64,000 bases of DNA, taken from positions 1,350,077 through 1,414,076 of the forward strand of contig OW818670.1 of the NCBI GenBank assembly GCA_942493215.1. Reading direction: 5' to 3'. The first letter of the stretch is position 1; each line of letters begins with the position of its first letter. This DNA comes from an uncultured Bacillota bacterium. Lineage in GTDB: Bacteria; Bacillota_I; Bacilli_A; RF39; UBA660. The notes under the pieces were generated by a model. The model had not been told where the DNA came from. It did not search any database and saw only the letters and a list, made by a program, of their open reading frames with translations. Position numbers and translations under genes: made by a program. Shown here one piece after another: positions 1 through 64,000 of the stretch.

Positions 1-689
1 TTAAAAGATATGGGTGGTGTAGTCGTAAAATCTTTTAATTCTGAAACCATAATACCAATATATAGCTCTTTTTCATACTCAATTATGGTAGCCGATTTAG
101 TCATCTCTTTACCATTACGTTTAATTTTAAATGTTACCTCTGTTCCAACCAAATATTTATCTTTTTCGTTATTTAGCTCATCTCTGGTATTAACATTAAC
201 CTCATTAATTGATAAGATTTGGTCACCTACTTTTAAATCGGTTTTTGCTGTTTCATCAATATATGTAACCAATAACTGATAAGAATTAATAGTAATATTC
301 TTTTTAGCCTCTTGATAAGCTAGAATTGTCGCCGTTTGATATGCCTCTTTAAGCATAATCTTATCACGTAACTCCATATCCGCAATATCTTCATTATCAA
401 TAGTTATATCTTTAGCTGAATAAATATCCCAATTTTTATCAAGAGCGGCATATATCAAAGTTGGTAATGTTGCTTGCATTTCCGAAACATAGGTAAGATT
501 TAAACTTCCCTTTAATTTATTAGTATTATTAACCCTAATGCGATCAGATAAATCGATTAAACCACCAGGAGCATCAATATAATATGGTAAACGAATATTA
601 ACAATCACTCCAAAAAAAATAAGAATTAAGAAAAATTTATAGTTATCTCTAATTATTGTTTTAACTCTATCATATAATTTAGAAAGCAT
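1..689 (-). CDS. ylbL: YlbL-family PDZ/Lon-protease-domain membrane protein (runs off the left edge; absent from ORF track)
   Basis: Manual minus-strand translation from ATG 689 (GGGAGG SD upstream): MLSKLYDRVKTIIRDNYKFFLILIFFGVIVNIRLPYYIDAPGGLIDLSDRI...LKVGDQILSIN (PDZ). Divergent from ylbJ, as in the Bacillus ylbJ-ylbL neighbourhood. Confidence 0.8.
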   Translation of the reverse strand, partial: MLSKLYDRVKTIIRDNYKFFLILIFFGVIVNIRLPYYIDAPGGLIDLSDRIRVNNTNKLKGSLNLTYVSEMQATLPTLIYAALDKNWDIYSAKDITIDNEDIADMELRDKIMLKEAYQTATILAYQEAKKNITINSYQLLVTYIDETAKTDLKVGDQILSINEVNVNTRDELNNEKDKYLVGTEVTFKIKRNGKEMTKSATIIEYEKELYIGIMVSELKDFTTTPPISF

Positions 690-735
690 ATCCATTCCTC
701 CCACTGATTTAATTTTATACTGACAAGGTGAAAAT

Positions 736-1716
736 ATGAAGAAAAAAGTAACAAGTATTATTATTATTTCTATTCAATTATTTATTGCATATCAAATTTT
801 AAAAGGAACTAGTACTATTATTGATAGTGTTAAGTTTTCTATTAGTATCTGGAGTAATAATCTATTTCCTACCCTATTTCCCTTTTTTGTTTTGTCAGAA
901 GTAATGATTAATTATGGTATTGTTGAATTAGCAAGTGAATTATTTAAACCCATTATGAACAAATTATTTAAAATCAAAAGTGAAACAGCTTTTATTTTTA
1001 TTATGAGTATAATTTCTGGATTCCCTAGTAGCGCTAAATACACTAAAGAACTATATGATAGTGGATTAATAAATGAATATGAAGGAACAAAAATTTTAAC
1101 TTTTACTCATTTTTCTAATCCGTTATTTATTTTAGGAACATTATCTATTCTATTTTTAAATAATAAAGAAACTGGTCTTTTAATTCTATTATGTCATTAT
1201 CTAACAAATATAATCATTGGTCTACTATTTAGAAATTACTATCCATCGAAATCTGATAATAATAAAATTTCTTTTAAAGATGCGATTAATAAAATGCACC
1301 AACACCGTCTTAATAACCCCTTAAACTTTGGTCAAATAATAACCAAAGCCATTAGTAATACCATTAATACTCTTTTAATTATTCTTGGCACGATAACAAC
1401 CTTCTTAATTATAACAACAATAATAAATAATATCATTAATTTGAATAATTATCATCAAAGTGTCTTAAATGGAGTATTTGAAATGACGCAGGGATTAAAA
1501 TATATTAGTGTTTTGAGTATTCCCTTAAAATTAAAAGCTACTCTGTCGACTATGATTATATCTTTTGGTGGATTAAGTGTTCATATGCAGGTAATGAGTA
1601 TTATCAGTAACACAAAAATAAAATATATACCTTATTTAACCGCTAGGTTACTACATGCAGCGATTGCGTCTTTTCTTGTATATATTTTATTTGACTATTG
1701 GATTATGATTTATTAA
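736..1716 (+). CDS. ylbJ: Sporulation integral membrane protein YlbJ
   Basis: 326 aa multi-TM protein with PTLFPFFVLS, SGFPSSAKY, HFSNPLFI, FEMTQG and SFGGLSVHMQ motifs; next to ylbL. Confidence 0.85.
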   Translation: MKKKVTSIIIISIQLFIAYQILKGTSTIIDSVKFSISIWSNNLFPTLFPFFVLSEVMINYGIVELASELFKPIMNKLFKIKSETAFIFIMSIISGFPSSAKYTKELYDSGLINEYEGTKILTFTHFSNPLFILGTLSILFLNNKETGLLILLCHYLTNIIIGLLFRNYYPSKSDNNKISFKDAINKMHQHRLNNPLNFGQIITKAISNTINTLLIILGTITTFLIITTIINNIINLNNYHQSVLNGVFEMTQGLKYISVLSIPLKLKATLSTMIISFGGLSVHMQVMSIISNTKIKYIPYLTARLLHAAIASFLVYILFDYWIMIY

Positions 1717-3782
1717 CCACTGGTATAAGCATTATAATGCTTGCCAAGAGAGGTTTCAGCAGCTGTACTACTAATAATGGATATCCAATCATTATTATTT
1801 AATGAAACAGATAATGTATGATCATTATAAGTTCTGCCATCATTATAATAATGCCATATAGCCACTTCATCTAAATTATAAACTTTCCCTAAATCAACTG
1901 TAACACATTGTAACCCCGTATATGAAGCTTGTGCATATATCGTTGATGTAATATCACCATCCGTAATATTTCCATAAGGTCGGCTTTCTGCTTCAGTAGA
2001 AGTACCAGTTACTGTCTTACCATAAGCAACATTAGTACCATTAATAATAGCTTGCAATTCAACCCATTGGTTAGAAGTAGCTTTTGAAGAACCATTAATA
2101 CAATCCTTTATATATCTTACACCATTAAGATTACTATTTTGCTTATATAAATTTTTACCAATGTAATTAATAATAGCCTTTCCACTGCCATCACTTACAC
2201 CAGCCTGCATTTGTCCATTAAGAAAATAATTATTAGAATAATGTTTAGTATTATTAGAATGTGTTATTGAAGTAGCGTTAGTAATAGCATTCACACCGGC
2301 ATACCCCGATATAAAGGATGAACCGCCGCCGCCACCAATTATAAAACAATCTCCATTGGCTGTTTTTGTGCCACCTACACCACCATAATATCCACCGCCA
2401 CCACCATTATTACCACCGCAATATGAAATAGAAGCATCACCACCAGGACCACCTATGCCAAAGTTATAACCAGCTAGCTGTGTCCCACCTATCCCACCAT
2501 TAGTTGGATAAAGACTATTAGTACTTCCCTTTAAACCAAGTAATCCTCCGGCTTCACCATTACCGTTAGGTGTGTCATTAATAGAATTGGCTCCGCCACC
2601 ACCAGCCACCATAATACGGCTTTTTAAAGATGCTGCATCATTCCAATTACCATTCACTAAACGAATATCCGTAGCTCCGCCACCAGAACTGCCAAAATAA
2701 TAATAGTAAGTTATGGTTTCTGGAGTATATGGCCCACCTGCAGCGCCACCCATACCACCACCATTGAATGTAGCTAAAGCTAAATTCGATGTTTCAGATG
2801 TAGACTTTAAATTACCAGTAATACCAAGTTGACCAACATATACATATATTGAAGTACCCTCTGTTAAGTAAACATTACCTGAAGTATACCCACCGTTGCC
2901 ACCAGAATCCGCATCTCCACCACCTTTAGCACCCCATAATTCCACTTTATAATATCCGTCAATAGGAGCAGTAAAAGTTTGCACATCACCTGTATAGTTG
3001 TAAGTATAAGTTCCCACTACGGTAACCTTACGAGTCATAGTCGCAACTGTTTCGCTACCTTCAACAATAGTATATGTAATATTGTAGCTTTGCCCTAAAA
3101 CATCAGTCGGTGTACTAGTAACTGTTACTGATGAATCGTTATAAACAACACTACCGTTAGCATAATAAACAAAATAACCAGGATCTACATAACTACTTCC
3201 TTGTGACTTTGTATCATCAACAGAACCATTAAGATATATAGCTTTTGTACCATCTGTTTGTTCGTTAGAATTAATTCCCGCAATCGAAGAAGTTCTACTA
3301 TCATATTGATAAACAATATTAACACCAAAATTTTTACCTTCAATATTAGCACTTGTTATGGGTATACCAATAGTAATAATGGAATCATTTCTACCTACTT
3401 TCACATCAGTTGCCGTAGTGCCTATCATTATAATGTCTCCAAAAGAACTATTAGTCACTAATTTAGTAGTATAATCACCCCATGTAAATAAATTATTAGT
3501 TTTATCAATTTGTAATTTACTAGTTGAACTATCATCAAAAACAAAGAATAAGCAATTATCACCACAAGTCATAGCAAGCTTAATTTTCTTTTGAAATAAT
3601 GTTGTATTAATTTTATTACTTATCATCGCTTGTTTATATAATAACTCCGTTTTATATCCAGAATTAATATATAAATCTTTTAAGGTAACAACTATCTCAA
3701 ATAAGAAAGCAAAAACAACCATTGCTAAGGCAAATGATGTTATCAGTTCAACAACTGTAAAACCCTTATTATTCTTTAACAT
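1713..3782 (-). CDS. Prepilin-type protein with DUF5011-like Ig domain, glycine-rich (ALK/LTK-like) domain and C-terminal discoidin/F5-8C-like domain
   Basis: Class III signal KG|FTVVE plus hydrophobic helix; IYLNGS...YVDPGY Ig; YTGDVQTF...VELWGAKGG...GGGGATDIR...GGGGSSFISG; VTVDLGKVYNLDEVAIWHYY.DGRTY. Start placed at ATG 3782 (AGGAG SD). Confidence 0.8.
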   Translation of the reverse strand: MLKNNKGFTVVELITSFALAMVVFAFLFEIVVTLKDLYINSGYKTELLYKQAMISNKINTTLFQKKIKLAMTCGDNCLFFVFDDSSTSKLQIDKTNNLFTWGDYTTKLVTNSSFGDIIMIGTTATDVKVGRNDSIITIGIPITSANIEGKNFGVNIVYQYDSRTSSIAGINSNEQTDGTKAIYLNGSVDDTKSQGSSYVDPGYFVYYANGSVVYNDSSVTVTSTPTDVLGQSYNITYTIVEGSETVATMTRKVTVVGTYTYNYTGDVQTFTAPIDGYYKVELWGAKGGGDADSGGNGGYTSGNVYLTEGTSIYVYVGQLGITGNLKSTSETSNLALATFNGGGMGGAAGGPYTPETITYYYYFGSSGGGATDIRLVNGNWNDAASLKSRIMVAGGGGANSINDTPNGNGEAGGLLGLKGSTNSLYPTNGGIGGTQLAGYNFGIGGPGGDASISYCGGNNGGGGGYYGGVGGTKTANGDCFIIGGGGGSSFISGYAGVNAITNATSITHSNNTKHYSNNYFLNGQMQAGVSDGSGKAIINYIGKNLYKQNSNLNGVRYIKDCINGSSKATSNQWVELQAIINGTNVAYGKTVTGTSTEAESRPYGNITDGDITSTIYAQASYTGLQCVTVDLGKVYNLDEVAIWHYYNDGRTYNDHTLSVSLNNNDWISIISSTAAETSLGKHYNAYTSG

Positions 3783-3827
3783 AGATATCAACTCCTAAAC
3801 ATTTGTTTTTTAAATATTTATAATTTT

Positions 3828-5528
3828 TTAGCTTCCTGATATAACAGTGCGAAATGAAACATTGCCAAGAGCTTGACCACTACCCATCGAGAAATCGTAT
3901 GCACCAGCAAATAAACCATCTGAATCGCTACCACCACGATGAAACCATGATGACGTGTTATATAAAAAGTATGAGGTATCATTATACCAATTTTTTGTTT
4001 CTTTTGTTGCATCACCAGTTATGGCTCGATTATAAGCGGCTGCATCAGCATATGTTGTTCCATAATTATATTTATTAATATATTTAGCATCTAAGGCATC
4101 TAATTGACTCTGCGTAAATCCAGATGAAGCAATACCAAGATTTGTATTTGATGCACTATTATATTGTGCACCCATAACATCCTCATTTCCTCCACCTGAC
4201 ATATCAAATATTCCAGTAATATTACCGGTTGTACTTTGAGGATATGATGTTACCTTGCCATATTCAATTTCACAAGATGATGTATTGTTTGCATTACTAA
4301 CACTTGCACCGCATCCAGTTTTAGGAGTACTATTGTTATTTAATCTTATTTCATCATTAATTCCGTATTTAGAACGTGATAAATAAGCAACTACACCCCA
4401 TTCCGTATTTTTAATCATTCTTGATTCATAATTAAGACCATAAGTCGATTTATCAGCATTATTGGTAATACTACCATCAGAATTCAATGTTCTATTTCCA
4501 AATTTTAAAGACGTCGAAAACTGGGTAACTACATTTTGATTTATTAAGCTGGAGATATTCGGTTTTATCGTTGGTGTTGCTGCACTACCTGTTGTTTCAA
4601 ACTTTCCGACCCAAAGACCATTTAATTCTTTATTATCAAAATTAAATGCTGGATGAATTATATAATTTGAAGTAGGAACCGTTTTTTCTTTAGAAATAAA
4701 ATTAACTTTTATTTCGACTGCTGTAGATGAAGTTATAGTTTCATATTCATATCTTGGAATCCACACAAAATATGCTAATATCTTATCTTCAGGTATAGCA
4801 TTGCCATTACTATAGTTACCTCTAACATCACTACTTACTAAGACCATATTAGCCCATTGTTTATTATTATAATCATACCATTTACTAAAGATATTGGCTT
4901 TTCTTACTACTCCATTATTATCAATAACTACTGGTACCATCCCGCTACTTAATACTGGATCGGCTCCATTTAATGAAGCATCAACATACAAATCAGCTGA
5001 ACCATTAACTTTTAATGTTGCATAAGTATTATCAGTAAATTCAACAATTAAACGATAGTTATTAGTATCACTATCTGTTTTTATGCCCAAAATATAGTTT
5101 TTCATTCCTTCAGAAAAACCACTTACAGGCGTATTATTAAGATAGGCTTTTAAATCACCTAAATCATCTTTAGTAAAAATAACTTTATTAATATTATCAG
5201 TACCACTATAATTATAAATATTTAATCCTGAAAATAAATTAGTACAATAATTTGTTTCTGTAAAGTAAGAATCAGGACACATTGTTAAATCAATATACGA
5301 ATTACCACCTAAATTAGCAACAATACTATCAAAACCATCACTTAATATGTAACGACGAATATTATTAGCTGCATATAAGGAATTTACGGTATTATATTTA
5401 AAAGACAGTTCATAGTTAGATCTGATTTTTTGAAATTGGGTAAACATAAATAGTAAAACACCAATTACAAAAACGGATACAACCAGTGTTTCTACTAACA
5501 TAAATCCCCGATTAAATATTTTTTTCAT
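3828..5528 (-). CDS. Prepilin-type protein with C-terminal FGE-sulfatase/C-type-lectin-fold domain
   Basis: Class III signal RG|FMLVE; WIPRY, WVGKFE, EWGVVAY, STTGNITGIFDMSGG, FHRGG and terminal SFR motifs. Confidence 0.75.
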   Translation of the reverse strand: MKKIFNRGFMLVETLVVSVFVIGVLLFMFTQFQKIRSNYELSFKYNTVNSLYAANNIRRYILSDGFDSIVANLGGNSYIDLTMCPDSYFTETNYCTNLFSGLNIYNYSGTDNINKVIFTKDDLGDLKAYLNNTPVSGFSEGMKNYILGIKTDSDTNNYRLIVEFTDNTYATLKVNGSADLYVDASLNGADPVLSSGMVPVVIDNNGVVRKANIFSKWYDYNNKQWANMVLVSSDVRGNYSNGNAIPEDKILAYFVWIPRYEYETITSSTAVEIKVNFISKEKTVPTSNYIIHPAFNFDNKELNGLWVGKFETTGSAATPTIKPNISSLINQNVVTQFSTSLKFGNRTLNSDGSITNNADKSTYGLNYESRMIKNTEWGVVAYLSRSKYGINDEIRLNNNSTPKTGCGASVSNANNTSSCEIEYGKVTSYPQSTTGNITGIFDMSGGGNEDVMGAQYNSASNTNLGIASSGFTQSQLDALDAKYINKYNYGTTYADAAAYNRAITGDATKETKNWYNDTSYFLYNTSSWFHRGGSDSDGLFAGAYDFSMGSGQALGNVSFRTVISGS

Positions 5529-5547
5529 AAAATTAACCCCTTTTATG

Positions 5548-5576
5548 TTGAATTTAGCTTAAATATATTATATAAT
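5548..5576 (+). promoter_or_regulatory. sigmaA-type promoter of pilB
   Basis: TTGAAT (5548-5553), 17 bp spacer, TATAAT (5571-5576); AAAAGGGG SD before ATG 5628. Confidence 0.65.
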
Positions 5577-5627
5577 AAATTTATGATAAATGCTAGTGCA
5601 TTTTAAAAGAATAAAAGGGGAATACTT

Positions 5628-6959
5628 ATGATAAGAAAATATGACTTCGATCGAATGCCTATAGTCGATATTGTTAATGCCATAATGGTAGATGCAGCAA
5701 AACGTGGAGCTAGTGATATTCACTTTGATCCACAAGATGAACTTTTAAAAGTAAGAATTCGTATAGATGGTGTATTAATGGATTATTCTGAAGTTCCTAA
5801 TATTTCGAAACGTAATCTTATCACTCGTATAAAAATTTTAGCTGGTATGAATATTACTGAATCACGTTTACCACAAGATGGAGCCATAAAACAAACTCTA
5901 GAAAACATTTCTATGGATATGCGTGTTTCCAGCTTGCCTACTAATCTAGGTGAAAAGATTGTTATTCGTATTCTTGACTACTCTATGAGTTTAAGTGGTC
6001 TAGAACATTTAGGATTTAGTGAAACAAATTACCATAAAGTATTAGAGATGATTAGTGCTCCTAACGGTATTATTTTAGTAACCGGTGCAACTGGTTCAGG
6101 TAAATCAACGACTGTATACTCTATTCTTCAAAGATTAAATCGTGAAGAAACAAATATTATAACGGTTGAGGATCCTATCGAAATGGAAATAGCTGGTGTT
6201 AACCAAGTTCAAATAAATACTGATATTGGTTTAACCTTTGCAACAACCTTACGTTCTATTTTACGTCAGGACCCTAATATCATTATGATCGGGGAAATTC
6301 GTGATAATGAAACAGCAAAAATTGCCGTTCGTGCTTCTATTACTGGACATTTAGTTTTATCAACACTACATACCAATGATACCTTAACATCTATTGAAAG
6401 ATTATTAGATATGGAAGTTGAACGTTACTTGCTTGCTAGTTCATTAACAGGTATAATATCACAAAAATTAGCTCGTCGGTTATGTACTAAATGTCGTTCA
6501 AAACGGCCTACTACTGATTATGAGAAAAATCTATTTCATTCTATTTTAAATAGAGATGTACCAGAGATATTCTCTAGTGTTGGTTGTGAAGAATGTGGCA
6601 ACGGTTATAAAGGTCGTATTGCAATTCATGAAGTACTATTAATTAATGATCAAATAAGAGAAGCAATCAGTAATAACGTTAATAAAGAAGTACTTAGAAA
6701 AATGGTTGAAAATACTGATTATGTTACCCTCCTCCAAGATGGATTAGAAAAAGTTATTAATGGTTCCACTACAGTTGAAGAAATTCTTAAATTAGTAATG
6801 CTTGAAAGCGAAGATGCGGAAATTGAAGCTGAAATGATGAAAGACCGTGAAAAGCTAGAAGAAGATAAAGATAAACCTTCAACATATATATTTAATGAGG
6901 AAAATAATAATCCTGTCGGGCAAAAACCAACTATTACTACTCCACCACTCAACGATTAA
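5628..6959 (+). CDS. pilB: Type IV pilus/T2SS assembly ATPase (PilB/GspE family), N-terminally short
   Basis: ASDIHFDP, RLPQDG, Walker A GATGSGKS, TVEDPIE, LRQDPNIIMIGEIRD, TGHLVLSTLH and two CxxC zinc motifs. Confidence 0.92.
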   Translation: MIRKYDFDRMPIVDIVNAIMVDAAKRGASDIHFDPQDELLKVRIRIDGVLMDYSEVPNISKRNLITRIKILAGMNITESRLPQDGAIKQTLENISMDMRVSSLPTNLGEKIVIRILDYSMSLSGLEHLGFSETNYHKVLEMISAPNGIILVTGATGSGKSTTVYSILQRLNREETNIITVEDPIEMEIAGVNQVQINTDIGLTFATTLRSILRQDPNIIMIGEIRDNETAKIAVRASITGHLVLSTLHTNDTLTSIERLLDMEVERYLLASSLTGIISQKLARRLCTKCRSKRPTTDYEKNLFHSILNRDVPEIFSSVGCEECGNGYKGRIAIHEVLLINDQIREAISNNVNKEVLRKMVENTDYVTLLQDGLEKVINGSTTVEEILKLVMLESEDAEIEAEMMKDREKLEEDKDKPSTYIFNEENNNPVGQKPTITTPPLND

Positions 6960-6991
6960 AAAAATAAGTTCAATAATGAACTTATTTTTTT
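6958..6991. terminator. Bidirectional intrinsic terminator between convergent pilB and pilD
   Basis: AAAAAATAAGTTCA-ATAA-TGAACTTATTTTTT perfect inverted repeat with A/T tracts on both sides. Confidence 0.85.
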
Positions 6992-7751
6992 ATGAAATAT
7001 AATTAATAATATCCATAAAATGGATCTGGGATAATAAAATTATTATACTAGCTATACCTAAGAAAGGTCCAAAAGGAATAATATGTTCCTTTTTTTTCAG
7101 CATAATGATAAATGCTATAGGTAACCCAATAATAGAAGCTAAAAAAATATTAATTATAGCTAATTGATAACCCAAAATCATTCCAATAATAAACATTAAT
7201 TTAATATCGCCACCACCCATTGATTCCTTCTTAAATAAAAAATCACCGGTTAGTTTGAGTAAATACATAATGATAAAAGCAACTGCCCCTTCTGCTAGCA
7301 TAAATAGGCCTGTTTTAATACCTTCGGATATAATAATCACTATCCATAATAATGACCCAAAAACAATTAATATTTCATCAGGTATAATAAGATATAGATA
7401 ATCACTAATAATTATTATAAGAATCATTGAAATAAATAATAGACTAATTAATAATTGCCATGAAAAGCCAAAAATTAAGTATGATAAAGCAAATAGGCAA
7501 CCAGTTGCACATTCAAATAAAGGATAAAAGCCTGATATTTTGGTATGACAATTACGACATTTCCCTTTTTGAAAAATAAAAGATAAAATAGGAATTAATT
7601 CCCATGGCGATAATTTATGATTACATTTTGGACAATGGGATGCGGGGCGGATTAACGATTCATGTTTAGGTAAACGATAACCCACCACATTATAAAATGA
7701 CCCAAAAACACAACCAAAGACAAAGAACACAACTATATAATATATTTCCAT
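6990..7751 (-). CDS. pilD: Prepilin peptidase/N-methyltransferase (PilD/ComC)
   Basis: GSFYNVVGYRLP, SHCPKC...GKCRNC zinc site, ISDYLY, MGGGDIKL, IPFGPFL. Confidence 0.93.
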   Translation of the reverse strand: MEIYYIVVFFVFGCVFGSFYNVVGYRLPKHESLIRPASHCPKCNHKLSPWELIPILSFIFQKGKCRNCHTKISGFYPLFECATGCLFALSYLIFGFSWQLLISLLFISMILIIIISDYLYLIIPDEILIVFGSLLWIVIIISEGIKTGLFMLAEGAVAFIIMYLLKLTGDFLFKKESMGGGDIKLMFIIGMILGYQLAIINIFLASIIGLPIAFIIMLKKKEHIIPFGPFLGIASIIILLSQIHFMDIINYIS

Positions 7752-7760
7752 ATAACACCT

Positions 7761-10256
7761 CTAATAATTACCATAACTTCCTATTGAAGAATACATATTA
7801 AACATCGGGATAATAACAGCCATGATAATTACGCCAACAATTGCTGTTAAAAAGACAATAAGAACGGGTTCAATAAGAGCTTTTAATCTTGATACCGAAT
7901 TTCGATGCAATTCTTGATAATAATCAGAAACTTTACCCATCATTTCTGGTAATTGTCCTGTTTTTTCACCTGTAACTAACATCTCATAAGCCGGAATAGG
8001 AAAAGCCCAAGAATTTTCAAATGATAATGAAATACGTTCACCACGATTTAAGTTCTCAATGGTTTTAGCAATCAATACTTTATATATTTCATTATTAGTA
8101 ACACGATTTAAGATATCCATACTATCTGTTATAAAAACATTATGTGATAATAATGATGAAAATGTTTTAGTAAACATTGTTACTTCATTATAAATCATAA
8201 TATTTCCCATAACTGGAAAATGCATACCCATCCATTGAAACATATACCTAAATAATTTTACATTAGTATATAAGAATCTTAATAATAATATAAATGCTAC
8301 CATTCCTATACCTAAATATATAATATTATCTTGCATAAAAGCACTAACTTTTGTAATAAAGACGGTGAATGCCGGAATAGATGCATTATCCATTGTTTTA
8401 TAAATATCTACAAATTTAGGAACAACATAAACCATTATAAAGCTCAATACACCAACCGCCATTATTAAGACAATCGTTGGATACGTAAGAGCCGAGATCA
8501 TTTGTTTTCTTGTTTGCTCTGTTTCGGTATAGTATTCAACCATATCATCTAATGTTTCGGGTAACTCACCAGTCATTTCCGCTGTTTTAACCATATTAAT
8601 CAATAATCTTGGGAAAGCATTACCTTGTTTAGTTAAAGCAATACTGAAATTTTCACCCATTGTTAAATCATAAATGATTATCTTAAAAATTAAAGAATAT
8701 TTGCCTTTTTGATATTGTTTTTCTAATATTTTTAAAGATTCAACTAAAGGTAACCCGGCCTTTATATAAGTTGATAATTGTGTTAGCATAAATATCAAGT
8801 CGGATGTCTTAATCTTACGATGAGCCATAGAAGAACCCTTATGTAATGTTCTAATAGCAAGGGAAGTCTTTATACTATATACTTCATATCCTTCACTAAT
8901 TAAAAAAGAATGGACTTCAACAATAGAAAAAGCATCAAAATAACCTTTTATAACCCTTCCAGTACTAATATCACGAACAATATATTCGTATAATATTTTG
9001 TCTTTACTCTTTATGGCATCAATACCTTCATAATCAATAACCATTTGCCGTTCTGGTATTTTGCTTTCAGTTGCAAAAGCCTGAGCAATTGGTGAAAAAC
9101 GAGCTTCTTCTTTTAAACGTTGTTTAATACGTTCTGGTATTTTATTAATCGCTTCAATCCAACGTTTAATTTTTGTTTCAAATGTTTCCTTTTCAACTTT
9201 AGCAAATACGACACTACGATCACGCTTTTCACGTTCACGCTGTCTGGCACGTTCCTCACGCGTTTTTATTTGTTCATAACGTAATTTATCAAGCTCTTTT
9301 TTCTCTAAGAACCTTTGAACAGCTTTTTCTTCTTGCTTTATTTTAGAAGCCCGCATCTGCTTAACAATAAAGTTTTGTAATGGTCCACTAATAAAGTTGA
9401 ATATCATTCTTAATGGTAACATAACACCTAGAAAGGCATATCTAATAAAACGATATAGAAGATAGAAGACAAATCCTATTCCCAAGAAGAAATACTTAAC
9501 AAAATGATATAAGCCAGTTGAAGTAGATAAGAATATTTTTGGTTGATATTTCTTTCTAACTTTAGGTTGCATTTTAATATAATTAATTTGAGGATGGTGT
9601 TGTTTATTTCTATTATATTTAGTTACCTTCTTTTTCTTTTTATTGCTTATCTTTTTAACAGGAACAGTAACTTTTTTAGCCGCTATAGCGTGTTTCTTAT
9701 GTTTAATCTTATTAGTTTCCATTGCTTTTTTTAATGGTCTAAAAATTAAACCAAATACTTTTTGTAAGCCAAGATAGAAGTATTTACATAATAAAACGAT
9801 ACCATGAATAATAAGACGAAATAAGTAAATTATTGTGTATTTAAAAATAAAATAAACACCTAAACATATGTAGGTAAATAATTTACTTAAATAGTGGAAT
9901 ACAAATGAACATCCCTTTGCTATATATTTAAATAAATAAGCAAGAACTTTCCCAATATAATGAAAAAATACATATATACCCTTGCATCCATAAAGAAATA
10001 TTTTCATAATAAAATCGAGTATCGTATGAATACCACGATAAAAATAGCTACTTAAAAACAATACAGTATGACCTAATGCATATACTATAAAGTGTAAACC
10101 CTTTAAACTATTAGTAAGTAAAACTTTGTAAATAATCCACACAAAAAAACAAGTACCAATACTAGCATACTTCAAAAGTATTATTGGTGTTTTGATAATA
10201 TAAAACAACGTTTTGTACATAAAAATAAATGGCAACCAGATTGCTCGTTTATTCAT
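7761..10256 (-). CDS. pilC: Type IV pilus platform protein PilC (T2SS F family) with ~420-aa N-terminal extension
   Basis: From about aa 422: YEYIVRD...KGYFDA, QLSTYIKAGLPL, AEMTGELPETL, ALTYP, GEKTGQLPEM, LIEP. Residues 1-420 are not PilC-like. Confidence 0.88.
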   Translation of the reverse strand: MNKRAIWLPFIFMYKTLFYIIKTPIILLKYASIGTCFFVWIIYKVLLTNSLKGLHFIVYALGHTVLFLSSYFYRGIHTILDFIMKIFLYGCKGIYVFFHYIGKVLAYLFKYIAKGCSFVFHYLSKLFTYICLGVYFIFKYTIIYLFRLIIHGIVLLCKYFYLGLQKVFGLIFRPLKKAMETNKIKHKKHAIAAKKVTVPVKKISNKKKKKVTKYNRNKQHHPQINYIKMQPKVRKKYQPKIFLSTSTGLYHFVKYFFLGIGFVFYLLYRFIRYAFLGVMLPLRMIFNFISGPLQNFIVKQMRASKIKQEEKAVQRFLEKKELDKLRYEQIKTREERARQREREKRDRSVVFAKVEKETFETKIKRWIEAINKIPERIKQRLKEEARFSPIAQAFATESKIPERQMVIDYEGIDAIKSKDKILYEYIVRDISTGRVIKGYFDAFSIVEVHSFLISEGYEVYSIKTSLAIRTLHKGSSMAHRKIKTSDLIFMLTQLSTYIKAGLPLVESLKILEKQYQKGKYSLIFKIIIYDLTMGENFSIALTKQGNAFPRLLINMVKTAEMTGELPETLDDMVEYYTETEQTRKQMISALTYPTIVLIMAVGVLSFIMVYVVPKFVDIYKTMDNASIPAFTVFITKVSAFMQDNIIYLGIGMVAFILLLRFLYTNVKLFRYMFQWMGMHFPVMGNIMIYNEVTMFTKTFSSLLSHNVFITDSMDILNRVTNNEIYKVLIAKTIENLNRGERISLSFENSWAFPIPAYEMLVTGEKTGQLPEMMGKVSDYYQELHRNSVSRLKALIEPVLIVFLTAIVGVIIMAVIIPMFNMYSSIGSYGNY

Positions 10257-10403
10257 AACAAAACACCACCCTGTCTTTTTATTCTTCTATACTATAAATA
10301 TTGTAACATAAAATTGTTTATTGTAAAACATTTTTTTCAATAATTAAGGAAAATTATCACTTTTTGTGAAATAACATATAATAGTAACGAGAGGACGTGT
10401 GAT

Positions 10404-10793
10404 ATGAATTACTACAATCCTTATTATAACTTTCCATACAGTACAATGTCTGGCGCTAATACCGGATTATTTAGTCGTTTGTTAGGAGGAGTAAAAGGCC
10501 TTAATTGGGGCAGTATGTTTACTAATGTTCAAAAAACCTTAAATTTAGTAAATCAAGCTATCCCCGTTGTTAAGCAAGCAAGCCCAATGTTCAAAAATGC
10601 TAAAACAATGTTTCATTTAATGAGTGAATTTAATAAAGGTGATATAAATACACCAACTAAAAGTAATACCGAAAATAAAAAGGAAGATAGACATGAAGAT
10701 AAAAAAAAGGCTTCAGTAAGTTCTACTACTGAAACCACTACTAAAAAAATGGAACCAATTAATATTTCAAACGGACCGACTTTTTTTCTTTAA
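10404..10793 (+). CDS. yqfQ: VrrA/YqfQ-family protein
   Basis: LFSRLLGG..LNWGSMFTNVQKTLNLVNQAIPVVKQASPMFKNAKTMF followed by a charged low-complexity tail; near trmK/sigA as in Bacillus. Confidence 0.75.
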   Translation: MNYYNPYYNFPYSTMSGANTGLFSRLLGGVKGLNWGSMFTNVQKTLNLVNQAIPVVKQASPMFKNAKTMFHLMSEFNKGDINTPTKSNTENKKEDRHEDKKKASVSSTTETTTKKMEPINISNGPTFFL

Positions 10794-11417
10794 GAAAAGA
10801 GTCTTTTTTTTAACTACTAATTTACGAATAAAATTTTGTTTAGGAATCATTTTTTCTAAATTAAGATAATAATTATAGACATAATCAAGATATTCTTTAT
10901 TGTTTTTTAAATATGGTCCTAACCAATAATCAAGATAATGATAAGACTGTTTTCCTTTTTGAAAAGCCATTACTATATATTTTTTATGATGTTCACATAT
11001 AAACTCTTCTTTAGTAATTATATATCCCCTATTATGTAACCATTTACGTAATTCATAATGCTCATTATTAGATTGAATAATTATTTTATCTATTTTTGCA
11101 ATATATGGCTTTAATATTTTTATAATATTTCGACAACCTAAACCAGCAATTATAATTACATCCGTTGGTTGTATTTTGATACCATTTAAACCATCATTTA
11201 AATATAGACTAATCTGTTTATCTAAATGAGCTTTTTTAACATTAATAATAGCTTGTTTTAAAGCACCATCATTAATATCAATAGCTAAAGAAGTATCTAC
11301 TATCTTATTAGCAATTACATATATATCTAATAAGGCATGATCACAACCAACATCAATTATTCTTTCACATTGAGGTATCATACTAATAATTGTAAGTAGA
11401 CGTTTAGAAATGGTCAT
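10767..11417 (-). CDS. trmK: tRNA (adenine22-N1)-methyltransferase
   Basis: SKRLLTI, DVGCDHALL, DGLNGI, IAGLGC, IIQSN; directly downstream of sigA. Confidence 0.88.
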   Translation of the reverse strand: MTISKRLLTIISMIPQCERIIDVGCDHALLDIYVIANKIVDTSLAIDINDGALKQAIINVKKAHLDKQISLYLNDGLNGIKIQPTDVIIIAGLGCRNIIKILKPYIAKIDKIIIQSNNEHYELRKWLHNRGYIITKEEFICEHHKKYIVMAFQKGKQSYHYLDYWLGPYLKNNKEYLDYVYNYYLNLEKMIPKQNFIRKLVVKKKTLFLKKKSRSV

Positions 11418-12508
11418 TAGTCACCCATATAATCTTTTAACTTACGTGAACGTGATGGATGACGAAGCTTTCTTAATGCTTTAGCTTCAATCTGTCTTAT
11501 TCTTTCTCTTGTTACACCAAACATTTGGCCAACTTCTTCTAAAGTACGTGATTTACCATCTTCAAGACCAAAACGTAATCTTATAACTTTTTCTTCTCTT
11601 TCAGTAAGAGTAAGTAAAACATCAGATATTTCATCTTTTAGCATTTCGTTAGTAGCATACTCTTCCGGACTAACATTACGTTCATCTTTAATAAAATCGC
11701 CTAAATGTGAATCATCTTCTTCACCAATTGGTGTTTCTAAACTAACTGGTTCTTGAGATATTTTATATATTTCACGAACTTTATCAATCGACATATTCAT
11801 TTTTTTAGCTAATTCATCTTCTGATGGTTCACGATTAAGTTCAAGTGTTAATTGCCTTTGAATACGGGCTAATTTATTAATTGTTTCAACCATATGGACA
11901 GGCACCCGAATGGTTCTAGCTTGGTCAGCTATAGCTCTAGTAATAGCTTGTCTAATCCACCAAGTCGCATAAGTAGAGAACTTATATCCTTTACTAACGT
12001 CAAACTTTTCGACAGCTTTCATAAGACCAATATTACCCTCTTGAATTAAATCTAGAAATAACATTCCTCGACCAACATATCGTTTAGCAATACTAACAAC
12101 TAAACGTAAATTAGCTTCAGCTAGAATTGTTTTCGCTACATTATCACCGGCAATAATCCGATCAGCAAGCGATAATTCCTCATCCATTGTAAGAAGTTTA
12201 ATCTGACCAATTTCTTTTAAGTACATTCTAACTGGATCATTTATGGTTAAATCTTTAGTTAATAAATCATCATCTAAAAGAATTTTATCAATAGCGCCAC
12301 CTTTGCCACTATCACTACTCTCTTCTTCCGATACAACCGCAATATTATTTTCATTAAATAAATTATATAATTCGTCTAATGAATCACTATCTAAATCTAA
12401 TCCTTTTAAGCTTGTTGCTAATTCCTCATATGTAATAAAACCTTTTTCTTTACCCTTTTTTACTAATTCTAATTTTCTGGCATCAAATGTTTTTATTTCA
12501 TTAATCAT
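11417..12508 (-). CDS. rpoD: Primary RNA polymerase sigma factor SigA/RpoD
   Basis: [74 protein letters not shown]. Confidence 0.98.
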
Positions 12509-14261
12509 TACTATTTCCCCTCAACTTTAAATTAACTAACTCTTGAGCTAGTTGTGCTTTTACTTTAATATCATTTGTTTGTGACATTTTCTCTTTAATT
12601 TTTTCGATTTCTAAATTAATACTGTATTCATTAATGGTATTAATATAATCATCAATTTCACCAGGTAAATACTTATCTTTTAATTGTAAATGTAGTATTT
12701 CTTCGATAACTTGTTGTAATAACTCATAATTAGGATTATTCATTATGTAACTCATAAAATCAGCTAAAATAAATTTTCCATAATCATTATAATAAAATTT
12801 TATTTCATTAGCTAAAAGTCGATATTTATCGGTTGGCATATACATAATTTTCTTAACTGTCATCCTTATTACTTCATCATATTTAAGCATATAATACAAA
12901 ATATTACTCTCAGCCAATTCATATTTAGATAATAATTTAGTTTCCTTTTTAACAACGGGTATATCATTATTCTTAATTTCTTGACTACTATTTAATTTTT
13001 CTCTAATAAAATCAATATCAAGATTAGCTTCAACACTTAATTTTTTAAGTGTTAATTCTTTTAATATGTCATCATCAATCTTATTTAGTTCCAAAATCAT
13101 CTGTTTAACATAATTAGCCATATTAACATTACTTGATAAATCTTTATTCTTTTTATAATATGCTAATTTAAAATCAATAATATTAATAGGATTTTCCATT
13201 CTATTAATAAACTTTTCTTTACCAAACTGTTTAATAAAATCATCAGGATCTAAACCATTATCTAAAACTAAAACTTTAGGAATAATACCGATTTTCTGTA
13301 ATTCTTCACTACAGGCAATCGTCGCATGTTCGCCAGCTGCATCACCATCAAAACATAAAATGATATTTTTAGCCATTTTTCTAATAATAGCCACTTGTTC
13401 TTTAGTAACAGCTGTTCCCATTGTTGCAACAACATTCTTAACGCCTATCGTATAAGCTCTAATTACATCCATAAAACCTTCCATAATGATAACCGTATCT
13501 TTATGGCGACATTCTTCTTTAGCATTATGATAATTATATATTAACCGTCTTTTTTGAAATATTTCTGTTTCTCTAGTGTTAATATATTTTGAAGGATCGT
13601 TACCTGCATATATTCGGCCACTAAAACCTACTGTTTTGCCTTCTAAATCCCATAGTGGAAACATAATTCGATCACAGTAGATATCGCTATAACCATATTG
13701 ATTCTTTAAAATTAAGCCACTACTTTCAAGAATAGCTTGTGAATATCCTTTACTAGTCAATAATTGAGTTAGAAGATCACGTTTCTTTAAAGATAAACCT
13801 ATTTCAAACTTTTTAATTATATCTTCATCTATTTCTCTTTTATTAAGATATTCTAAAGCTTGTTTACTGTTAACTGTATTAATATTATTTTGATAAAACT
13901 TTTTACTTATTTCATATACTTCATATAAAGGGCTAATCTTTGTTTTTTGATTGGTTTTAAAACCACTAAAATCATAATTTAAACCAGCCTTGTTAGCTAA
14001 AATAGCCAGTGCTTCTTTAAAGGCCACATTCTCATAGTCCATAACAAATTTAATAGCATTACCGGTTGCGCCACAAGAAAAGCATCTATATATTTGTAAA
14101 TCTGATGACACACTCATACTTGGTGAATGATCATCATGAAAGGGACATACTCCAAAATAATTTTTACCCCGCTGAGTAAGTGGAAGATAAGTGCTAATAA
14201 TATCAACAATATCAACACTTTTTCGAATATTATCAATTACTTCATTATCGATTATTGCCAT
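12501..14261 (-). CDS. dnaG: DNA primase
   Basis: [10 protein letters not shown]...CFSCG zinc finger, [20 protein letters not shown] and [14 protein letters not shown] motifs. Confidence 0.97.
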
Positions 14262-14383
14262 ATTATCTACTCCTACACTATTATTATACTTTATAAAACA
14301 TCAATTTCCTTTTTTTATACATATTTTATGAATAAAAATTGTCTTTTTATAGAAAAATTTATAATATTGTATATAATTTTAAT

Positions 14384-14409
14384 AAAAAAAAGGAAGACCA
14401 AAGTCTTCC
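14384..14409 (-). terminator. Intrinsic terminator after comEC
   Basis: GGAAGAC-loop-GTCTTCC stem followed by a T8 tract on the minus strand. Confidence 0.7.
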
Positions 14410-14441
14410 CATCTATATAAAACGCTAATGCATTAGCGTAC

Positions 14442-16562
14442 CTACATACAAGTATAAATAGCTAATTCTTTTTTTAAAATAATTTTTATACTGCCATTTA
14501 CACTTGTGATATAAGTCTTAATATCATATTTATTTAATGTATCCAACGTTTCTTGATGTGGATGATGAAAACGATTGTTTCTACCTGCCGATATAATAGC
14601 AAATGCTGGCTTTATACACCTAATAAAAGTATCATCTGTACTTGTATTAGATCCATGATGACCTACCTTTAATATATCCATTTTAGTTAATGAATATACC
14701 TTAATTATCTTCTTTTCTTCTTCTTTTGTTGCATCTCCCATTAATAATATATTCTTATTAGCAATATTTGCTTGTATAATTAATGAATCATGATTCTCAT
14801 CCACTAAATTTTTAGCGTTTAAAAATTTTAAAGAATAATTTTTAAGATTTAAAATGTTTTGACTATAAAAAGCATAAGTAATATTTTTGTTCTTCATTAC
14901 TTTTATTACTTGCTGTTCTAAAGCATTATTATTGCCACTATTAAAAATAATATGACTAATAGGAAAATTATTGATTAAATTAATTGCTTCACCAATATGA
15001 TCATTATCACCATGAGTAAGAAGTAAATAGTCAATCTTTCTAATACCCAATGATTTTAAATATGGAATAATTGTTGATATTGCAATACTATATGTTTTTT
15101 TTCGTTGCTGCCATTTTTCTTTATTATAATTAATTATGCCACCAGTATCAATTAATATATTACCGTTATAATATGGCATATTAATTAAAGTCGAATCACC
15201 CTGTCCGACATCAATAAATGTTATATTAGGATTAATAATAAAATAATTAAAATGATAATGCCCAAACATCATTAAAATTAAAAGACCAATTATATTGAAT
15301 CGCTTTTTAGTTAATTGCCATAGTCCTAATGAAATAATTACATAATATAAAATAATAATATATATTGATGGTTTAGCCATCACATAGGTAAACAAACTAA
15401 TATTATTAAAAAATAGAGATAACCATTCAAAAATATTCAAAATAATAGTTAGAATACTATTTAAAAAGGGAAAGAAAAAGGTTCCTAATGTTAAGGGAAA
15501 TATTATAAAGGAAACTAAAGGTACAAAGACTAGATTTAATATAGGTGTTAAAATGTTTACTTCAAAAAAATTAAACATAATTATAGGCATACTCGCTAAA
15601 AAAGCAATCGTTGATGTAACAAGCAGCTTAAAAAAAAAGTTTTTAAAATGATTAATGTATCTTTGAAATAACAATAAATAGAAACAAACGGTAAAGCTTA
15701 AAAGAAAACCTAAATTATAAACAAAATAAGGATTATAGAGTAAAAACAGGCCAAAAACTAGTAAAAACAGTGTAATTTTGTTAATTTTATAGTTGGACAT
15801 ATTATTTACAGTAAATATAACATAAAGAATAACAGCTCTTAAAATAGATGGTGAAAAACCCGTTAAGAAGGTATATAGAAATAAGAATAATATAATAATT
15901 AATAAAACTATTATTGGGGATTTAATAATTAAATTAAAAAACTTTTTTAATATCGTAACTACTAATATTACATGCATACCGGAAACAGCAAATAGATGGG
16001 TTATACCATTTGATCGGTATGATGTCATAATATCTTCTTCAAAGTAATGACTATCACCTAATATAAATGCATATAAATATTCTTTATTATAATTAATCTT
16101 TTCAATTCGTTTAATAAAATTGTTTTTCAAATTATATAAAAGATTATTGTTTTTTTTAACTAAAACAATATTACTTGCTTGCATAATCCAAACAATTTTT
16201 TGACTTAAAAGATAATGGCGATAATTAAATAAATTAAAAACAGTATTATTATTAGGTTTTTGTAATACCCCATCAATCTTTATCTCATCACCTAGTCCAT
16301 ATGTATTCTTAATAGCTTTTAGTTCTTCATAAGATTTAATATAATAATTTACTAGAATATGTTCTTTGGCTATAATTTCCATTACTAGCTTGTCGCCATC
16401 AATTTCAAAATCATTAATATAACCATTTACTGTTGTAACATTATTAGAGTAATAGGAATTAAGATTATTTTTTTTAATAGCTATTAGAACATAAAAGAGT
16501 GCTAATAACAGAACCATTATTGTAATAATATTAAAGAGTGATTTTGTCTTTAATTTTATCAT
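14442..16562 (-). CDS. comEC: DNA uptake channel ComEC/Rec2
   Basis: [38 protein letters not shown] and KVGHHGS (metallo-beta-lactamase domain). Start is ATG 16562 or TTG 16577. Confidence 0.93.
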
Positions 16563-17160
16563 AGATAGTTTGTCCAATACCCTTTACTTCCATTAACTCT
16601 TCAATCTTTTTAAAACCATTATTAGTATTACGATAATCAATAATAGCTTGTGCTTTACTGTTACCAATCCCTGATAGTTGCATCAATTCATCGATTGTTG
16701 CCGTATTTAAAGATATCTTATCCGTTGTAACAACTTCATCATTATTATTAGGTATGTCATCAATACAGGCATCATTTTCAACAATTGGGCAGATACATTC
16801 CCTTTCCACATATTTAATACTAGTTGTTCCTTGTTGCATTTCCTTAACTTCTTCATTATTATAAACAATAATAACCATTTCATCTTCAAGATGTTTACTT
16901 AAGTTTATTAATTCCGTATTAGCATTCTCTCTTAATCCACCACTTAATGCTATTATATCGCTAACATAAGCATCATCATCAACAAGATAGCTACCTGGTT
17001 TATTAACTGCACCTTTAATGTCAACCCGTATTAAGTTATTATTATCAGGACTCTCATACGCTGCGTATACCTTTATATAGATATAACTAGATAAAAGGAT
17101 AATTATTAATAATAAAATAACACTAGAATATTTCTTAATCCATTTTAAAAGTATATTCAT
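16531..17160 (-). CDS. comEA: Competence DNA receptor ComEA
   Basis: TM anchor, [15 protein letters not shown] domain, ISLNTAT...[16 protein letters not shown]...VKGIG helix-hairpin-helix. Confidence 0.93.
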
Positions 17161-17190
17161 ATTATCACCTAATATAAATATACTTTACTT

Positions 17191-18360
17191 CTACATTATT
17201 TCCTTTAAGGTAATTTTTTTATTTTTGGTTTCAATACTAATACGTTCGACAATTGCAATTGAACCTACTAAACATATTAGGAAAGTACCACCCCAGCTAA
17301 AGAATGGTAAAGGAACACCAGTCAAAGGCATAATACCAAATAATCCTCCTAAATTTATGCATATATGCATAAATATATAAACTGCTACTCCTAAAGCTAT
17401 ATATTTACCTCGAATAGTTGCTGCTTCCGAGGATATTTTTAATATTCTCTTTATCATATATAAATAACCAAGAAGAATTAAAGTTGCTCTTATTAATCCC
17501 TGTTCCTCCACAATTATAGCAAAAACTGAATCAGTATGTGGAAAGGGAATATAAGAAAGTTTTTGAGTACTTTTTCCTAATCCAACTCCTAATAATCCTC
17601 CTTCATTAATCGCTATAAAACCATTACAAATCTGATATCCACCTGTTTCATATCGTGAACATGGATTAACAAATTTAAATCTATCTAGTTGAGCACCAGT
17701 TAAAATATAACCATTAATCGCATACATCATTAAAGCTCCCACTATTAATAATGCCATAACACCAATCGTCGTAAAAAACTTTTCTTTTTTTAAGATTGGT
17801 GATGCTAAAAACATAATTACAAAAACCGTCATTAGAATAAACATAGTCCCAAAATCTTTTTGTAAAAAAATGAATGCTGGAATAATACAACCAATAATTA
17901 AAACAATCGCAATCTCGGTATAATGTTTAATATTAAGATTACGAAAACGGCTATAAAACTTTTCAAACACTAAAGCTAACGCAACAATAATGATCGGTTT
18001 AGACACTTCACTAGGTTGAAAAGAAAAACTTCCTATATACAACCAGTTTTTAGCACCTAAAACCGTATCACCAAATAAAGCTAAATAAGCTACTAGAACA
18101 AGAGCTAAAATAAATAATGGCCAGATAAAAAAATAATAACTCCTTGTTTTTAAATTAATAATGAATAAACTGCCGATTACAGCTATACCAATAACTTTTA
18201 AATGCTCAAAAAAGTAATAATATATAGATACCTTATCAGTTACAGCTACCCTACTCGTAACTGAAACCATATTAACAGCACCATATATTAAAAATATTAA
18301 CGTTAATATAAGTAATGGTTTATCCATATCTTTGATATTTTTCAAACATTTTTTTATCAT
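17191..18360 (-). CDS. ftsW: SEDS-family peptidoglycan polymerase (FtsW/RodA/SpoVE)
   Basis: GAKNWL, QPSEVSK, QKDFGT, GLGKSTQK, PHTDSVFAII, TGVPLPFFSWGG. The exact paralogue is uncertain. Confidence 0.85.
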   Translation of the reverse strand: MIKKCLKNIKDMDKPLLILTLIFLIYGAVNMVSVTSRVAVTDKVSIYYYFFEHLKVIGIAVIGSLFIINLKTRSYYFFIWPLFILALVLVAYLALFGDTVLGAKNWLYIGSFSFQPSEVSKPIIIVALALVFEKFYSRFRNLNIKHYTEIAIVLIIGCIIPAFIFLQKDFGTMFILMTVFVIMFLASPILKKEKFFTTIGVMALLIVGALMMYAINGYILTGAQLDRFKFVNPCSRYETGGYQICNGFIAINEGGLLGVGLGKSTQKLSYIPFPHTDSVFAIIVEEQGLIRATLILLGYLYMIKRILKISSEAATIRGKYIALGVAVYIFMHICINLGGLFGIMPLTGVPLPFFSWGGTFLICLVGSIAIVERISIETKNKKITLKEIM

Positions 18361-18450
18361 TGTATCACCTATCATACTAGTAATATCATATCATAATATC
18401 AAACTATTTTAAAGAAAATTTTAGAAAATCGAACTTATAGGTTATTTTCA

Positions 18451-18479
18451 TTGTCAAAAAGCTGACTTTTTAATACTAT
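18451..18479 (+). promoter_or_regulatory. sigmaA-like promoter upstream of the YjcZ-family small ORF
   Basis: TTGTCA (18451-18456), 17 bp spacer, TACTAT (18474-18479). Confidence 0.5.
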
Positions 18480-18508
18480 ATATTAGAATTAGATAAGGAG
18501 GTAATAAT

Positions 18509-18685
18509 ATGTATTATTACGGAGGATATCAAGGAGGATATGGCTGCGGCAATCCATGCAATCCATGTGGTGGATACGGTGGCGGTTGTGGTTGCGGTGG
18601 TGGCTATGGCTCTGGAGTAGCTATTGTTTTAGTATTATTCATTTTACTAGTTATAGTAATTGGTTCACGCACATTTGCTCAATAG
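18509..18685 (+). CDS. YjcZ/SscA-family tiny membrane sporulation protein, 58 aa (not in ORF track)
   Basis: AAGGAGGT SD; MYYYGGYQGGYGCGNPCNPCGGYGGGCGCGGGYGSGVAIVLVLFILLVIVIGSRTFAQ, with the family motif IVLVLFILLVIVIG. Confidence 0.88.
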   Translation: MYYYGGYQGGYGCGNPCNPCGGYGGGCGCGGGYGSGVAIVLVLFILLVIVIGSRTFAQ

Positions 18686-18708
18686 GGGAATTTTAATTCC
18701 CTTTTTTA
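18684..18708 (+). terminator. Intrinsic terminator after the YjcZ-family gene
   Basis: GGGAATT-TT-AATTCCC stem followed by TTTTTT. Confidence 0.75.
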
Positions 18709-18763
18709 TTAGCCGTAGCATTTTTTTTAAATTTATGATAAAATAATTATCGGAGTTGAAATC

Positions 18764-19312
18764 ATGTTTAAAAAGTTAAATATATTAGATGAAAAAGAAA
18801 AAATATTACGACAAAAAAGTTCGGAAGTAGTATTTCCTTTATCACCAGAAGAAAAAAAATTGCTCAAACAAATAATTGAACAGTTAACATATAGCCAAAT
18901 AGAGGAATATGAGAAAAAATACGAATTACGTCCTGGTATGGGTTTAGCGTTCCCCCAATTAGGAATACTAAAGCGAATTATTGTTATAGTCTATGAGGCA
19001 GAAGAAGGCGTATTTGAGAACTATATCCTTGTTAATCCTAAAATTGTTAGTTATTCAGAAGAAATGATTGCGGCTGAAGCTGGTGAAGGTTGCTTAAGTG
19101 TTAATCGTGAGGTTGAAGGACATATTCCACGACACGCTAGAGTAACAGTTGAAGGATACGATGAAGAAGGAAACAAAATCCGTGTCCGAGCTCGTGAAGA
19201 TTTATCCATTGCTTTTCAACATGAAATCGACCATCTTGAGGGAATACTATTTTATGACAAAATAGATCCTAAAAAACCATTTTATACTGAACAAGAAATT
19301 AGATTAATATAA
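18764..19312 (+). CDS. def: Peptide deformylase
   Basis: GMGLAFPQLG, EGCLSV and QHEIDHLEG motifs. Confidence 0.96.
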   Translation: MFKKLNILDEKEKILRQKSSEVVFPLSPEEKKLLKQIIEQLTYSQIEEYEKKYELRPGMGLAFPQLGILKRIIVIVYEAEEGVFENYILVNPKIVSYSEEMIAAEAGEGCLSVNREVEGHIPRHARVTVEGYDEEGNKIRVRAREDLSIAFQHEIDHLEGILFYDKIDPKKPFYTEQEIRLI

Positions 19313-19341
19313 AAACAGAAGAAATTAAATCTTCTGTTTTA
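19311..19341. terminator. Bidirectional terminator between def and uppP
   Basis: AAAACAGAAGA-AATTAAA-TCTTCTGTTTT. Confidence 0.8.
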
Positions 19342-20151
19342 TTTTACTAATAAAGTTATAATAACAATCAATGCTAGTGCAATACGATACCACATAAATA
19401 TTTTAAAATTATGTTTTTTTAAATACTTAAGTAAGAATGTAATACATAGCATACCAACAATAAAAGCTGTCAGGATCCCAATAATAAATAAACTTAAATT
19501 AGCCGTTACAATAGCCATTGTTCCATGTTTTAATAAGGTTACTAAGACCGCTCCTAATACAACTGGTGCTGATAAATAAAATGAGAATTTAGCTGCATCT
19601 TCCCTACTAATACCACAAGCTCTACCCGTAGCAATCGTTGTACCTGACCTAGAAAAACCTGGTATTAATGCTAAAACTTGAGAAATACCAATAATAATAG
19701 AATCTTTAATAGTAATATCTTCAATGTCTTTTAATTTAGAAGCATATCTATCGACTAAATAAATAATAACACCCATAACTATTAAAGCGATAGCAATTAA
19801 ATAATAATTGCCTCGAAATAAAGTTTCAAGCCTTTCTTCAAATAGTACACCGGCTAAACCAGCTGGTATGGTGGCTATTGCCAGATACCATAAAAGTCTA
19901 CTGGCTTTTTTATCTTTAAAATTAAAGCCATCGCCAATCATTTTAATAAAATCTTTAAAGAAGAATACGAAAATAGCAAGTAATGTCCCTAAATGTAAGG
20001 CTACATCAAGAGCTAATGCTACATCACTAGTAATCCCACTACCTATACCAAATATATCTCTAAAGATAATTAAGTGTGCTGATGATGAAATAGGTAAAAA
20101 TTCAGCTATACCTTGAACAATACCTAAAATAATAATACTTAAAATACCCAT
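19339..20151 (-). CDS. uppP: Undecaprenyl-diphosphate phosphatase
   Basis: GIVQGIAEFLPISSSAH, LHLGT, ALIPGFSRSG. Confidence 0.95.
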   Translation of the reverse strand: MGILSIIILGIVQGIAEFLPISSSAHLIIFRDIFGIGSGITSDVALALDVALHLGTLLAIFVFFFKDFIKMIGDGFNFKDKKASRLLWYLAIATIPAGLAGVLFEERLETLFRGNYYLIAIALIVMGVIIYLVDRYASKLKDIEDITIKDSIIIGISQVLALIPGFSRSGTTIATGRACGISREDAAKFSFYLSAPVVLGAVLVTLLKHGTMAIVTANLSLFIIGILTAFIVGMLCITFLLKYLKKHNFKIFMWYRIALALIVIITLLVK

Positions 20152-20211
20152 ATAACACCTTTTCTACATACTTATTAAGTATACCATAACATCGAAAAAA
20201 AACAAGAGTAA

Positions 20212-20442
20212 TTAAAAGGAAATCTTAACTAAAATAACATCCTCTCCTATTTTTTCAATCTGTTCCCATTTTATTTCATATTCATCATGATTAGAAAATA
20301 TATTTTTTAAAAAATGCGATTGTTCTACTAAAAATCCTGTCATTTTACCATCTTGATCAATTAATATATCAATAATATTACCTATCTTTTTACCATCATT
20401 AATATTGATTATGTCTTTATTCTGTAGTTCGGATAAGCGCAT
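20212..20442 (-). CDS. ylmC: YlmC/YmxH-family PRC-barrel sporulation protein
   Basis: MRLSELQNKDIININDGKKIG...IKWEQIEKIGEDVILV; follows sigG. Confidence 0.9.
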   Translation of the reverse strand: MRLSELQNKDIININDGKKIGNIIDILIDQDGKMTGFLVEQSHFLKNIFSNHDEYEIKWEQIEKIGEDVILVKISF

Positions 20443-20489
20443 ATTATCACCTAATTAATCCTATTTTAATAGATCTTTTTTATGCACTA

Positions 20490-21266
20490 CTAGTCTAACA
20501 TTTTACGAATATTTTCTAAACCGCTTTTTTCTAAACGTGATATTTGAGCTTGGGATATACCAATTTCTTCAGCTAATTCCATTTGGGTTTTTCCAACTAT
20601 GTATCGATTTTCAATAATAAATTTTTCTTTATCTTTTAAATTACTAATAGCTTCTTTTAACGCAATATGCATATCTATTCCAATTTCTTTATGACTTTTA
20701 TCTTCTAATTGGTCGGCTAAATATATCGTATCACCACCATCATTATAGATAGGTTCAAACATACTAATAGTATCATGCATAGCTTCTAAAGCATTGTTTA
20801 CTTCAATAACTGGTACTCCCATTTTTATAGCGATTTGATCAACAGTAGGTTCCCGACATAATTCATTAGTAAGAATCTCTTTCGTTTTTAAGGCTTGATA
20901 CGCTAAATCTTTAATACTACGAGCAACTCTAACACTATTATTATCACGTAAATATCTTTTTATTTCACCTAAAATCATTGGTACGGCATAAGTACTAAAA
21001 CGCACTTCATGATTTAAGTCAAAATTATCGATGGCTTTTATTAGCCCAATACATCCTACTTGAAATAAATCATCCATATTATCAATTCTATTATTGTATT
21101 TCTTTAATATTGATAAGACTAACTTTAAATTACCATTGATTAAATCTTCTTTAGCTCTTTTATCCCCCATTTGATATTGTTTAAAAAGATTTATCATTTC
21201 TTTATTAGTTAAAACTTTTATATTCGCAGTATTCACGCCACATATTTCTACTTTATGACGTGCCAT
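20490..21266 (-). CDS. sigG: Forespore sigma factor SigG
   Basis: MARHKVEICGVNT N-terminus, GNLKLVLS, DDLFQVGCIGL, FSTYAVPMILGEIKRYLRD, KTQMELAEEIGISQAQISRLE. Start ATG 21266 after AAAGGAG. Confidence 0.95.
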   Translation of the reverse strand: MARHKVEICGVNTANIKVLTNKEMINLFKQYQMGDKRAKEDLINGNLKLVLSILKKYNNRIDNMDDLFQVGCIGLIKAIDNFDLNHEVRFSTYAVPMILGEIKRYLRDNNSVRVARSIKDLAYQALKTKEILTNELCREPTVDQIAIKMGVPVIEVNNALEAMHDTISMFEPIYNDGGDTIYLADQLEDKSHKEIGIDMHIALKEAISNLKDKEKFIIENRYIVGKTQMELAEEIGISQAQISRLEKSGLENIRKMLD

Positions 21267-21267
21267 T

Positions 21268-21306
21268 AAAAAATCTCCTTTCATACTCTTATGAGTAAAA
21301 AGAAGA
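21268..21306 (-). terminator. Terminator-like hairpin after the GNAT gene, overlapping the sigG RBS
   Basis: Minus strand TCTTCTTTTTACTC-ATAA-GAGTA(T)GAAAGGAGA then TTTTTT: 14 pairs including 2 G-U and one bulge. Confidence 0.6.
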
Positions 21307-21316
21307 TATTTTATAC
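21287..21316 (-). promoter_or_regulatory. Candidate forespore (sigmaG/sigmaF-type) promoter of sigG
   Basis: GTATA, 18 bp spacer, CATAAGA on the minus strand; partial match to GNATA-17/18-CATAMTA. Confidence 0.4.
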
Positions 21317-21319
21317 AAA

Positions 21320-21940
21320 TTATAATTTTTTTCTAAAGAAAAACTGCACATTACAAGTAGGAGCATTCCTAACAAACCATTCCACATCTTTTTTATCAAT
21401 GCTATTAATAATAAAAGCTACTTGTCCATTAAATTCCTCTTGTTTTTCAAAAGCAATGGGATAATTATTGATATTAGCTTCCTTGATATTATCAATTGTA
21501 AAAGGACTATATATTTGAACAAAAAGATGGGGTTTGTAATTATTCTTTAAGTAGAATCCTGTTGCTTTATAACGACTACATAAGTTAATCGTTTTAACAC
21601 CTTTTTCTAAACATCTTTTTTCAAATTCGTTAATTAAGTAAGTACCATATTTCTTATTACGATAACCATTTTTAATAACAAGGATTCCTAAGGTAATCGT
21701 TTTATTTTCCATATCTAATTGTTTACCAAATAACAAGCCTACTGGCTCATTATTATGTTCTAGATAAAGTAAAAAGTCATTATCAGTATTAAGTTGTTCT
21801 TTAAACTCATTAAAATTATTTGAAACAGGAAAATAAGGTTCATTTATTGACGAATGATAAAAACAATGATCAGCAAAACGTAATAATGATATTAATTCGT
21901 CCAATTGTTGGACTTTTTTTAGTTTAATTTCTATATTCAT
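21320..21940 (-). CDS. GNAT-family N-acetyltransferase
   Basis: LVIKNGYRNKKYGTYLI acetyl-CoA motif A; ATGFYLKNNY motif B. Confidence 0.75.
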   Translation of the reverse strand: MNIEIKLKKVQQLDELISLLRFADHCFYHSSINEPYFPVSNNFNEFKEQLNTDNDFLLYLEHNNEPVGLLFGKQLDMENKTITLGILVIKNGYRNKKYGTYLINEFEKRCLEKGVKTINLCSRYKATGFYLKNNYKPHLFVQIYSPFTIDNIKEANINNYPIAFEKQEEFNGQVAFIINSIDKKDVEWFVRNAPTCNVQFFFRKKL

Positions 21941-21949
21941 TAATTTATA

Positions 21950-23329
21950 TTAAGAAACCTTACTTGTTAATTTTTCAATATAAGCACGAGCTACTTCGGA
22001 ATCATTTTGATGAATAATATTACCTTTAATATTCATTGTATCTTCGTGTCCTCGTCCTAAAATAAGTAAAACATCATTACTATTAAGCATATCAATTCCT
22101 TTAACTATGGCTTGATTACGGTCATAAACAATCTCATAATTTTTTTCTTGAAGATTATTTAACATATCATCTAGTATTTGTTTTGGATCCTCATCATAAC
22201 AAGTATCGGTTGTAACAATACCATAGTCTGATCCACTTAGAGCATTTTTTGTTATTAATGGTCGCATCGTCCGATCACGATTACCACGACAACTAAATAC
22301 TGTATAAAGTTTGCCTTTCGTGATTTCGCGAACTGCCGCAATAGCTTTTTCATAACCATCAGGGGTATGAGCATAATCAACAATAATTAAATTGTCTTTA
22401 TATGGTGTCATTTCCATTCTTCCCTCTGGTTCTTTTAATTTGGATATTAATGATTGAATAGTATCGTCATTGATGCCCATATCTTTTAAAATAATAATAC
22501 AGGTAATTAAATTATAAACATTATATTTACCAATTAGTTTAGTATGAATATTTATTTTTTCTTGATTATGTAAACAACTAAAATAAACATTAAAACCATT
22601 AACATAATAATCTGTTAATTGATAATCACTTGGTTTAAAACCATAGGTAATATTATTATTATCTTCTAATAAATAATAGGATGAATATTCATCATCAATA
22701 TTAACAATAGCTTTACCATTAAGTCTTATTTTTTTAAATAGTAATTGTTTTGCTAATGCATAATCAATGACCGTAGGATGAAATTCTTTATGCGAATGGG
22801 TTAAATTAGTAAACACAGCATAATCAAAATTTATATTATTAATACGTCCCAAGAATAATCCTTGACTACTCGCTTCTAAAGATACATAACGATATCCTAA
22901 ATCATAAGCATTAATAATATATTCATACATGTCACAAATATCCGGTGAGGTATTAGCTAAATTACATACTTTCTTATCTAAATAATAGCCAATTGTCCCA
23001 ATATAAGCACATTTCTTACCTAACATATTAAGCATTTGATATATCAAATAACAAGCTGTTGTTTTACCATTAGTACCTGTTATACCAATCATTGTCATCT
23101 CATCTAAATATTTATTGTAGTTGTCTTTTAGATACTCTTCTAAATAAATCCTAGTATCAGGAACAATTAAAGTCTCAACACCATATGTACCATGAGTTGC
23201 GATAACCCTTGTGGCTCCATTTTTGATAGCTACATCAATATAATTATGACCATCACTATTAATACCTGGTAAGGCTACAAATGTATCACCCGGAACTATT
23301 CGTCTAGAATCAGTTTTTATATTTATCAT
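21950..23329 (-). CDS. murE: MurE-family UDP-MurNAc-dipeptide ligase with atypical specificity motifs
   Basis: DSRRIVPGDTFVAL, GITGTNGKTT, FTNLT, GRME, VDYAHTPDG, ILGRGHE. Start ATG 23329 after GGAGG. Confidence 0.85.
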   Translation of the reverse strand: MINIKTDSRRIVPGDTFVALPGINSDGHNYIDVAIKNGATRVIATHGTYGVETLIVPDTRIYLEEYLKDNYNKYLDEMTMIGITGTNGKTTACYLIYQMLNMLGKKCAYIGTIGYYLDKKVCNLANTSPDICDMYEYIINAYDLGYRYVSLEASSQGLFLGRINNINFDYAVFTNLTHSHKEFHPTVIDYALAKQLLFKKIRLNGKAIVNIDDEYSSYYLLEDNNNITYGFKPSDYQLTDYYVNGFNVYFSCLHNQEKINIHTKLIGKYNVYNLITCIIILKDMGINDDTIQSLISKLKEPEGRMEMTPYKDNLIIVDYAHTPDGYEKAIAAVREITKGKLYTVFSCRGNRDRTMRPLITKNALSGSDYGIVTTDTCYDEDPKQILDDMLNNLQEKNYEIVYDRNQAIVKGIDMLNSNDVLLILGRGHEDTMNIKGNIIHQNDSEVARAYIEKLTSKVS

Positions 23330-23403
23330 TTGTTCATACCTCCATAATATTATTATAACATTTTTTGCTAGTAATAAAGCAAAAATGAAGCTTTTTTGAC
23401 ATA

Positions 23404-23432
23404 TTGACATTAATTTAATATGCTTATATTAT
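23404..23432 (+). promoter_or_regulatory. sigmaA-type promoter with no obvious downstream gene
   Basis: TTGACA (23404-23409), 17 bp spacer, TATTAT (23427-23432). Confidence 0.5.
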
Positions 23433-23545
23433 TGCCAAATGAAGGAGGTATGACTACTTACATTGATACATCCTTAATAAAACTAATATTTACAATTTAT
23501 ATTTTATAATAAGTTTTACTTGTTTTATTATATGTTTATTCATAT

Positions 23546-23567
23546 AAAAAGGATAATTTAGTTATCC
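23546..23567 (-). terminator. Intrinsic terminator after ttcA
   Basis: GGATAA-loop-TTATCC stem followed by T5 on the minus strand. Confidence 0.55.
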
Positions 23568-23606
23568 CCAATAAGTACATAAAAAAATGATTATTAAATC
23601 ATCCTT

Positions 23607-24434
23607 TTACTTGTCATATTCATCTAAAAAGTGATAATTATTACCATCTTTATGATAGCCAATAACAGTATTCAAGTTAACATTTTCAACACTTTTAAAG
23701 ATATTTTGTTCAATATACTTATTAGTTTTTCGAAATTGTTCAATTAACTTCTTCATCTCTAACCGTTTAGACGTACTATCATCATTAATGCTACAGTTTT
23801 CAGTGAAACGACAAGCACAATTTAAGAAAGTTAAATCATTACTATGAGCCCAAGTTTTAATAGATGCTTCTTTAACTAGATATAAAGGACGAATTAATTC
23901 CATACCCTCATAATTATCACTATGGAGTTTTGGCATCATCGTTTTTATTTCACCACCATATAACATACTTAATAAAATAGTTTCAATGACATCATCATAA
24001 TGATGTCCTAGCGCTATTTTATTACAACCTAATTCTTTAGCTCGATTATATAAATAACCTCTTCGCATTCTCGCACATAAATAACATGGACTTCCTTCTG
24101 TTAAATTATAAACAATATCAAAGATATCGGTTTTAAAGATATCAGCTTGAATATTTAAAATATCCATATTTTCTTTTATTATCTCTAAGTTTTCTTTACT
24201 ATAACCGGGATCCATTAAAATATAATGTACCTCAAAATTAATTTGACCATGACGCTTTAATTCTTGCATACACTTAGCGAGTAAACTAGAGTCTTTTCCA
24301 CCTGATATACAAACAGCAACCTTATCACCATCATTAATTAATTGATAATCCTTAAGAGCCTTAATAAATTTACTCCATATTTCTTTGCGATACTTTTTAA
24401 TAATACTTTTTTCAATTTCACGATATTTTTCCAT
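23607..24434 (-). CDS. ttcA: tRNA 2-thiocytidine biosynthesis protein TtcA family
   Basis: PP-loop ISGGKDS, PCYLCARMRRG, IALGHHYDD, LIRPL and C-terminal Cys motif. Confidence 0.88.
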   Translation of the reverse strand: MEKYREIEKSIIKKYRKEIWSKFIKALKDYQLINDGDKVAVCISGGKDSSLLAKCMQELKRHGQINFEVHYILMDPGYSKENLEIIKENMDILNIQADIFKTDIFDIVYNLTEGSPCYLCARMRRGYLYNRAKELGCNKIALGHHYDDVIETILLSMLYGGEIKTMMPKLHSDNYEGMELIRPLYLVKEASIKTWAHSNDLTFLNCACRFTENCSINDDSTSKRLEMKKLIEQFRKTNKYIEQNIFKSVENVNLNTVIGYHKDGNNYHFLDEYDK

Positions 24435-24437
24435 ACA

Positions 24438-26288
24438 TCATCTCTTATCTAAATTTATAATATTTTTAACAATTGTTTTAACATCCATACCTTCTTGTTC
24501 ATATAGTTCATCTACTGTTCCTTGTTCTACAAATTTATCATTAAAGGCCATTATTTTAATTTTTCGATTAAAACCTAATTCTTTTAACTGCATTAATACC
24601 ATTGATCCAAACCCACCATAAATAGTATTGTCTTCAATAGTTAAAACATTATCATTATCTTTAACAATATTTTTAAGTGTTTTTATATCTAATGGCTTTA
24701 TAAAGCACGCATTTATAATCGTCGGACAAATACCTTTTTTCCTTAATATATCACATGCGAGTACGGCTTGTTCAACCATTTTACCGGTTGCTAGAACAAC
24801 TACTTTTGATCCTTTAGTAAGAATTTCCCACTTACCAGTAGTAAATGTTTTTAATGGCTTTAGAGGTAATGAGCAACCACCTCTTGGATAACGAAAAGCT
24901 ATTGGGGTATTTAGGGTTAAGGCATATTTTAAAATAGGTTCTATTTCTAACGGGGTTTTAGGCACTACAATCGTTAAATTAGGCATTAATGATAAATAAG
25001 ATAAATCAAATATACCTTGATGTGTTTCCCCATCACTACCCACTAGTCCGGCTCGATCTATAGCGAATATAACCGGCATTTTTTGCATACAAACATCCAT
25101 TATGGCTTGATCAAAACCTCGTTGTAAGAAAGTAGAATATATGGGTATTACGGGTCGCATTCCCGATTCGGCTAAACCAGATGCTAAAGTAATAGCATGT
25201 TGCTCGGCTATACCAACATCATAAAATTGATGAGGAAAACATTCAGCAAACTTCGATAATCCAGTTCCATCCGTCATAGCAGCAGTAATGGCAATAATTC
25301 GTTTATCATATGCAGCTATATGACATAGAGAATCTCCTAGGACGTATGAATAACTTAATTCATTGTTCTTATTAATTTCACCCGTAGTAATATCAAACTT
25401 ACCTACCGCGTGATATTTACTAGGATTATTTAATGCTGGTAAATAACCATATCCTTTATTAGTTACAACATGCAAAACAACAGGTCCATCATACTGTTTA
25501 ATCTGATTAATTGTATCAATTAATTTATTAAGATTATGTCCATCAACTGGACCTATATATCTTACTCCTAAACTTTCAAAAAATAATGGTGTATAAAACA
25601 AGTTCTTAATACTTTCTTTTACCTTAGCAAAAAAAGCAAATAAGTGTTTACGATCTTTAGTTTTTAATTTAATACTATTTTTAAAGCTATTATAAAATCT
25701 ATTTAATTTAATTTTATTCAATGAATTAGCAATCCCACCAACATTAGTAGATATTGACATATTATTATCATTAAGAATAATTAACATTTTACTTTTATTA
25801 TAACCAATATCATTTAGGGCTTCATAGACCATTCCTCCCGTAAAAGCTCCATCACCTATAATCGATACTATTTCATAATCTTCTTGATTAAGATCACGGG
25901 CTCTTGCCATACCAATAGCGGCTGAAATAGAATTACTACTATGACCACTATCAAAATAATCATAAGTACTTTCATTACGTTTAGGAAAACCACTAATACC
26001 TTTATATTTTCTAAGGGTATTAAATTGATCACGACGAGCAGTTAATATCTTATAAGCATAACTTTGATGACCAACATCAAAAACAATTTTATCTTTACTA
26101 AAATCATAATTTAAAAGTAAAGCAATGGTTACTTCAACCATACCTAAGTTAGATGCTAAATGGCCACCATTCTTTGATACATTATCAATAATAAAGGCCC
26201 TTACCTCTTGGCATAATTCTTCTAACTCATTACTATTTAATTTTTTTAAGTCTTGAGGATTATTTATGTTATTTAATATCTTACTCAT
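24438..26288 (-). CDS. dxs: 1-deoxy-D-xylulose-5-phosphate synthase
   Basis: GGHLASNLG, DVGHQSY, GHSSNSIS, IGDGAFTGG, LNDN, IAEQHA, DGETHQG. Confidence 0.96.
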   Translation of the reverse strand: MSKILNNINNPQDLKKLNSNELEELCQEVRAFIIDNVSKNGGHLASNLGMVEVTIALLLNYDFSKDKIVFDVGHQSYAYKILTARRDQFNTLRKYKGISGFPKRNESTYDYFDSGHSSNSISAAIGMARARDLNQEDYEIVSIIGDGAFTGGMVYEALNDIGYNKSKMLIILNDNNMSISTNVGGIANSLNKIKLNRFYNSFKNSIKLKTKDRKHLFAFFAKVKESIKNLFYTPLFFESLGVRYIGPVDGHNLNKLIDTINQIKQYDGPVVLHVVTNKGYGYLPALNNPSKYHAVGKFDITTGEINKNNELSYSYVLGDSLCHIAAYDKRIIAITAAMTDGTGLSKFAECFPHQFYDVGIAEQHAITLASGLAESGMRPVIPIYSTFLQRGFDQAIMDVCMQKMPVIFAIDRAGLVGSDGETHQGIFDLSYLSLMPNLTIVVPKTPLEIEPILKYALTLNTPIAFRYPRGGCSLPLKPLKTFTTGKWEILTKGSKVVVLATGKMVEQAVLACDILRKKGICPTIINACFIKPLDIKTLKNIVKDNDNVLTIEDNTIYGGFGSMVLMQLKELGFNRKIKIMAFNDKFVEQGTVDELYEQEGMDVKTIVKNIINLDKR

Positions 26289-26299
26289 AGTTACACTTC

Positions 26300-26734
26300 C
26301 TAATTACATTTATAGTTATTCTTATTTATATAATTCATAAAATCTTGACGATTAGGATACCCCTTATTAATATTAAAAATACTTTGAAGATATTTAAGAC
26401 CTTCACTATTAATATTGCTTGTATCCAACTCTAAACTAAAAGATAAGTTAGTATTCTTATAATGAACTTCAGTTTTAATATTTTTATCTAACGATTGTAC
26501 TTTATCATAACCATCTTTTATAATATTATAAGCACTTACCGTTAATGACTGTTTAGTATAAATACTAGTTCCTTCTAATGACATATTCTTTATAACATTA
26601 TTATTAAAAGTAACACTCAAATTGTAGGTATCAGTGTGTAAGGTATCTTTATTTATAGATGTACAATCCATTTTATTACTAGACTCACAACCTGTTAAAA
26701 TTAATAATATCAATAGTATTAATATCTTCTTCAT
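26300..26734 (-). CDS. Lipoprotein of unknown function (YehR/DUF1307-like)
   Basis: MKKILILLILILILTGC lipobox; small beta-rich body ending YKCN. Confidence 0.65.
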   Translation of the reverse strand: MKKILILLILLILTGCESSNKMDCTSINKDTLHTDTYNLSVTFNNNVIKNMSLEGTSIYTKQSLTVSAYNIIKDGYDKVQSLDKNIKTEVHYKNTNLSFSLELDTSNINSEGLKYLQSIFNINKGYPNRQDFMNYINKNNYKCN

Positions 26735-26802
26735 TTCATCACCATATATATATTTTAACAATATCTTGTCCCTTTTTCAATCAAAAAGATGATTAACCTC
26801 TA

Positions 26803-27891
26803 TTAGTTAACCATCCAAGCATTTGGTAAATAACGAGAACCACTATAATTATAACCACTTGGTTCATTAATTAGCTTATTATTAATAACTAAAGTACTAG
26901 ATCCCCCACCGTCCAAATTAGCCGCATTATAGGCCTTATAACGCGTAAAGATGTTAATTATATCAACCATACTAGCACCCATATTTTTGCCTAAATTACG
27001 ACCATCAAAGACTAAAAATAAGACAATTCCATCTTGACGTTGAGCAATAGCCGTTCTTGGAGCGTATCCTAATCCTCCATTACCTTTAATTTTTGCTGGT
27101 ACACCATTCATTATTAAGAAAGGACCAAACTCAACCGCATCAACTATGCCATTCTTTATTGCTTTAGCAGGATTATCCATAGTTAACATTAAGGTATGAT
27201 TCTTATCAAAACCAATTAGTCCCCCATTATCGTATCCTGTACCGTCACCAATCGATAATATTTTACCATTTTTTATAACTGTACCGGTTGGAGTGACAGC
27301 TTTAGTACCACTATTGACTGTGAAACCACTAGCATTAATAGCTATAATCGCTTTCTTTGCTTTAGCAAAATCAAGTAATTGTTGACCACCAACCGCCATT
27401 TTTGATGATGATTGTAAAGAAATACGAGATGAATCATATATAGCAACTAAATAACCAGTTGTACCATTCTCTTCGATCTTAATTAACTTATATAAATCAT
27501 TATCCTTATCTTTCTTTAAAATTTGTTCATCATAAATAGATTCATAATTATCTGTATTATTATTATAATTAATATCTGAACTATCTGAACTATTATTAAA
27601 ACTCTCAACATAGTTTGCACTTAAAACTGAATTAATAGTATCATTACTATAAAATATATGGGCTAAATACTTATGAGACATCGTGGCGGTAGCCGATGTT
27701 ATCCAAAAGTTACGAAAATTATCAAATGGTCCATATAAAACAAATAATCCTAACAAAGCAATTATATCTAATACTAGTACCACAATTGTCAAAGGATGAT
27801 GTTTTTTATTTTTCGGCTTCTTTTCTTTAATATCTTTACTATTAGATACTTGATCTTCAACATAATTTATATATATATTATTATCACTCAT
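26803..27891 (-). CDS. Membrane-anchored phosphodiester glycosidase (NAGPA/EpsL-like)
   Basis: AINASGF, EFGPFLI, PRTAIAQ, DGR, AANLDGGGSSTL. Confidence 0.88.
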   Translation of the reverse strand: MSDNNIYINYVEDQVSNSKDIKEKKPKNKKHHPLTIVVLVLDIIALLGLFVLYGPFDNFRNFWITSATATMSHKYLAHIFYSNDTINSVLSANYVESFNNSSDSSDINYNNNTDNYESIYDEQILKKDKDNDLYKLIKIEENGTTGYLVAIYDSSRISLQSSSKMAVGGQQLLDFAKAKKAIIAINASGFTVNSGTKAVTPTGTVIKNGKILSIGDGTGYDNGGLIGFDKNHTLMLTMDNPAKAIKNGIVDAVEFGPFLIMNGVPAKIKGNGGLGYAPRTAIAQRQDGIVLFLVFDGRNLGKNMGASMVDIINIFTRYKAYNAANLDGGGSSTLVINNKLINEPSGYNYSGSRYLPNAWMVN

Positions 27892-27893
27892 AC

Positions 27894-29216
27894 TTATCTC
27901 CCAATCTGATATGGTGTATCTATACTACCATTGCCATCTACCACAAATAAATTAGCATCTAAATATAAAGCTGGTCTTACTTTTAATTCTTTAGTAGGTA
28001 AATTACCATATAACTCTCTATTATCATTAATTGTATACATTGTTTGATCAGATGTCAAAGAACCCGTAAGAGTATAAACATTCGTTAAATCATTAACAAA
28101 CATATCATTAGTATTTAATAAACCAATATTAGCTTGTAATTTAGTCTTATATATACTTAAATAATCATAATTATCACTTAAACTATAACTACCAGTATAC
28201 CATGTACCCATTTTAACATAATCTTTATCTTCTAAAGATTTATAGAAAGTATTATTTAAATAATACCCTAAAGTATTATTTGATAGACTATATACATTTT
28301 TACTACCAAAAGTCTTTAATACTTCTTTATTACTAACTTTTAAATAATCATTCATAACGACTTTAGTTCCTATCTCATCTTGACTAACTATTTTCCATAC
28401 ATAGCCACTATATTCAACATAACTACTAATTGATTTTGGTTTTAAAGTATTTCCCTCTTCAGTATCTACTTGATATGGCGCTGTAATAGTTCCATTGCCA
28501 CTAATATAATTAATATCTGATTTTATCGTTACAACAGGTCTTACTCCATAATTTTTTAAATCTTTTACCGTCTTAACATCACCAGTATTAGTAATATACC
28601 ATTTATCACCTTTAGTATTATTATTACTAATCCACCAATTAGTTTTATTATTTAAATAACTGTTCTTACCACCTACTAATTCATAATCATTTAATGATAA
28701 GAGACCAACATAATAGTCCGTATTAGTATTCTTGCAAGTACTCTTAGTAGCATCATCAATATTATCTAAACATAAAGTACTTTTAACTAAGTTTTTATCA
28801 GTATATATTAAACTATTATAAAATATACCCGTATTACTATCACTCGTTTTATTTAACCATTTATTAATAGATGAATAGACATACTTATCATTAAAAGACA
28901 ACAAAATATTAGTATCATCTAAAACAATAACTAATTCATTATGCTTATTAATCTTAACAATTCGCCATAATAATCCTGAATAACGAACATAGTTATTAGG
29001 ATTATTCCCTTTATACCAATAATTATCACCATTTTTTACTAACATCCTATTAATAGACGTATCATTTAAAATGTAAGTCCCTAATTTCTGGGCTTCAACA
29101 TTAGAACCAACATTTTCCAAACGATAATAATGAATAAAACGATAAGTATATACGCCTATTAAAGATAATAAAATAACCATACTAACAATATTAAAAACAA
29201 ATATTTTCTTTTTCAT
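27894..29216 (-). CDS. Membrane-anchored protein with two DUF6273-like domains
   Basis: Two repeats of NYVxYSGxxWxI...VGLL...VRP...GNGxxxxPY. Confidence 0.7.
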   Translation of the reverse strand: MKKKIFVFNIVSMVILLSLIGVYTYRFIHYYRLENVGSNVEAQKLGTYILNDTSINRMLVKNGDNYWYKGNNPNNYVRYSGLLWRIVKINKHNELVIVLDDTNILLSFNDKYVYSSINKWLNKTSDSNTGIFYNSLIYTDKNLVKSTLCLDNIDDATKSTCKNTNTDYYVGLLSLNDYELVGGKNSYLNNKTNWWISNNNTKGDKWYITNTGDVKTVKDLKNYGVRPVVTIKSDINYISGNGTITAPYQVDTEEGNTLKPKSISSYVEYSGYVWKIVSQDEIGTKVVMNDYLKVSNKEVLKTFGSKNVYSLSNNTLGYYLNNTFYKSLEDKDYVKMGTWYTGSYSLSDNYDYLSIYKTKLQANIGLLNTNDMFVNDLTNVYTLTGSLTSDQTMYTINDNRELYGNLPTKELKVRPALYLDANLFVVDGNGSIDTPYQIGR

Positions 29217-29291
29217 ATAAATACCTCACAGCTAATATTTATTATACAATAATATGGTATAAAATTAATATATAAATGTTAATATTTACAC

Positions 29292-29315
29292 AAAAATAGA
29301 CAAAATAGTCTATTT
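29292..29315 (-). terminator. Intrinsic terminator after sigE
   Basis: AAATAGAC-loop-GTCTATTT stem with a T tract on the minus strand. Confidence 0.65.
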
Positions 29316-30006
29316 ATTTAACATTTGTTCGTAAACGTCTAATTATCTTTTTTTCAATTCGTGATATATATGACTGACTTATATTCAATGCATCAGCTAC
29401 ATCTTTTTGTGTCATTTCTTTGCATCCAAACAATCCATAACGTAATATCATAATTTTACGATCCCGACTATTTAACTTTTCAATCTCATGATACAATAAC
29501 TTCTTTTCAATTTGTTCCTCTAAACCCTTTGTCACAACATCAGGCTCGGTTCCTAAGATATCTTCTAAACGTAATTCATTACCCTCAACATCATAACTTA
29601 AACTATCCTCAAAACTTATTTCACCTCGTCTTTTTTTATTTTTTCTTAAAAACATTAGAATTTCATTATCGATACATCGTGAGGCATAAGTTGCCAGTTT
29701 AATGTTTTTGTCGATTCGATAAGTATTTATCCCTTTTATTAATCCAATCGTTCCAATACTAACTAAATCTTCTAAATCAACACCCGTATTTTCATATTTT
29801 TTTGATAAGAAAACAACTAAACGAAGATTATGTTCAATTAGCTTATTTTTGGCATATTCATCACCATTCATACTTTGCTCAATAAACTTTAATTCTTCTT
29901 CTTTTTCTAATGGTTCGGGCAATTTATCCGAACTACCAATAAAAAAGATATTAGGATCAATTCTAAACCATCTTAAAATACAAGTAATAAATCGTTTCAT
30001 CATCAT
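29314..30006 (-). CDS. sigE: Mother-cell pro-sigma factor SigE
   Basis: Amphipathic pro-sequence then FFIGSSDKLPEPL, LIEHNLRLVV, EDLVSIGTIGLIK, KLATYASRCIDNEILM, TQKDVADALNISQSYISRIEK; coupled to spoIIGA. Confidence 0.96.
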   Translation of the reverse strand: MMMKRFITCILRWFRIDPNIFFIGSSDKLPEPLEKEEELKFIEQSMNGDEYAKNKLIEHNLRLVVFLSKKYENTGVDLEDLVSIGTIGLIKGINTYRIDKNIKLATYASRCIDNEILMFLRKNKKRRGEISFEDSLSYDVEGNELRLEDILGTEPDVVTKGLEEQIEKKLLYHEIEKLNSRDRKIMILRYGLFGCKEMTQKDVADALNISQSYISRIEKKIIRRLRTNVK

Positions 30007-30788
30007 TTTTCCTCCCATAATTTATCATGTAATAAACAATCAATGCCATCAATATTTATACTTTCTTCCATAAGTCCTAATAAAATATTATGTTTTATCT
30101 CATTGTTAAATTTTATTTTCGGTATTCGAACACATTTTAGTAAGCCATGATTAGTAATAGAATTATATGGAATATAAATATAATTATTAATTAAATAAGG
30201 ATATTTATCTTTACTAATAAGTAAGACTGGTCTATTTAAATAGGGATCTATTAATTTGTTTCCAGTATCAAAATAACCAGTTAGTTTTAAAGTCTTATTA
30301 TCTTCTAAATATAATGTAATAGGATAATAATTAGAATAGTTATTTTTTAAATTAAGTCCTTGTTTAACATATAAATAAATAATAGCAGGGCCAAAAAGAA
30401 TAAGAACAATATAATTAATACTTAATCCATTATAATAAAATACTAAACCATCATTCTTATAAGAAAATTGAATATTTAAAAAATATAAGAATCCTCCTAA
30501 TAAAATACTTGATGTATATAAAAATAAGATATTCTTTAATGTGTACATTAATGATTCATATTTGAAAGTAACTAATACCATTAACACACTAAATAATACC
30601 TTAATCATAAATAGCCAAAAAGAATTAATATTAATAAATAAAGCAAGAATAGTTAAACTACCAACAAATGATCCTATTAAGAGACGATTAAGAGTTACTT
30701 TACGTCTTAAAATTAAAGATACGCTTAGAAGAAGAATAAAATCAAACGCAAAATTAAGAAATAAAATAAGATCTAAATAAATTTTCAC
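30003..30788 (-). CDS. spoIIGA: Pro-sigmaE processing aspartic peptidase SpoIIGA
   Basis: GTG start (VKIYLDLILFLNF), multi-TM N-terminus, catalytic DTGNKL.DP, IPYNSI. Confidence 0.93.
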   Translation of the reverse strand: MKIYLDLILFLNFAFDFILLLSVSLILRRKVTLNRLLIGSFVGSLTILALFININSFWLFMIKVLFSVLMVLVTFKYESLMYTLKNILFLYTSSILLGGFLYFLNIQFSYKNDGLVFYYNGLSINYIVLILFGPAIIYLYVKQGLNLKNNYSNYYPITLYLEDNKTLKLTGYFDTGNKLIDPYLNRPVLLISKDKYPYLINNYIYIPYNSITNHGLLKCVRIPKIKFNNEIKHNILLGLMEESINIDGIDCLLHDKLWEEK

Positions 30789-30809
30789 TTTATCACCTGT
30801 ATATATTAT

Positions 30810-30835
30810 AAAAAAAAGACACATAATAATGTGTC
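30810..30835 (-). terminator. Intrinsic terminator after ftsZ
   Basis: GACACAT-loop-ATGTGTC stem followed by T8 on the minus strand; TATAAT follows at the end of the T tract. Confidence 0.75.
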
Positions 30836-30844
30836 GTTTTTCGT

Positions 30845-31909
30845 TTAGAATCCTCTTTTTCTTAAGAATGTTGGAATATCACCATCATCATCATCATTAG
30901 GATTTAATGTTTCGATCTTACCAGCATCATGTTTAGCATAAGCATGATATAAAGGTTCGGTTGATTCTTCAAATCCAGTTGCAATAACAGTAACAATTAT
31001 TTCATCCGTTAAGCTTTCACAAATAATAGCTCCAAATATTGTATTTATATCAGTATTAGCTGATGTTCTAACAACCTCTGCCGCTTCTTCAACTTCAAAT
31101 AATGTTAAGCTTGGACCACCAGTAACGTTAATTATAGCATCCGTTGCTCCATTAATACTAGTTTCTAATAATGGACTAGATACGGCTTGTCTAGCTGCAT
31201 CAGCAGCTCTATTTTCACCAACACCAATACCAATACCAATAAGGGCATTACCACGTTTTTCCATAACTGCTTTAACATCCGCAAAGTCAAGATTAATTAA
31301 ACCAGATACGGCAATTAAATCTGAAATAGATTGGACACCTGTTCTTAAAACATTATCAACCTCTTTAAATGAATCTAATAGAGGGGTTGTTTTATCAATT
31401 AAATCACGTAAACGATCATTAGGTACAACAATTAAAGTATCAACATGTTTTCTTAATTCCTCAATACCATTTAGTGCTTGTTCCATTCTTTTCTTTCCTT
31501 CGAAAGAGAAAGGTTTAGTAACAATACCGACCGTTAAAGCACCTAGTTCTTGGGCAATACTAGCTATGACTGGAGCTGCTCCTGTACCGGTTCCACCACC
31601 CATACCACAAGTAATGAATACCATATCAGAACCCTTTAAGATATTTTCTATCTCATCACGTGATTCTAAAGCCGCTTCTTTACCTATTTGTGGGTTAGCT
31701 CCTGCTCCTAGACCATTTGTAAGTTCTGCTCCAATTTGAATTTTAACTGATGCTTGGGAATTATTAAGCACCTGTAAATCAGTATTAGCAGCTATAAACT
31801 CTACGCCCTTTAAACCCGACTCAATCATACGATTAACGGCATTATTACCACCGCCACCAACACCTATTACTTTAATTTTAGCTAATTGATCCATTTCTAA
31901 TCCTAACAT
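30845..31909 (-). CDS. ftsZ: Cell division GTPase FtsZ
   Basis: [31 protein letters not shown]-terminal DIPTFLRK. Confidence 0.98.
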
Positions 31910-31920
31910 ATATGTCCTCC

Positions 31921-33168
31921 TTATTCGTTAAAAAAATAACCAAATATTTTACCTAATACTGATTCGTTAGAAGTACTTGTCATATTATCACTAGGTGTTG
32001 AAATACCTTCTGTTTCATCATCTGTAAACATTGTATAATTTTGTCCTTTTAATTTTAATTTATTAACAAAATAAATAATATTACCAACTGCTGATGAATA
32101 TTTATTATTACGAATACCCAGTAATTTTACATTACCCACACTAGTAGTTGGTCCAAGTATTTCTTCAGCAATCCGGGAAAATCCCGCCATATTGCTAACT
32201 CCTCCTGTAATTATTATATAATCAATATGCTTAGTTGTCAAAATTTTTATTTCTTTATTGATTAAATTTAATGTTTCTTCGATTCTAGACATGACTATTT
32301 CGGAAGCTTCGTACTGATTAATCTTGATTTTTTCACCATCAGTCGGTGTTACTTCAATAACTTCACCAACACTAGCCACATTACGATGCGCTACCGCAAA
32401 CTTTTCTTTTATTTTAATGGCTGTATCTAAATCCACTTTATACATATAAGCTAAATCATTATCAATATTTCGTCCCCCTAATTGTAAAATAGAGTTACGT
32501 ACCACAATTCCTTTATTATATAAAGTAATAGATGTAGCATCTGAGCCCATATTAACAATAATACCTACTTTAGTATCAATATCTTTATTTTTAAAAGCAT
32601 AGACATCACCTACACAATTTAAAGATATATCAACAACATCAATACCAACTGTTTCTAGTAAATTAACAATGGAATAAACATTCTTTCTTGGTGTTAAAGC
32701 AATAACACCTCTAACACCCAAATTAGATCCTACCATTCCTTTTGGATCTCTTATTCCCTCTTTATCATCTAATTTAAAGTCAACAGGAAATATGGCTGCC
32801 ATTTCCGTATTGTTATTAACTTTAGCGTCCACTACTTTTTTTAATAAATCAATAACAATATCACTATCAACCATATGGCCATCAGTATTAACTATTATTT
32901 CTTCTTTAAAGGGACGAAAATCAGCAAAATAACTAGGTACTGAAACAAGAGCCTTTTTAATCTTAACTCCTAAAACAGACTCTACCTCTACAATGGCCTT
33001 ACGTAATGACATAGCAGCTGCTTGGGGATCATTGATTAATCCCTTTTTAACACCCTTAGATTTAACTGCGGATGCCGCCAATAAATTTAATTTATTTTTA
33101 TGTAATTCGCATACTATAACTTTTATTGTATTAGATCCGATATCAACGCTAGTATATATATGCTTCAT
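31921..33168 (-). CDS. ftsA: Cell division protein FtsA
   Basis: [34 protein letters not shown]-terminal amphipathic LGKIFGYFF. Confidence 0.95.
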
Positions 33169-33251
33169 ACAATCATCTCCTATAATCTAAACTAATTATA
33201 CTATATAATTGTTAAAAATTAAAGAAAAAATTATAAAATCATATAAATATC

Positions 33252-33258
33252 TTCGACA
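33252..33258 (-). promoter_or_regulatory. Possible Spo0A box upstream of ftsA
   Basis: TGTCGAA on the coding strand 84 bp upstream of the ftsA start; a 7-mer, so it may be chance. Confidence 0.35.
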
Positions 33259-33284
33259 TTTAATCATAAAATTAATAATATACA

Positions 33285-33317
33285 TAAAAAAAATAGTGTT
33301 ATCATTAAACACTATTT
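33285..33317 (-). terminator. Intrinsic terminator after the COG2426 gene
   Basis: AAATAGTGTT-loop-AACACTATTT with a T tract on the minus strand. Confidence 0.7.
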
Positions 33318-33833
33318 CTAACTAATAATATTTTTAAGTATTCCAAATGATAAAATCATCATAATAATAGACGCCATCAAGACTCCCCCAATAATAGAAA
33401 TTAAGCCTTTTTTCTTATCCATATCTAATAAAGCCGCAATTAAAGATCCCGTCCATGCGCCTGTTCCTGGTAAAGGAATACCAACAAATATTAGTAAACC
33501 CCAGAATTCATATTTTTCAACTTGACTCTTCTTGTTAAGAGCCCGATTCTCTAATTTTGAAACAAAACCTGATAATCGCTTGGTCTTCTTTAATTTGTTA
33601 AATAAAGGAGTTATAAACCATAAAATAAAAGGTATTGGTATAATATTACCTATTATGGCAATAACTAGGCTTATCCATGGATTTAAACCTAATAAAGCGG
33701 CTGCTATTAAGCCACCTCGTAATTCAACTATAGGAAGTAATGAAATAATAAAGACTATTAATTCTTTGCCTAAAGGCATACTAGTAAGACCACTAAACCA
33801 AGATAATAAAACATTAACAATATTCTCTGCCAT
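33318..33833 (-). CDS. COG2426/small multidrug-export-family membrane protein
   Basis: SLLPIVELRGGL, GNIIPIP, FVGIPLPGTGAWTG. Confidence 0.88.
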   Translation of the reverse strand: MAENIVNVLLSWFSGLTSMPLGKELIVFIISLLPIVELRGGLIAAALLGLNPWISLVIAIIGNIIPIPFILWFITPLFNKLKKTKRLSGFVSKLENRALNKKSQVEKYEFWGLLIFVGIPLPGTGAWTGSLIAALLDMDKKKGLISIIGGVLMASIIMMILSFGILKNIIS

Positions 33834-33902
33834 AAATACCTCTTCTATCATACTTTTAAAGTATACTACTATTGTATCATAAATTTTAATAATTTAAAGT
33901 AT

Positions 33903-33933
33903 AAAAAACTTCGTTATTTACAAAAACGAAGTT
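33903..33933 (-). terminator. Intrinsic terminator after murC
   Basis: AACTTCGTT-loop-AACGAAGTT with a T tract on the minus strand. Confidence 0.7.
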
Positions 33934-33940
33934 AATTATA

Positions 33941-35257
33941 TTATTTATCTTCCACTAATCTTTCTTTTAGCTTTTCTTCATAAGCAGCTTGTAAGACATA
34001 TATTTCTTTACTACTCATAAATAGAATAACCGCATTACGATAATCTAATAATTTATCAATTGTTTCTAAAGATATATGTTCCCCGTTTTTAACTTTATCA
34101 AGAATCAAATGATAATCAACATCATCATAACCTTCTTCTAAACGATCAGTATATATATCTGTTACATAAGATTTATCAGCTAAATTAAGAGCATCCGCAA
34201 AATCTTCAGCAAATTCTTTAGCACGTGACAAAGTATGAATCATTAATACGGCAATAATCTTTTTATCAGGATATTTTTGACGTGCTCCTTTAATGGTTAC
34301 TTTTACTTCGGCTGGATGATGGGCATAATCATCAATTGTTACAACATCATCAATTATTGTTTCTTTAAATCGTCTTTTAGCACCGGTAAATGTTTTCAAA
34401 TATTTAGCCACTTCTTTAGCTTCTAAACGTTCATAATAACAAACACCAATTACAGCCAAAGAATTTAACAACATATGTTTACCATATAAAGGTAAATCAA
34501 AGTGTCCATAATAATTATCTTCAACAAAGACATCGAAACTTGTGCCTTCATTATGATATTCAATATCTCGCGCTTGAATATCATTATCATCATCTAAACC
34601 ATAAAAGAAGATAGGCTTAGTTACTTCTAATGAACGTGTATAAGGATCATCACCACAGGCAATAATCATCTTTTCAGCGTTATTAGCGTACTCTTGATAA
34701 GCATCAATAATATCAGACATATCTTTATAATAGTCTAAATGATCTAAATCAATATTCGTAATAATGGCATAATATGGAGAATAAGCAAGAAAATGTCTTT
34801 TCCATTCACAAGCTTCTAAAACAAAGTATTTATTATCTTTATTAGCGTATCCTGTTCCATCACCAATTAAATAATTGCATCCTGTAATATTTTTTAAGAC
34901 ATGAGATAGCATCGAAGTTGTTGTTGTTTTACCATGACATCCCGCTACCGTGATAGACTCAAACATCTCGGTTAATTTAGCTAACATATCTTGATAAGAA
35001 TATATCTTAATACCTAATTCTTTAGCTCTTACTACTTCCGAATGATCATCACGAAAAGCATTACCTTGAATAATAATCATATCTTCTTTAATATTATCAG
35101 GATCAAATGGTAATATTTTAATGTTTTGTTCGATTAATCCTGCTTCTGTAAAAAAGTGTTCGTCTTTATCACTACCTTGTACTTCAAAACCTAATCCTTT
35201 TAAAACTTGGGCTAAAGAACTCATACCGGTTCCTTTTATACCAATAAAATGATACAT
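33941..35257 (-). CDS. murC: UDP-N-acetylmuramate--L-alanine ligase
   Basis: YHFIGIKGTGMS, VAGCHGKTTTTS, EACE, DLDHLDYY, DDYAHHPAE. Confidence 0.95.
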   Translation of the reverse strand: MYHFIGIKGTGMSSLAQVLKGLGFEVQGSDKDEHFFTEAGLIEQNIKILPFDPDNIKEDMIIIQGNAFRDDHSEVVRAKELGIKIYSYQDMLAKLTEMFESITVAGCHGKTTTTSMLSHVLKNITGCNYLIGDGTGYANKDNKYFVLEACEWKRHFLAYSPYYAIITNIDLDHLDYYKDMSDIIDAYQEYANNAEKMIIACGDDPYTRSLEVTKPIFFYGLDDDNDIQARDIEYHNEGTSFDVFVEDNYYGHFDLPLYGKHMLLNSLAVIGVCYYERLEAKEVAKYLKTFTGAKRRFKETIIDDVVTIDDYAHHPAEVKVTIKGARQKYPDKKIIAVLMIHTLSRAKEFAEDFADALNLADKSYVTDIYTDRLEEGYDDVDYHLILDKVKNGEHISLETIDKLLDYRNAVILFMSSKEIYVLQAAYEEKLKERLVEDK

Positions 35258-35328
35258 ATCACCATCTCCTATCATTATTATACATTATTTAATAAAATGT
35301 GTGAATAAGTAATTAAAAATTATTATTA

Positions 35329-36414
35329 CTATTTTTTTAATTTATGGCAATAAGAAGGAATATTTACTTTATTACCATATTCAAAAGATACTCCTAATGA
35401 TTCTAAATGCTGTCTTGCTTCTTCTATTTGTGAACGATCAAAACTCTTTTTAGCAAAATGAAAATCTAAAGAAATTATTGGTTTATGATGATCAAGTTCA
35501 TCTAGGGCATCTTGACCAAGAAGAAAATAAGTATCAGAAAATTTACTAGCTTTTAAAGCATCAGGAACTTGATTCTCATTACGAGTAACTGACCACGTGG
35601 AATCAGTTGCATAAAACTCTTTATTATGGCTTACCCAATTATATAAGTGTCCATCTGCCATAACAAGACCACAATTAATATTAGCAATCGAATTACTATT
35701 TAAATACAAATATCCTAGTGCCATTGTATAGCAAGCTCCTAGTCCTCTATCAAAAAGAGTACTAACATCGCGTATATCACCATGAACATTTCGATCATAT
35801 GTAGAAGCAATATATTCTGCATTATGGAAACTACTGAAACTTTTTATACCACCAACATATTGAAATCTAGCTTCAAAATAATTAAGAATTATAAGCATCT
35901 TCTCTAAATCATTAATGTTAGGGTTAGCTGTTAATAATTCATTCGTCAACTGCATAACTTGTTGTAAAAAGGGTGGTGTTTGAATACACTCATCTATACC
36001 GTGTTGCATAATTGTTGGTAATTTAGCAGCATAAAAGTGACAACCTTTTTTTTCTCCCAACAAATCTAATCCCAACATTTGATAGCGAACAGGAATATAT
36101 AAATCACTATTAGGTAAGGGTCCAATATAGCTACGATCTTGTATTGAACAATCATCTATTAATATAAATCTTTTATGACATTTAGTTTGATCAAAAAAGA
36201 AACTAATATACTTCATAACATCATAATCATAACCATAAAAATATACTTCTTTTAAATCAGGAAGAGATAATAAGCGTTGAAGTCTTATAATATTGTAAAG
36301 TGGATTATGATTTATCCCAACTAAGTTAATGGATACTTTAGAGTATTCTTTAGCTTCTCTTACTTTCATTTCATCAATAGAAAATACATTATTACTATTA
36401 CCATCAGTGGCCAT
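35329..36414 (-). CDS. Hypothetical protein with transglutaminase-like Cys-His-Asp domain
   Basis: GACYTMA...GHLYNWV...YATDSTW has the order and spacing of the transglutaminase-like triad. Confidence 0.65.
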   Translation of the reverse strand: MATDGNSNNVFSIDEMKVREAKEYSKVSINLVGINHNPLYNIIRLQRLLSLPDLKEVYFYGYDYDVMKYISFFFDQTKCHKRFILIDDCSIQDRSYIGPLPNSDLYIPVRYQMLGLDLLGEKKGCHFYAAKLPTIMQHGIDECIQTPPFLQQVMQLTNELLTANPNINDLEKMLIILNYFEARFQYVGGIKSFSSFHNAEYIASTYDRNVHGDIRDVSTLFDRGLGACYTMALGYLYLNSNSIANINCGLVMADGHLYNWVSHNKEFYATDSTWSVTRNENQVPDALKASKFSDTYFLLGQDALDELDHHKPIISLDFHFAKKSFDRSQIEEARQHLESLGVSFEYGNKVNIPSYCHKLKK

Positions 36415-36476
36415 ATAAATCACCTAGTTGTCTATTATAACAGAATATTTATATATTTGATAATATTTATAAACAT

Positions 36477-36499
36477 AAAAAAAGCATTATATGCTTTTT
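36477..36499 (-). terminator. Terminator after the DUF4956 gene
   Basis: AAAAAGCAT-TAT-ATGCTTTTT. Confidence 0.65.
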
Positions 36500-37163
36500 A
36501 ATCACCAAAATCATTTTGATAACTTATTAGACTAGCGGTAATTACGCCATCCATCCGATTAAAGTTATTAATAAACTCATGTTCACTATCATCTTTAAGA
36601 TCAACTTCATAAGTTAATTCAACCGTATTATTATTAATAGTATGACTTTTTAATTTATGACGAGGTAATTTTCTTAAAGCATTATGTATCTGTGCTTCTC
36701 CTGCTATTTCATATTTAATAATAAATAGATATTGTGAACGAACCTTAAAGCCCATTAAGAAACTAACATAATATAGGATTCCTAAAGTAAGAGATCCAAT
36801 TAAGGCAATAACATACATACCCGTTCCGGCCATAATACCAGCCGCAATTCCCCAGAACATAAATCCTGTATCAACGGGTTCTTTAACAGCTGTTCGAAAA
36901 CGAACAATAGATAAAGCACCTACCATACCTAAAGAAAGGGCTAAATTAGAATTAACCGTTCTGATAATTAAAGCTGTAACTAATGAAAGTAAAATAATAC
37001 AAAGAGAGAATGATTTTGAATACACTACCCCATTATATGTTTTACGATATACAAACACAATTAGTAATCCGATGATAAAAGCCGTAACTAATGATAAAAT
37101 CATTTCATCGATTGATAAAGTACCAGTAAATTGATTAATTATACTATCTTTAATAACACTCAT
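36498..37163 (-). CDS. DUF4956-family membrane protein
   Basis: NLALSLGMVGALSIVRFRTAVKEPVD.GFMFW.IAAG signature. Confidence 0.9.
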   Translation of the reverse strand: MSVIKDSIINQFTGTLSIDEMILSLVTAFIIGLLIVFVYRKTYNGVVYSKSFSLCIILLSLVTALIIRTVNSNLALSLGMVGALSIVRFRTAVKEPVDTGFMFWGIAAGIMAGTGMYVIALIGSLTLGILYYVSFLMGFKVRSQYLFIIKYEIAGEAQIHNALRKLPRHKLKSHTINNNTVELTYEVDLKDDSEHEFINNFNRMDGVITASLISYQNDFGD

Positions 37164-37172
37164 AAATCCTCC

Positions 37173-37856
37173 TTATTTCACACTACGACATAGAGCAAAT
37201 TTTGATATAGCTTGTCGACAATTAGGAATAGTAGCTAATATAATCGCCAAACTCTCCGGTAATACTTCATTAAATTTTACTTCTAAAACAACTTTTTTAG
37301 GATCAATAACCCCGTATAAAGGTAAATCTTTATTGAATAAATCATAATCATATAATCCTGATTTTATTTCTTCATCAAATGTAACTCTTACATCACATAT
37401 TGGATAAGTATACGCTAAACGTTTATATTCAACAATAACCGATGGTATTAATCCTTTTAATTTACATTCCATAATAAATTCTTGTAATAGCTTACTACCA
37501 CTACTATTTATTTTATCAAACTCTTTATTAATTAGCAATTGATAAGTACGTTTATCAATTAAAGTTTGATCTTTAGATGTTAAGTTATTATTCTTTAATT
37601 TCTTCTCTAATCTAATAAACTGATCATCATTATTATAGATACGAATTCGATACTTTCTTCGATATTCAACACCATCTAATTTTTCATAATAAGCTGTCGA
37701 ATTAATATCATCATAATATAGACTTCTTATTAAGTATGTATTATCTTGATTATAAGAATTAGTATCAACAGCCATAAGAATAGCTAATTTACTTTTTAAT
37801 ATCTCAGCTTGTGGACTAGATATCGAAAACTTTAATTCATGACGATATTTACGCAT
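37173..37856 (-). CDS. VTC (polyphosphate polymerase)-domain protein
   Basis: RHELKF, RSLYYD, RRKYRIRIY, LEKK, YKRLAY, RVTFD, VLEVKF, SKF. Confidence 0.9.
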   Translation of the reverse strand: MRKYRHELKFSISSPQAEILKSKLAILMAVDTNSYNQDNTYLIRSLYYDDINSTAYYEKLDGVEYRRKYRIRIYNNDDQFIRLEKKLKNNNLTSKDQTLIDKRTYQLLINKEFDKINSSGSKLLQEFIMECKLKGLIPSVIVEYKRLAYTYPICDVRVTFDEEIKSGLYDYDLFNKDLPLYGVIDPKKVVLEVKFNEVLPESLAIILATIPNCRQAISKFALCRSVK

Positions 37857-40755
37857 CTAAATCACCAAAATATTTTTTCATATCCGTACTTGATAAATGA
37901 AAAAAACTTTTTGTTGTTGATAGGACATATTTAGAACGTTCTTTAGCAAAATCTCTTAACTTTTCTATTTCTGTATTCCAACTCTTCATATCTAACCCCC
38001 AACGATTTCGTTCTTGCGGCATCTCTTTACTAATATTATTTACTATTTCATCAAGGCGTTTGGTAACATTAGTAGTTGTCCAAACATTTTTTAATTGATC
38101 ATGTAAATGGGTAAGATAAGTATCAACAAATTTCTTATTCTTAAATAAATTAGTTAATAATTCATTTGTATAGAGAGCAATATTTTCGGGATTAGAATCA
38201 GATCCAGTAATATATGTATAATAATTATGACGAATATTATACATAGCATTATCTAAATCATAAAAAACAAACTTCCATTTATTGTTTTCAATACTAGGAT
38301 TTTGAAAATATCTTACATTTACTATATCCCAATTAGCTGTCCATATCTCAGCAATCCAATAATCAATTAAATTATCAATATCAACTTTTTCTTTAACATA
38401 GTCATAATATTCATCTTTAGATAAGTCATGATTACGAATATATGACATTAAATTATTATAATTAGTAGAAATACCATCTTTTATATTACCATCAATTCTT
38501 AAAATATTAGTATTAGTAGAATCAACATTATAGTGATTGGCAATAAAATCTTCGTCTACTTTTTCCCTAATATCATATAAACCCCAATATTTACCATTAA
38601 TATAGACAACTGCAGTCTTATAAGCTTGAACATCAATATCAGTATAATCATCAACAATAGATGTCATTAAAATATCTCTTAGATAAGCATTATCATAATC
38701 TTGTGATCCTGATCGAAGAACTAAAGAATTAAAAGAAGAAAAATCACGATTACCAAATACTTGATAATTTAATTGACTAGCGCCATATTCTTTTTTAAAT
38801 TTAAGTTCATAACTTCGTTTAGGTAAGAATCTCGTCGATCCTCCAAATAATTGTAAACCACAAGGAATAGAAAAACCTTTATTACCATCATATAATTCCG
38901 CATACGCTACTACTTCATAACTAGTTGAATTCATATTACTGTTTAAATTATTAAAATCACTGGGTTTAACGGTTATTGATAAGACGGGTAAAGAATGTTT
39001 ACCATTAACAATATAAGTTTCTGTAAGCGTATTACCATTATACTTATTACTTTCAATATTAACAGCTTTTAAAACCGTTGTTTTACTTAATAAAAGAGGA
39101 CCATTATATACACTAGAGTTAATGGTTGGATTACTACCATCTAATGTATAATGTATGGTCCCAGGAGCATCTAAAGTAACATTTATATTTTCAACATTAT
39201 TGTAAATACCACCATTAATAGATACAGAGGGTACATAAGAAACTTCTTGTAAACCATTATTGTTTGCTTGATTAGGAGTAGGACTACTATAATAGTAAAA
39301 ACCATTATTTGAGCTTCTTCCTAAACTATAACTGGTGGGAATATTAGATATAAATAAGGAATCAACCATATTATTATTATGATATAAATACAAAGCTTGA
39401 ATATCCCCTAAATTAAAGTTCGTATGAACATAACTATTATTAGTTAGATTTATATTGCCTGATGCCATAACTACATAATAAGCGCCTGGCTTTAAGACCT
39501 TATCAGGAAATTGCCATTTATATGGATCATCACTATTAGTCGATAAATAATATTCTTTTAAATTAATATCTTTTGTACCATTATTTTTTATTTCAATCCA
39601 ATCATAATACTGATTACCATTTTGTGGCAAATATTTAAAGTTACTACTCATTACTTCACTAATTATGATGTCTTTAGGATTAATTAAATATTTCTCACTA
39701 AATTTCTTTTTACCATCACTATCATTAGTAAAACCTGGACTAATCATACTAGATTGATAATACTTATTTTTGATATTAATTAAAGCTGTTCCATTGGGAA
39801 CATTGTTATAACTTACTTTATCAAGAATCTTATTATTTGATGAAAGGATAACTTCCCCTTTTTCTTTATTCAAAGTAAAAGTCGTATTTATCTCATCATT
39901 CTCGATTAAATTTAAACCTGATGTATACACAACTATAACTTCTTTAGGGCCTAAATTCATATCTGGTAATGACCATAAGAAGGGAGCATTAATACTATTA
40001 GATAAACAATAACCCTTAAGGTTTATGGTTTTATCAGTTGTATTGATAAGCTCAATATAGCCACTATAATCACCATTAAAATTCTTAAAATTACCTTTAT
40101 TGCGAGGTAAAACCTCATTTATTTTTATATCGCTGTTTAGGGCAACAATACTTTTTTGATATTCTTTTAAACCATCACCTGTATTAACAAATCCTGGAGT
40201 TGGACTAGTACTAATCTTCCATTGGCCCTCTAAATTACGATACATTACTTCATTTTTATTTAAAGAAGAAGTATTAATCGCATCAATTACTTTACCGGTA
40301 CTATTGCGTAGAACTAAATCTTCGCTACCTGAACTCTTTAATTTAAAGGATGCATATAATCCTGATTCTTTAGTACCTGATAAGTACACAATTAAATAAC
40401 CTTTAGATTTAATTGTTACATTAGGAAATACCCATTTAATCGCATTATTATTATCTGATAATGCATAATTAGTTAGATTTATATCATGACCTTTACCATT
40501 ATATAATTCAATCCAGTCATACAAATGACCTTTATCATCAATTAAAGTGCCACCATTATTACTCATAATCTCATTAATAATAAGTTTATTAACATTAGTG
40601 CTGCCACTTGTAGGTAGTTCTTCTTCTTCTAAACGATAGTTATAATTCTTCATAAAAAAAGAAAGAAGGAACGCTATGACAATTAAAATAATAGCTGGTC
40701 CAATATATTTAATATTCGCCTTGAAGTCTTTTTTATTGAATTTTACACTATTCAT
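37849..40755 (-). CDS. Membrane-anchored CotH-family kinase with three lamin-tail domains and an FN3-associated domain
   Basis: TM anchor; three I(N/S)E(I/V)...(W/Y)IE(L/I).N lamin-tail repeats; YTLDGS.P; LPVLSI, PKRSYELKF, YINGKYWGLYDIREK, YDLDNAM. Start placed at ATG 40755. Confidence 0.88.
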   Translation of the reverse strand: MNSVKFNKKDFKANIKYIGPAIILIVIAFLLSFFMKNYNYRLEEEELPTSGSTNVNKLIINEIMSNNGGTLIDDKGHLYDWIELYNGKGHDINLTNYALSDNNNAIKWVFPNVTIKSKGYLIVYLSGTKESGLYASFKLKSSGSEDLVLRNSTGKVIDAINTSSLNKNEVMYRNLEGQWKISTSPTPGFVNTGDGLKEYQKSIVALNSDIKINEVLPRNKGNFKNFNGDYSGYIELINTTDKTINLKGYCLSNSINAPFLWSLPDMNLGPKEVIVVYTSGLNLIENDEINTTFTLNKEKGEVILSSNNKILDKVSYNNVPNGTALINIKNKYYQSSMISPGFTNDSDGKKKFSEKYLINPKDIIISEVMSSNFKYLPQNGNQYYDWIEIKNNGTKDINLKEYYLSTNSDDPYKWQFPDKVLKPGAYYVVMASGNINLTNNSYVHTNFNLGDIQALYLYHNNNMVDSLFISNIPTSYSLGRSSNNGFYYYSSPTPNQANNNGLQEVSYVPSVSINGGIYNNVENINVTLDAPGTIHYTLDGSNPTINSSVYNGPLLLSKTTVLKAVNIESNKYNGNTLTETYIVNGKHSLPVLSITVKPSDFNNLNSNMNSTSYEVVAYAELYDGNKGFSIPCGLQLFGGSTRFLPKRSYELKFKKEYGASQLNYQVFGNRDFSSFNSLVLRSGSQDYDNAYLRDILMTSIVDDYTDIDVQAYKTAVVYINGKYWGLYDIREKVDEDFIANHYNVDSTNTNILRIDGNIKDGISTNYNNLMSYIRNHDLSKDEYYDYVKEKVDIDNLIDYWIAEIWTANWDIVNVRYFQNPSIENNKWKFVFYDLDNAMYNIRHNYYTYITGSDSNPENIALYTNELLTNLFKNKKFVDTYLTHLHDQLKNVWTTTNVTKRLDEIVNNISKEMPQERNRWGLDMKSWNTEIEKLRDFAKERSKYVLSTTKSFFHLSSTDMKKYFGDLDA

Positions 40756-40780
40756 ATCAATGCACTTCCTAATTATATCT

Positions 40781-40809
40781 ATCTTATCAAAATAGTATGC
40801 TTTTTTCAA
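40781..40809 (-). promoter_or_regulatory. sigmaA-like promoter of the CotH-VTC-DUF4956 operon
   Basis: TTGAAA, 17 bp spacer, TAAGAT with extended -10 TG. Confidence 0.45.
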
Positions 40810-41019
40810 TATAAAAAGTCGAAATATTGGAAAAATTAAAATAAACGTAAACCTCTAATTTTTGAATTTATCATAAAAAAAATCCCCAATGGATTTTCTA
40901 ACATAAAATAATCATTAATTCATAATGATTTCATTTATCTAATGGGACCAATACCAGTTTTATTTAATTTAGAAATAATCCCCTGCTCCATTATTCATGA
41001 TAGTAATCAAATGATTCAC

Positions 41020-41057
41020 AAAAAAAGTATAATGTAAATAAAGCACATTATACTTTT
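41020..41057. terminator. Intrinsic terminator after parE
   Basis: AAAAGTATAATGT-loop-ACATTATACTTTT, a 13-bp stem. Confidence 0.8.
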
Positions 41058-41088
41058 ATTTAATATTTAATAAAGATAGTTGATTAAA

Positions 41089-42999
41089 CTAATTTATATT
41101 ATAATTATCTTCTAATGAGAACTCAACATTCTCTTCAATCCATTCTTTACGAGGTTCTACATTATCACCCATCAGAACAGATACTCTTTTTTCAGCTAAA
41201 GCTGCATCCGTAATATTAACTTTTATTAAACTTCTAGTAGCGGGATTCATTGTTGTTTCCCATAATTGATCAGCATTCATTTCACCTAGTCCTTTATATC
41301 TTTGAACTTCCGGTTTGGGACCTTTCATATTATCACTAATACGCTTACGTTCCTCATCACTCCAGGCATAAACCATTTGTTTACCTGATGTAATTTTATA
41401 TAAAGGTGGCAACGCAATATAAAGTTTACCAGCCTCAATTAATGGTTTCATATACCGATAGAAAAATGTTAATAATAATATTTGAATATGTGCTCCATCA
41501 TCATCAGCATCGGTCATAATAATTACTTTATCATAATTAGCTTCTTTAATATCAAAGTCACTACCAACACCAGCACCTACTGTATGAATAATAGTATTAA
41601 TTTCTTCATTTTTTAATATTTCATCAAGTTTAGCTTTCTCAGTATTTATGACTTTTCCTCGTAATGGTAAAATAGCTTGAAATTTACGATCACGACCCTG
41701 TTTAGCGGAACCTCCAGCGGAATCTCCCTCTACTAAGAATAACTCATTGATAGCAGGATTTCGTGATTGAGCAGGGGTTAATTTACCACTAAGAGCTCGT
41801 TCTTTCTTATTCTTATCATTGCCTTTTCTTGCTTCATCACGAGCCTTACGAGCAGCTTCTCTAACAAATTTACTTTTAACCATCTTATCCATAATACGCG
41901 AAGCAATCTCTTTATTCTCTTCTAGAAAATATTGTAATTTTTCGGTAACAATACTTTCAACTACCGTTCTAGCTTCACTTGTCCCTAATTTAGCTTTTGT
42001 TTGACCCTCAAATTGTAAAATATTTTCAGGTATTTGTAAACTAATAATCGCGGTTAAGCCTTCCCTAGTATCATTACCTTCTAAATTTTTATCTTTATCT
42101 TTAAGATATTTATTTTCTCTACTATAATCATTAAAGACTCTAGTCAGAGCACTTTTAAAACCAACTTCATGCGTACCACCATCATTAGTTTTAACATTAT
42201 TAACAAAAGAGATAATATTTTCAGCATAAGTATCCGTATATTGAAATGCTACTTCGACATTAATACTGTCTTTTAGACCACTAAAACTAACTACTTTATG
42301 TAATTCATCTTTACCATCATTTAAGTAACTAACAAATGATTGTAAACCATTTTCATAATGATATATCTCTTGTTTTTTATCTATTTCATCATATACTTCA
42401 ATAGTTAGTTCTTTTAACAAAAAGGCACATTCTTGCATTCTTTCACATATCGTTGTAAATGAAAACGGAACATTGCCAAATATTTCAGGATCAGGCATAA
42501 ATCTTACTTTTGTACCAGTTTTATTAGTTTTATCAAGTCTTTGTAAGGGAACTTTAGTATTACCACCATTTTCAAAACGAATATAGTGTTCATAACCATC
42601 TTTTTTAATGTTTACTTCCATCCATTTACTTAAAGCATTAACTACCGATGCACCTACACCATGTAAGCCACCTGATACTTTATAACCGCCACTTTCAAAT
42701 TTACCACCGGCATGCAAAACCGTATAAACAACTTCTGGTGTTGAAATACCACTACTGTGCATACCAACCGGAACCCCTCGTCCTTCATCTTCAACACTAA
42801 TACTATTATCAGCATAAAGAACAATTTTTATCTTTTTACCAAAACCATTTATAACTTCATCAATACTATTATCAACTATTTCCCATACTAAATGATGAAG
42901 GCCTCGTTTATCCGTTGAACCGATATACATACCAGGACGTTTACGTACTGCCTCTAAGCCTTCTAATATTTTAATGGAACTTTCGTCATACTTTATCAT
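41089..42999 (-). CDS. parE: DNA topoisomerase IV subunit B
   Basis: LEGLEAVRKRPGMYIGST, LHGVGASVVNALS, VEGDSAGGSAK, MTDADDDG, and the ParE-type end VEPRKEWIEENVEFSLE. Confidence 0.93.
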   Translation of the reverse strand: MIKYDESSIKILEGLEAVRKRPGMYIGSTDKRGLHHLVWEIVDNSIDEVINGFGKKIKIVLYADNSISVEDEGRGVPVGMHSSGISTPEVVYTVLHAGGKFESGGYKVSGGLHGVGASVVNALSKWMEVNIKKDGYEHYIRFENGGNTKVPLQRLDKTNKTGTKVRFMPDPEIFGNVPFSFTTICERMQECAFLLKELTIEVYDEIDKKQEIYHYENGLQSFVSYLNDGKDELHKVVSFSGLKDSINVEVAFQYTDTYAENIISFVNNVKTNDGGTHEVGFKSALTRVFNDYSRENKYLKDKDKNLEGNDTREGLTAIISLQIPENILQFEGQTKAKLGTSEARTVVESIVTEKLQYFLEENKEIASRIMDKMVKSKFVREAARKARDEARKGNDKNKKERALSGKLTPAQSRNPAINELFLVEGDSAGGSAKQGRDRKFQAILPLRGKVINTEKAKLDEILKNEEINTIIHTVGAGVGSDFDIKEANYDKVIIMTDADDDGAHIQILLLTFFYRYMKPLIEAGKLYIALPPLYKITSGKQMVYAWSDEERKRISDNMKGPKPEVQRYKGLGEMNADQLWETTMNPATRSLIKVNITDAALAEKRVSVLMGDNVEPRKEWIEENVEFSLEDNYNIN

Positions 43000-43048
43000 G
43001 TTTACCACCAATTCTATTATATCAAATTATTACCGTTATTATCAAGTT

Positions 43049-43228
43049 CTAACTTTTTGGCATATAAATAACCATCGCCGAAAAACAAAAAATCTGTTCT
43101 TCCGAAAATACACCAATTGCCACTTGATACTTAATTTCAATTACTTCGCCTTCGCATTCATTTAAAAACTTATTAACAGCAGCCTCTAAATCTTTCTCAT
43201 GATTCTCATCAAATAATTTAACTTTCAT
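43049..43228 (-). CDS. cse60: Sporulation protein Cse60 family, 59 aa (not in ORF track)
   Basis: MKVKLFDENHEKDLEAAVNKFLNECEGEVIEIKYQVAIGVFSEEQIFCFSAMVIYMPKS; GGTGA SD. Confidence 0.85.
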   Translation of the reverse strand: MKVKLFDENHEKDLEAAVNKFLNECEGEVIEIKYQVAIGVFSEEQIFCFSAMVIYMPKS

Positions 43229-43252
43229 TTTATCACCGACTAAATTCTAACA

Positions 43253-43735
43253 TTATTTTAGGCTAGAATTTGTCGATGTAACAACATAGTATTTAGTATA
43301 TACTTTATCATTTAAGGAATACTCAATTAAAATTTTAAAAGTTGTATTATTAACAACATTATTGTCTAGATAACCAGTAAGAATTATTCCCTTACTAAAG
43401 TTTTCTTTTAGAGAACTGGCTAAATTAACAGAATCATCAACTATACCAAGACTTGGAAATATATCATCCGTCTTTTTATTATGAATAACAATAGCTTTAA
43501 CATTATACAATAAATATTGCGGTTTATCAATAATTACTTGATACATTGCTTTTTCTTCTGTTAATTTTTTAATAGAAATATTAATATTAAATGGTAGATC
43601 ATTACTACTTTCGGTAATATTAGTCAATTTTTTAACATACAAGTCATATTCATCTTCAATACGATTTTGATTACTACATCCACTCAAACATAATAACAAA
43701 ATTAATAATAAATATAAACAAAATCTTTTATACAT
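43253..43735 (-). CDS. Lipoprotein of unknown function
   Basis: LLLCLSGC lipobox; co-oriented with its neighbours. Confidence 0.65.
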   Translation of the reverse strand: MYKRFCLYLLLILLLCLSGCSNQNRIEDEYDLYVKKLTNITESSNDLPFNINISIKKLTEEKAMYQVIIDKPQYLLYNVKAIVIHNKKTDDIFPSLGIVDDSVNLASSLKENFSKGIILTGYLDNNVVNNTTFKILIEYSLNDKVYTKYYVVTSTNSSLK

Positions 43736-43743
43736 TTTATCAC

Positions 43744-44379
43744 CTAATCCCGTAATTCTTTTCTTATTTTTTTATAATTAGGTACATATTTACTAACTAA
43801 ATTCCAAAAATTAGCTGAATGATCAAAATATACAAAATGCGATAATTCATGAATAATAACATAATCAATTTTACTAATATCATACTTTATTAAATCAAGA
43901 TTAAGGGTAATCGATTTATCTTTACGATTACATACACCCCATCTTGTTTTCATCTTCCTTATTTTTAATTTAGGGAAAGCAATATTTTCTTGAAAAGTAT
44001 CATACATTATTTTTAGTCTTTGTTCAAAAATAATTTTTGCTTCCACATTATAAAATTTAATAAGATCTTTACTTTCTCGAATATAAATCTTTTTATTTAT
44101 TTTATCTATATCTTCATAACTGTTTGTTAATATAATATCGTATTTTTCACCTAAATATAAATTATAATTATTACGTTCTTGTTTATTAGACTGCTTAAGA
44201 AGCATTTTACGTAAATAATCAGCATTATCATTTAATAATTTATATATTTGTTCTTTACTAACAAATCGATTAGCCGTTACACAAATTTTTAAATCTTCCG
44301 ATATCCGAATATATATATTTTTATTTCTTTTCCTAATTATTTCAACTATATATTCTTTATCATCTAATACATATTTCAT
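43744..44379 (-). CDS. YgjP/DUF45 (M48-like) zinc metallohydrolase
   Basis: KMKTRWGVCN, DYVIIHELSHFVYFDHS..FW. Confidence 0.88.
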   Translation of the reverse strand: MKYVLDDKEYIVEIIRKRNKNIYIRISEDLKICVTANRFVSKEQIYKLLNDNADYLRKMLLKQSNKQERNNYNLYLGEKYDIILTNSYEDIDKINKKIYIRESKDLIKFYNVEAKIIFEQRLKIMYDTFQENIAFPKLKIRKMKTRWGVCNRKDKSITLNLDLIKYDISKIDYVIIHELSHFVYFDHSANFWNLVSKYVPNYKKIRKELRD

Positions 44380-44418
44380 ATTCTTACCTCAATTGTATTT
44401 TACCATGATTAGACCAAT

Positions 44419-44450
44419 AAAAACAAGTATTAAAGGTTAATACTTGTTTT
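44419..44450. terminator. Intrinsic terminator after the 44462-46039 gene
   Basis: AAAACAAGTATTAA-loop-TAATACTTGTTTT. Confidence 0.8.
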
Positions 44451-44461
44451 AAATTAATAAT

Positions 44462-46039
44462 TTAATATATTTGGATTAGAAAAACATGACCAGTATTATT
44501 AACAGCAAATAAATGATTATTGTCTACTATCTTAATATCAATAATATTCTTAATAGTAAGTGATAAATCTAGTTTACTATTATATATACTAAGAACACTA
44601 TCAACATTTATTTTGTAATATGATTTACCAAATAATTGTAGCCCAGAAATAACCTTATTTTCTATTAATTTACTGTTTACCATATCAATGGTCAACATTG
44701 TACTATAAAAGGTTCTTTTATCACTAGCTGACCCGCCGTTGTTACCTTCTGAATAAATGGCTTCAACATCATAATAATTATTGTTATATTGATTTTTTCT
44801 TAATTGAATATCAACACTAGTCGCATTATTATTTGTAATTCCCATTGTTCCGATAAGCTGATTATTACTATTATAAAAATTATAATTATTATTGTTTTTT
44901 TGATATAGAATTACCATATTATCTATATCATCAATTAATAATTCTCTATTTTCATATTTTTGTATACCACCATTATTTTTAATAATACTAGTTGTACTAG
45001 AATTACCTATATATAAATTATTATTAATGTCTAAATATATTTTATAGTCTGATATGTCGCCATTAAACTCAGCAACTACTTTATGATCTTTCTCAATCAT
45101 AATCTTATTATCTTTTACTAATACATTATACTCACCATATGGAACATACCACAAGTAATTATCTTTTATTTTTGCACCAGTAATATTATAAACCGAATAT
45201 AAATTGTTTTTTGATAAAGCCACTTCATTTAAATCTTTATTAATAATAGCATAATCATAAATAACATCAAATATTATCTTTCCATTTCTATCAATAAGAC
45301 CGTATTTATTATTACTATTAATTGCAATAAAATATTTATCACTTTGGATTTCAATTAAATTAAAGCCTGATTCTGATACTTCTTCAAAATATTTACTTTG
45401 ATTTAATTTTAAACTATTTAAAGAAATTAGCTTTTCCATCTTATCATCAAGCAAATATATACTATTTATGCCATCATTTGATACGTTAATACCATAATAT
45501 TTTTTATCTAGTATCAATAAATTAACACTATCAACTGTTAATAATACTTTACCAGTGTTAACATCATATATTAAGTATTTATTACCTATTTTAGTAATAT
45601 AGTAATTGGATATATCATAATCACAATTATAAGTATCATCAAACAGTTTGACACCATCTAAATATAAATATTTTGAATTTTTATCTTTATCATCCTTATA
45701 TACTCGTAACATATTACTCATCATCGGATTACCATCAAAGCTAGTTATTTGATTCTTATTTCTTATTAAATAATAGTTTTTGTCAATACCTTTTAAATAA
45801 TAATTACCATATAATACTTTAAATTCTATCTTTGAACTATCTATTTGTTTAAAATTATTATCAAGTAAGAAGTAATCTTTACCACTTCTTACTTGATTTA
45901 TACCATCCATATTACTAATCAGTTGATCATATTCCTTGATAATTTTTGCTCCCGATTTATTATAAAAAATAATGGACAAAACTACACTAACAACTAGAAT
46001 AAAAACTATGATCATAATATATGTTTTTTTATCTTTCAA
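44462..46039 (-). CDS. Membrane-anchored beta-rich protein with a WG-like repeat
   Basis: TTG start after GGAGG; N-terminal TM; NNKYGLIDRNGKIIFDVIYD; many short beta-strand-like repeats. Confidence 0.6.
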   Translation of the reverse strand: MKDKKTYIMIIVFILVVSVVLSIIFYNKSGAKIIKEYDQLISNMDGINQVRSGKDYFLLDNNFKQIDSSKIEFKVLYGNYYLKGIDKNYYLIRNKNQITSFDGNPMMSNMLRVYKDDKDKNSKYLYLDGVKLFDDTYNCDYDISNYYITKIGNKYLIYDVNTGKVLLTVDSVNLLILDKKYYGINVSNDGINSIYLLDDKMEKLISLNSLKLNQSKYFEEVSESGFNLIEIQSDKYFIAINSNNKYGLIDRNGKIIFDVIYDYAIINKDLNEVALSKNNLYSVYNITGAKIKDNYLWYVPYGEYNVLVKDNKIMIEKDHKVVAEFNGDISDYKIYLDINNNLYIGNSSTTSIIKNNGGIQKYENRELLIDDIDNMVILYQKNNNNYNFYNSNNQLIGTMGITNNNATSVDIQLRKNQYNNNYYDVEAIYSEGNNGGSASDKRTFYSTMLTIDMVNSKLIENKVISGLQLFGKSYYKINVDSVLSIYNSKLDLSLTIKNIIDIKIVDNNHLFAVNNTGHVFLIQIY

Positions 46040-46067
46040 AATAATACACCTCCATATAGGCATTTAA

Positions 46068-49000
46068 TTAATGTGTACATTGGGTTGAAGCAGTTACATC
46101 CGCATGCCAATATTGAATTCCATAATAGGCTCCATTACTACCTTTTACCGAACAATTAGTATCGGTATAGGCACTAGTATGCCAATCAACCACTATTCCT
46201 GGGCATGGACAACTACTTTGGCCACCACTTTGGCCTTCACAATAATATGGGACTTCAGCAGCAAGGTGGTTAAAACAACGATAGTAACCATTCGATTCAG
46301 CACTAGAACCCGAAACACCATCTATTCTACTAGATAATGTAAATACACCATTGGTAGAATTAAAAGACAAGTTTCTGTAATACGTATGGGTTGCAACGCC
46401 TTGACACCACCACCATGAATCAGTTATATTGCTCCATTCATATATCTGCACACAATAAACGGCATACAAAGTTGTATCCGATCCCGTATAATAGTCGCCG
46501 GGATGGTATATTGCTGCCCCACCAGCCGTGGTTGACCAACCGGTAAATATATAACCAGTTCTAGTTGGCGCAACCGAACTTAAGTAAGTCCCTGATCCGG
46601 TATAGGTAGTAGTAGCTGGTGCACCAGTACCACTCCCTACTGCATAATATATATAATGAAGTTGAATAAATTGAAAAGCATTACTAGTAGTAATAGCCGT
46701 ATTACCTGCACCATCAACCGCCTTTACCCATAAATAATAGGTTACAGTACTATTTATGGCTTTCGTTAATGTTTGACCGCTAGTGAATGTTGTTGCAAAA
46801 GTTGGTTGAACAGTATTAGAAGTACTCCACTCATACTGTAAAGAGCTTATATTACTACCGCCACTATCATTTACCGTAACAGTACTACTTTGTGATTGTG
46901 TTTGAGTAGGATTGCCATTAGGACTATAGGTAACTGTAGGAGCTGTTTTATCCATTTTAACCGTTTGATTGGCAGGACAGGTAAAACTGTTACCAGCCGT
47001 GTCATTAACATTGCCTGGTGACTCCGTTGTCGAATTGGTATTAACACTATAAACTTTTGTAATATTACCTACGCAACCACTTCCACCCGTATCACTACAA
47101 GTTCCGGTTAGTGTCAGATTAGTATTGCGCCATGTAGCGCTTCCACCACTTGATGTACAAGTAGGAGCTGTTTTATCTATTTTAACCGTTTGATTAGCCG
47201 AACAAGTAACACTGTTACCAGCATTATCACTGACTGATCCTGGCGACTCCGTTGTTGAATTGGTATTAGCACTATAAGCTTTTGTAACATTACCTACGCA
47301 ACCACTACCACCCGTATCACTACAGGTTCCCGTTATAGTTAAATCCGTATTACGCCATGTAGCACTCCCACCACTTGGAGTGCAAGTAGGAGCTGTTTTA
47401 TCTATTTTAACCGTTTGATTAGCGGGACAGGTAAAACTGTTACCAGCCGTGTCATTAACATTGCCTGGTGACTCCGTTGTCGAATTGGTATTAACACTAT
47501 AAGCCTTTGTAACATTAGCTACACAGCCACTACCACCCGTATCACTACAGGTTCCGGTTAGTGTTAGATTAGTATTGCGCCAAGTGGCACTTCCACCACT
47601 TGATGCACAAGTAGGTACCGTTTTATCAATCCTTACCGTTTGATTAGCCGAACAAGTAACACTATTACCAGCATTATCACTGACTGATCCTGGCGACTCC
47701 GTTGTTGAATTAATCTCGTTTGTATAACTTTTTGTTATATTACTAACACAACCACTGCCACCATCACTACAAGTTCCAGTTAATGTCAAGGTGGTATTAC
47801 GCCAAGTACTACTTCCACCGCTTGATGCACAAGTAGGAGCTGTTTTATCAATCCTTACCGTTTGATTAGCTGAACAAGTAACACTATTACCAGCATTATC
47901 ACTAACACTTCCAGGCGATTCGGTTGTTGAATTAATCTCATTTGTATAATTTTTTGTTATATTACCTGCACAACCACTACCACCATCACTACAAGTTCCG
48001 GTTAATGTTAAAGTGGTATTACGCCAAGTACTACTTCCACCGCTTGATGCACAAGTAGGAGCTGTTTTATCAATTCTTACCGTTTGATTAGCTGAACAAG
48101 TAACACTATTACCAGCATTATCACTAACTGATCCCGGTGACTCCGTTGTTGAATTAATTTCATTTGTATAATTTTTCGTTATATTACCTGCACAACCACT
48201 ACCACCATCACTACAAGTTCCAGTTAATGTCAAGGTGGTATTACGCCAAGTGGCACTTCCACCGCTTGATGCACAAGTAGGTGCCGTTTTATCAATCCTT
48301 ACCGTTTGATTAGCCGAACAAGTAACACTATTACCAGCATTATCACTAACTGATCCTGGTGACTCGGTTGTTGAATTAATTTCATTTGTATAATTTTTTG
48401 TTATATTACTAACACAACCACTACCACCATCACTACAAGTTCCAGTTAAGGTTAAAGTGGTATTGCGCCATGTAGCACTTCCACCACTTGATGCACAAGT
48501 AGGTGCCGTTTTATCAATTTTTACAGTCTGATTAGCTGGACATACAGTACTATTACCAGCATTATCACTAACTGATCCCGGTGACTCGGTTGTTGAATTA
48601 ATTTCATTTGCATAAATTTTGATTACAGTAGCTGCCGCACATAAACTATCACCATCACTACAAGTTCCGGTTAATGTTAAATCTGTACTACGCCAAGTAC
48701 TACTTCCTCCAGTTGATGCACAAGTAGGTGCTGTCTTATCAATCTTTATATTATGCAAAACTGATATAGTACTAACATGTCCAACATTATCAATAGAACG
48801 AACATAATACGTTTGATTTTCTTCATTAGTAACAGTACGAGGATTACTCATATCATACCAATTAGTTGTATCGTTAGAATATTGATACTTATTAATACCT
48901 GAATCTATATCTGTCGAATATGGTATTTGCACAACTGAATGATTAGTCCAAACACCACTTGTATAAATAGATCCATTTATAGAATCAAGTTTTAATGTCA

Positions 49001-50654
49001 CAGTTGGTGTACTTGGATCAGTATTATCAACCTTCGTTACATTAACATTACACGTCCCAATTCGACTAACACCATCTTTGACATAAGCCGTATAAGTACC
49101 ATTATTTGTTACATTAAAAGTTGTTGAACTTGTCGTGGCCGTATAATCACTATCACCCGGCTTTTTAATAGCAACAACTCCGCTTTCACTATCATTACCT
49201 GTTATTGTTAATGTAGCATTGGTTACCCAAGTAGTAGGATTTCCCGTTATATTACAAGTTGGTGAATTCTTATCAATTTTAGTAACTGTAACACTACAAG
49301 TATTGGTATTACCCGCTACATCTTTAACACTTGCTATATAAGTTCCATTATCTGTAACATTTAAGGTTGTTGAAGAAAGGGCTAAATACTCACTATTCCC
49401 TGGTAATTTTATTCCGGCTACCCCACTATCACTATCATTACCTGTTACAGTTAGAGTAGCATCTGTTACCCAGCTAGTTGGATTTCCTATTATATTACAA
49501 GTAGGTAATGTCTTATCAATATTTGTAATAGCGTAATTAACAATACTACTTTCTTGACCTTCATCATCACGGGCTTGCATTTTGATATTCTGATTTGTAG
49601 AATAATTTCTACTTGGGCTAGATTGCCATGTTGACCCGCCATCAAAGGAATATGGTTGACTAGCAAGTGGATTATTATGAACTGGTAAGATAGTGACAAC
49701 TACATCTTGATTAGTCCATAATGAAGTATTTAATTTATAATTAATAAATATTTCTTTACCAATATTTTTAACTACGGCCATTATAATTAAACGACCAATA
49801 TTATTACTACTATCTTTAGCTTCATATATTAACTCATAGTCACCTTCAACATTCGTATTAACATTACCATCAATTGTTGCAGTAATTGCTTCCCCACTAT
49901 TATCGCTAACTGCAGCATCTGGTATATTAAAAGTACTACCCTTTTTTACAATCATCTTGTAATTAATATTAATACCATTAACCATTAAAGTAGGCGCTAA
50001 AGTATCATGAACAATAACATTACGACTAACACTTGCTGATGAACCATTAGACATATCTGTTGCAACATAAGTTATTATATATGTACTTAACTCGTTGGTT
50101 TTTATGTCTGATGCTGGTTTACCATTCTTCATAATAAATGTTGTTATACTTGCTATTTGATTACCATCTTTATTTCGAGCTTGTACTCCTTTTTCATTAT
50201 AACCACCATTTATTTCTACATATTCAGTAGGACTACCATTTAATATTATAAAAGGAGCTTCATTATCAAATCCCTGATCACTACTGCTAGCATTTTCAAT
50301 ATTATAAAGATAAGAATTATTTTTCTTAGTAACAACAACTAAAACATTATCCCCAAATCTCTGTTCTGTTTTAGGATTGGTAAGATCTTTTTTTACAAAG
50401 CCTTTTGATTTTAGCTCACCTAACGTAATAGTAATAGTATCACCATTATTATGTGGCATCAAATATAAGTTAGCACTACCCCATGCTACGGCACCTTTTT
50501 TAATGCTTTCAATCTGAACATCATATAATTTTTCTTTTTGACTTCTAATTGTTCCCGTTACAATAGGAATAGCGATAGCTAGCATTAAAGACAATAATGC
50601 TATAACTACAACTAATTCAACTACGGTCATACCTATTTTATTTTTCTTTTTCAT
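46068..50654 (-). CDS. Giant prepilin-type adhesin (~1528 aa): Ig-like stalk, eight Cys repeats, InlB B-repeat, Cys-rich tip
   Basis: Class III signal IG|MTVVE; two DUF5011-like domains; DKxxP Ig repeats; PTRTGYIFTGWST...TTLYAVY Listeria/Bacteroides repeat; terminal domain with 8 Cys. Confidence 0.85.
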   Translation of the reverse strand: MKKKNKIGMTVVELVVVIALLSLMLAIAIPIVTGTIRSQKEKLYDVQIESIKKGAVAWGSANLYLMPHNNGDTITITLGELKSKGFVKKDLTNPKTEQRFGDNVLVVVTKKNNSYLYNIENASSSDQGFDNEAPFIILNGSPTEYVEINGGYNEKGVQARNKDGNQIASITTFIMKNGKPASDIKTNELSTYIITYVATDMSNGSSASVSRNVIVHDTLAPTLMVNGININYKMIVKKGSTFNIPDAAVSDNSGEAITATIDGNVNTNVEGDYELIYEAKDSSNNIGRLIIMAVVKNIGKEIFINYKLNTSLWTNQDVVVTILPVHNNPLASQPYSFDGGSTWQSSPSRNYSTNQNIKMQARDDEGQESSIVNYAITNIDKTLPTCNIIGNPTSWVTDATLTVTGNDSDSGVAGIKLPGNSEYLALSSTTLNVTDNGTYIASVKDVAGNTNTCSVTVTKIDKNSPTCNITGNPTTWVTNATLTITGNDSESGVVAIKKPGDSDYTATTSSTTFNVTNNGTYTAYVKDGVSRIGTCNVNVTKVDNTDPSTPTVTLKLDSINGSIYTSGVWTNHSVVQIPYSTDIDSGINKYQYSNDTTNWYDMSNPRTVTNEENQTYYVRSIDNVGHVSTISVLHNIKIDKTAPTCASTGGSSTWRSTDLTLTGTCSDGDSLCAAATVIKIYANEINSTTESPGSVSDNAGNSTVCPANQTVKIDKTAPTCASSGGSATWRNTTLTLTGTCSDGGSGCVSNITKNYTNEINSTTESPGSVSDNAGNSVTCSANQTVRIDKTAPTCASSGGSATWRNTTLTLTGTCSDGGSGCAGNITKNYTNEINSTTESPGSVSDNAGNSVTCSANQTVRIDKTAPTCASSGGSSTWRNTTLTLTGTCSDGGSGCAGNITKNYTNEINSTTESPGSVSDNAGNSVTCSANQTVRIDKTAPTCASSGGSSTWRNTTLTLTGTCSDGGSGCVSNITKSYTNEINSTTESPGSVSDNAGNSVTCSANQTVRIDKTVPTCASSGGSATWRNTNLTLTGTCSDTGGSGCVANVTKAYSVNTNSTTESPGNVNDTAGNSFTCPANQTVKIDKTAPTCTPSGGSATWRNTDLTITGTCSDTGGSGCVGNVTKAYSANTNSTTESPGSVSDNAGNSVTCSANQTVKIDKTAPTCTSSGGSATWRNTNLTLTGTCSDTGGSGCVGNITKVYSVNTNSTTESPGNVNDTAGNSFTCPANQTVKMDKTAPTVTYSPNGNPTQTQSQSSTVTVNDSGGSNISSLQYEWSTSNTVQPTFATTFTSGQTLTKAINSTVTYYLWVKAVDGAGNTAITTSNAFQFIQLHYIYYAVGSGTGAPATTTYTGSGTYLSSVAPTRTGYIFTGWSTTAGGAAIYHPGDYYTGSDTTLYAVYCVQIYEWSNITDSWWWCQGVATHTYYRNLSFNSTNGVFTLSSRIDGVSGSSAESNGYYRCFNHLAAEVPYYCEGQSGGQSSCPCPGIVVDWHTSAYTDTNCSVKGSNGAYYGIQYWHADVTASTQCTH
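46956..48743 (-). repeat. Intragenic tandem array, 8 units of 222-225 bp (74-75 aa)
   Basis: Unit IDKTAPTC.SSGGS.TWRNT.LTLTGTCSD(T)GGSGC..N.TK.Y....NSTTESPG.V.D.AGNS.TC.ANQTV(K/R); 1788 bp = 596 aa; 4 Cys per unit. Confidence 0.95.
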
Positions 50655-50732
50655 CACCATTCTCCTTGCAACTATATTTAATAATCTTGTTTATAATATC
50701 AAAGATATTATAAGAAGACTTAGGATGGCATT

Positions 50733-50739
50733 TTCGACA
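50733..50739 (-). promoter_or_regulatory. Possible Spo0A box upstream of the giant pilin gene
   Basis: TGTCGAA on the coding strand 79 bp upstream of the start; palindromic TGTCGACA at 50848-50855. Confidence 0.3.
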
Positions 50740-50885
50740 CTATCTACTAATAAGACATATATTATAATCATAATTATCTTATATATTTATTATATCAGAA
50801 TATTATAGGTCTTTTCAATCATTATCGTTTTTTTTATTATGTATAATTGTCGACAGAAAGTGATAACACTCATTTTTGTTCTTAT

Positions 50886-50925
50886 AAAAATAAAAAGTAG
50901 ATTATTGCTTTAAAATAATCTACTT
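50886..50925 (-). terminator. Intrinsic terminator after the 50955-54050 pilin gene
   Basis: AAGTAGATTATT-loop-AATAATCTACTT with a T tract on the minus strand. Confidence 0.8.
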
Positions 50926-50954
50926 ATAACTAATAAATATGTTTTTTTTATAAA

Positions 50955-53900
50955 CTATGGTTGTATTGTTAGTTTAGCATAACCACTACCAGTTCGACCA
51001 GTCATTGTTCCACCTGATGGATTTGGCATAGAAGCATTACCAGCAGTTGTTGAACCACTCGTAACACCACCTGTATAGGAAGAACCACCACCACCGCCAT
51101 AGTAGTTAGTTGCAGCAGCTCCACCGCCCCAGTAACCGCCACCACCGCCACCTCGGCTTGTAGTACTACCATTACCACCAGTTCCAGATAATCCACCTGA
51201 ACTACCTCCGGCAGATTGAGTACCTCCGGCACCACCGGAACCAGCAGCTGCGATACCAGATGTACCGCCACCAGCACCGCCATAATAATTGGTATAACGG
51301 CCGCCAGAACCGCCGCCACCACCAGCAACAATTATACGATTAGATAAAGCTGTACCACCAGAACGAACATCAGTAGCACCACCTCCGGTACCACATCTAT
51401 AAGTAGAGGTTGTATTACCGTAGGCACTACCTCCTCCATTAAAACCGCCGGCCTGACTCACTGCCGTGGTGCCAGTTATTGCACCAGCTCCACCTACGTA
51501 AATATATATGCTAGTACCAGATGTTAAACTTTTATAACCAGTTGCATATCCGCCTTTACCACCAATTGTACCACTAACAGTAGAACTTCCACCTTCAGCA
51601 CCCCAAACTTGAATTAAATAATTGCCAGTAAGAGGAACATTAAATGTTTGAGAAGCACCTGTATAAGCAAATGTATATACACTAGCAATGACGGTAACTG
51701 TTCTAGTACCTGTTGCCGTATTAGTAGCCGAATCGGTCGCAGTATAAGTTAAAGTATAAGTTCCCGCGGTAGGACTAACTGTACCACTAACGGAAATAGT
51801 AGGAGTTATTCCACTATTATCGGTAGCACTTGCTCCCGTCATATTATTAAATGCTGCCACTTGATTATCTGCTAATGTAATAGCAGCAGGAGTAGTTAAT
51901 ACTGGTACTGTTTTATCAACTTTAACCGTTTGATCAGCTGGACAAGTAACACTATTACCAGCATTATCACTTACATTTCCAGGCGATTCCGTTGTTGAGT
52001 TAGTGAAAGTACTATATGTTTTGGTAGCATTACCAACACAACCACTATCACCTGTATCACTACACGTTCCTGTTAATGTTAAATCGGTTTTTACCCAACT
52101 TGCATTTCCTCCACTTGAGGTACAAGTTGGTGCTGACTTATCAACCTTAATACTATGAGAAGTTGAATTATTACTAACATTACCGACATTATCTATAGCC
52201 CGTACATAATAAGTTAGATTTTCTCCAGTAGTAATACTACGTGGATTACTCATATCATACCAAGTGGTTGTATCATTAGAGTATTGATATTTATTAATAC
52301 CTGAATCAGCATCCGTTGAAGAAGGTATTTGGACAACTGTATGATTAGTCCATGTACCACTGGTATAAGCTGATCCACCCGTTGTATCAAGTTTTAATGA
52401 TACTGTTGGTGTACTTGGACTAGTAGTATCTATTTTAGTTACATTAACATCACATGTACCAATCCGATCAACTGCATCTTTTACATAGGCTGTATAAGTA
52501 CCATTACTTGTTACATTAAAGGTCGTACTAGTAGTTGCGATATAATCACTATCCCCTGGCTTTTTTATGCCAACAACTCCACTTTGAGTATCACCACCCG
52601 TTATTGTTAATGTAGCACTTGTTACCCAACTAGTTGGATTACCAGTTATTGTACAAGTTGGTGAAGCATCATCAATCTTTGTTACATTAACACTACAAGT
52701 ATTAGTGTTACCGGCTCCATCTTTAACACTAGCTGTATATTGTCCATTAGTAGTAACATTAAATGTTGTTGATGAAACCGATAAATAATCACTACCACCT
52801 GGTAACATTATTCCATCCAAACCACTTTCACTATCACTACCAGTTACCGTTAATGTTGCACTATCTGCCCAGTTAGTAGGATTATCAGTTATATTACAAG
52901 ACGGTAAGTTTTTATCAATATTAGTAATATTATAACTAACAACATCACTTTTTAACTGATAACGGTCTCGGGCTTGCATTCTAACAGTCTGATTACTAGA
53001 AAAAGCTTTGCTGGCACCAGATTGCCATGTTAACCCACCGTCAAAGGAATATGCCTGACTAGCAAGCGGAGTATCATTAACAGGTGCAATAGTCATAGTA
53101 ACATCTTGATTAGTCCATAATGAAGTACTAGCACTATAATTTATATAAATATTATTAACAATACTTTTTACCAGTATAGTTAAAACTAAACGACCAATAT
53201 TACTATTTTTGTCTTTAGCTTCATATGTTAGATCATAGCTTCCTTCAACACTAGTATTAACCGTTCCTTTAATTGTTGGGGTAATATTTTGATCACTATT
53301 ATCATCAACAACCGCCGTTGGATTACTAAAAGTACTATCTTTTTTAACTATCATTGTTTGATTAGCATTAATACCATTGACCATTAAAATAGGTGCGATA
53401 GTATCACGTACAATCACATTACGATTAACACTTGATGATTTACCATTAGATATATCGGTTGCTACATAGGTTATAATATAGGTACCAGCACTACTTGTTG
53501 ATATTGATTCCGTTTTACCATTTTTTTTAGTAAAAGTTGTTATACTTGTTATCTGATTACCATCTTTATCTCGAGCCTGAACTCCTTTTTCAACATAAGT
53601 ACCATTTATTTCAGTATACTCCGTAGCACTTCCATTTAATATTATATAAGGGGCATCTTTATCAAATGTCTGATCACTATTACTGATATTTTCAACATTA
53701 TAAAGATAAGTATTATTCTTTTTAGTAACTACTACTAAAACATTATCAGCAAATTTTTGCTCTGTTTTAGGATTAGTAATATCCTTTTCAACATAACCTT
53801 TAGATTTTAATTCGCCTAACATAACCGATATACTGTCACCCTCATCGGCTGGCAATAAATATAAATTGGCACTACCCCACGCTATAGCGCCTTTTTTTAT

Positions 53901-54050
53901 ATTTTCAATCTGAACATTATATAAATCTTTCTTCTGATTTTTTATAGCATTGTTTAATGTCGGAATAACTATTGCCATCATTAAAGCAATCAAAGATATT
54001 ACAACAATCATCTCAACCGTTGTCATACCACTATTATTCTCTTTAAGCAT
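50955..54050 (-). CDS. Large prepilin-type adhesin (~1031 aa), paralogue of 46068-50654, ending in a glycine-rich (ALK/LTK-like) domain
   Basis: Class III signal SG|MTTVE; same N-terminal ~630 aa architecture; one Cys repeat unit; YTGASQTF...QVWGAEGG...GGGATDVR...GGGGSSY. Confidence 0.85.
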   Translation of the reverse strand: MLKENNSGMTTVEMIVVISLIALMMAIVIPTLNNAIKNQKKDLYNVQIENIKKGAIAWGSANLYLLPADEGDSISVMLGELKSKGYVEKDITNPKTEQKFADNVLVVVTKKNNTYLYNVENISNSDQTFDKDAPYIILNGSATEYTEINGTYVEKGVQARDKDGNQITSITTFTKKNGKTESISTSSAGTYIITYVATDISNGKSSSVNRNVIVRDTIAPILMVNGINANQTMIVKKDSTFSNPTAVVDDNSDQNITPTIKGTVNTSVEGSYDLTYEAKDKNSNIGRLVLTILVKSIVNNIYINYSASTSLWTNQDVTMTIAPVNDTPLASQAYSFDGGLTWQSGASKAFSSNQTVRMQARDRYQLKSDVVSYNITNIDKNLPSCNITDNPTNWADSATLTVTGSDSESGLDGIMLPGGSDYLSVSSTTFNVTTNGQYTASVKDGAGNTNTCSVNVTKIDDASPTCTITGNPTSWVTSATLTITGGDTQSGVVGIKKPGDSDYIATTSTTFNVTSNGTYTAYVKDAVDRIGTCDVNVTKIDTTSPSTPTVSLKLDTTGGSAYTSGTWTNHTVVQIPSSTDADSGINKYQYSNDTTTWYDMSNPRSITTGENLTYYVRAIDNVGNVSNNSTSHSIKVDKSAPTCTSSGGNASWVKTDLTLTGTCSDTGDSGCVGNATKTYSTFTNSTTESPGNVSDNAGNSVTCPADQTVKVDKTVPVLTTPAAITLADNQVAAFNNMTGASATDNSGITPTISVSGTVSPTAGTYTLTYTATDSATNTATGTRTVTVIASVYTFAYTGASQTFNVPLTGNYLIQVWGAEGGSSTVSGTIGGKGGYATGYKSLTSGTSIYIYVGGAGAITGTTAVSQAGGFNGGGSAYGNTTSTYRCGTGGGATDVRSGGTALSNRIIVAGGGGGSGGRYTNYYGGAGGGTSGIAAAGSGGAGGTQSAGGSSGGLSGTGGNGSTTSRGGGGGGYWGGGAAATNYYGGGGGSSYTGGVTSGSTTAGNASMPNPSGGTMTGRTGSGYAKLTIQP
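51921..52145 (-). repeat. Single copy of the 75-aa Cys repeat found eight times in the neighbouring paralogue
   Basis: VDKSAPTCTSSGGNASWVKTDLTLTGTCSDTGDSGCVGN...NSTTESPGNVSDNAGNSVTCPADQTVK. Confidence 0.9.
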
Positions 54051-54165
54051 TACACTCACCTCAAAACTAAATACCATATTTGCTAATATTGTTAAAATAT
54101 AAAAAAAGGGATGGTCTAAAAAAATGAATAAATCACTAAATAAACCACCCCGTTAAATTATAATT

Positions 54166-55653
54166 TTATTGTAAAAACATAAATACAACAAAAGTCATTA
54201 TTAATATTATTCCGGCAATAGCAGCTAGATACATCCAACTCTTTTTGAACCATTCTTTATAAGAAACTTCAAAATAAGATAATCCAGCAACTAAAACTAA
54301 ACTTGTTGGTAAAACCAACATTAATAAGCTATTTATTGTTTGGAAAATAAATCCAATAATTGGAAACATAGATGCATCAGTATAAACAGCAGATAAAACT
54401 CCAAATGTATTACCAAATAAATGTAATAAATTATTGAAATATAATGATCCTACTCCGGCTACACCAACCATCTTTACTAATGATAGGATATTAGTTGCTC
54501 CACCAGTACCTACCATCTTATTAATAATAGTAAAGTATTGTGAATCAAAAGCTGAAGAAGAAGAATTAGCATAAGCTAAAACAAATACTACATTAGCTAA
54601 TGTTACATAAATAGCTGTTGGTAACATCTCTTTTGCGCCTTCAACAAATGAATCCATAATATCTTTAAACTTCAAGCTATATAACCAACCAACTAATAAA
54701 CCACCAATTAATAATATCATTGATAATTCAATAGTATCCCAGTTACCCATTGGAGTTAAAGTTCCAAGTAAACTTTTAACGATTGAAAAACCGCCAATTT
54801 TAAAGTTTGTAACTGAAGTATATAAGTCATTAAAGAATTGAATTTTAAATACATAATACCAACTAAACATACCAACGATTGCTACAAGCAAAATAACAGC
54901 AACAGCAATAATTAATGGCATAAAGCTTTTATTCTCTACTTCATAATCATTAAATAAAATAGTTTTTACTTTATTAGTAGGTATAACCTCTTCCTTTTTA
55001 GTGACTTTCTTTTTAGTAGCAACTACCTTTTCTTCTTTTTCAATATCTTTTGATCCAAAGAACCATAAATATGCTACTAAAGTACCTGTAACAAGGAAAA
55101 ATAAGATTACTTTAGCTAATATAATATTATTAACACCATCACTTAAGTAGTATGCAAATATATGATTTATATCAGCACCGGCTAAACTTCCTATTGAACC
55201 TATTAAGATAGCTCCAACTGTTGCAATCATCGCCGTAACTTTCTTATATCCTAATAATAAGATAATTGTTGCTAAGAATGGAACTAATACAAATAAAAAT
55301 AATGATAAGCCTGTCAAAGATGATAAAAGGGCTAAGATAGCAGCAATAACAACTAAGATTAATTTTTCATTGCCACGGGCAGCACTAACAATCTTATTTA
55401 CAAGTTTGCTGTACACTCCTGTCTTATTAAGTATTCCATAAAATCCACCAATAACTAAAAACAATAAACCATATTGTCCAAATAAGTTAAAAGCTTGAAT
55501 AGGATACGTAATTAAGTCTGGTAACCCAATTGCTGTAATATCTCCTTTCGTAAATGTTGCACCAGAATAACTTCCAACTGGTATAATCCAAGAAAGGAAA
55601 ACAACTACCAAGAATGTTATGCCTAATGCTTTTAATAAACTGTTCTTTTTCAT
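54166..55653 (-). CDS. YfcC-family (C4-dicarboxylate anaerobic carrier-like) transporter
   Basis: About 12 TM segments; LSWIIPVGSY, LVIGGFYGILNKTG and LVLPTS motifs. Confidence 0.75.
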   Translation of the reverse strand: MKKNSLLKALGITFLVVVFLSWIIPVGSYSGATFTKGDITAIGLPDLITYPIQAFNLFGQYGLLFLVIGGFYGILNKTGVYSKLVNKIVSAARGNEKLILVVIAAILALLSSLTGLSLFLFVLVPFLATIILLLGYKKVTAMIATVGAILIGSIGSLAGADINHIFAYYLSDGVNNIILAKVILFFLVTGTLVAYLWFFGSKDIEKEEKVVATKKKVTKKEEVIPTNKVKTILFNDYEVENKSFMPLIIAVAVILLVAIVGMFSWYYVFKIQFFNDLYTSVTNFKIGGFSIVKSLLGTLTPMGNWDTIELSMILLIGGLLVGWLYSLKFKDIMDSFVEGAKEMLPTAIYVTLANVVFVLAYANSSSSAFDSQYFTIINKMVGTGGATNILSLVKMVGVAGVGSLYFNNLLHLFGNTFGVLSAVYTDASMFPIIGFIFQTINSLLMLVLPTSLVLVAGLSYFEVSYKEWFKKSWMYLAAIAGIILIMTFVVFMFLQ

Positions 55654-55787
55654 ATTCTACCTCCATTATCATTATAGCATTTTTATTAACAGTTACAAGA
55701 TTTTTTTTATATTTTTCGCCTATTTTTCATAAAAATAACCATTCTTTACAATATTTTGTGTTATGATAAACAAGGAAGTGATGATTA

Positions 55788-56735
55788 ATGTCTAATTTTT
55801 TATATTCATATAATAATAAAAGATATCATACTTTAGATTATTTTTATCATCAGAAATTTAATTGTAAAATTTCTAAAATAAGTTTAAATGCAGGTTTTAC
55901 TTGTCCTAACATAGATGGTACGGTGGGAACTGGTGGCTGTATATATTGTTCAAAAATGGGCAGTGGTGAATATGCTGGTGATAAAAATGATGATTTAATT
56001 ACCCAATTTAATAATGTTAAAAAGATTATTAGTAAAAAATGGCCACAAGTAAAATATATTGGATATTTTCAAGCTAATACTAATACTTATGCACCATTAG
56101 AAATATTAAAAGGAAAATATGAAACAATATTAAAACTTGATAATGTTGTTGGACTAGCTATTGCTACTAGAAGTGATGCTATAAGTGATGAATGTTTAGA
56201 TTATTTAGAAAAATTATCGAAACAAACCTTTTTAACTATTGAACTTGGTTTACAAACTGTTCATGAGAGTACTTCTATTCTAATAAATAGATGTCATACT
56301 TTAGATAATTTTACTAATATGGTTAAGAAGTTAAGAACCCGAAATATAAATGTTATTGTCCATATAATTAATGGTTTACCGTATGAAACTAAAGAAATGA
56401 TGATTGAAACAGTAAAATACTTAAATGATTTAGATATTCAAGGAATTAAAATTCATATGCTTCAAATCTTAAAAAATACACCTTTAGCTTATCGATATGA
56501 AACTAATCCCTTCCCTGTTTTAGATCTTAATGAATACGTTGATATTGTCTGTGATCAATTAGAATATTTACGACCAGAAATCGTTATTAATAGGGTCACG
56601 GGTGATCCCAAAGTTGAAGATTTAGTTGTGCCATTATGGACAACTAAAAAATTTGTTGTAATGAATAATATTGATAAAGAATTACAAAGACGTAATACTT
56701 ATCAAGGATATAAACTAGAAAAAAAAGAAATCTAA
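55788..56735 (+). CDS. TIGR01212 (YhcC/YtqA)-family radical SAM protein
   Basis: GFTCPNIDG...GCIYC, YFQANTNTY, IELGLQT, HIINGLP, GIKIHML. Confidence 0.92.
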   Translation: MSNFLYSYNNKRYHTLDYFYHQKFNCKISKISLNAGFTCPNIDGTVGTGGCIYCSKMGSGEYAGDKNDDLITQFNNVKKIISKKWPQVKYIGYFQANTNTYAPLEILKGKYETILKLDNVVGLAIATRSDAISDECLDYLEKLSKQTFLTIELGLQTVHESTSILINRCHTLDNFTNMVKKLRTRNINVIVHIINGLPYETKEMMIETVKYLNDLDIQGIKIHMLQILKNTPLAYRYETNPFPVLDLNEYVDIVCDQLEYLRPEIVINRVTGDPKVEDLVVPLWTTKKFVVMNNIDKELQRRNTYQGYKLEKKEI

Positions 56736-56750
56736 CATTGATTTCTTTTT
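56722..56750. terminator. Bidirectional terminator between convergent genes
   Basis: AAAAAGAAATC-TAACATT-GATTTCTTTTT. Confidence 0.8.
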
Positions 56751-57810
56751 ATGATTCAACTTTTTCTTTAACATAAGTATCATACATTAAATTGAATAAT
56801 TCTTTTGTAAATTCAACTACTTTAGTATTCTCACGGGTTGGATGAACCCGATTAGAAAGAAACACAATCGCTAACCTATTTTGTCTATCTATCAATATTC
56901 TTCCACCAGTATAACCACCATGGAAAACAGAATCATCACTGATATGCTTGCCAAAAGCTTCATGAGGCCCACAAATCCAACCTATAGATCGCCAAGAATT
57001 GACTTCTGTTTGTTTTTCTTTTTTAAACCATAAATCAATTGTTTCTTTTTTTAGATAACGATGATTATTATAAATACCATTATTTAAAACCATCGTAATA
57101 AACTTTGTCATATCACCAATTGTACTAAAAACACCAGCTAAACCGGCAACCCCACCTAATAGTTTTGTTTTCTCATCATGAACAACTCCCTTAGTATAAA
57201 CATTATCTTGTAATTCAGTCGGAGCACATCTTTCAATATCCGTTGGCAAATAACCGGTATCGGTCAGTGAAAGTGGTTCAAAAACCATTTCTTTAGCACA
57301 TATATCTAACGATTTACCTAAAATAGTTTCAATAATAAAACCAAGGAGCATAAAACTAGTATCAGAATATACTGCTTTAGTACCTGTTTCATATACTTTA
57401 TTTAGAGAGAAGACCCTATCAATAATTTCGTCTCTATTTTTTAGTGAATGCCAATCCATATCTTTAGGTAAACCCGAAGAATGTGTTAATAAATGATAGA
57501 TGGTTACATCATCATATTTAAACTGAGGTAAATATTTATTCACTTTATCATCTAAAGAAACTTTACCATCCTCTAATAATTTAGCAATAATTGTATTAGT
57601 TGAAATAACTTTTGTTAAAGACGCTAAATCATATATTGTATCAATTGTATTTACTTCAGCATTAGGGAGAATTGCTCGATTACCAACTACACCCATATGA
57701 ACTTGATTTTTATAAATGATCGTATATGTTGCGCCCGGAAAAACTTGATTTTTAACTGCTTCCATCATTTTTTTATCAATTACTTCAAAATTTTCCATTT
57801 TTATTACCAC
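56749..57810 (-). CDS. Serine hydrolase, beta-lactamase/penicillin-binding family (no signal peptide)
   Basis: YDLASLTK (SxxK), LLTHSSGL, YSDTSF, GVVHDE, FHGGYTG, LSNRVHP. Confidence 0.85.
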   Translation of the reverse strand: MVIKMENFEVIDKKMMEAVKNQVFPGATYTIIYKNQVHMGVVGNRAILPNAEVNTIDTIYDLASLTKVISTNTIIAKLLEDGKVSLDDKVNKYLPQFKYDDVTIYHLLTHSSGLPKDMDWHSLKNRDEIIDRVFSLNKVYETGTKAVYSDTSFMLLGFIIETILGKSLDICAKEMVFEPLSLTDTGYLPTDIERCAPTELQDNVYTKGVVHDEKTKLLGGVAGLAGVFSTIGDMTKFITMVLNNGIYNNHRYLKKETIDLWFKKEKQTEVNSWRSIGWICGPHEAFGKHISDDSVFHGGYTGGRILIDRQNRLAIVFLSNRVHPTRENTKVVEFTKELFNLMYDTYVKEKVES

Positions 57811-57821
57811 TTTCTAATATT

Positions 57822-57847
57822 AAAAAAGAAGACTATTATCTTCTTTT
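57822..57847 (-). terminator. Terminator after the FMN-binding lipoprotein gene
   Basis: AAAAGAAGA-loop-TCTTCTTTT. Confidence 0.65.
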
Positions 57848-58331
57848 ACTTTGCTTGATCTAATGCTTTACTAACAGCTTCAACATAGTCATTAGCTGAA
57901 ATTGTAACCCCTGATACAGAATCTAATTTTGTTTTAGCTTCATCTGACCAAGTAACCCAAGCAATACCTTGTTCTCTAACTACTTTATCTTCAATAACGG
58001 CTGCTTGTTGATACCATTCAGCTCCGCCTTCAATTTTTCCTTGAGACGCTGATGCTGATTTCATACCATAAGCATCACCTAAAACTTTTTTAGTAGTATT
58101 AACTCCATCCTTATTATACGTAGAATCAATATAACAAGATTTAATAAAACCATTATCATTAACATATATAACGGCTGTAACAACATATTTAGCACCATAT
58201 GATTCATATTGAACAGATCCAAAATATGTTCCTTCTTTATAATTACCTTTAGCAGGGGCAAAAACATTATCACAACCGGTAATTAAAAATATTCCTAATA
58301 AAACGACTAATGACAATAATACTTTCTTCAT
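57846..58331 (-). CDS. FMN-binding-domain lipoprotein
   Basis: LITGC lipobox; YKEGTYFG, KKVLGDAYGM...EWYQQA and DSVSGVTIS flavinylation-like motif. Confidence 0.78.
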   Translation of the reverse strand: MKKVLLSLVVLLGIFLITGCDNVFAPAKGNYKEGTYFGSVQYESYGAKYVVTAVIYVNDNGFIKSCYIDSTYNKDGVNTTKKVLGDAYGMKSASASQGKIEGGAEWYQQAAVIEDKVVREQGIAWVTWSDEAKTKLDSVSGVTISANDYVEAVSKALDQAK

Positions 58332-58387
58332 TTAACCTTCTCCTTATCTTAATTCGATTATAGCATACCCTTTTTTACATTTCAATA

Positions 58388-59032
58388 TTAATTTAGAAAC
58401 ATATATTTAATATTGTTAACTTTTTTTTCAAAATCATCACTACTAGTAACATACTTACCCAATACTAATATATCAGCATCTTTGCATTTTGAAGCTGTAA
58501 TATTATTAACTCCACCATCAACTTCAATAACATAATTATATTGATATTGTTCCCTTAATTGCTTTAACATCGCAATCTTTTTAGTCACATCTTCAATGAA
58601 TTCTTGTCCACCATAACCAGGTTCTACTGTCATAACTAAAACTAAATCAACAAGACTTAAATAATCCGCAATTTTATCAATTGGTGTATCAGGACTAATG
58701 GCAATACCAACCTTTACATTATTGTTTTTTATATAATCAATCATTGTTAAAGGATTATCAGTTGCTTCCACATGAAAAGTTAAATATGTTGGTTGTAATT
58801 GCTTATACATATCAACATATTCAATAATGTTTTTAACCATAAGATGAATATCTAATGAACGATTATTATAAGACATTAAATGTTTTATATGATTAAATCT
58901 TTCTGTCTTATTAGTAACAAAAACACCATCCATAATATCTAAATGTAAATAATCAGCATTAGATTTGTTTAAATCACGAATTTTTCTTTTTCTATTTTGT
59001 TCAATTCCTAAAATAGATACTGAAATTAGCAT
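58388..59032 (-). CDS. rpe: Ribulose-phosphate 3-epimerase
   Basis: LHLDIMDGVFV, DIHLMV, VLVMTVEPGYGGQ, EVDGG; follows rsgA. Confidence 0.93.
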   Translation of the reverse strand: MLISVSILGIEQNRKRKIRDLNKSNADYLHLDIMDGVFVTNKTERFNHIKHLMSYNNRSLDIHLMVKNIIEYVDMYKQLQPTYLTFHVEATDNPLTMIDYIKNNNVKVGIAISPDTPIDKIADYLSLVDLVLVMTVEPGYGGQEFIEDVTKKIAMLKQLREQYQYNYVIEVDGGVNNITASKCKDADILVLGKYVTSSDDFEKKVNNIKYMFLN

Positions 59033-59037
59033 TATAA

Positions 59038-59871
59038 TCACCTTTCATTTATAAAATTTAAATAATTTTCATAACGGCTGGATATAATATCACCATTACT
59101 TACAGCTTTTTTAATTGCACACTTTTCTTCTTTAGTATGCATACAATCACGATATTCACAATTTTCACGATAAGAATTAAATTCTGTAAAGTTATCTCGT
59201 ATATCTGATGGTTTCATATCTGTAAAAGATATAGCCGAAAATCCTGGCGTATCAGCTACCCAACCATTACTAAATCTAATTAATTCTGTATGTCTAGTTG
59301 TATGTTTTCCACGTCCTAAAGCTATAGATATAGGACCAACTTTTAATTGTAATGTTGAGTCTAAATTATTTAGTAAGGTTGATTTACCAGCTCCACTTTG
59401 ACCTGTTAAAACCGTTATCTTATTTTCTAATTGTTTTTTAATAGCTACAATATCAGAATTATAATATACCTTGTAACCAATATGTTCATAATACTTCTTA
59501 TAATCCATTATTATCTTGAGTTCATCTTTAGATAATAAATCTATTTTCGTAATACAAATAATAGGTTCAATATTATTAAACTCAATTATTACTAACAATT
59601 TATCTAATAGGTTGGTTGAAAAATCTGGTTCTTTAGCGCTTATAACTATAAATACCTGATCTATATTACAAATAGTTGGTCGCTCAAGAACATTCTTACG
59701 ATTATGAATAGTGGTAATAATTCTTTTATCAAGATCAAATTCAACATTATCACCTACTAGAGGTGAAACATTCAAATTACGGAATTTACCTCTAGCTTTA
59801 CAGTCATATGCCTTATTATCATAATAAACGGTATATGTATCACTTATTTGTTTAATAATTAACCCTGTCAT
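59038..59871 (-). CDS. rsgA: Small-subunit-dependent ribosome GTPase RsgA/CpgA
   Basis: CKARGKFR, TKIDL, GQSGAGKSTL, GKHTTR, DTPGF, C-terminal Cys/His zinc site. Confidence 0.95.
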   Translation of the reverse strand: MTGLIIKQISDTYTVYYDNKAYDCKARGKFRNLNVSPLVGDNVEFDLDKRIITTIHNRKNVLERPTICNIDQVFIVISAKEPDFSTNLLDKLLVIIEFNNIEPIICITKIDLLSKDELKIIMDYKKYYEHIGYKVYYNSDIVAIKKQLENKITVLTGQSGAGKSTLLNNLDSTLQLKVGPISIALGRGKHTTRHTELIRFSNGWVADTPGFSAISFTDMKPSDIRDNFTEFNSYRENCEYRDCMHTKEEKCAIKKAVSNGDIISSRYENYLNFINER

Positions 59872-59872
59872 A

Positions 59873-61594
59873 TTATTCAGCAACATCTTCCGATGGATCA
59901 GGAATAGTTGGAGTTTGCGCAATACTAATCTTTAAAGTTGTATTAGCCATTACTTTCGTACCAGCAGCTCGACTTTGACTAAAAACGGTACCATTAGGAT
60001 ATTTATCCGTTGTTACTATTGTTTTACTTAAAGTAACATTATGTTCACTGCAAAACTCCTCTACTTCCGTAACACTCCATTTTTCAGCTACAAAATCTGG
60101 ATAATTAATAACAATATCAGGAACATATAAAGTTACATTATCCCCTTCTTTTACTTTTTCTCCAGCTTTTGGACTTTGACCAATAATGGTGCTTTCATTA
60201 GTAATACTAGTATCTGTTGTCTCTTTCTTTTCCGTAAATACTACTAAGCCTTTAGCTTCTAATTGACCTTTTATTTCATAATAATTTTTACCATTATAAT
60301 CTTCTAAAACAATGGTATTAGTACCAATTGATACAATTAACTCAACCATTTTACCTTTTTTCACTGTTTGACCAGCTAAAGGTTTAGTCTTAATAACTTT
60401 ATCAGCCACAATATCATTACTTGGTTGTTCCGTAACATCATCATTAACAACTAATCCTAATTTTTCAAGAATCTCCTCGGCATCCGCAATGGATTTATTA
60501 GATACATCAGGAATAGTAACCTCTGGTACTTCTGTAAATTTTGGGTATAGAATAAGTAATACCCCAACTGAAACAGCTAAAAATAAACAAACCATTCCCG
60601 TTATAACAATAGCTGTATTTAAGAACTTACCGTTTTTTTCATCTTTATTTGAAACACCAAATTCATTTTTATCAGCACTCATATCCGCTTCTCCAAGTTT
60701 TTCAATTTTCTTTGTTTCTTCCAAATCTTGTTCTGAATACGGATAAACATACATCTTATCATCTTTATGTTCTTCGCTTAAAGCTGTGGCCATATCATTA
60801 TACATTTCAGCTACACTATCATAACGATTTTTAGGATTTTTAGCACAAGCTTTAATAATAATATTTTCAATACTTTGTGGAATATTAGGATTTTCAGTTG
60901 TTACTCTTGGAATCTGATCTTTTAATTGCTTCATAGCAATCTCAACAGCTGTTTCTCCTTTAAAAGGTAACTTTCCCACCAATAATTCATACATTAAAAT
61001 ACCAAGGGAATAGATATCACTTTTCATTGTTGCCCCTTTACCATTGGCTTGTTCAGGAGGTAAATAATGAACTGATCCCATTACCGAATTAGTTTGGGTT
61101 AATTCCGTTCCATTAAGAGCCATAGCAATCCCAAAATCCGCTATTTTAACCGTTCCATCATCAAGAATCATAACGTTTTGAGGCTTAATATCACGATGAA
61201 TAATATAACTATTATGAGCACACGCAATAGCCGAAGTTAACTGTTGCATTATATCCATAACTTCTGATAAGGTCAGTGCTCCTCTTCTTTTAACTAACGT
61301 TTTAAGTGTTTTACCATTTATATATTCCATAACAATATAATAATCGCCATTTTCTTCACCAACATCATACACTTCCACAATATTAGGATGACTTAAAGAA
61401 CTTGCGGAAATCGCTTCTCTTTGGAATCTACGAACAAACTTTTCATCATCAGCTAAATCGCCACGTAATATTTTAACAGCAACATCACGATCCAAAATCA
61501 AATCATGAGCAAGGTAAACATTAGCCATACCTCCCTCACCTATCAAGCGTATAATTTGATAACGATCATTTATCTTTTGTCCTTTAACAACCAT
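59873..61594 (-). CDS. prkC: PASTA-domain Ser/Thr kinase PrkC/Stk1
   Basis: IGEGGMANVY, VAVKIL, HRDIKPQN, DFGIA, GSVHYLPPEQ, a TM segment and three PASTA-like repeats. Confidence 0.95.
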   Translation of the reverse strand: MVVKGQKINDRYQIIRLIGEGGMANVYLAHDLILDRDVAVKILRGDLADDEKFVRRFQREAISASSLSHPNIVEVYDVGEENGDYYIVMEYINGKTLKTLVKRRGALTLSEVMDIMQQLTSAIACAHNSYIIHRDIKPQNVMILDDGTVKIADFGIAMALNGTELTQTNSVMGSVHYLPPEQANGKGATMKSDIYSLGILMYELLVGKLPFKGETAVEIAMKQLKDQIPRVTTENPNIPQSIENIIIKACAKNPKNRYDSVAEMYNDMATALSEEHKDDKMYVYPYSEQDLEETKKIEKLGEADMSADKNEFGVSNKDEKNGKFLNTAIVITGMVCLFLAVSVGVLLILYPKFTEVPEVTIPDVSNKSIADAEEILEKLGLVVNDDVTEQPSNDIVADKVIKTKPLAGQTVKKGKMVELIVSIGTNTIVLEDYNGKNYYEIKGQLEAKGLVVFTEKKETTDTSITNESTIIGQSPKAGEKVKEGDNVTLYVPDIVINYPDFVAEKWSVTEVEEFCSEHNVTLSKTIVTTDKYPNGTVFSQSRAAGTKVMANTTLKISIAQTPTIPDPSEDVAE

Positions 61595-61596
61595 TA

Positions 61597-62328
61597 TTAT
61601 GCACCTACCTTTAAATACGCTATAGAGATGTTATCGGTACCACCACGATTATTACTCTTTAGAATAAGTTTTTCAACTTTCTCTTCAGCTGTTAAATCAC
61701 TATTTAAAACACGATTAATCTGCTCATTATCTAACATATTAGTTAGACCATCACTACATAATAGAACTGCTTCAACATCTATTTCAACATCAAAAATATC
61801 CATTTCAACGGTAACGGTTGCTCCTAATGCTTTCATTAGAACATTCTTTCTAGGATGTGATGCTGCTTCAGCTTCTGATAACTCGCCTGATTTTACTAGC
61901 AAATTAACTAAAGTATGATCATTAGTTATTTTGTGAAGTTTCTGATCTTTAATTACAAAACCTGATGAATCACCAATATTACCAAATAATAAATAGTCTT
62001 TTGTGTATATTGCTGTAACGATTGTTGTACCCATACCAACACTTTCAGCATTTTCCGCCGTATATTTATTAATTAGAATATTAGCTTCACTTACTGTATC
62101 TTTAAGCCAATTTATGGCATCTTCTTTTGTCCCTAAACTGCCTATTTCCACAAATCTTTTACCTAAATGGGAAATAACAATACTAGAAGCAACTTCACCA
62201 GCACAATGTCCTCCCATACCATCAGCTACCGCTAATAAAAACTCATTTTGAGCATTCTTAACAATAATAACACTATCTTCATTATGTTCGCGAACTTTAC
62301 CTGAATCTGTTAAATAATAATATTCCAT
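61597..62328 (-). CDS. prpC: PP2C-type Ser/Thr phosphatase PrpC/Stp1
   Basis: GKVREHNED, VADGMGGH, GDS, LLCSDGLT, GGTDNIS. Confidence 0.94.
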   Translation of the reverse strand: MEYYYLTDSGKVREHNEDSVIIVKNAQNEFLLAVADGMGGHCAGEVASSIVISHLGKRFVEIGSLGTKEDAINWLKDTVSEANILINKYTAENAESVGMGTTIVTAIYTKDYLLFGNIGDSSGFVIKDQKLHKITNDHTLVNLLVKSGELSEAEAASHPRKNVLMKALGATVTVEMDIFDVEIDVEAVLLCSDGLTNMLDNEQINRVLNSDLTAEEKVEKLILKSNNRGGTDNISIAYLKVGA

Positions 62329-63353
62329 TATTTTTCCTCCTTATAATTAGCTCGCAGTTGACCGCAGGCAGCCATGACTTTAGAACCAAATTCTCTTCTA
62401 ATTGTTACATTAATATCATTCTTTTTTAATACATCATAAAAGAGCAATATTTGTTCTTTTGAACTCTTATTATAATCAATGTGACTATTCTCATTATAAG
62501 GAATTAAATTAACATAACAATTCATCCCTTTTAGTAAAATGCTTAATTCTTCAGCATATTTAAGACTATCATTAACATCCTTTAACATAATATATTCAAA
62601 AGTTACTCTTCTATTAGTTTTAGCAATATATTTTTTTATAACCTCAATTAATTCTTTTAATGGATAAGCTTTATTAATAGGCATTAATTTAGAACGTAAT
62701 TCATCATTTGAGGCATGCAGACTAATCGCTAAATTAATCTGTTTATCATAATTCATAAACTCTTCAATTTTAGGAATAATCCCGCATGTTGAAATAGTTA
62801 TATGACGAGCTCCCAAATCAATTCCTTTAGGGGTATTAATAATATCAATAAACGCCATAACATTATCATAATTATCAAATGGTTCTCCTATTCCCATAAT
62901 TACAACGTGGGAAATGTGAATATTAGTTAATTCTTCAATCATTAATATTTGTAAAACCATTTCATAAGTATCTAAGTTACGTTTCTTTTTTAAACGTCCA
63001 CTTTCACAGAATGTACAACCCATATTGCAGCCCACTTGACTAGATACACATAAACTATAACCATAATCATGATTCATTAATACTGCTTCGACTGTTTGAT
63101 CATCACTTAGTTTAAATAAAAACTTCGCTACATCTGTATCTTTTACTTGTTCAACAATAGCCAAGCATTCTAAAGAAAAGTCTTTCTTTAATAAATCAAC
63201 TACTTCTTTTTTGATATTACGCATTTCATCAAAATTATGAATACGCTTTTTATATAGCCACTCAAAAACCTGAATAGCTCGGTATTTCTTGTCATTATTA
63301 GCAACAAAATAGTCTTCTAACGACTTTATTGTCATTCCATAGATATTCTTCAT
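62328..63353 (-). CDS. rlmN: Dual-specificity RNA methyltransferase RlmN
   Basis: CVSSQVGCNMGCTFC, MGIGEPFDN, ISLHA, VNLIPYN, AACGQL. Confidence 0.95.
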   Translation of the reverse strand: MKNIYGMTIKSLEDYFVANNDKKYRAIQVFEWLYKKRIHNFDEMRNIKKEVVDLLKKDFSLECLAIVEQVKDTDVAKFLFKLSDDQTVEAVLMNHDYGYSLCVSSQVGCNMGCTFCESGRLKKKRNLDTYEMVLQILMIEELTNIHISHVVIMGIGEPFDNYDNVMAFIDIINTPKGIDLGARHITISTCGIIPKIEEFMNYDKQINLAISLHASNDELRSKLMPINKAYPLKELIEVIKKYIAKTNRRVTFEYIMLKDVNDSLKYAEELSILLKGMNCYVNLIPYNENSHIDYNKSSKEQILLFYDVLKKNDINVTIRREFGSKVMAACGQLRANYKEEK

Positions 63354-63382
63354 ATTAACACCTTATTATAATTATACCAAAT

Positions 63383-63418
63383 AAAAAAGAAAAATAATAG
63401 AAAATTCTATTATTTTTC
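63383..63418 (-). terminator. Terminator after mutL
   Basis: GAAAAATAATAGAA-AA-TTCTATTATTTTTC perfect 14-bp stem. Confidence 0.75.
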
Positions 63419-63436
63419 GTCAAACTAAGTCAACAA

Positions 63437-64000
63437 TTAAAATCCACTACGTTTAAATAACTTTTCTAAATCATAGTTAGAATAGAAAATAATCGTTGGT
63501 CGGCCATGCGGACAATTAAAGGGATTATCACATTTACGTAAATCATTAATTAATTGCTCTTGTTCCTCATGCGTAATATTCTCATTTGCTTTTATTGCCA
63601 ATTTACAACTTAACATCGTGGCAATATTTTCATTAAACTTTTCAATCGTAAAATCTTTTTCCCTATGAATAATTACTTCAATAATCTTACGTATTGCTTC
63701 TTCTTCATAACCTCTAGGTAACCAAGTTGGATGAGCTTTAACAATAATTGAATTAAGACCAAATTCTTGAATATCAAAATGCATATTTAATAACAAATTC
63801 ATATTTTCCTTGAATATGATAAACTCACTATTAGATAATTCGATAGTTAAAGGAAATAATAAACTTGCACTCTCTACTTTCGGACTACCCATTTGATATT
63901 TAAATGTTTCATAATTAATTCTTTCTTTAGCCGCATGTTGATCAATTAAATACATACCCTCTTCGTTTTGACAAATGATATAGGTGCCATGAACTAAACC
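63437..64000 (-). CDS. mutL: DNA mismatch repair endonuclease MutL, C-terminal part (gene starts beyond the window)
   Basis: IDQHAAKERINYE, SCKLAIK and CPHGRP motifs. Confidence 0.95.
   Translation of the reverse strand, partial: GLVHGTYIICQNEEGMYLIDQHAAKERINYETFKYQMGSPKVESASLLFPLTIELSNSEFIIFKENMNLLLNMHFDIQEFGLNSIIVKAHPTWLPRGYEEEAIRKIIEVIIHREKDFTIEKFNENIATMLSCKLAIKANENITHEEQEQLINDLRKCDNPFNCPHGRPTIIFYSNYDLEKLFKRSGF

Follow-up and report, generated by a model that had tools for sequence, protein, structure and literature searches.

Simple type IV filaments have acquired a great many functions by routes that are still an open question, one suggested answer being modular pilins. A modular pilin combines an N-terminal pilin motif with at least one domain that is not specific to pilus biology (Raynaud et al. 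2021; PMC8179133), as in S. sanguinis, whose modular type IV pilins PilB and PilC carry a vWA and a lectin module, respectively (PMC8179133, PMC9934059). Modular pilins of this type are found in monoderms, where they presumably act as adhesins from a position at the filament tip. The T4b pilins CofB (ETEC) and TcpB (V. cholerae) of diderm bacteria have two extra domains, beta-rich and placed on a linker behind the pilin module, and a role at the filament tip is mentioned for them in PMC8179133. In Gram-positive sortase pili and adhesins, tandem Ig-like domains have their first and last strands covalently locked, presumably to protect a thin fibre against mechanical stress and proteolysis; the sortase pilin FimP of Actinomyces carries disulfides (PMC3485203).

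In the window (the whole 64-kb stretch of DNA that was analysed), an open frame on the minus strand runs unbroken over 46068..50660 (4.6 kb), the plus strand being rich in stops, and its likely start is the ATG at 50654, 7 nt downstream of AAGGAG. The resulting protein of 1528 aa, about twice as long as the largest modular pilin of the 2021 survey (860 aa; PMC8179133), shares with S. sanguinis PilB and PilC a class III signal peptide, a small pilin module, C-terminally grafted non-pilin modules and the monoderm setting. Unlike them, it has about 14 modules instead of one or two, none of the vWA or lectin type, together with a long repetitive stalk and 44 Cys. The succession of a pilin module and beta-rich domains is reminiscent of CofB and TcpB, although these are without tandem array or Cys staples and no sequence similarity between them and the target was detected. 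Compared with sortase pili, anchoring and polymerisation would depend on a pilin helix rather than on sortase and LPXTG, with inferred disulfides in place of isopeptides, and the proteins are unrelated in sequence. The features of the locus are collected in Table 1.

Table 1. Features of the giant pilin gene, its neighbors and the pilus machinery genes in the window
Feature	Coordinates	Strand	Basis or remark
Complete CDS, 1528-aa modular type IV pilin-like protein	46068..50654	-	Stop codon 46068-46070
Class III signal peptide leader MKKKNKIG, Gly at its end	50631..50654	-	Sequence; N_methyl PF07963, E 0.0075
Pilin module, residues 9-128: hydrophobic alpha1-N, then segment conserved with P0044, L001 and L002	50271..50630	-	Profile matches to alpha1-N of solved pilins
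Two Bact_surface_Ig-like (former DUF5011) domains, residues ~129-297, boundaries by eye	49764..50270	-	Pfam
Ig-like domain with Asp-box-like SFDGGSTWQ motif, residues ~298-379	49518..49763	-	Weak BNR Pfam match
Two 81-82-aa Ig-like domains with outer Cys pair (C1, C4) only, residues 380-542	49029..49517	-	
Cys-free Ig-like domain, residues 543-638	48741..49028	-	Weak OmpL47-type match
Array of eight 74-75-aa four-Cys Ig-like units, residues 639-1234	46953..48740	-	
Cys-free Ig-like domain, superfamily of the four-Cys units, residues 1235-1329	46668..46952	-	
Flg_new/Listeria-Bacteroides repeat (InlB B-repeat type), residues ~1330-1400	46455..46667	-	Pfam, PDB
Orphan C-terminal domain, 128 aa, Trp/Tyr-rich	46071..46454	-	No homolog, no family
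Promoter-like TTGAAA-18-TATAAT with extended TG	50789..50818	-	Consensus match only
533-aa membrane-anchored protein, no family (weak WG repeat)	44462..46063	-	Starts 4 nt past the pilin stop codon
Upstream paralog, likely start 54050	50955..54077	-	
Prepilin peptidase (A24_N_bact and Peptidase_A24), the expected leader-cleaving enzyme	6990..7751	-	
T2SSE-family assembly ATPase, closest to GspE/PilB, below equivalog cut-offs	5628..6959	+	
T2SSF-family platform protein with 420-aa N-terminal extension	7761..10256	-	
Two large pilin-like proteins with class III signal peptides, 692 and 566 aa	1713..5528	-	

The N terminus carries the marks of a class III signal peptide. The junction MKKKNKIG/MTVVEL has Gly at position -1 and Glu at +5, with about 21 hydrophobic residues past the cleavage site, so that MKKKNKIG/MTVVELVVVIALLSLMLAIAIPIV presents the short basic leader, the Gly, the Glu at +5 and the hydrophobic stretch of about 20 residues by which such peptides are recognized. 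A profile of this region matches the alpha1-N of geopilin at an E value of 1e-5 and, weakly, that of PilA, PilE1 and MshA (E 0.011-0.05); the GspG, ComGC and ComGE models match residues 10-56 below cut-off, and with N_methyl included the weak matches cover residues 6-56. No pilin family model exceeds its own cut-off on the giant pilin, including N_methyl (16.2 bits versus a cut-off of 21.2). The leader, the hydrophobic helix and the profile matches support the view that the protein is type IV pilin-like and of exceptional length.

About 14 beta-sandwich domains follow the pilin module in series, eight of them being the compact 74-75-aa four-Cys unit. Two stretches match Bact_surface_Ig-like (PF16403; E 1.5e-13), and Flg_new (PF09479) matches at an E value of 1.3e-8 and 35.3 bits, versus a gathering cut-off of 27, alongside a match to the InlB B-repeat of PDB 2y5p (E 2.3e-5). 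With these two families above their gathering cut-offs behind a pilin N terminus, the protein falls within the definition of a modular pilin. Homolog and family searches with the C-terminal domain found none; it holds 8 of the 44 Cys, counting Cys1401 at its boundary. This map agrees closely with the first-pass annotation made from the DNA letters, which had described, with no strand given, a protein of about 1528 aa at 46068-50654, exceptionally long, with a pilin N terminus, two DUF5011-like domains, further Ig-like domains, eight 74-75-aa units with four invariant Cys each, an InlB B-repeat and a Cys-rich C-terminal end.

We propose, with a probability of roughly 0.6, that the gene product is a minor type IV pilin of giant, modular build. 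After cleavage of the leader, the hydrophobic alpha1 helix would insert the protein into a type IV filament, most likely at or near its tip because of the protein's bulk. The Ig-like domains would form a thin rod, several tens of nanometers long, holding the Flg_new domain and the orphan Cys-rich domain off the filament as a putative binding head, a role that is guesswork for a tip without homolog.

The same genome region encodes an assembly ATPase of the PilB/GspE type, a PilC/GspF-type platform protein and a PilD-type prepilin peptidase, and their retention there argues for a true filament. The giant pilin genes lie 36-44 kb from these machinery genes, and those of relatives likewise stand apart from theirs. 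The window holds four class III signal-peptide proteins, all of them large (566-1528 aa); the 692-aa one has a glycine-rich domain and an F5/8 type C domain, and the 566-aa one belongs to no family. Neither a small major pilin nor, by Pfam, a retraction ATPase was found in the 64-kb window. The size of these proteins, the lack of a small major pilin in the window, the distance from the machinery and the coupled downstream gene for a membrane-anchored partner would also suit a surface fibril anchored in the membrane instead of a pilus subunit; its class III signal peptide would serve only for export and, once cleaved, as the anchor. The Ig-like rod of such a fibril would cross the cell wall and show the tip directly from the cell surface, somewhat as in the archaeal sugar-binding proteins with class III signal peptides. 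We consider a surface fibril rather unlikely: besides the full set of ATPase, platform and peptidase, the pilin module is conserved with relatives past its helix, as filament packing would require, and characterised modular pilins do enter filaments (PMC8179133).

Each of the eight units of the stalk has Cys at unit positions 7, 27, 34/35 and 66/67, and none of the four Cys varies across an alignment of 15 units (from the target, its paralog, P0019, P0044, P0048 and P0060). The unit, which had not been recognised from the letters as a named family, corresponds to none. A Pfam scan of two units alone gave no relevant match even at E values up to 10, NCBIfam returned fragments only, far below cut-offs, and a PDB sequence search gave no match; the families not reached include Big_13, DUF7743, HYR, Big_5 and Bact_surface_Ig-like in Pfam and Ig_like_ice and OmpL47-type in NCBIfam. 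The AF2 model of units 7-8, a check suggested in the first-pass annotation for the Ig-like frame that it had seen, is all-beta (pLDDT 95.6, pTM 0.80); seven strands were assigned in its first unit, and the second follows a matching pattern. Foldseek matches to this model were all tandem-Ig chains, none at an E value of 1e-3 or below. The modelling thus supports an Ig-like beta-sandwich fold.

Iterated HMM searches collected 790 domains of the DxTxPT...DxAGN superfamily in 72 proteins, and hhalign relates the 74-aa unit to the widespread "DxTxPT...W...DxxSG...DxAGN" Ig-like domain with a probability of 97.5% (E 4.9e-12). By these profiles, the unit belongs to a very widespread type of Ig-like domain, of which it forms a compact subtype decorated with Cys. 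It has in common with the "DxTxPT...W.N...C.DxxSG...C...DxAGN" repeat of giant surface proteins, itself sub-threshold to Pfam Big_13, DUF7743, HYR and Big_5, the frame motifs and the inner Cys pair around DxxSG. However, it is shorter (74-75 versus ~76-95 aa), has an extra outer C1-C4 pair and closes its inner loop right past the SG (C-x7-C versus C-x9-11-C). Of the earlier proposal of a new compact two-disulfide Ig-like spacer, the missing name and the Ig-like fold stand, and two disulfides are the best reading, but the unit is not unique, given its many relatives.

The unit is unnamed yet common, since a profile search with it retrieved 3001 proteins. Among the best 148 of these, 121 have four-Cys units, about 99 of the 121 with pilin N termini. 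The four-Cys form is found almost only behind pilin N termini; it recurs, in up to 11 copies, across hundreds of clusters (50% identity) of pilin-headed proteins. Relatives carry 1-11 units and then unrelated tails; carriers of the four-Cys unit reach about 1750 aa, and a two-Cys relative has 2464 aa. On this profile evidence, the four-Cys domain is the mark of giant pilins that form a large family not described before, which makes the target a variant of the modular pilin design and not a one-off. The upstream paralog is 69% identical to the target over the first 719 aa, including one four-Cys unit, then diverges; its alternative tip consists of Bact_surface_Ig-like and ALK/LTK glycine-rich domains, one of each. 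Such a pair, alike in head and proximal stalk and different in tip, points to a common stalk with exchangeable tips; in the target, the stalk would have been lengthened by amplification of the four-Cys unit.

All 44 Cys, a count that matches the earlier one, are located downstream of residue 386 and hence outside the N-terminal hydrophobic helix. Cys make up 2.9% of the target versus 0.95% of the other ORFs of the window. Among relatives, C1 and C4 alone occur in 17 domains, all in pilin-headed proteins, and C2 has a nearby partner in 105 of 122 domains, orphan Cys being few; the Cys count is even in 90 of 108 pilin-headed relatives (p = 1e-12). Because Cys are gained or lost pairwise (C1+C4 or C2+C3) and their counts are biased toward even numbers, two disulfides per unit, C1-C4 and C2-C3, are the best reading of the alignments, and the target may contain about 22. 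C1-C4 would tie the first strand to the F/G region, enclosing 61 of the 75 residues of a unit, while C2-C3 would close its DxxGSG loop. Two such staples per unit would render the stalk nearly inextensible and protease resistant under pilus pulling forces, the part that isopeptide bonds have in sortase pili.

Alternatively, the four Cys of a unit might bind a metal, such as structural Zn, for which C. difficile PilJ offers an example, or might stay reduced in an anaerobic habitat. The source is probably an anaerobe of the gut: its relatives are human-gut MAGs, and the nearest ParE homologs bearing a name belong to Bacilli bacterium MAGs. No DsbA/BdbD, VKOR or DsbB was found among the ORFs of at least 100 aa scanned in the 64-kb window, namely all but two of 102-137 aa that overlap longer genes. 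A CxxC motif scan of window ORFs of at least 70 aa gave no thiol oxidase, and no thiol-disulfide oxidoreductase was found in the relatives' loci; moreover, Bacillota as a rule keep Cys out of the proteins they export (PMC2823432). Metal binding or free thiols nevertheless appear improbable, as homologous domains occur with C1+C4 only or C2+C3 only: two Cys cannot make a tetrahedral site, and the pairs therefore behave as independent two-Cys units. The strong even bias in Cys counts argues likewise, and B. subtilis ComGC provides the precedent of a Bacillota type IV pilin needing an extracytoplasmic disulfide, formed in a BdbDC-dependent manner (Meima et al. 2002, as cited in PMC10246001). ComGC, however, has about 100 aa and one disulfide versus the 22 or so inferred for the target, in whose 64-kb window no Bdb-type gene was seen.

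Tandem Repeats Finder reports the array at 46936-48748 as 8.1 copies of a 222-nt period, at 85% matches. Its units are 72-93% identical in DNA, and in pairwise comparisons, units 2-5 show 11-14 synonymous versus 1-4 non-synonymous codon differences, an excess that suggests selection on each copy. An assembly artefact behind the array or its copy number, a danger raised in the first-pass annotation, is very improbable, and so is decay of the gene: the source is evidently a metagenome-type assembly and tandem 222-nt repeats are hard for short reads, but the units differ by 7-28%, the longest exact word common to two of them is 78 nt, the frame is intact over 4.6 kb, synonymous changes dominate, and proteins with 5-11 such units are present in assemblies made independently.

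Pilins, Ig-like stalks and disulfide staples are each already known separately, and nothing is overturned here. Tentatively, at less than even odds, the four-Cys unit can be regarded as an unrecognised, essentially pilin-specific stalk module; its carriers would be modular pilins, giant and rich in disulfides, that number in the hundreds and belong to uncultured, probably anaerobic Bacillota with small genomes. If true, this would imply extracytoplasmic oxidative folding in bacteria believed to keep cysteines out of their exported proteins, and type IV filament function set by exchangeable tips held tens of nanometers off the fibre. With the locus and its relatives, the modular pilin idea would no longer stop at one or two grafted modules but take in long stalks, covalently stapled and fitted with exchangeable tips, in uncultured gut bacteria. 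The 15-unit alignment and the 3001 profile matches allow a domain family to be defined and named, and the C1-C4, C2-C3 pattern is a clear prediction for the disulfides. With the giant pilin, it can be put to the test whether anaerobic Bacillota with small genomes are able to oxidise the proteins they export.

Directly past the stop codon of the upstream paralog, and before the promoter-like site, a stem-loop with a T-run was read by eye; it is absent from the pattern scan. On the other side, the giant pilin gene and the gene for the 533-aa protein may be co-transcribed.

The first-pass annotation had described a pilin N-terminus, two DUF5011-like domains, an InlB B-repeat, 44 cysteines and eight four-Cys units of 74-75 aa in the giant pilin, and each of these parts was recovered. 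Translation probably starts at the ATG at 50654, with AAGGAG 7 nt before it, giving 1528 aa. The N-terminus (MKKKNKIG/MTVVEL, then about 21 hydrophobic residues) is a class III signal peptide, its -1 residue being Gly and its +5 residue Glu; in the Pfam scan, the N_methyl match scores under the cut-off. In the same scan, PF16403 (Bact_surface_Ig-like, formerly DUF5011) matches over two stretches (E 1.5e-13) and PF09479 (Flg_new) at E 1.3e-8, and residues 1341-1403 match the InlB B-repeat structure 2y5p (E 2.3e-5). In the N-terminal third, the limits of the domains were placed by eye from alignments. None of the cysteines precedes residue 386, and Cys content reaches 2.9%, versus 0.95% for the other ORFs of the window. 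In the eight units, cysteines occupy positions 7, 27, 34/35 and 66/67 (C1 to C4), and Tandem Repeats Finder gives a period of 222 nt (8.1 copies). The 294-nt gap 5' of the gene holds a promoter-like TTGAAA-18-TATAAT (a consensus match only) and, after the upstream gene, a stem-loop with a T-run that was seen by eye only and is absent from the pattern-scan list. The protein database contains the sequence as a singleton, on a contig of 1.49 Mb.

Features of the window and of related loci
Feature	Position	Strand	Remark
Giant pilin ORF	46068-50660	minus	Without interruption (ORF reading); plus strand of the same region full of stops
Upstream paralog	50955-54077	minus	Adjacent pilin-like gene; likely start 54050
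Downstream gene	44462-46063	minus	533 aa; begins 4 nt after the stop codon of the giant pilin
T2SSF platform protein	7761-10256	minus	831 aa
Large class III signal peptide protein	1713-3791	minus	692 aa; adjoins assembly ATPase
Large class III signal peptide protein	3828-5528	minus	566 aa; adjoins assembly ATPase
CotH kinase region	36498-40809	minus	986-aa CotH kinase protein (three lamin-tail domains, Fn3_assoc, CHB_HEX_C), VTC-domain protein, DUF4956 protein
Relatives with CGC..W tail, locus L001	9983-12040, 12431-14467
Relative with CGC..W tail, locus L002	9998-14437
Relatives with CGC..W tail, proteins P0019, P0044, P0060, P0087, P0107
Three giant genes in tandem, locus L004	2485-14398		1070 aa with Flg_new repeats, 1370 aa, 1465-aa pilin P0048

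The upstream paralog is 69% identical to the giant pilin over the first 719 residues, a common part comprising the pilin head, the DUF5011-like domains, the 2-Cys domains and the first four-Cys unit. Beyond it, the paralog has no further units and ends in a Bact_surface_Ig-like and an ALK/LTK-type glycine-rich domain (ALK_LTK_GRD, E 2.5e-27), so that the giant pilin has seven units more than the paralog and a different tip. The same glycine-rich domain occurs, with an F5/8 type C domain, in the 692-aa pilin-like protein, at a distance of 47 kb and next to the 566-aa one, which matches no family. The downstream gene encodes a membrane-anchored protein without a family (Asn/Lys/Tyr-rich, one N-terminal membrane segment, weak WG-repeat match) and was not found beside the pilin genes of relatives.

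A T2SSE ATPase, a prepilin peptidase and a T2SSF platform protein lie within 1.7-10.3 kb of the window. The platform protein is about twice the usual size, and its N-terminal extension of 420 aa, with hydrophobic segments and a Lys-rich stretch, has no family match. For the ATPase and the platform protein, scores with GspE/PilB and GspF/PilC exceed those with ComGA/ComGB, all lying below equivalog cut-offs, and the identity of a competence (Com) pilus was rejected as unsupported. Only four class III signal peptides were found by motif scan of the 64 kb, all on large proteins. The window, with a G+C content of 29%, also encodes SpoIIGA, sporulation sigma factors, a PASTA kinase and ComEA/ComEC. 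Its topoisomerase IV B subunit shares 80-84% identity with metagenome-assembly proteins, the few named ones among them belonging to 'Bacilli bacterium' MAGs, which places the organism among uncultured Bacillota.

We favor, at a probability of roughly 60%, the reading that this protein is a giant modular minor pilin, on the basis of its signal peptide, the machinery genes of the window, its chain of about 14 beta-sandwich domains, its conserved Cys pattern and the paralog with another tip. It seems rather unlikely that the protein is a membrane-anchored fibril whose pilin helix serves only as an anchor; that reading is favored by the lack of a small major pilin in the motif scan of the 64-kb window and by the position of these pilin genes apart from the machinery genes. 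As a minor pilin, the protein would have its leader cleaved by the prepilin peptidase and be built into a type IV filament, at its tip or close to it. A stiff, inextensible and protease-resistant rod of several tens of nanometers would result from two disulfides in each unit, and the Flg_new domain and the orphan C-terminal domain may have a binding role. Such a disulfide-locked stalk would be alike in principle to sortase pili, with their covalently locked Ig-like domains. The C-terminal 199 aa retrieved no homolog, and phmmer with the 127-aa tip, run on the full set of 290 collected proteins, matched the tip itself alone; AlphaFold2 of the 199 aa, run with no alignment, gave a pLDDT of 30, and this segment was left out of the fold search.

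The unit belongs to no named family in the Pfam, NCBIfam and PDB libraries searched, as first supposed, because none gave a match at threshold: two units scanned alone had no Pfam match even at E<=10, NCBIfam gave only short, far sub-threshold matches (Ig_like_ice, OmpL47-type), located at the 'DKTAP' boundary, and PDB sequences had no match to a 15-unit profile at E<=10. AlphaFold2 modeled units 7-8 from a 30-row alignment of tandem pairs with a pLDDT of 95.6 and a pTM of 0.80; the first unit has seven beta-strands, and the pattern of the second corresponds to it. The only PDB chains that Foldseek returned for this model are tandem-Ig (antibody) chains, with no significant hit. The predicted fold is Ig-like, as had been proposed, with no close solved relative.

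The further proposal of a new spacer stands as far as the missing name goes, but the unit is not unique and has many carriers. An iterated HMM seeded with the eight units gathered 790 domains across 72 homologs, which are large repetitive surface proteins, some with signal peptides at the head and one pair named Frankiales. Their repeats have the common frame D-x-T-x-P-T ... W ... D-x-x-S-G ... D-x-A-G-N, are themselves sub-threshold to DUF7743, Big_13, Big_5 and HYR in Pfam, and match the four-Cys units in profile-profile comparison with a probability of 97.5% (E 4.9e-12). The unit is a compact subtype, with two Cys pairs, of a widespread Ig-like repeat; many giant pilins bear it as their hallmark.

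Cysteine pairing was inferred by comparison across homologs. The four cysteines are invariant in 15 units of five proteins whose identity to the units of the window is only 32-45%. Of the 790 homologous domains, once aligned to the unit, 15 have all four cysteines, 17 have C1 and C4 only (all in pilin-headed proteins), and others have C2 plus a partner, with few orphan cysteines; the partner is located at C3 in 12 domains and, in 105 of the remaining 122, lies 9-19 residues downstream. This pairwise gain and loss argues for two disulfides per unit, C1-C4 and C2-C3, and against a four-Cys metal site; it also speaks against the alternative of metal-binding or reduced cysteines, which we consider improbable. 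Of the 75 residues in a unit, 61 would lie within the loop closed by a C1-C4 bond, and the unit would then be hardly stretchable. Furthermore, the mature part has an even number of cysteines in 90 of 108 pilin-headed relatives (binomial p = 1e-12), the signature by which Daniels et al. inferred disulfide systems (PMC2823432). A precedent for a disulfide-dependent pilin in Bacillota is B. subtilis ComGC with BdbDC, according to the statement in PMC10246001 that cites Meima 2002. Within the 64 kb, Pfam detected no thioredoxin-fold oxidoreductase, DsbB or VKOR among the ORFs, whose only CxxC motifs are in zinc-ribbon and radical-SAM proteins; searches for thioredoxin-like CxxC proteins in the window and in five related loci found none, a result that is uninformative for the whole genome.

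The authenticity of the array was judged from inter-unit sequence divergence. The copies appear to be old and individually selected, not a collapsed or inflated repeat, because their DNA identity is only 72-93%, the longest exact word common to two copies is 78 nt, and the most alike (units 2-5) have 11-14 synonymous versus 1-4 non-synonymous codon differences. Given this divergence, and proteins with 5-11 such units in independent assemblies, the assembly artefact that the first-pass annotation had considered is very hard to credit.

Searched against 1.84 billion cluster representatives, the 15-unit profile hit 3001 proteins at E<=1e-3, including 273 at E<=1e-30. At least one four-Cys unit is present in 121 of the best 148 of these 3001, with a maximum of 11 in the homolog P0073. 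Class III signal peptides head 95 of the 121, and 4 more begin inside the pilin helix; the other 22 are mostly evident fragments, about four having other N-termini. Two of the 121 are named 'prepilin-type N-terminal cleavage/methylation domain-containing protein' by their sources. Metagenome assemblies supply nearly all of the carriers, whose clusters have 1-4 members. Seventy-three pilin-headed relatives exceed 860 aa, the size of the largest modular pilin in a 2021 InterPro survey (PMC8179133). The segments after the last unit vary between proteins (tails mostly Cys-rich and unnamed). The unit thus behaves as a stalk module in giant modular pilins whose ends vary, a large group that has not been described. 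Our literature search on giant Cys-rich pilins, or on pili in CAG-884/RFN20, found nothing specific.

Genome contigs searched with the whole protein yielded no relative, and those searched with the N-terminal alignment yielded three loci. The relative in 'Firmicutes bacterium CAG:884' has 1479 aa and 46 Cys, and a Hadza-gut 'uncultured Bacilli' MAG has two tandem genes with 31-32 Cys; in both, the pilin genes adjoin housekeeping genes, not pilus machinery. Gene contexts are similar at two metagenomic relatives.

Many relatives end in another, extremely Cys-rich tail of about 130 aa, with 16-24 Cys and recurring 'CGC..W' motifs; this tail matches nothing in Pfam and bears no relation to the tip of the giant pilin. 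The tails of P0082, P0093 and P0111 contain W..W..C..[ST]CG.G-like segments, with weak, sub-threshold thrombospondin type 1 repeat matches in P0082 and P0111 (E 0.004-0.009). In P0073, Trp/Tyr/Gly-rich repeats at residues ~1270-1407 resemble, by eye, cell-wall/choline-binding repeats and have no Pfam match. At L004, a block of glycosyltransferase genes follows the giant genes, a possible hint that these Ser/Thr/Asn-rich proteins are glycosylated.

Follow-up and report, generated by a model that had tools for sequence, protein, structure and literature searches.

Do two adjacent genes for very long proteins, alike over most of their N-terminal part and ending in unrelated domains, encode type IV pilins, and could the part that they share let them exchange those ends? 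Modular pilins explain how simple filaments acquire new functions, and few of them have been studied; to our knowledge, those studied include none from the uncultured Bacilli with small genomes that inhabit animal guts. The window, by which we mean the whole 64-kb stretch of DNA that was analysed, holds four modular pilins beside one assembly machine, in a genome with a contig of about 1.5 Mb. Two of the four, hereafter A and B, have adhesin-like arms far longer than those described to date. We consider it probable that they are paralogous modular type IV pilins with such arms, each transcribed on its own, and that they are old tandem duplicates.

A shared chassis with unrelated ends

The starts of A and B (50654 and 54050) are favoured by ribosome-binding sites, and database records match both products exactly. 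The proteins are 69-70% identical over 720 aa (BLASTP, E = 0) and the genes are 76.2% identical over 2130 aligned nt. A sequence-only reading of this DNA had described about 630 aa in the same order in both, followed by different tips. The sharing is real, and the three motifs quoted for it occur in both proteins, but the common part is longer than claimed, extending through the first Cys unit to about 716-718 aa. The count of eight Cys repeats in A versus one in B was borne out by TRF (46936-48748, period 222 bp, 8.1 copies) and by comparison of the units. Among the eight in-frame units of A, DNA identity ranges from 72 to 93%, with the highest values among units 2-5 (91-93%) and between units 6 and 8 (91.6%), where exact runs reach 41-78 nt.

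Beyond the chassis the ends are indeed unrelated, Flg_new and a Cys-rich domain in A versus Ig and ALK_LTK_GRD in B by Pfam. In the A tip, Flg_new (the Listeria-Bacteroides repeat) precedes 129 aa with 8 Cys. A full HMMER search among 1.84 billion representatives gave no homologue of this Cys-rich end, returning just A itself and two repeat-type matches; proteins P0151-P0154, from a word-based search, match the A tip only in its Big-like and Flg_new modules. The AlphaFold model of the A tip (pLDDT 43.8) was too low in confidence for use. In the B tip, a third Bact_surface_Ig-like domain precedes ALK_LTK_GRD (E 2.5e-27), and this Ig plus GRD end is 49% identical to that of another pilin, P0026.

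Neither reading frame is broken and A-B dN/dS is about 0.3, which rules out that these are pseudogenes. Their GC3 (0.16-0.18) is the same as that of the adjoining genes, ruling out a recent horizontal origin of the locus, and the higher GC of the locus is due to its Thr/Ser/Gly-rich composition. When clustered at 90% identity, A, B and six proteins from the flanks each stand alone, except for a 40-aa fragment that joins B. An exact look-up of A on contigs gave no match, nor did Rfam over 43000-56000.

Table 1 Features of the A/B locus and of the assembly machinery in the window
Feature	Position	Strand	Evidence or remark
PilB/GspE-like assembly ATPase	5628..6959	+	PF00437 (T2SSE), E 9e-126
Prepilin (A24) peptidase	6990..7751	-	PF06750, PF01478
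PilC/GspF-like platform protein (T2SSF), 420-aa N-terminal extension	7761..10256	-	
Gene A, modular type IV pilin, 1528 aa	46068..50654	-	ORF, start, recorded product; mature about 159 kDa
A tip: Big-like module (46650-46952), Flg_new repeat (46458-46649), orphan Cys-rich domain (46071-46457)	46071..46952	-	Pfam
A stalk: 8 tandem Cys-repeat units, each 222-225 bp (74-75 aa)	46953..48740	-	
A chassis: two DUF5011 Ig domains (49761-50258), then four beta-sandwich modules	48741..50258	-	
A pilin module: leader MKKKNKIG, Glu +5, Pro +22, helix 11-61, beta-strands 73-120	50280..50654	-	Motif scan; AlphaFold model; profile
Promoter-like site for A, TTGAAA-18-TATAAT with TG	50789..50818	-	11/12 matches; consensus match only
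Terminator-like AU-rich hairpin after B, perfect 12 bp, then UUUUUAUUUUU (U-run)	~50884..50925	-	-12.3 kcal/mol, z -2.4
Gene B, modular type IV pilin, 1031 aa	50955..54050	-	ORF, start, recorded product; mature about 105 kDa
B tip: third Ig-like domain (51651-51917) and ALK/LTK-type glycine-rich domain (50964-51629)	50958..51917	-	Pfam PF16403, PF12810
B single Cys-repeat unit, 75 aa, 4 Cys	51918..52142	-	
B chassis: two DUF5011/Bact_surface_Ig-like domains (53160-53654), then four beta-sandwich modules, one OmpL47-type	52143..53654	-	
B pilin module: leader MLKENNSG, predicted cut after Gly, Glu +5, hydrophobic alpha-1 helix, small beta-sheet	53676..54050	-	Motif scan; family profile

Pilin identity and assembly machinery

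A and B are type IV pilins by sequence, profile, model and context. Each has a class III leader ending in Gly, MKKKNKIG/MTVVELVVVIALLSLMLAIAIP in A and MLKENNSG/MTTVEMIVVISLIALMMAIVIP in B (the slash marks the predicted cut). The mature proteins would start with MTVVE and MTTVE; a hydrophobic stretch follows the leader and residue +5 is Glu, whereas residue +1 is Met, rather than the commoner Phe. Among PDB sequences, a profile of 75 family members, A and B included, matched the N-termini of Geopilin (1.4e-9), Streptococcus sanguinis PilE1 (8pfb, 7.9e-8) and MshA (1.1e-6), together with those of Thermus PilA, GspG and PilE. Pfam N_methyl (PF07963) scored A at 16.2 bits (cut-off, 21.2) and did not match B, whose N-terminus gave weak matches to GspG and ComGE. 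Two relatives reached 25.4 and 22.9 bits (L001 and L008), many other family matches carry PF07963, and the source names of relatives are ComGC, PulG, PilA or "prepilin-type N-terminal cleavage".

The AlphaFold model of A residues 1-300 (pLDDT 92.7) has a long N-terminal helix of about 50 residues and a small beta-sheet, the "lollipop" fold, followed by two beta-sandwiches. A fold search with this chassis model returned Ig-like domains of chitinase 60, SraP and Rib and no pilin because the two sandwiches dominate the model, so pilin identity was settled instead by the profile-to-PDB sequence search. Joined to the pilin module are Bact_surface_Ig-like, Flg_new and ALK_LTK_GRD domains (Pfam) and an OmpL47-type domain, which makes A and B modular pilins as Raynaud et al. 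(2021) define them. The "giant pilins" of the sequence-only reading are thus upheld by the leader, the profile matches, the model and the machinery in the window.

That machinery, with peptidase, ATPase and platform protein all in the 64-kb window, lies 36-44 kb from A and B. The best NCBIfam matches of the ATPase are GspE and PilB, not ComGA or PilT, and the peptidase is probably the processing enzyme for A and B. The GRD tip and a "tip X" are also borne by two further pilin bases in the window (1713-3791 and 3828-5528), "tip X" having no Pfam match and no PDB sequence match. A motif scan found no short major pilin gene in the window. ComEA and ComEC are encoded.

Proposed function

The A24 peptidase would presumably cut the 8-residue leader of A and B after Gly, and the pilin module could then let the PilB-like/PilC-like machinery (5628-10256) load both proteins into a type IV filament. 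By analogy with S. sanguinis PilB and PilC, the likeliest position is the filament tip, because the appendage amounts to 105-159 kDa. The arm resembles a fibrillar adhesin, with two DUF5011 Ig domains that are family-wide, four beta-sandwiches, Cys modules and an unrelated end, and the ends of A and B presumably differ in the ligands they bind and in how far from the cell they do so. Should the tips be adhesins, the locus would be likely to determine gut attachment targets and to mark strain-level niche differences. Among the ends in the window, "tip X" and the Cys-rich domain of A lack known relatives.

The pilin-like N-terminus could alternatively be a mere export and anchor device. The alpha-1 helix would then hold A and B, as surface-displayed fibrillar adhesins, either directly in the membrane or on a pseudopilus that is very short, and they would not be subunits of long pili. 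Archaeal sugar-binding proteins use class III signal peptides in this way, for surface assembly without long filaments. The great size of the arms is in keeping with such a role, as are the lack of a major pilin gene in the window, the stalk modules that recur on non-pilin surface proteins (for example, P0008 and P0027), and the position of the genes far from the machinery in housekeeping neighbourhoods, here and in relatives. However, a complete assembly set of ATPase, platform protein and peptidase adjoins two more modular pilins, and the modular pilins with solved structures are presented by filaments (PMC8179133, PMC9934059). The sequence does not tell these two readings apart; we regard the anchor role as rather unlikely and prefer A and B as pilus subunits.

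A pilin family that replaces its tips

The pilin family to which A and B belong, found in uncultured gut Bacilli, has not been described before and combines a pilin module with two DUF5011 Ig domains. Tipless members of 270-310 aa make up 77 of the 120 best family members, and the rest carry at least six tip classes. A scan of GTDB genomes gave relatives at 28-39% identity only, and in two scans of JGI metagenomes there was either no match or none beyond distant modules at 54% or less.

One related locus (L024) has a syntenic tandem pair after a DcuC-type transporter gene, with flanks 78-82% identical to the window. Its upstream copy, g1, ends after the second Ig domain at 297 aa, versus 1031 aa for B; contig ends truncate this locus and L027 alike. 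Three alleles of a single locus from a more distant species in the family (L021 versus L009 and L023) have flanks and chassis at 97-100% DNA identity, while their tips are unrelated or just 68% identical in protein, and the break falls exactly at the chassis/tip junction. The family therefore shows clean tip replacement within a species, and the loci compared here demonstrate that replacement at this junction is, as judged from sequence, its habit between strains and species. Since the 3' anchor of these replacements is the downstream flanking gene, they point to exchange between strains, not between paralogues.

Old duplication and the question of present exchange

The evidence supports an origin of the A/B pair in an old tandem duplication, after which tips were replaced. 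The sequence-only reading had proposed this order of events, and it finds backing in the tandem pair of L024 with its tipless copy and in the tip swaps at the chassis junction. After the duplication, everything beyond the chassis would have been gained or replaced, with the repeat expanding in A. Over 710 codons, A and B differ by a pS of 0.45 and a pN of 0.18, and these synonymous differences are near saturation, so that in an AT-rich genome any dating is rough. When the pair was compared with that of L024 in 200 bootstraps, B grouped with g1 in 127 and A with B in 68, so that the duplication may date from about the time of that split and not from before it.

Ongoing exchange between A and B was not seen in their sequences. 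Their 76% identity varies rather little over the chassis, no identical run exceeds 27 nt (permutation mean 24.5, P = 0.28), and in-register identical runs of at least 20 nt number three only. The sequence-only reading had suggested a search of the chassis for conversion tracts; there are no near-identical tracts such as recent conversion leaves, the longest run being what chance would give. Homology 3' of the two tips was not found. A tblastn search of the window with A and B gave no silent copy, the one other match being to the pilin at 1713-3791, whose GRD is 39% identical, and no ORF of at least 120 aa in the window matched a recombinase family, so that programmed variation has no sign here.

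These results bear on the further proposal that the shared chassis lets A and B recombine now, with chimeras, deletions and converted tips as products and adhesin switching as the outcome. The two genes do have about 2.15 kb of direct homology, ComEA and ComEC are encoded, and tips are exchanged at the chassis junction within the family. Third-position differences between A and B also step down at codon 43, with 0.62 ahead of it and 0.33 beyond (permutation P = 0.006), and beyond codon 105 the A-B pS is 0.38-0.45 versus 0.42-0.57 in cross-species pairs; both the step and the lower pS fit one old conversion event. Against present recombination stand the low identity and short runs, the lack of homology downstream of the tips and of a silent copy in the window, and the 3' anchoring of tip replacement in relatives, which places it between strains. 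Moreover, a crossover between the direct repeats would delete 3.4 kb irreversibly and so is not a switch. We hold such present-day exchange to be very unlikely. The "recombinase-free" switch of the sequence-only reading lacks support on the same counts, and, as homologous recombination needs RecA, the term can mean only that no site-specific recombinase is involved. That reading had named constant tips in orthologous loci, together with old divergence without conversion, as evidence against itself: the divergence is old and without recent conversion, but the related loci do change their tips. The survey of relatives that it suggested found tips that differ between related loci.

A tentative reading, which we think doubtful as a whole, is that the pilin plus two-DUF5011 chassis serves as a portable 5' recombination anchor, with tips, and here also whole stalks, exchanged as cassettes. 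Strains would exchange them through natural transformation, for which ComEA, ComEC and a type IV pilus are encoded, paralogues would do so now and then, and the synonymous step at codon 43 would be the scar of one such event. If true, pilus-tip adhesins would diversify across the population much as with a shufflon, but with no recombinase dedicated to it.

Between and around the genes

Separate transcription of A and B would be the best explanation for the hairpin with U-run and the promoter-like site that lie between them. The terminator proposed for this interval was located as the 12-bp AU-rich hairpin of Table 1, which a consensus terminator scan did not pick up because it requires three G-C pairs. 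A second hairpin, with a T-run, sits between the transporter gene and B. The locus as a whole extends from this DcuC-type transporter gene to a YgjP-type gene.

That A is instead an invertible element, uncoupled from its promoter by inversion at a 28-nt inverted repeat (46004-46031 and 50748-50775) that brackets the whole gene, is to us barely credible: the arms match at 24 of 28 positions, are unique in the window at up to six mismatches and had no comparable pair in any of 40 shuffled sequences, and one of them lies between the promoter-like site and the start codon of A, but they are very AT-rich with a palindromic core (rough chance expectation 0.1-0.2 for AT-rich stretches), the other arm falls within codons 3-12 of the downstream gene (start 46039), so that inversion would break that gene, recombinase families are unmatched in the window as described above, and on reading no comparable arm was found upstream of g2, the partner of g1 in L024.

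Comparison with known systems

In Neisseria, pilin variation at pilE/pilS proceeds by RecA-dependent homologous gene conversion from related copies, and it requires promoterless silent cassettes and conserved segments that flank the variable part on both sides. The window differs in having no silent copy, and A and B in having no homology 3' of their tips. With the shufflon PilV of IncI plasmids (R64, TP114), A and B share a constant N-terminal part and alternative C-terminal ends; PilV is a minor pilin tip adhesin whose alternative ends set binding specificity, and the shufflon works through the Rci recombinase and repeated sfx sites inside a single gene (PMC5430464, PMC9045228). A and B, in contrast, are two complete genes, with no recombinase and no repeated short sites save one weak inverted pair.

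Periscope proteins and fibrillar adhesins (SasG, Rib, Sgo_0707; PMC8201768, PMC9704523) resemble A in their tandem near-identical folded modules, which form a stalk projecting an end domain. The eight units of A qualify as a periscope array in number, length and DNA identity, and units 2-5, with exact runs of up to 78 nt, are similar enough for intragenic recombination, as in periscope proteins, although unit identity is lower than in the most variable of these. A and B are anchored by a pilin module at the N-terminus instead of an LPXTG motif at the C-terminus; this reverses the polarity and places the functional end at the C-terminus.

CofB (ETEC), TcpB (Vibrio cholerae) and GspK likewise have a pilin module followed by extra beta-rich domains and a proposed tip location (PMC8179133). 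Unlike A and B, they are a few hundred residues long and come from diderm type IVb or type II secretion systems, and profile-to-PDB and related sequence searches found no sequence similarity between them and A or B.

The modular pilins of S. sanguinis are PilB, with a vWA module, and PilC, with a lectin module (PMC8179133, PMC9934059). A and B share with them the class III signal peptide, the small pilin module and non-pilus-specific modules grafted C-terminally; a monoderm host, several such pilins per genome and, by analogy, a proposed role as tip-presented adhesins are further likenesses. The arms of A and B, however, span 900-1400 aa with 8-16 beta-sandwich modules, compared with one module on a short loop in PilB and PilC, and no modular pilin in the InterPro survey of 2021 was longer than 860 residues (PMC8179133). 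Their ends are also different, a GRD in one and Flg_new with a Cys-rich orphan in the other, and the genes form a tandem pair of paralogues away from the pil cluster. With no sign of a switching device in their sequences, A and B add to the known modular pilins.

Genes A and B share an N-terminal part and differ in their ends

The recorded products of A and B (1528 and 1031 aa, both from a single NCBI contig of 1,494,278 bp) matched exactly, and ribosome-binding sites placed the starts (AAGGAGA before ATG GTG ATG in A, GAGGTGAG before ATG in B). The chassis, their common N-terminal part, showed 69% protein identity (A 2-720 against B 9-725 in ORF numbering; BLASTP, E = 0) and 76.2% DNA identity over 2130 aligned positions. 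The sequence-only reading had described this shared segment, and its three quoted motifs were all found in both genes, though the length is nearer 716 aa than the 630 aa it gave. It was also right about the Cys repeat and the diverging tips: in A, 74-75-aa units containing four Cys are repeated eight times in tandem (Tandem Repeats Finder: 8.1 copies, period 222), B has a single unit, and past these units the ends are unrelated by Pfam domains. A goes on with a Big-like module and a Flg_new (Listeria-Bacteroides) repeat and finishes in a 129-aa segment that contains 8 Cys. B goes on with a third Bact_surface_Ig-like domain, after which comes a glycine-rich domain of the ALK/LTK type (GRD; E 2.5e-27). 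The Cys-rich end closes gene A, with the array on its N-terminal side; it had no homologue among 1.84 billion representative proteins, and a distantly similar motif, S.AE.NGY..YYRC, is found at the end of the gene that precedes the pilin in L027, a locus of a relative.

The terminator proposed between the genes corresponds to an AU-rich hairpin of 12 perfectly paired bp with UUUUUAUUUUU after it (-12.3 kcal/mol, z -2.4). A consensus terminator scan did not pick up this hairpin because the scan demands three G-C pairs. A promoter-like site (TTGAAA-18-TATAAT, extended -10) lies 3' of the hairpin, a second hairpin, with a T-run, is located between B and the transporter gene upstream of it, and A and B may be under separate regulation. 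The gene 29 nt downstream of A, probably co-transcribed with it, starts at a TTG that an exact look-up confirmed and encodes a membrane-anchored 525-aa protein with a weak WG-repeat match; no counterpart was seen beside the pilins of relatives.

Features of the 64-kb window
Feature	Coordinates	Strand	Remarks
Type IV pilus gene cluster	1713-10256		next five rows
Modular pilin-like gene	1713-3791		692 aa; leader MLKNNKG|FTVVE, then GRD and F5/8 type C discoidin domain
Modular pilin-like gene	3828-5528		566 aa; leader MKKIFNRG|FMLVE, then tip X (C-terminal 400 aa)
PilB/GspE-like ATPase	5628-6959	+	
A24 prepilin peptidase	6990-7751		
PilC/GspF-like platform protein	7761-10256		831 aa
ComEC and ComEA genes	14442-17160		DNA-uptake channel
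CotH kinase protein	37849-40809		986 aa
Gene downstream of A	44462-46039		525 aa
Inverted repeat around A	46004-46031, 50748-50775		28 nt
Gene A ORF	46068..50660	minus	start at 50654
Cys-rich end of A	46071-46457		
Cys repeats of A	46953-48740		
Gene B ORF	50955..54077	minus	start at 54050
Cys repeat of B	51918-52142		
Beta-lactamase/PBP-like gene	56749-57810		between 161-aa gene and radical SAM gene

The region is chromosomal, with a GC content of 28%, and lies among housekeeping genes (RlmN, PP2C phosphatase, PASTA kinase, RsgA, Rpe), a GyrB/ParE-type topoisomerase subunit, FtsA/FtsZ, SpoIIGA with a sigma factor, and CotH. FtsZ proteins at least 90% identical came from MAGs labelled Erysipelotrichaceae or Bacilli. 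The GC content of A and B exceeds that of their surroundings because of their Thr/Ser/Gly/Asn-rich composition; their GC3 (0.16-0.18) equals that of the neighbours, so both are resident genes. The CotH kinase protein has three lamin-tail domains and Fn3-associated/CHB_HEX_C modules, and VTC and DUF4956 genes adjoin its gene.

A and B are predicted pilins of a modular family

Both leaders (MKKKNKIG|MTVVE... in A, MLKENNSG|MTTVE... in B) show Gly at position -1 and Glu at position +5, with a stretch of some 20 hydrophobic residues. For Pfam N_methyl, A scored under threshold and B had no match. A 75-member family profile matched solved pilin N-termini, with Geopilin at 1.4e-9 and S. sanguinis PilE1 at 7.9e-8, as well as those of MshA, PilA, GspG and PilE. 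The AlphaFold model of A 1-300, built on the family alignment (mean pLDDT 92.7), places a helix at residues 11-61 and a small sheet at 73-120; its two beta-sandwiches resemble the Ig-like domains found in chitinase 60, SraP and Rib. Every available test (leaders, profile, model and the machinery in the window) thus predicts A and B to be pilins. The main alternative is that their pilin module is a mere anchor for surface display; no short major pilin gene was found in the 64-kb window, and a peptidase, an ATPase and a platform protein are encoded there. If A and B do act as pilins, the A24 peptidase would cleave both leaders and the PilB-like and PilC-like proteins would load them into a filament. 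They may sit at its tip, a position suggested by PilB and PilC of S. sanguinis (PMC8179133, PMC9934059); the Ig-type modules may form a stalk, and the unrelated ends may bind different ligands. The T2SSF part of the platform protein is confined to residues 422-826; the N-terminal 420 aa have hydrophobic segments, then a Lys/Arg/Glu-rich stretch, with no family match.

The first 290-300 aa, a pilin module and two DUF5011 Ig domains, define the family. Its 246 matches (E up to 1e-5) came only from uncultured Bacilli or 'Tenericutes' gut MAGs and metagenomes, under source names such as ComGC, PulG, PilA and prepilin-type proteins; in the literature searched, we found no paper pairing DUF5011 with pilins. 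Among the best 120 of the 246, 77 were tipless (270-310 aa) and 25 carried one module of about 190 aa. Other tips were GRD, DUF6273, the approximately 400-aa tip X, the types of loci L006 and L007, and HYR/PKD-type Ig strings. GRD and tip X recur on different bases in the two other pilin-like proteins of the window, beside the machinery; carrier and end modules are therefore freely combined.

Tip X is conserved (WYDY..KEWAN, HPAF.F, GFWVGKFE, MEWGAVAYL), occurs on two different pilin bases and had no match in Pfam, NCBIfam or PDB sequences. Besides the window, it was found in the related proteins P0003, P0005 and P0007, at L003, L005, L008 and L009, and in the first ORF of L001. Two 'Tenericutes' MAGs have a split chassis (L014 5698-7290, L015 4921-6513): a 122-aa pilin matches the pilin module, and after it come a second pilin, of 145 aa, and then a 264-aa membrane protein with both Ig domains.

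Tips are replaced at the chassis junction in relatives

We compared three alleles of one locus in one family species (MAG BRZ_PA__bin23, L009). From the DUF421 gene on the upstream side as far as pilin codon 290, L021 (P0004, GRD tip) and L009 shared 97.8% identity. Identity resumed, at 94.8%, 9 nt before the end of the pilin gene and continued into the Mur-ligase gene downstream; between these flanks, 795 bp in L021 replaced 1175 bp of unrelated sequence in L009. For L023 (P0003), identity to L009 was 98-100% in the 1.8 kb that precede the end of the chassis, with a few windows at 91-97% farther upstream; within the tip, which belongs to the same class in both alleles, it fell to 59-88%, and the tip proteins were 68% identical. 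The chassis/tip junction is therefore a sharp recombination boundary in this species, and the 3' anchor in a flanking gene indicates exchange between strains. The DNA-uptake channel encoded alongside the pilus machinery is relevant to such exchange of tip alleles.

At the orthologous locus L024 (as in L025 and L026), RsgA, Rpe, a 161-aa gene, a radical SAM gene and a DcuC-type transporter gene (78-82% DNA identity to window 54093-59700) are followed by two tandem chassis pilin genes. The upstream one, g1, is complete at 297 aa and ends just past the second Ig domain, where B extends 734 residues more; g2 begins 94 nt farther on and is truncated where the contig stops. The beta-lactamase/PBP-like gene is missing from syntenic L024 (1857-1941). 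L027 has an A/B-like pilin gene preceded by a gene that closes with a TC-type module and a Cys-rich end (weak pairwise match to the tip of A, E 0.002); reading by eye placed a hairpin with T-run and a promoter-like TTGACA/TATACT pair between the two genes. The tandem arrangement is therefore common to relatives and the post-chassis part is not. The pilin in L027, P0160, ends at 582 aa and the chassis goes on in another frame (2380-2520), which reflects a frameshift, a fault in assembly or genuine disruption of the gene.

The divergence between A and B is old

The divergence of A and B (pS = 0.45, pN = 0.18 over 710 codons) approaches saturation for an AT3-rich genome, as do all pairs of A, B, g1 and g2 (pS 0.33-0.71). 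Third-position differences fell from 0.62 before codon 43 to 0.33 after (permutation P = 0.006), and past codon 105 A and B were slightly less diverged than cross-species pairs. A tree of the first 165 aa did not resolve the order (B+g1 in 127/200 bootstraps, A+B in 68/200, g1+g2 in 1/200). The pattern is consistent with an old duplication and perhaps a single, likewise old, partial homogenisation, and not with current exchange between the genes. With tips replaced at the chassis junction in relatives and a tandem pair in L024, this agrees with the proposed duplication followed by tip exchange; tips are not kept at orthologous loci (g1 is tipless).

The proposal that recombination between A and B switches adhesins was not supported. 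The conversion tracts it predicted were absent: identity was 62-87% in 90-nt windows, none near-identical, and the longest identical run was 27 nt (mean 24.5 under random placement of the 507 differences, P = 0.28). No homology was found 3' of the tips, no silent copy in the 64-kb window and no recombinase family match in any of its ORFs of at least 120 aa, and a direct-repeat crossover would permanently remove 3.4 kb. The repeat units of A have common exact runs of 41-78 nt, so stalk-length change, as in periscope proteins (PMC8201768), would be a more plausible fast variation.

Gene A is flanked in its entirety by an inverted repeat (24/28 positions). No other such pair occurs in the window, and 0/40 shuffles produced one; the repeat is also very AT-rich with a palindromic core, one arm lies within the first codons of the downstream gene, and it may be due to chance.

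Comparison with known systems

A and B satisfy the definition of modular pilins (PMC8179133). They are larger (159 and 105 kDa mature; the longest protein of that survey had 860 residues) and differ in their fibrillar stalk, their end modules and their arrangement as a tandem pair outside the pil cluster. The repeat array is like that of periscope proteins, whereas the polarity is opposite and the anchor different; the defining parts of shufflon and of pilE/pilS variation are absent. We conclude that A and B belong to an undescribed modular-pilin subfamily with demonstrable turnover of tip cassettes.
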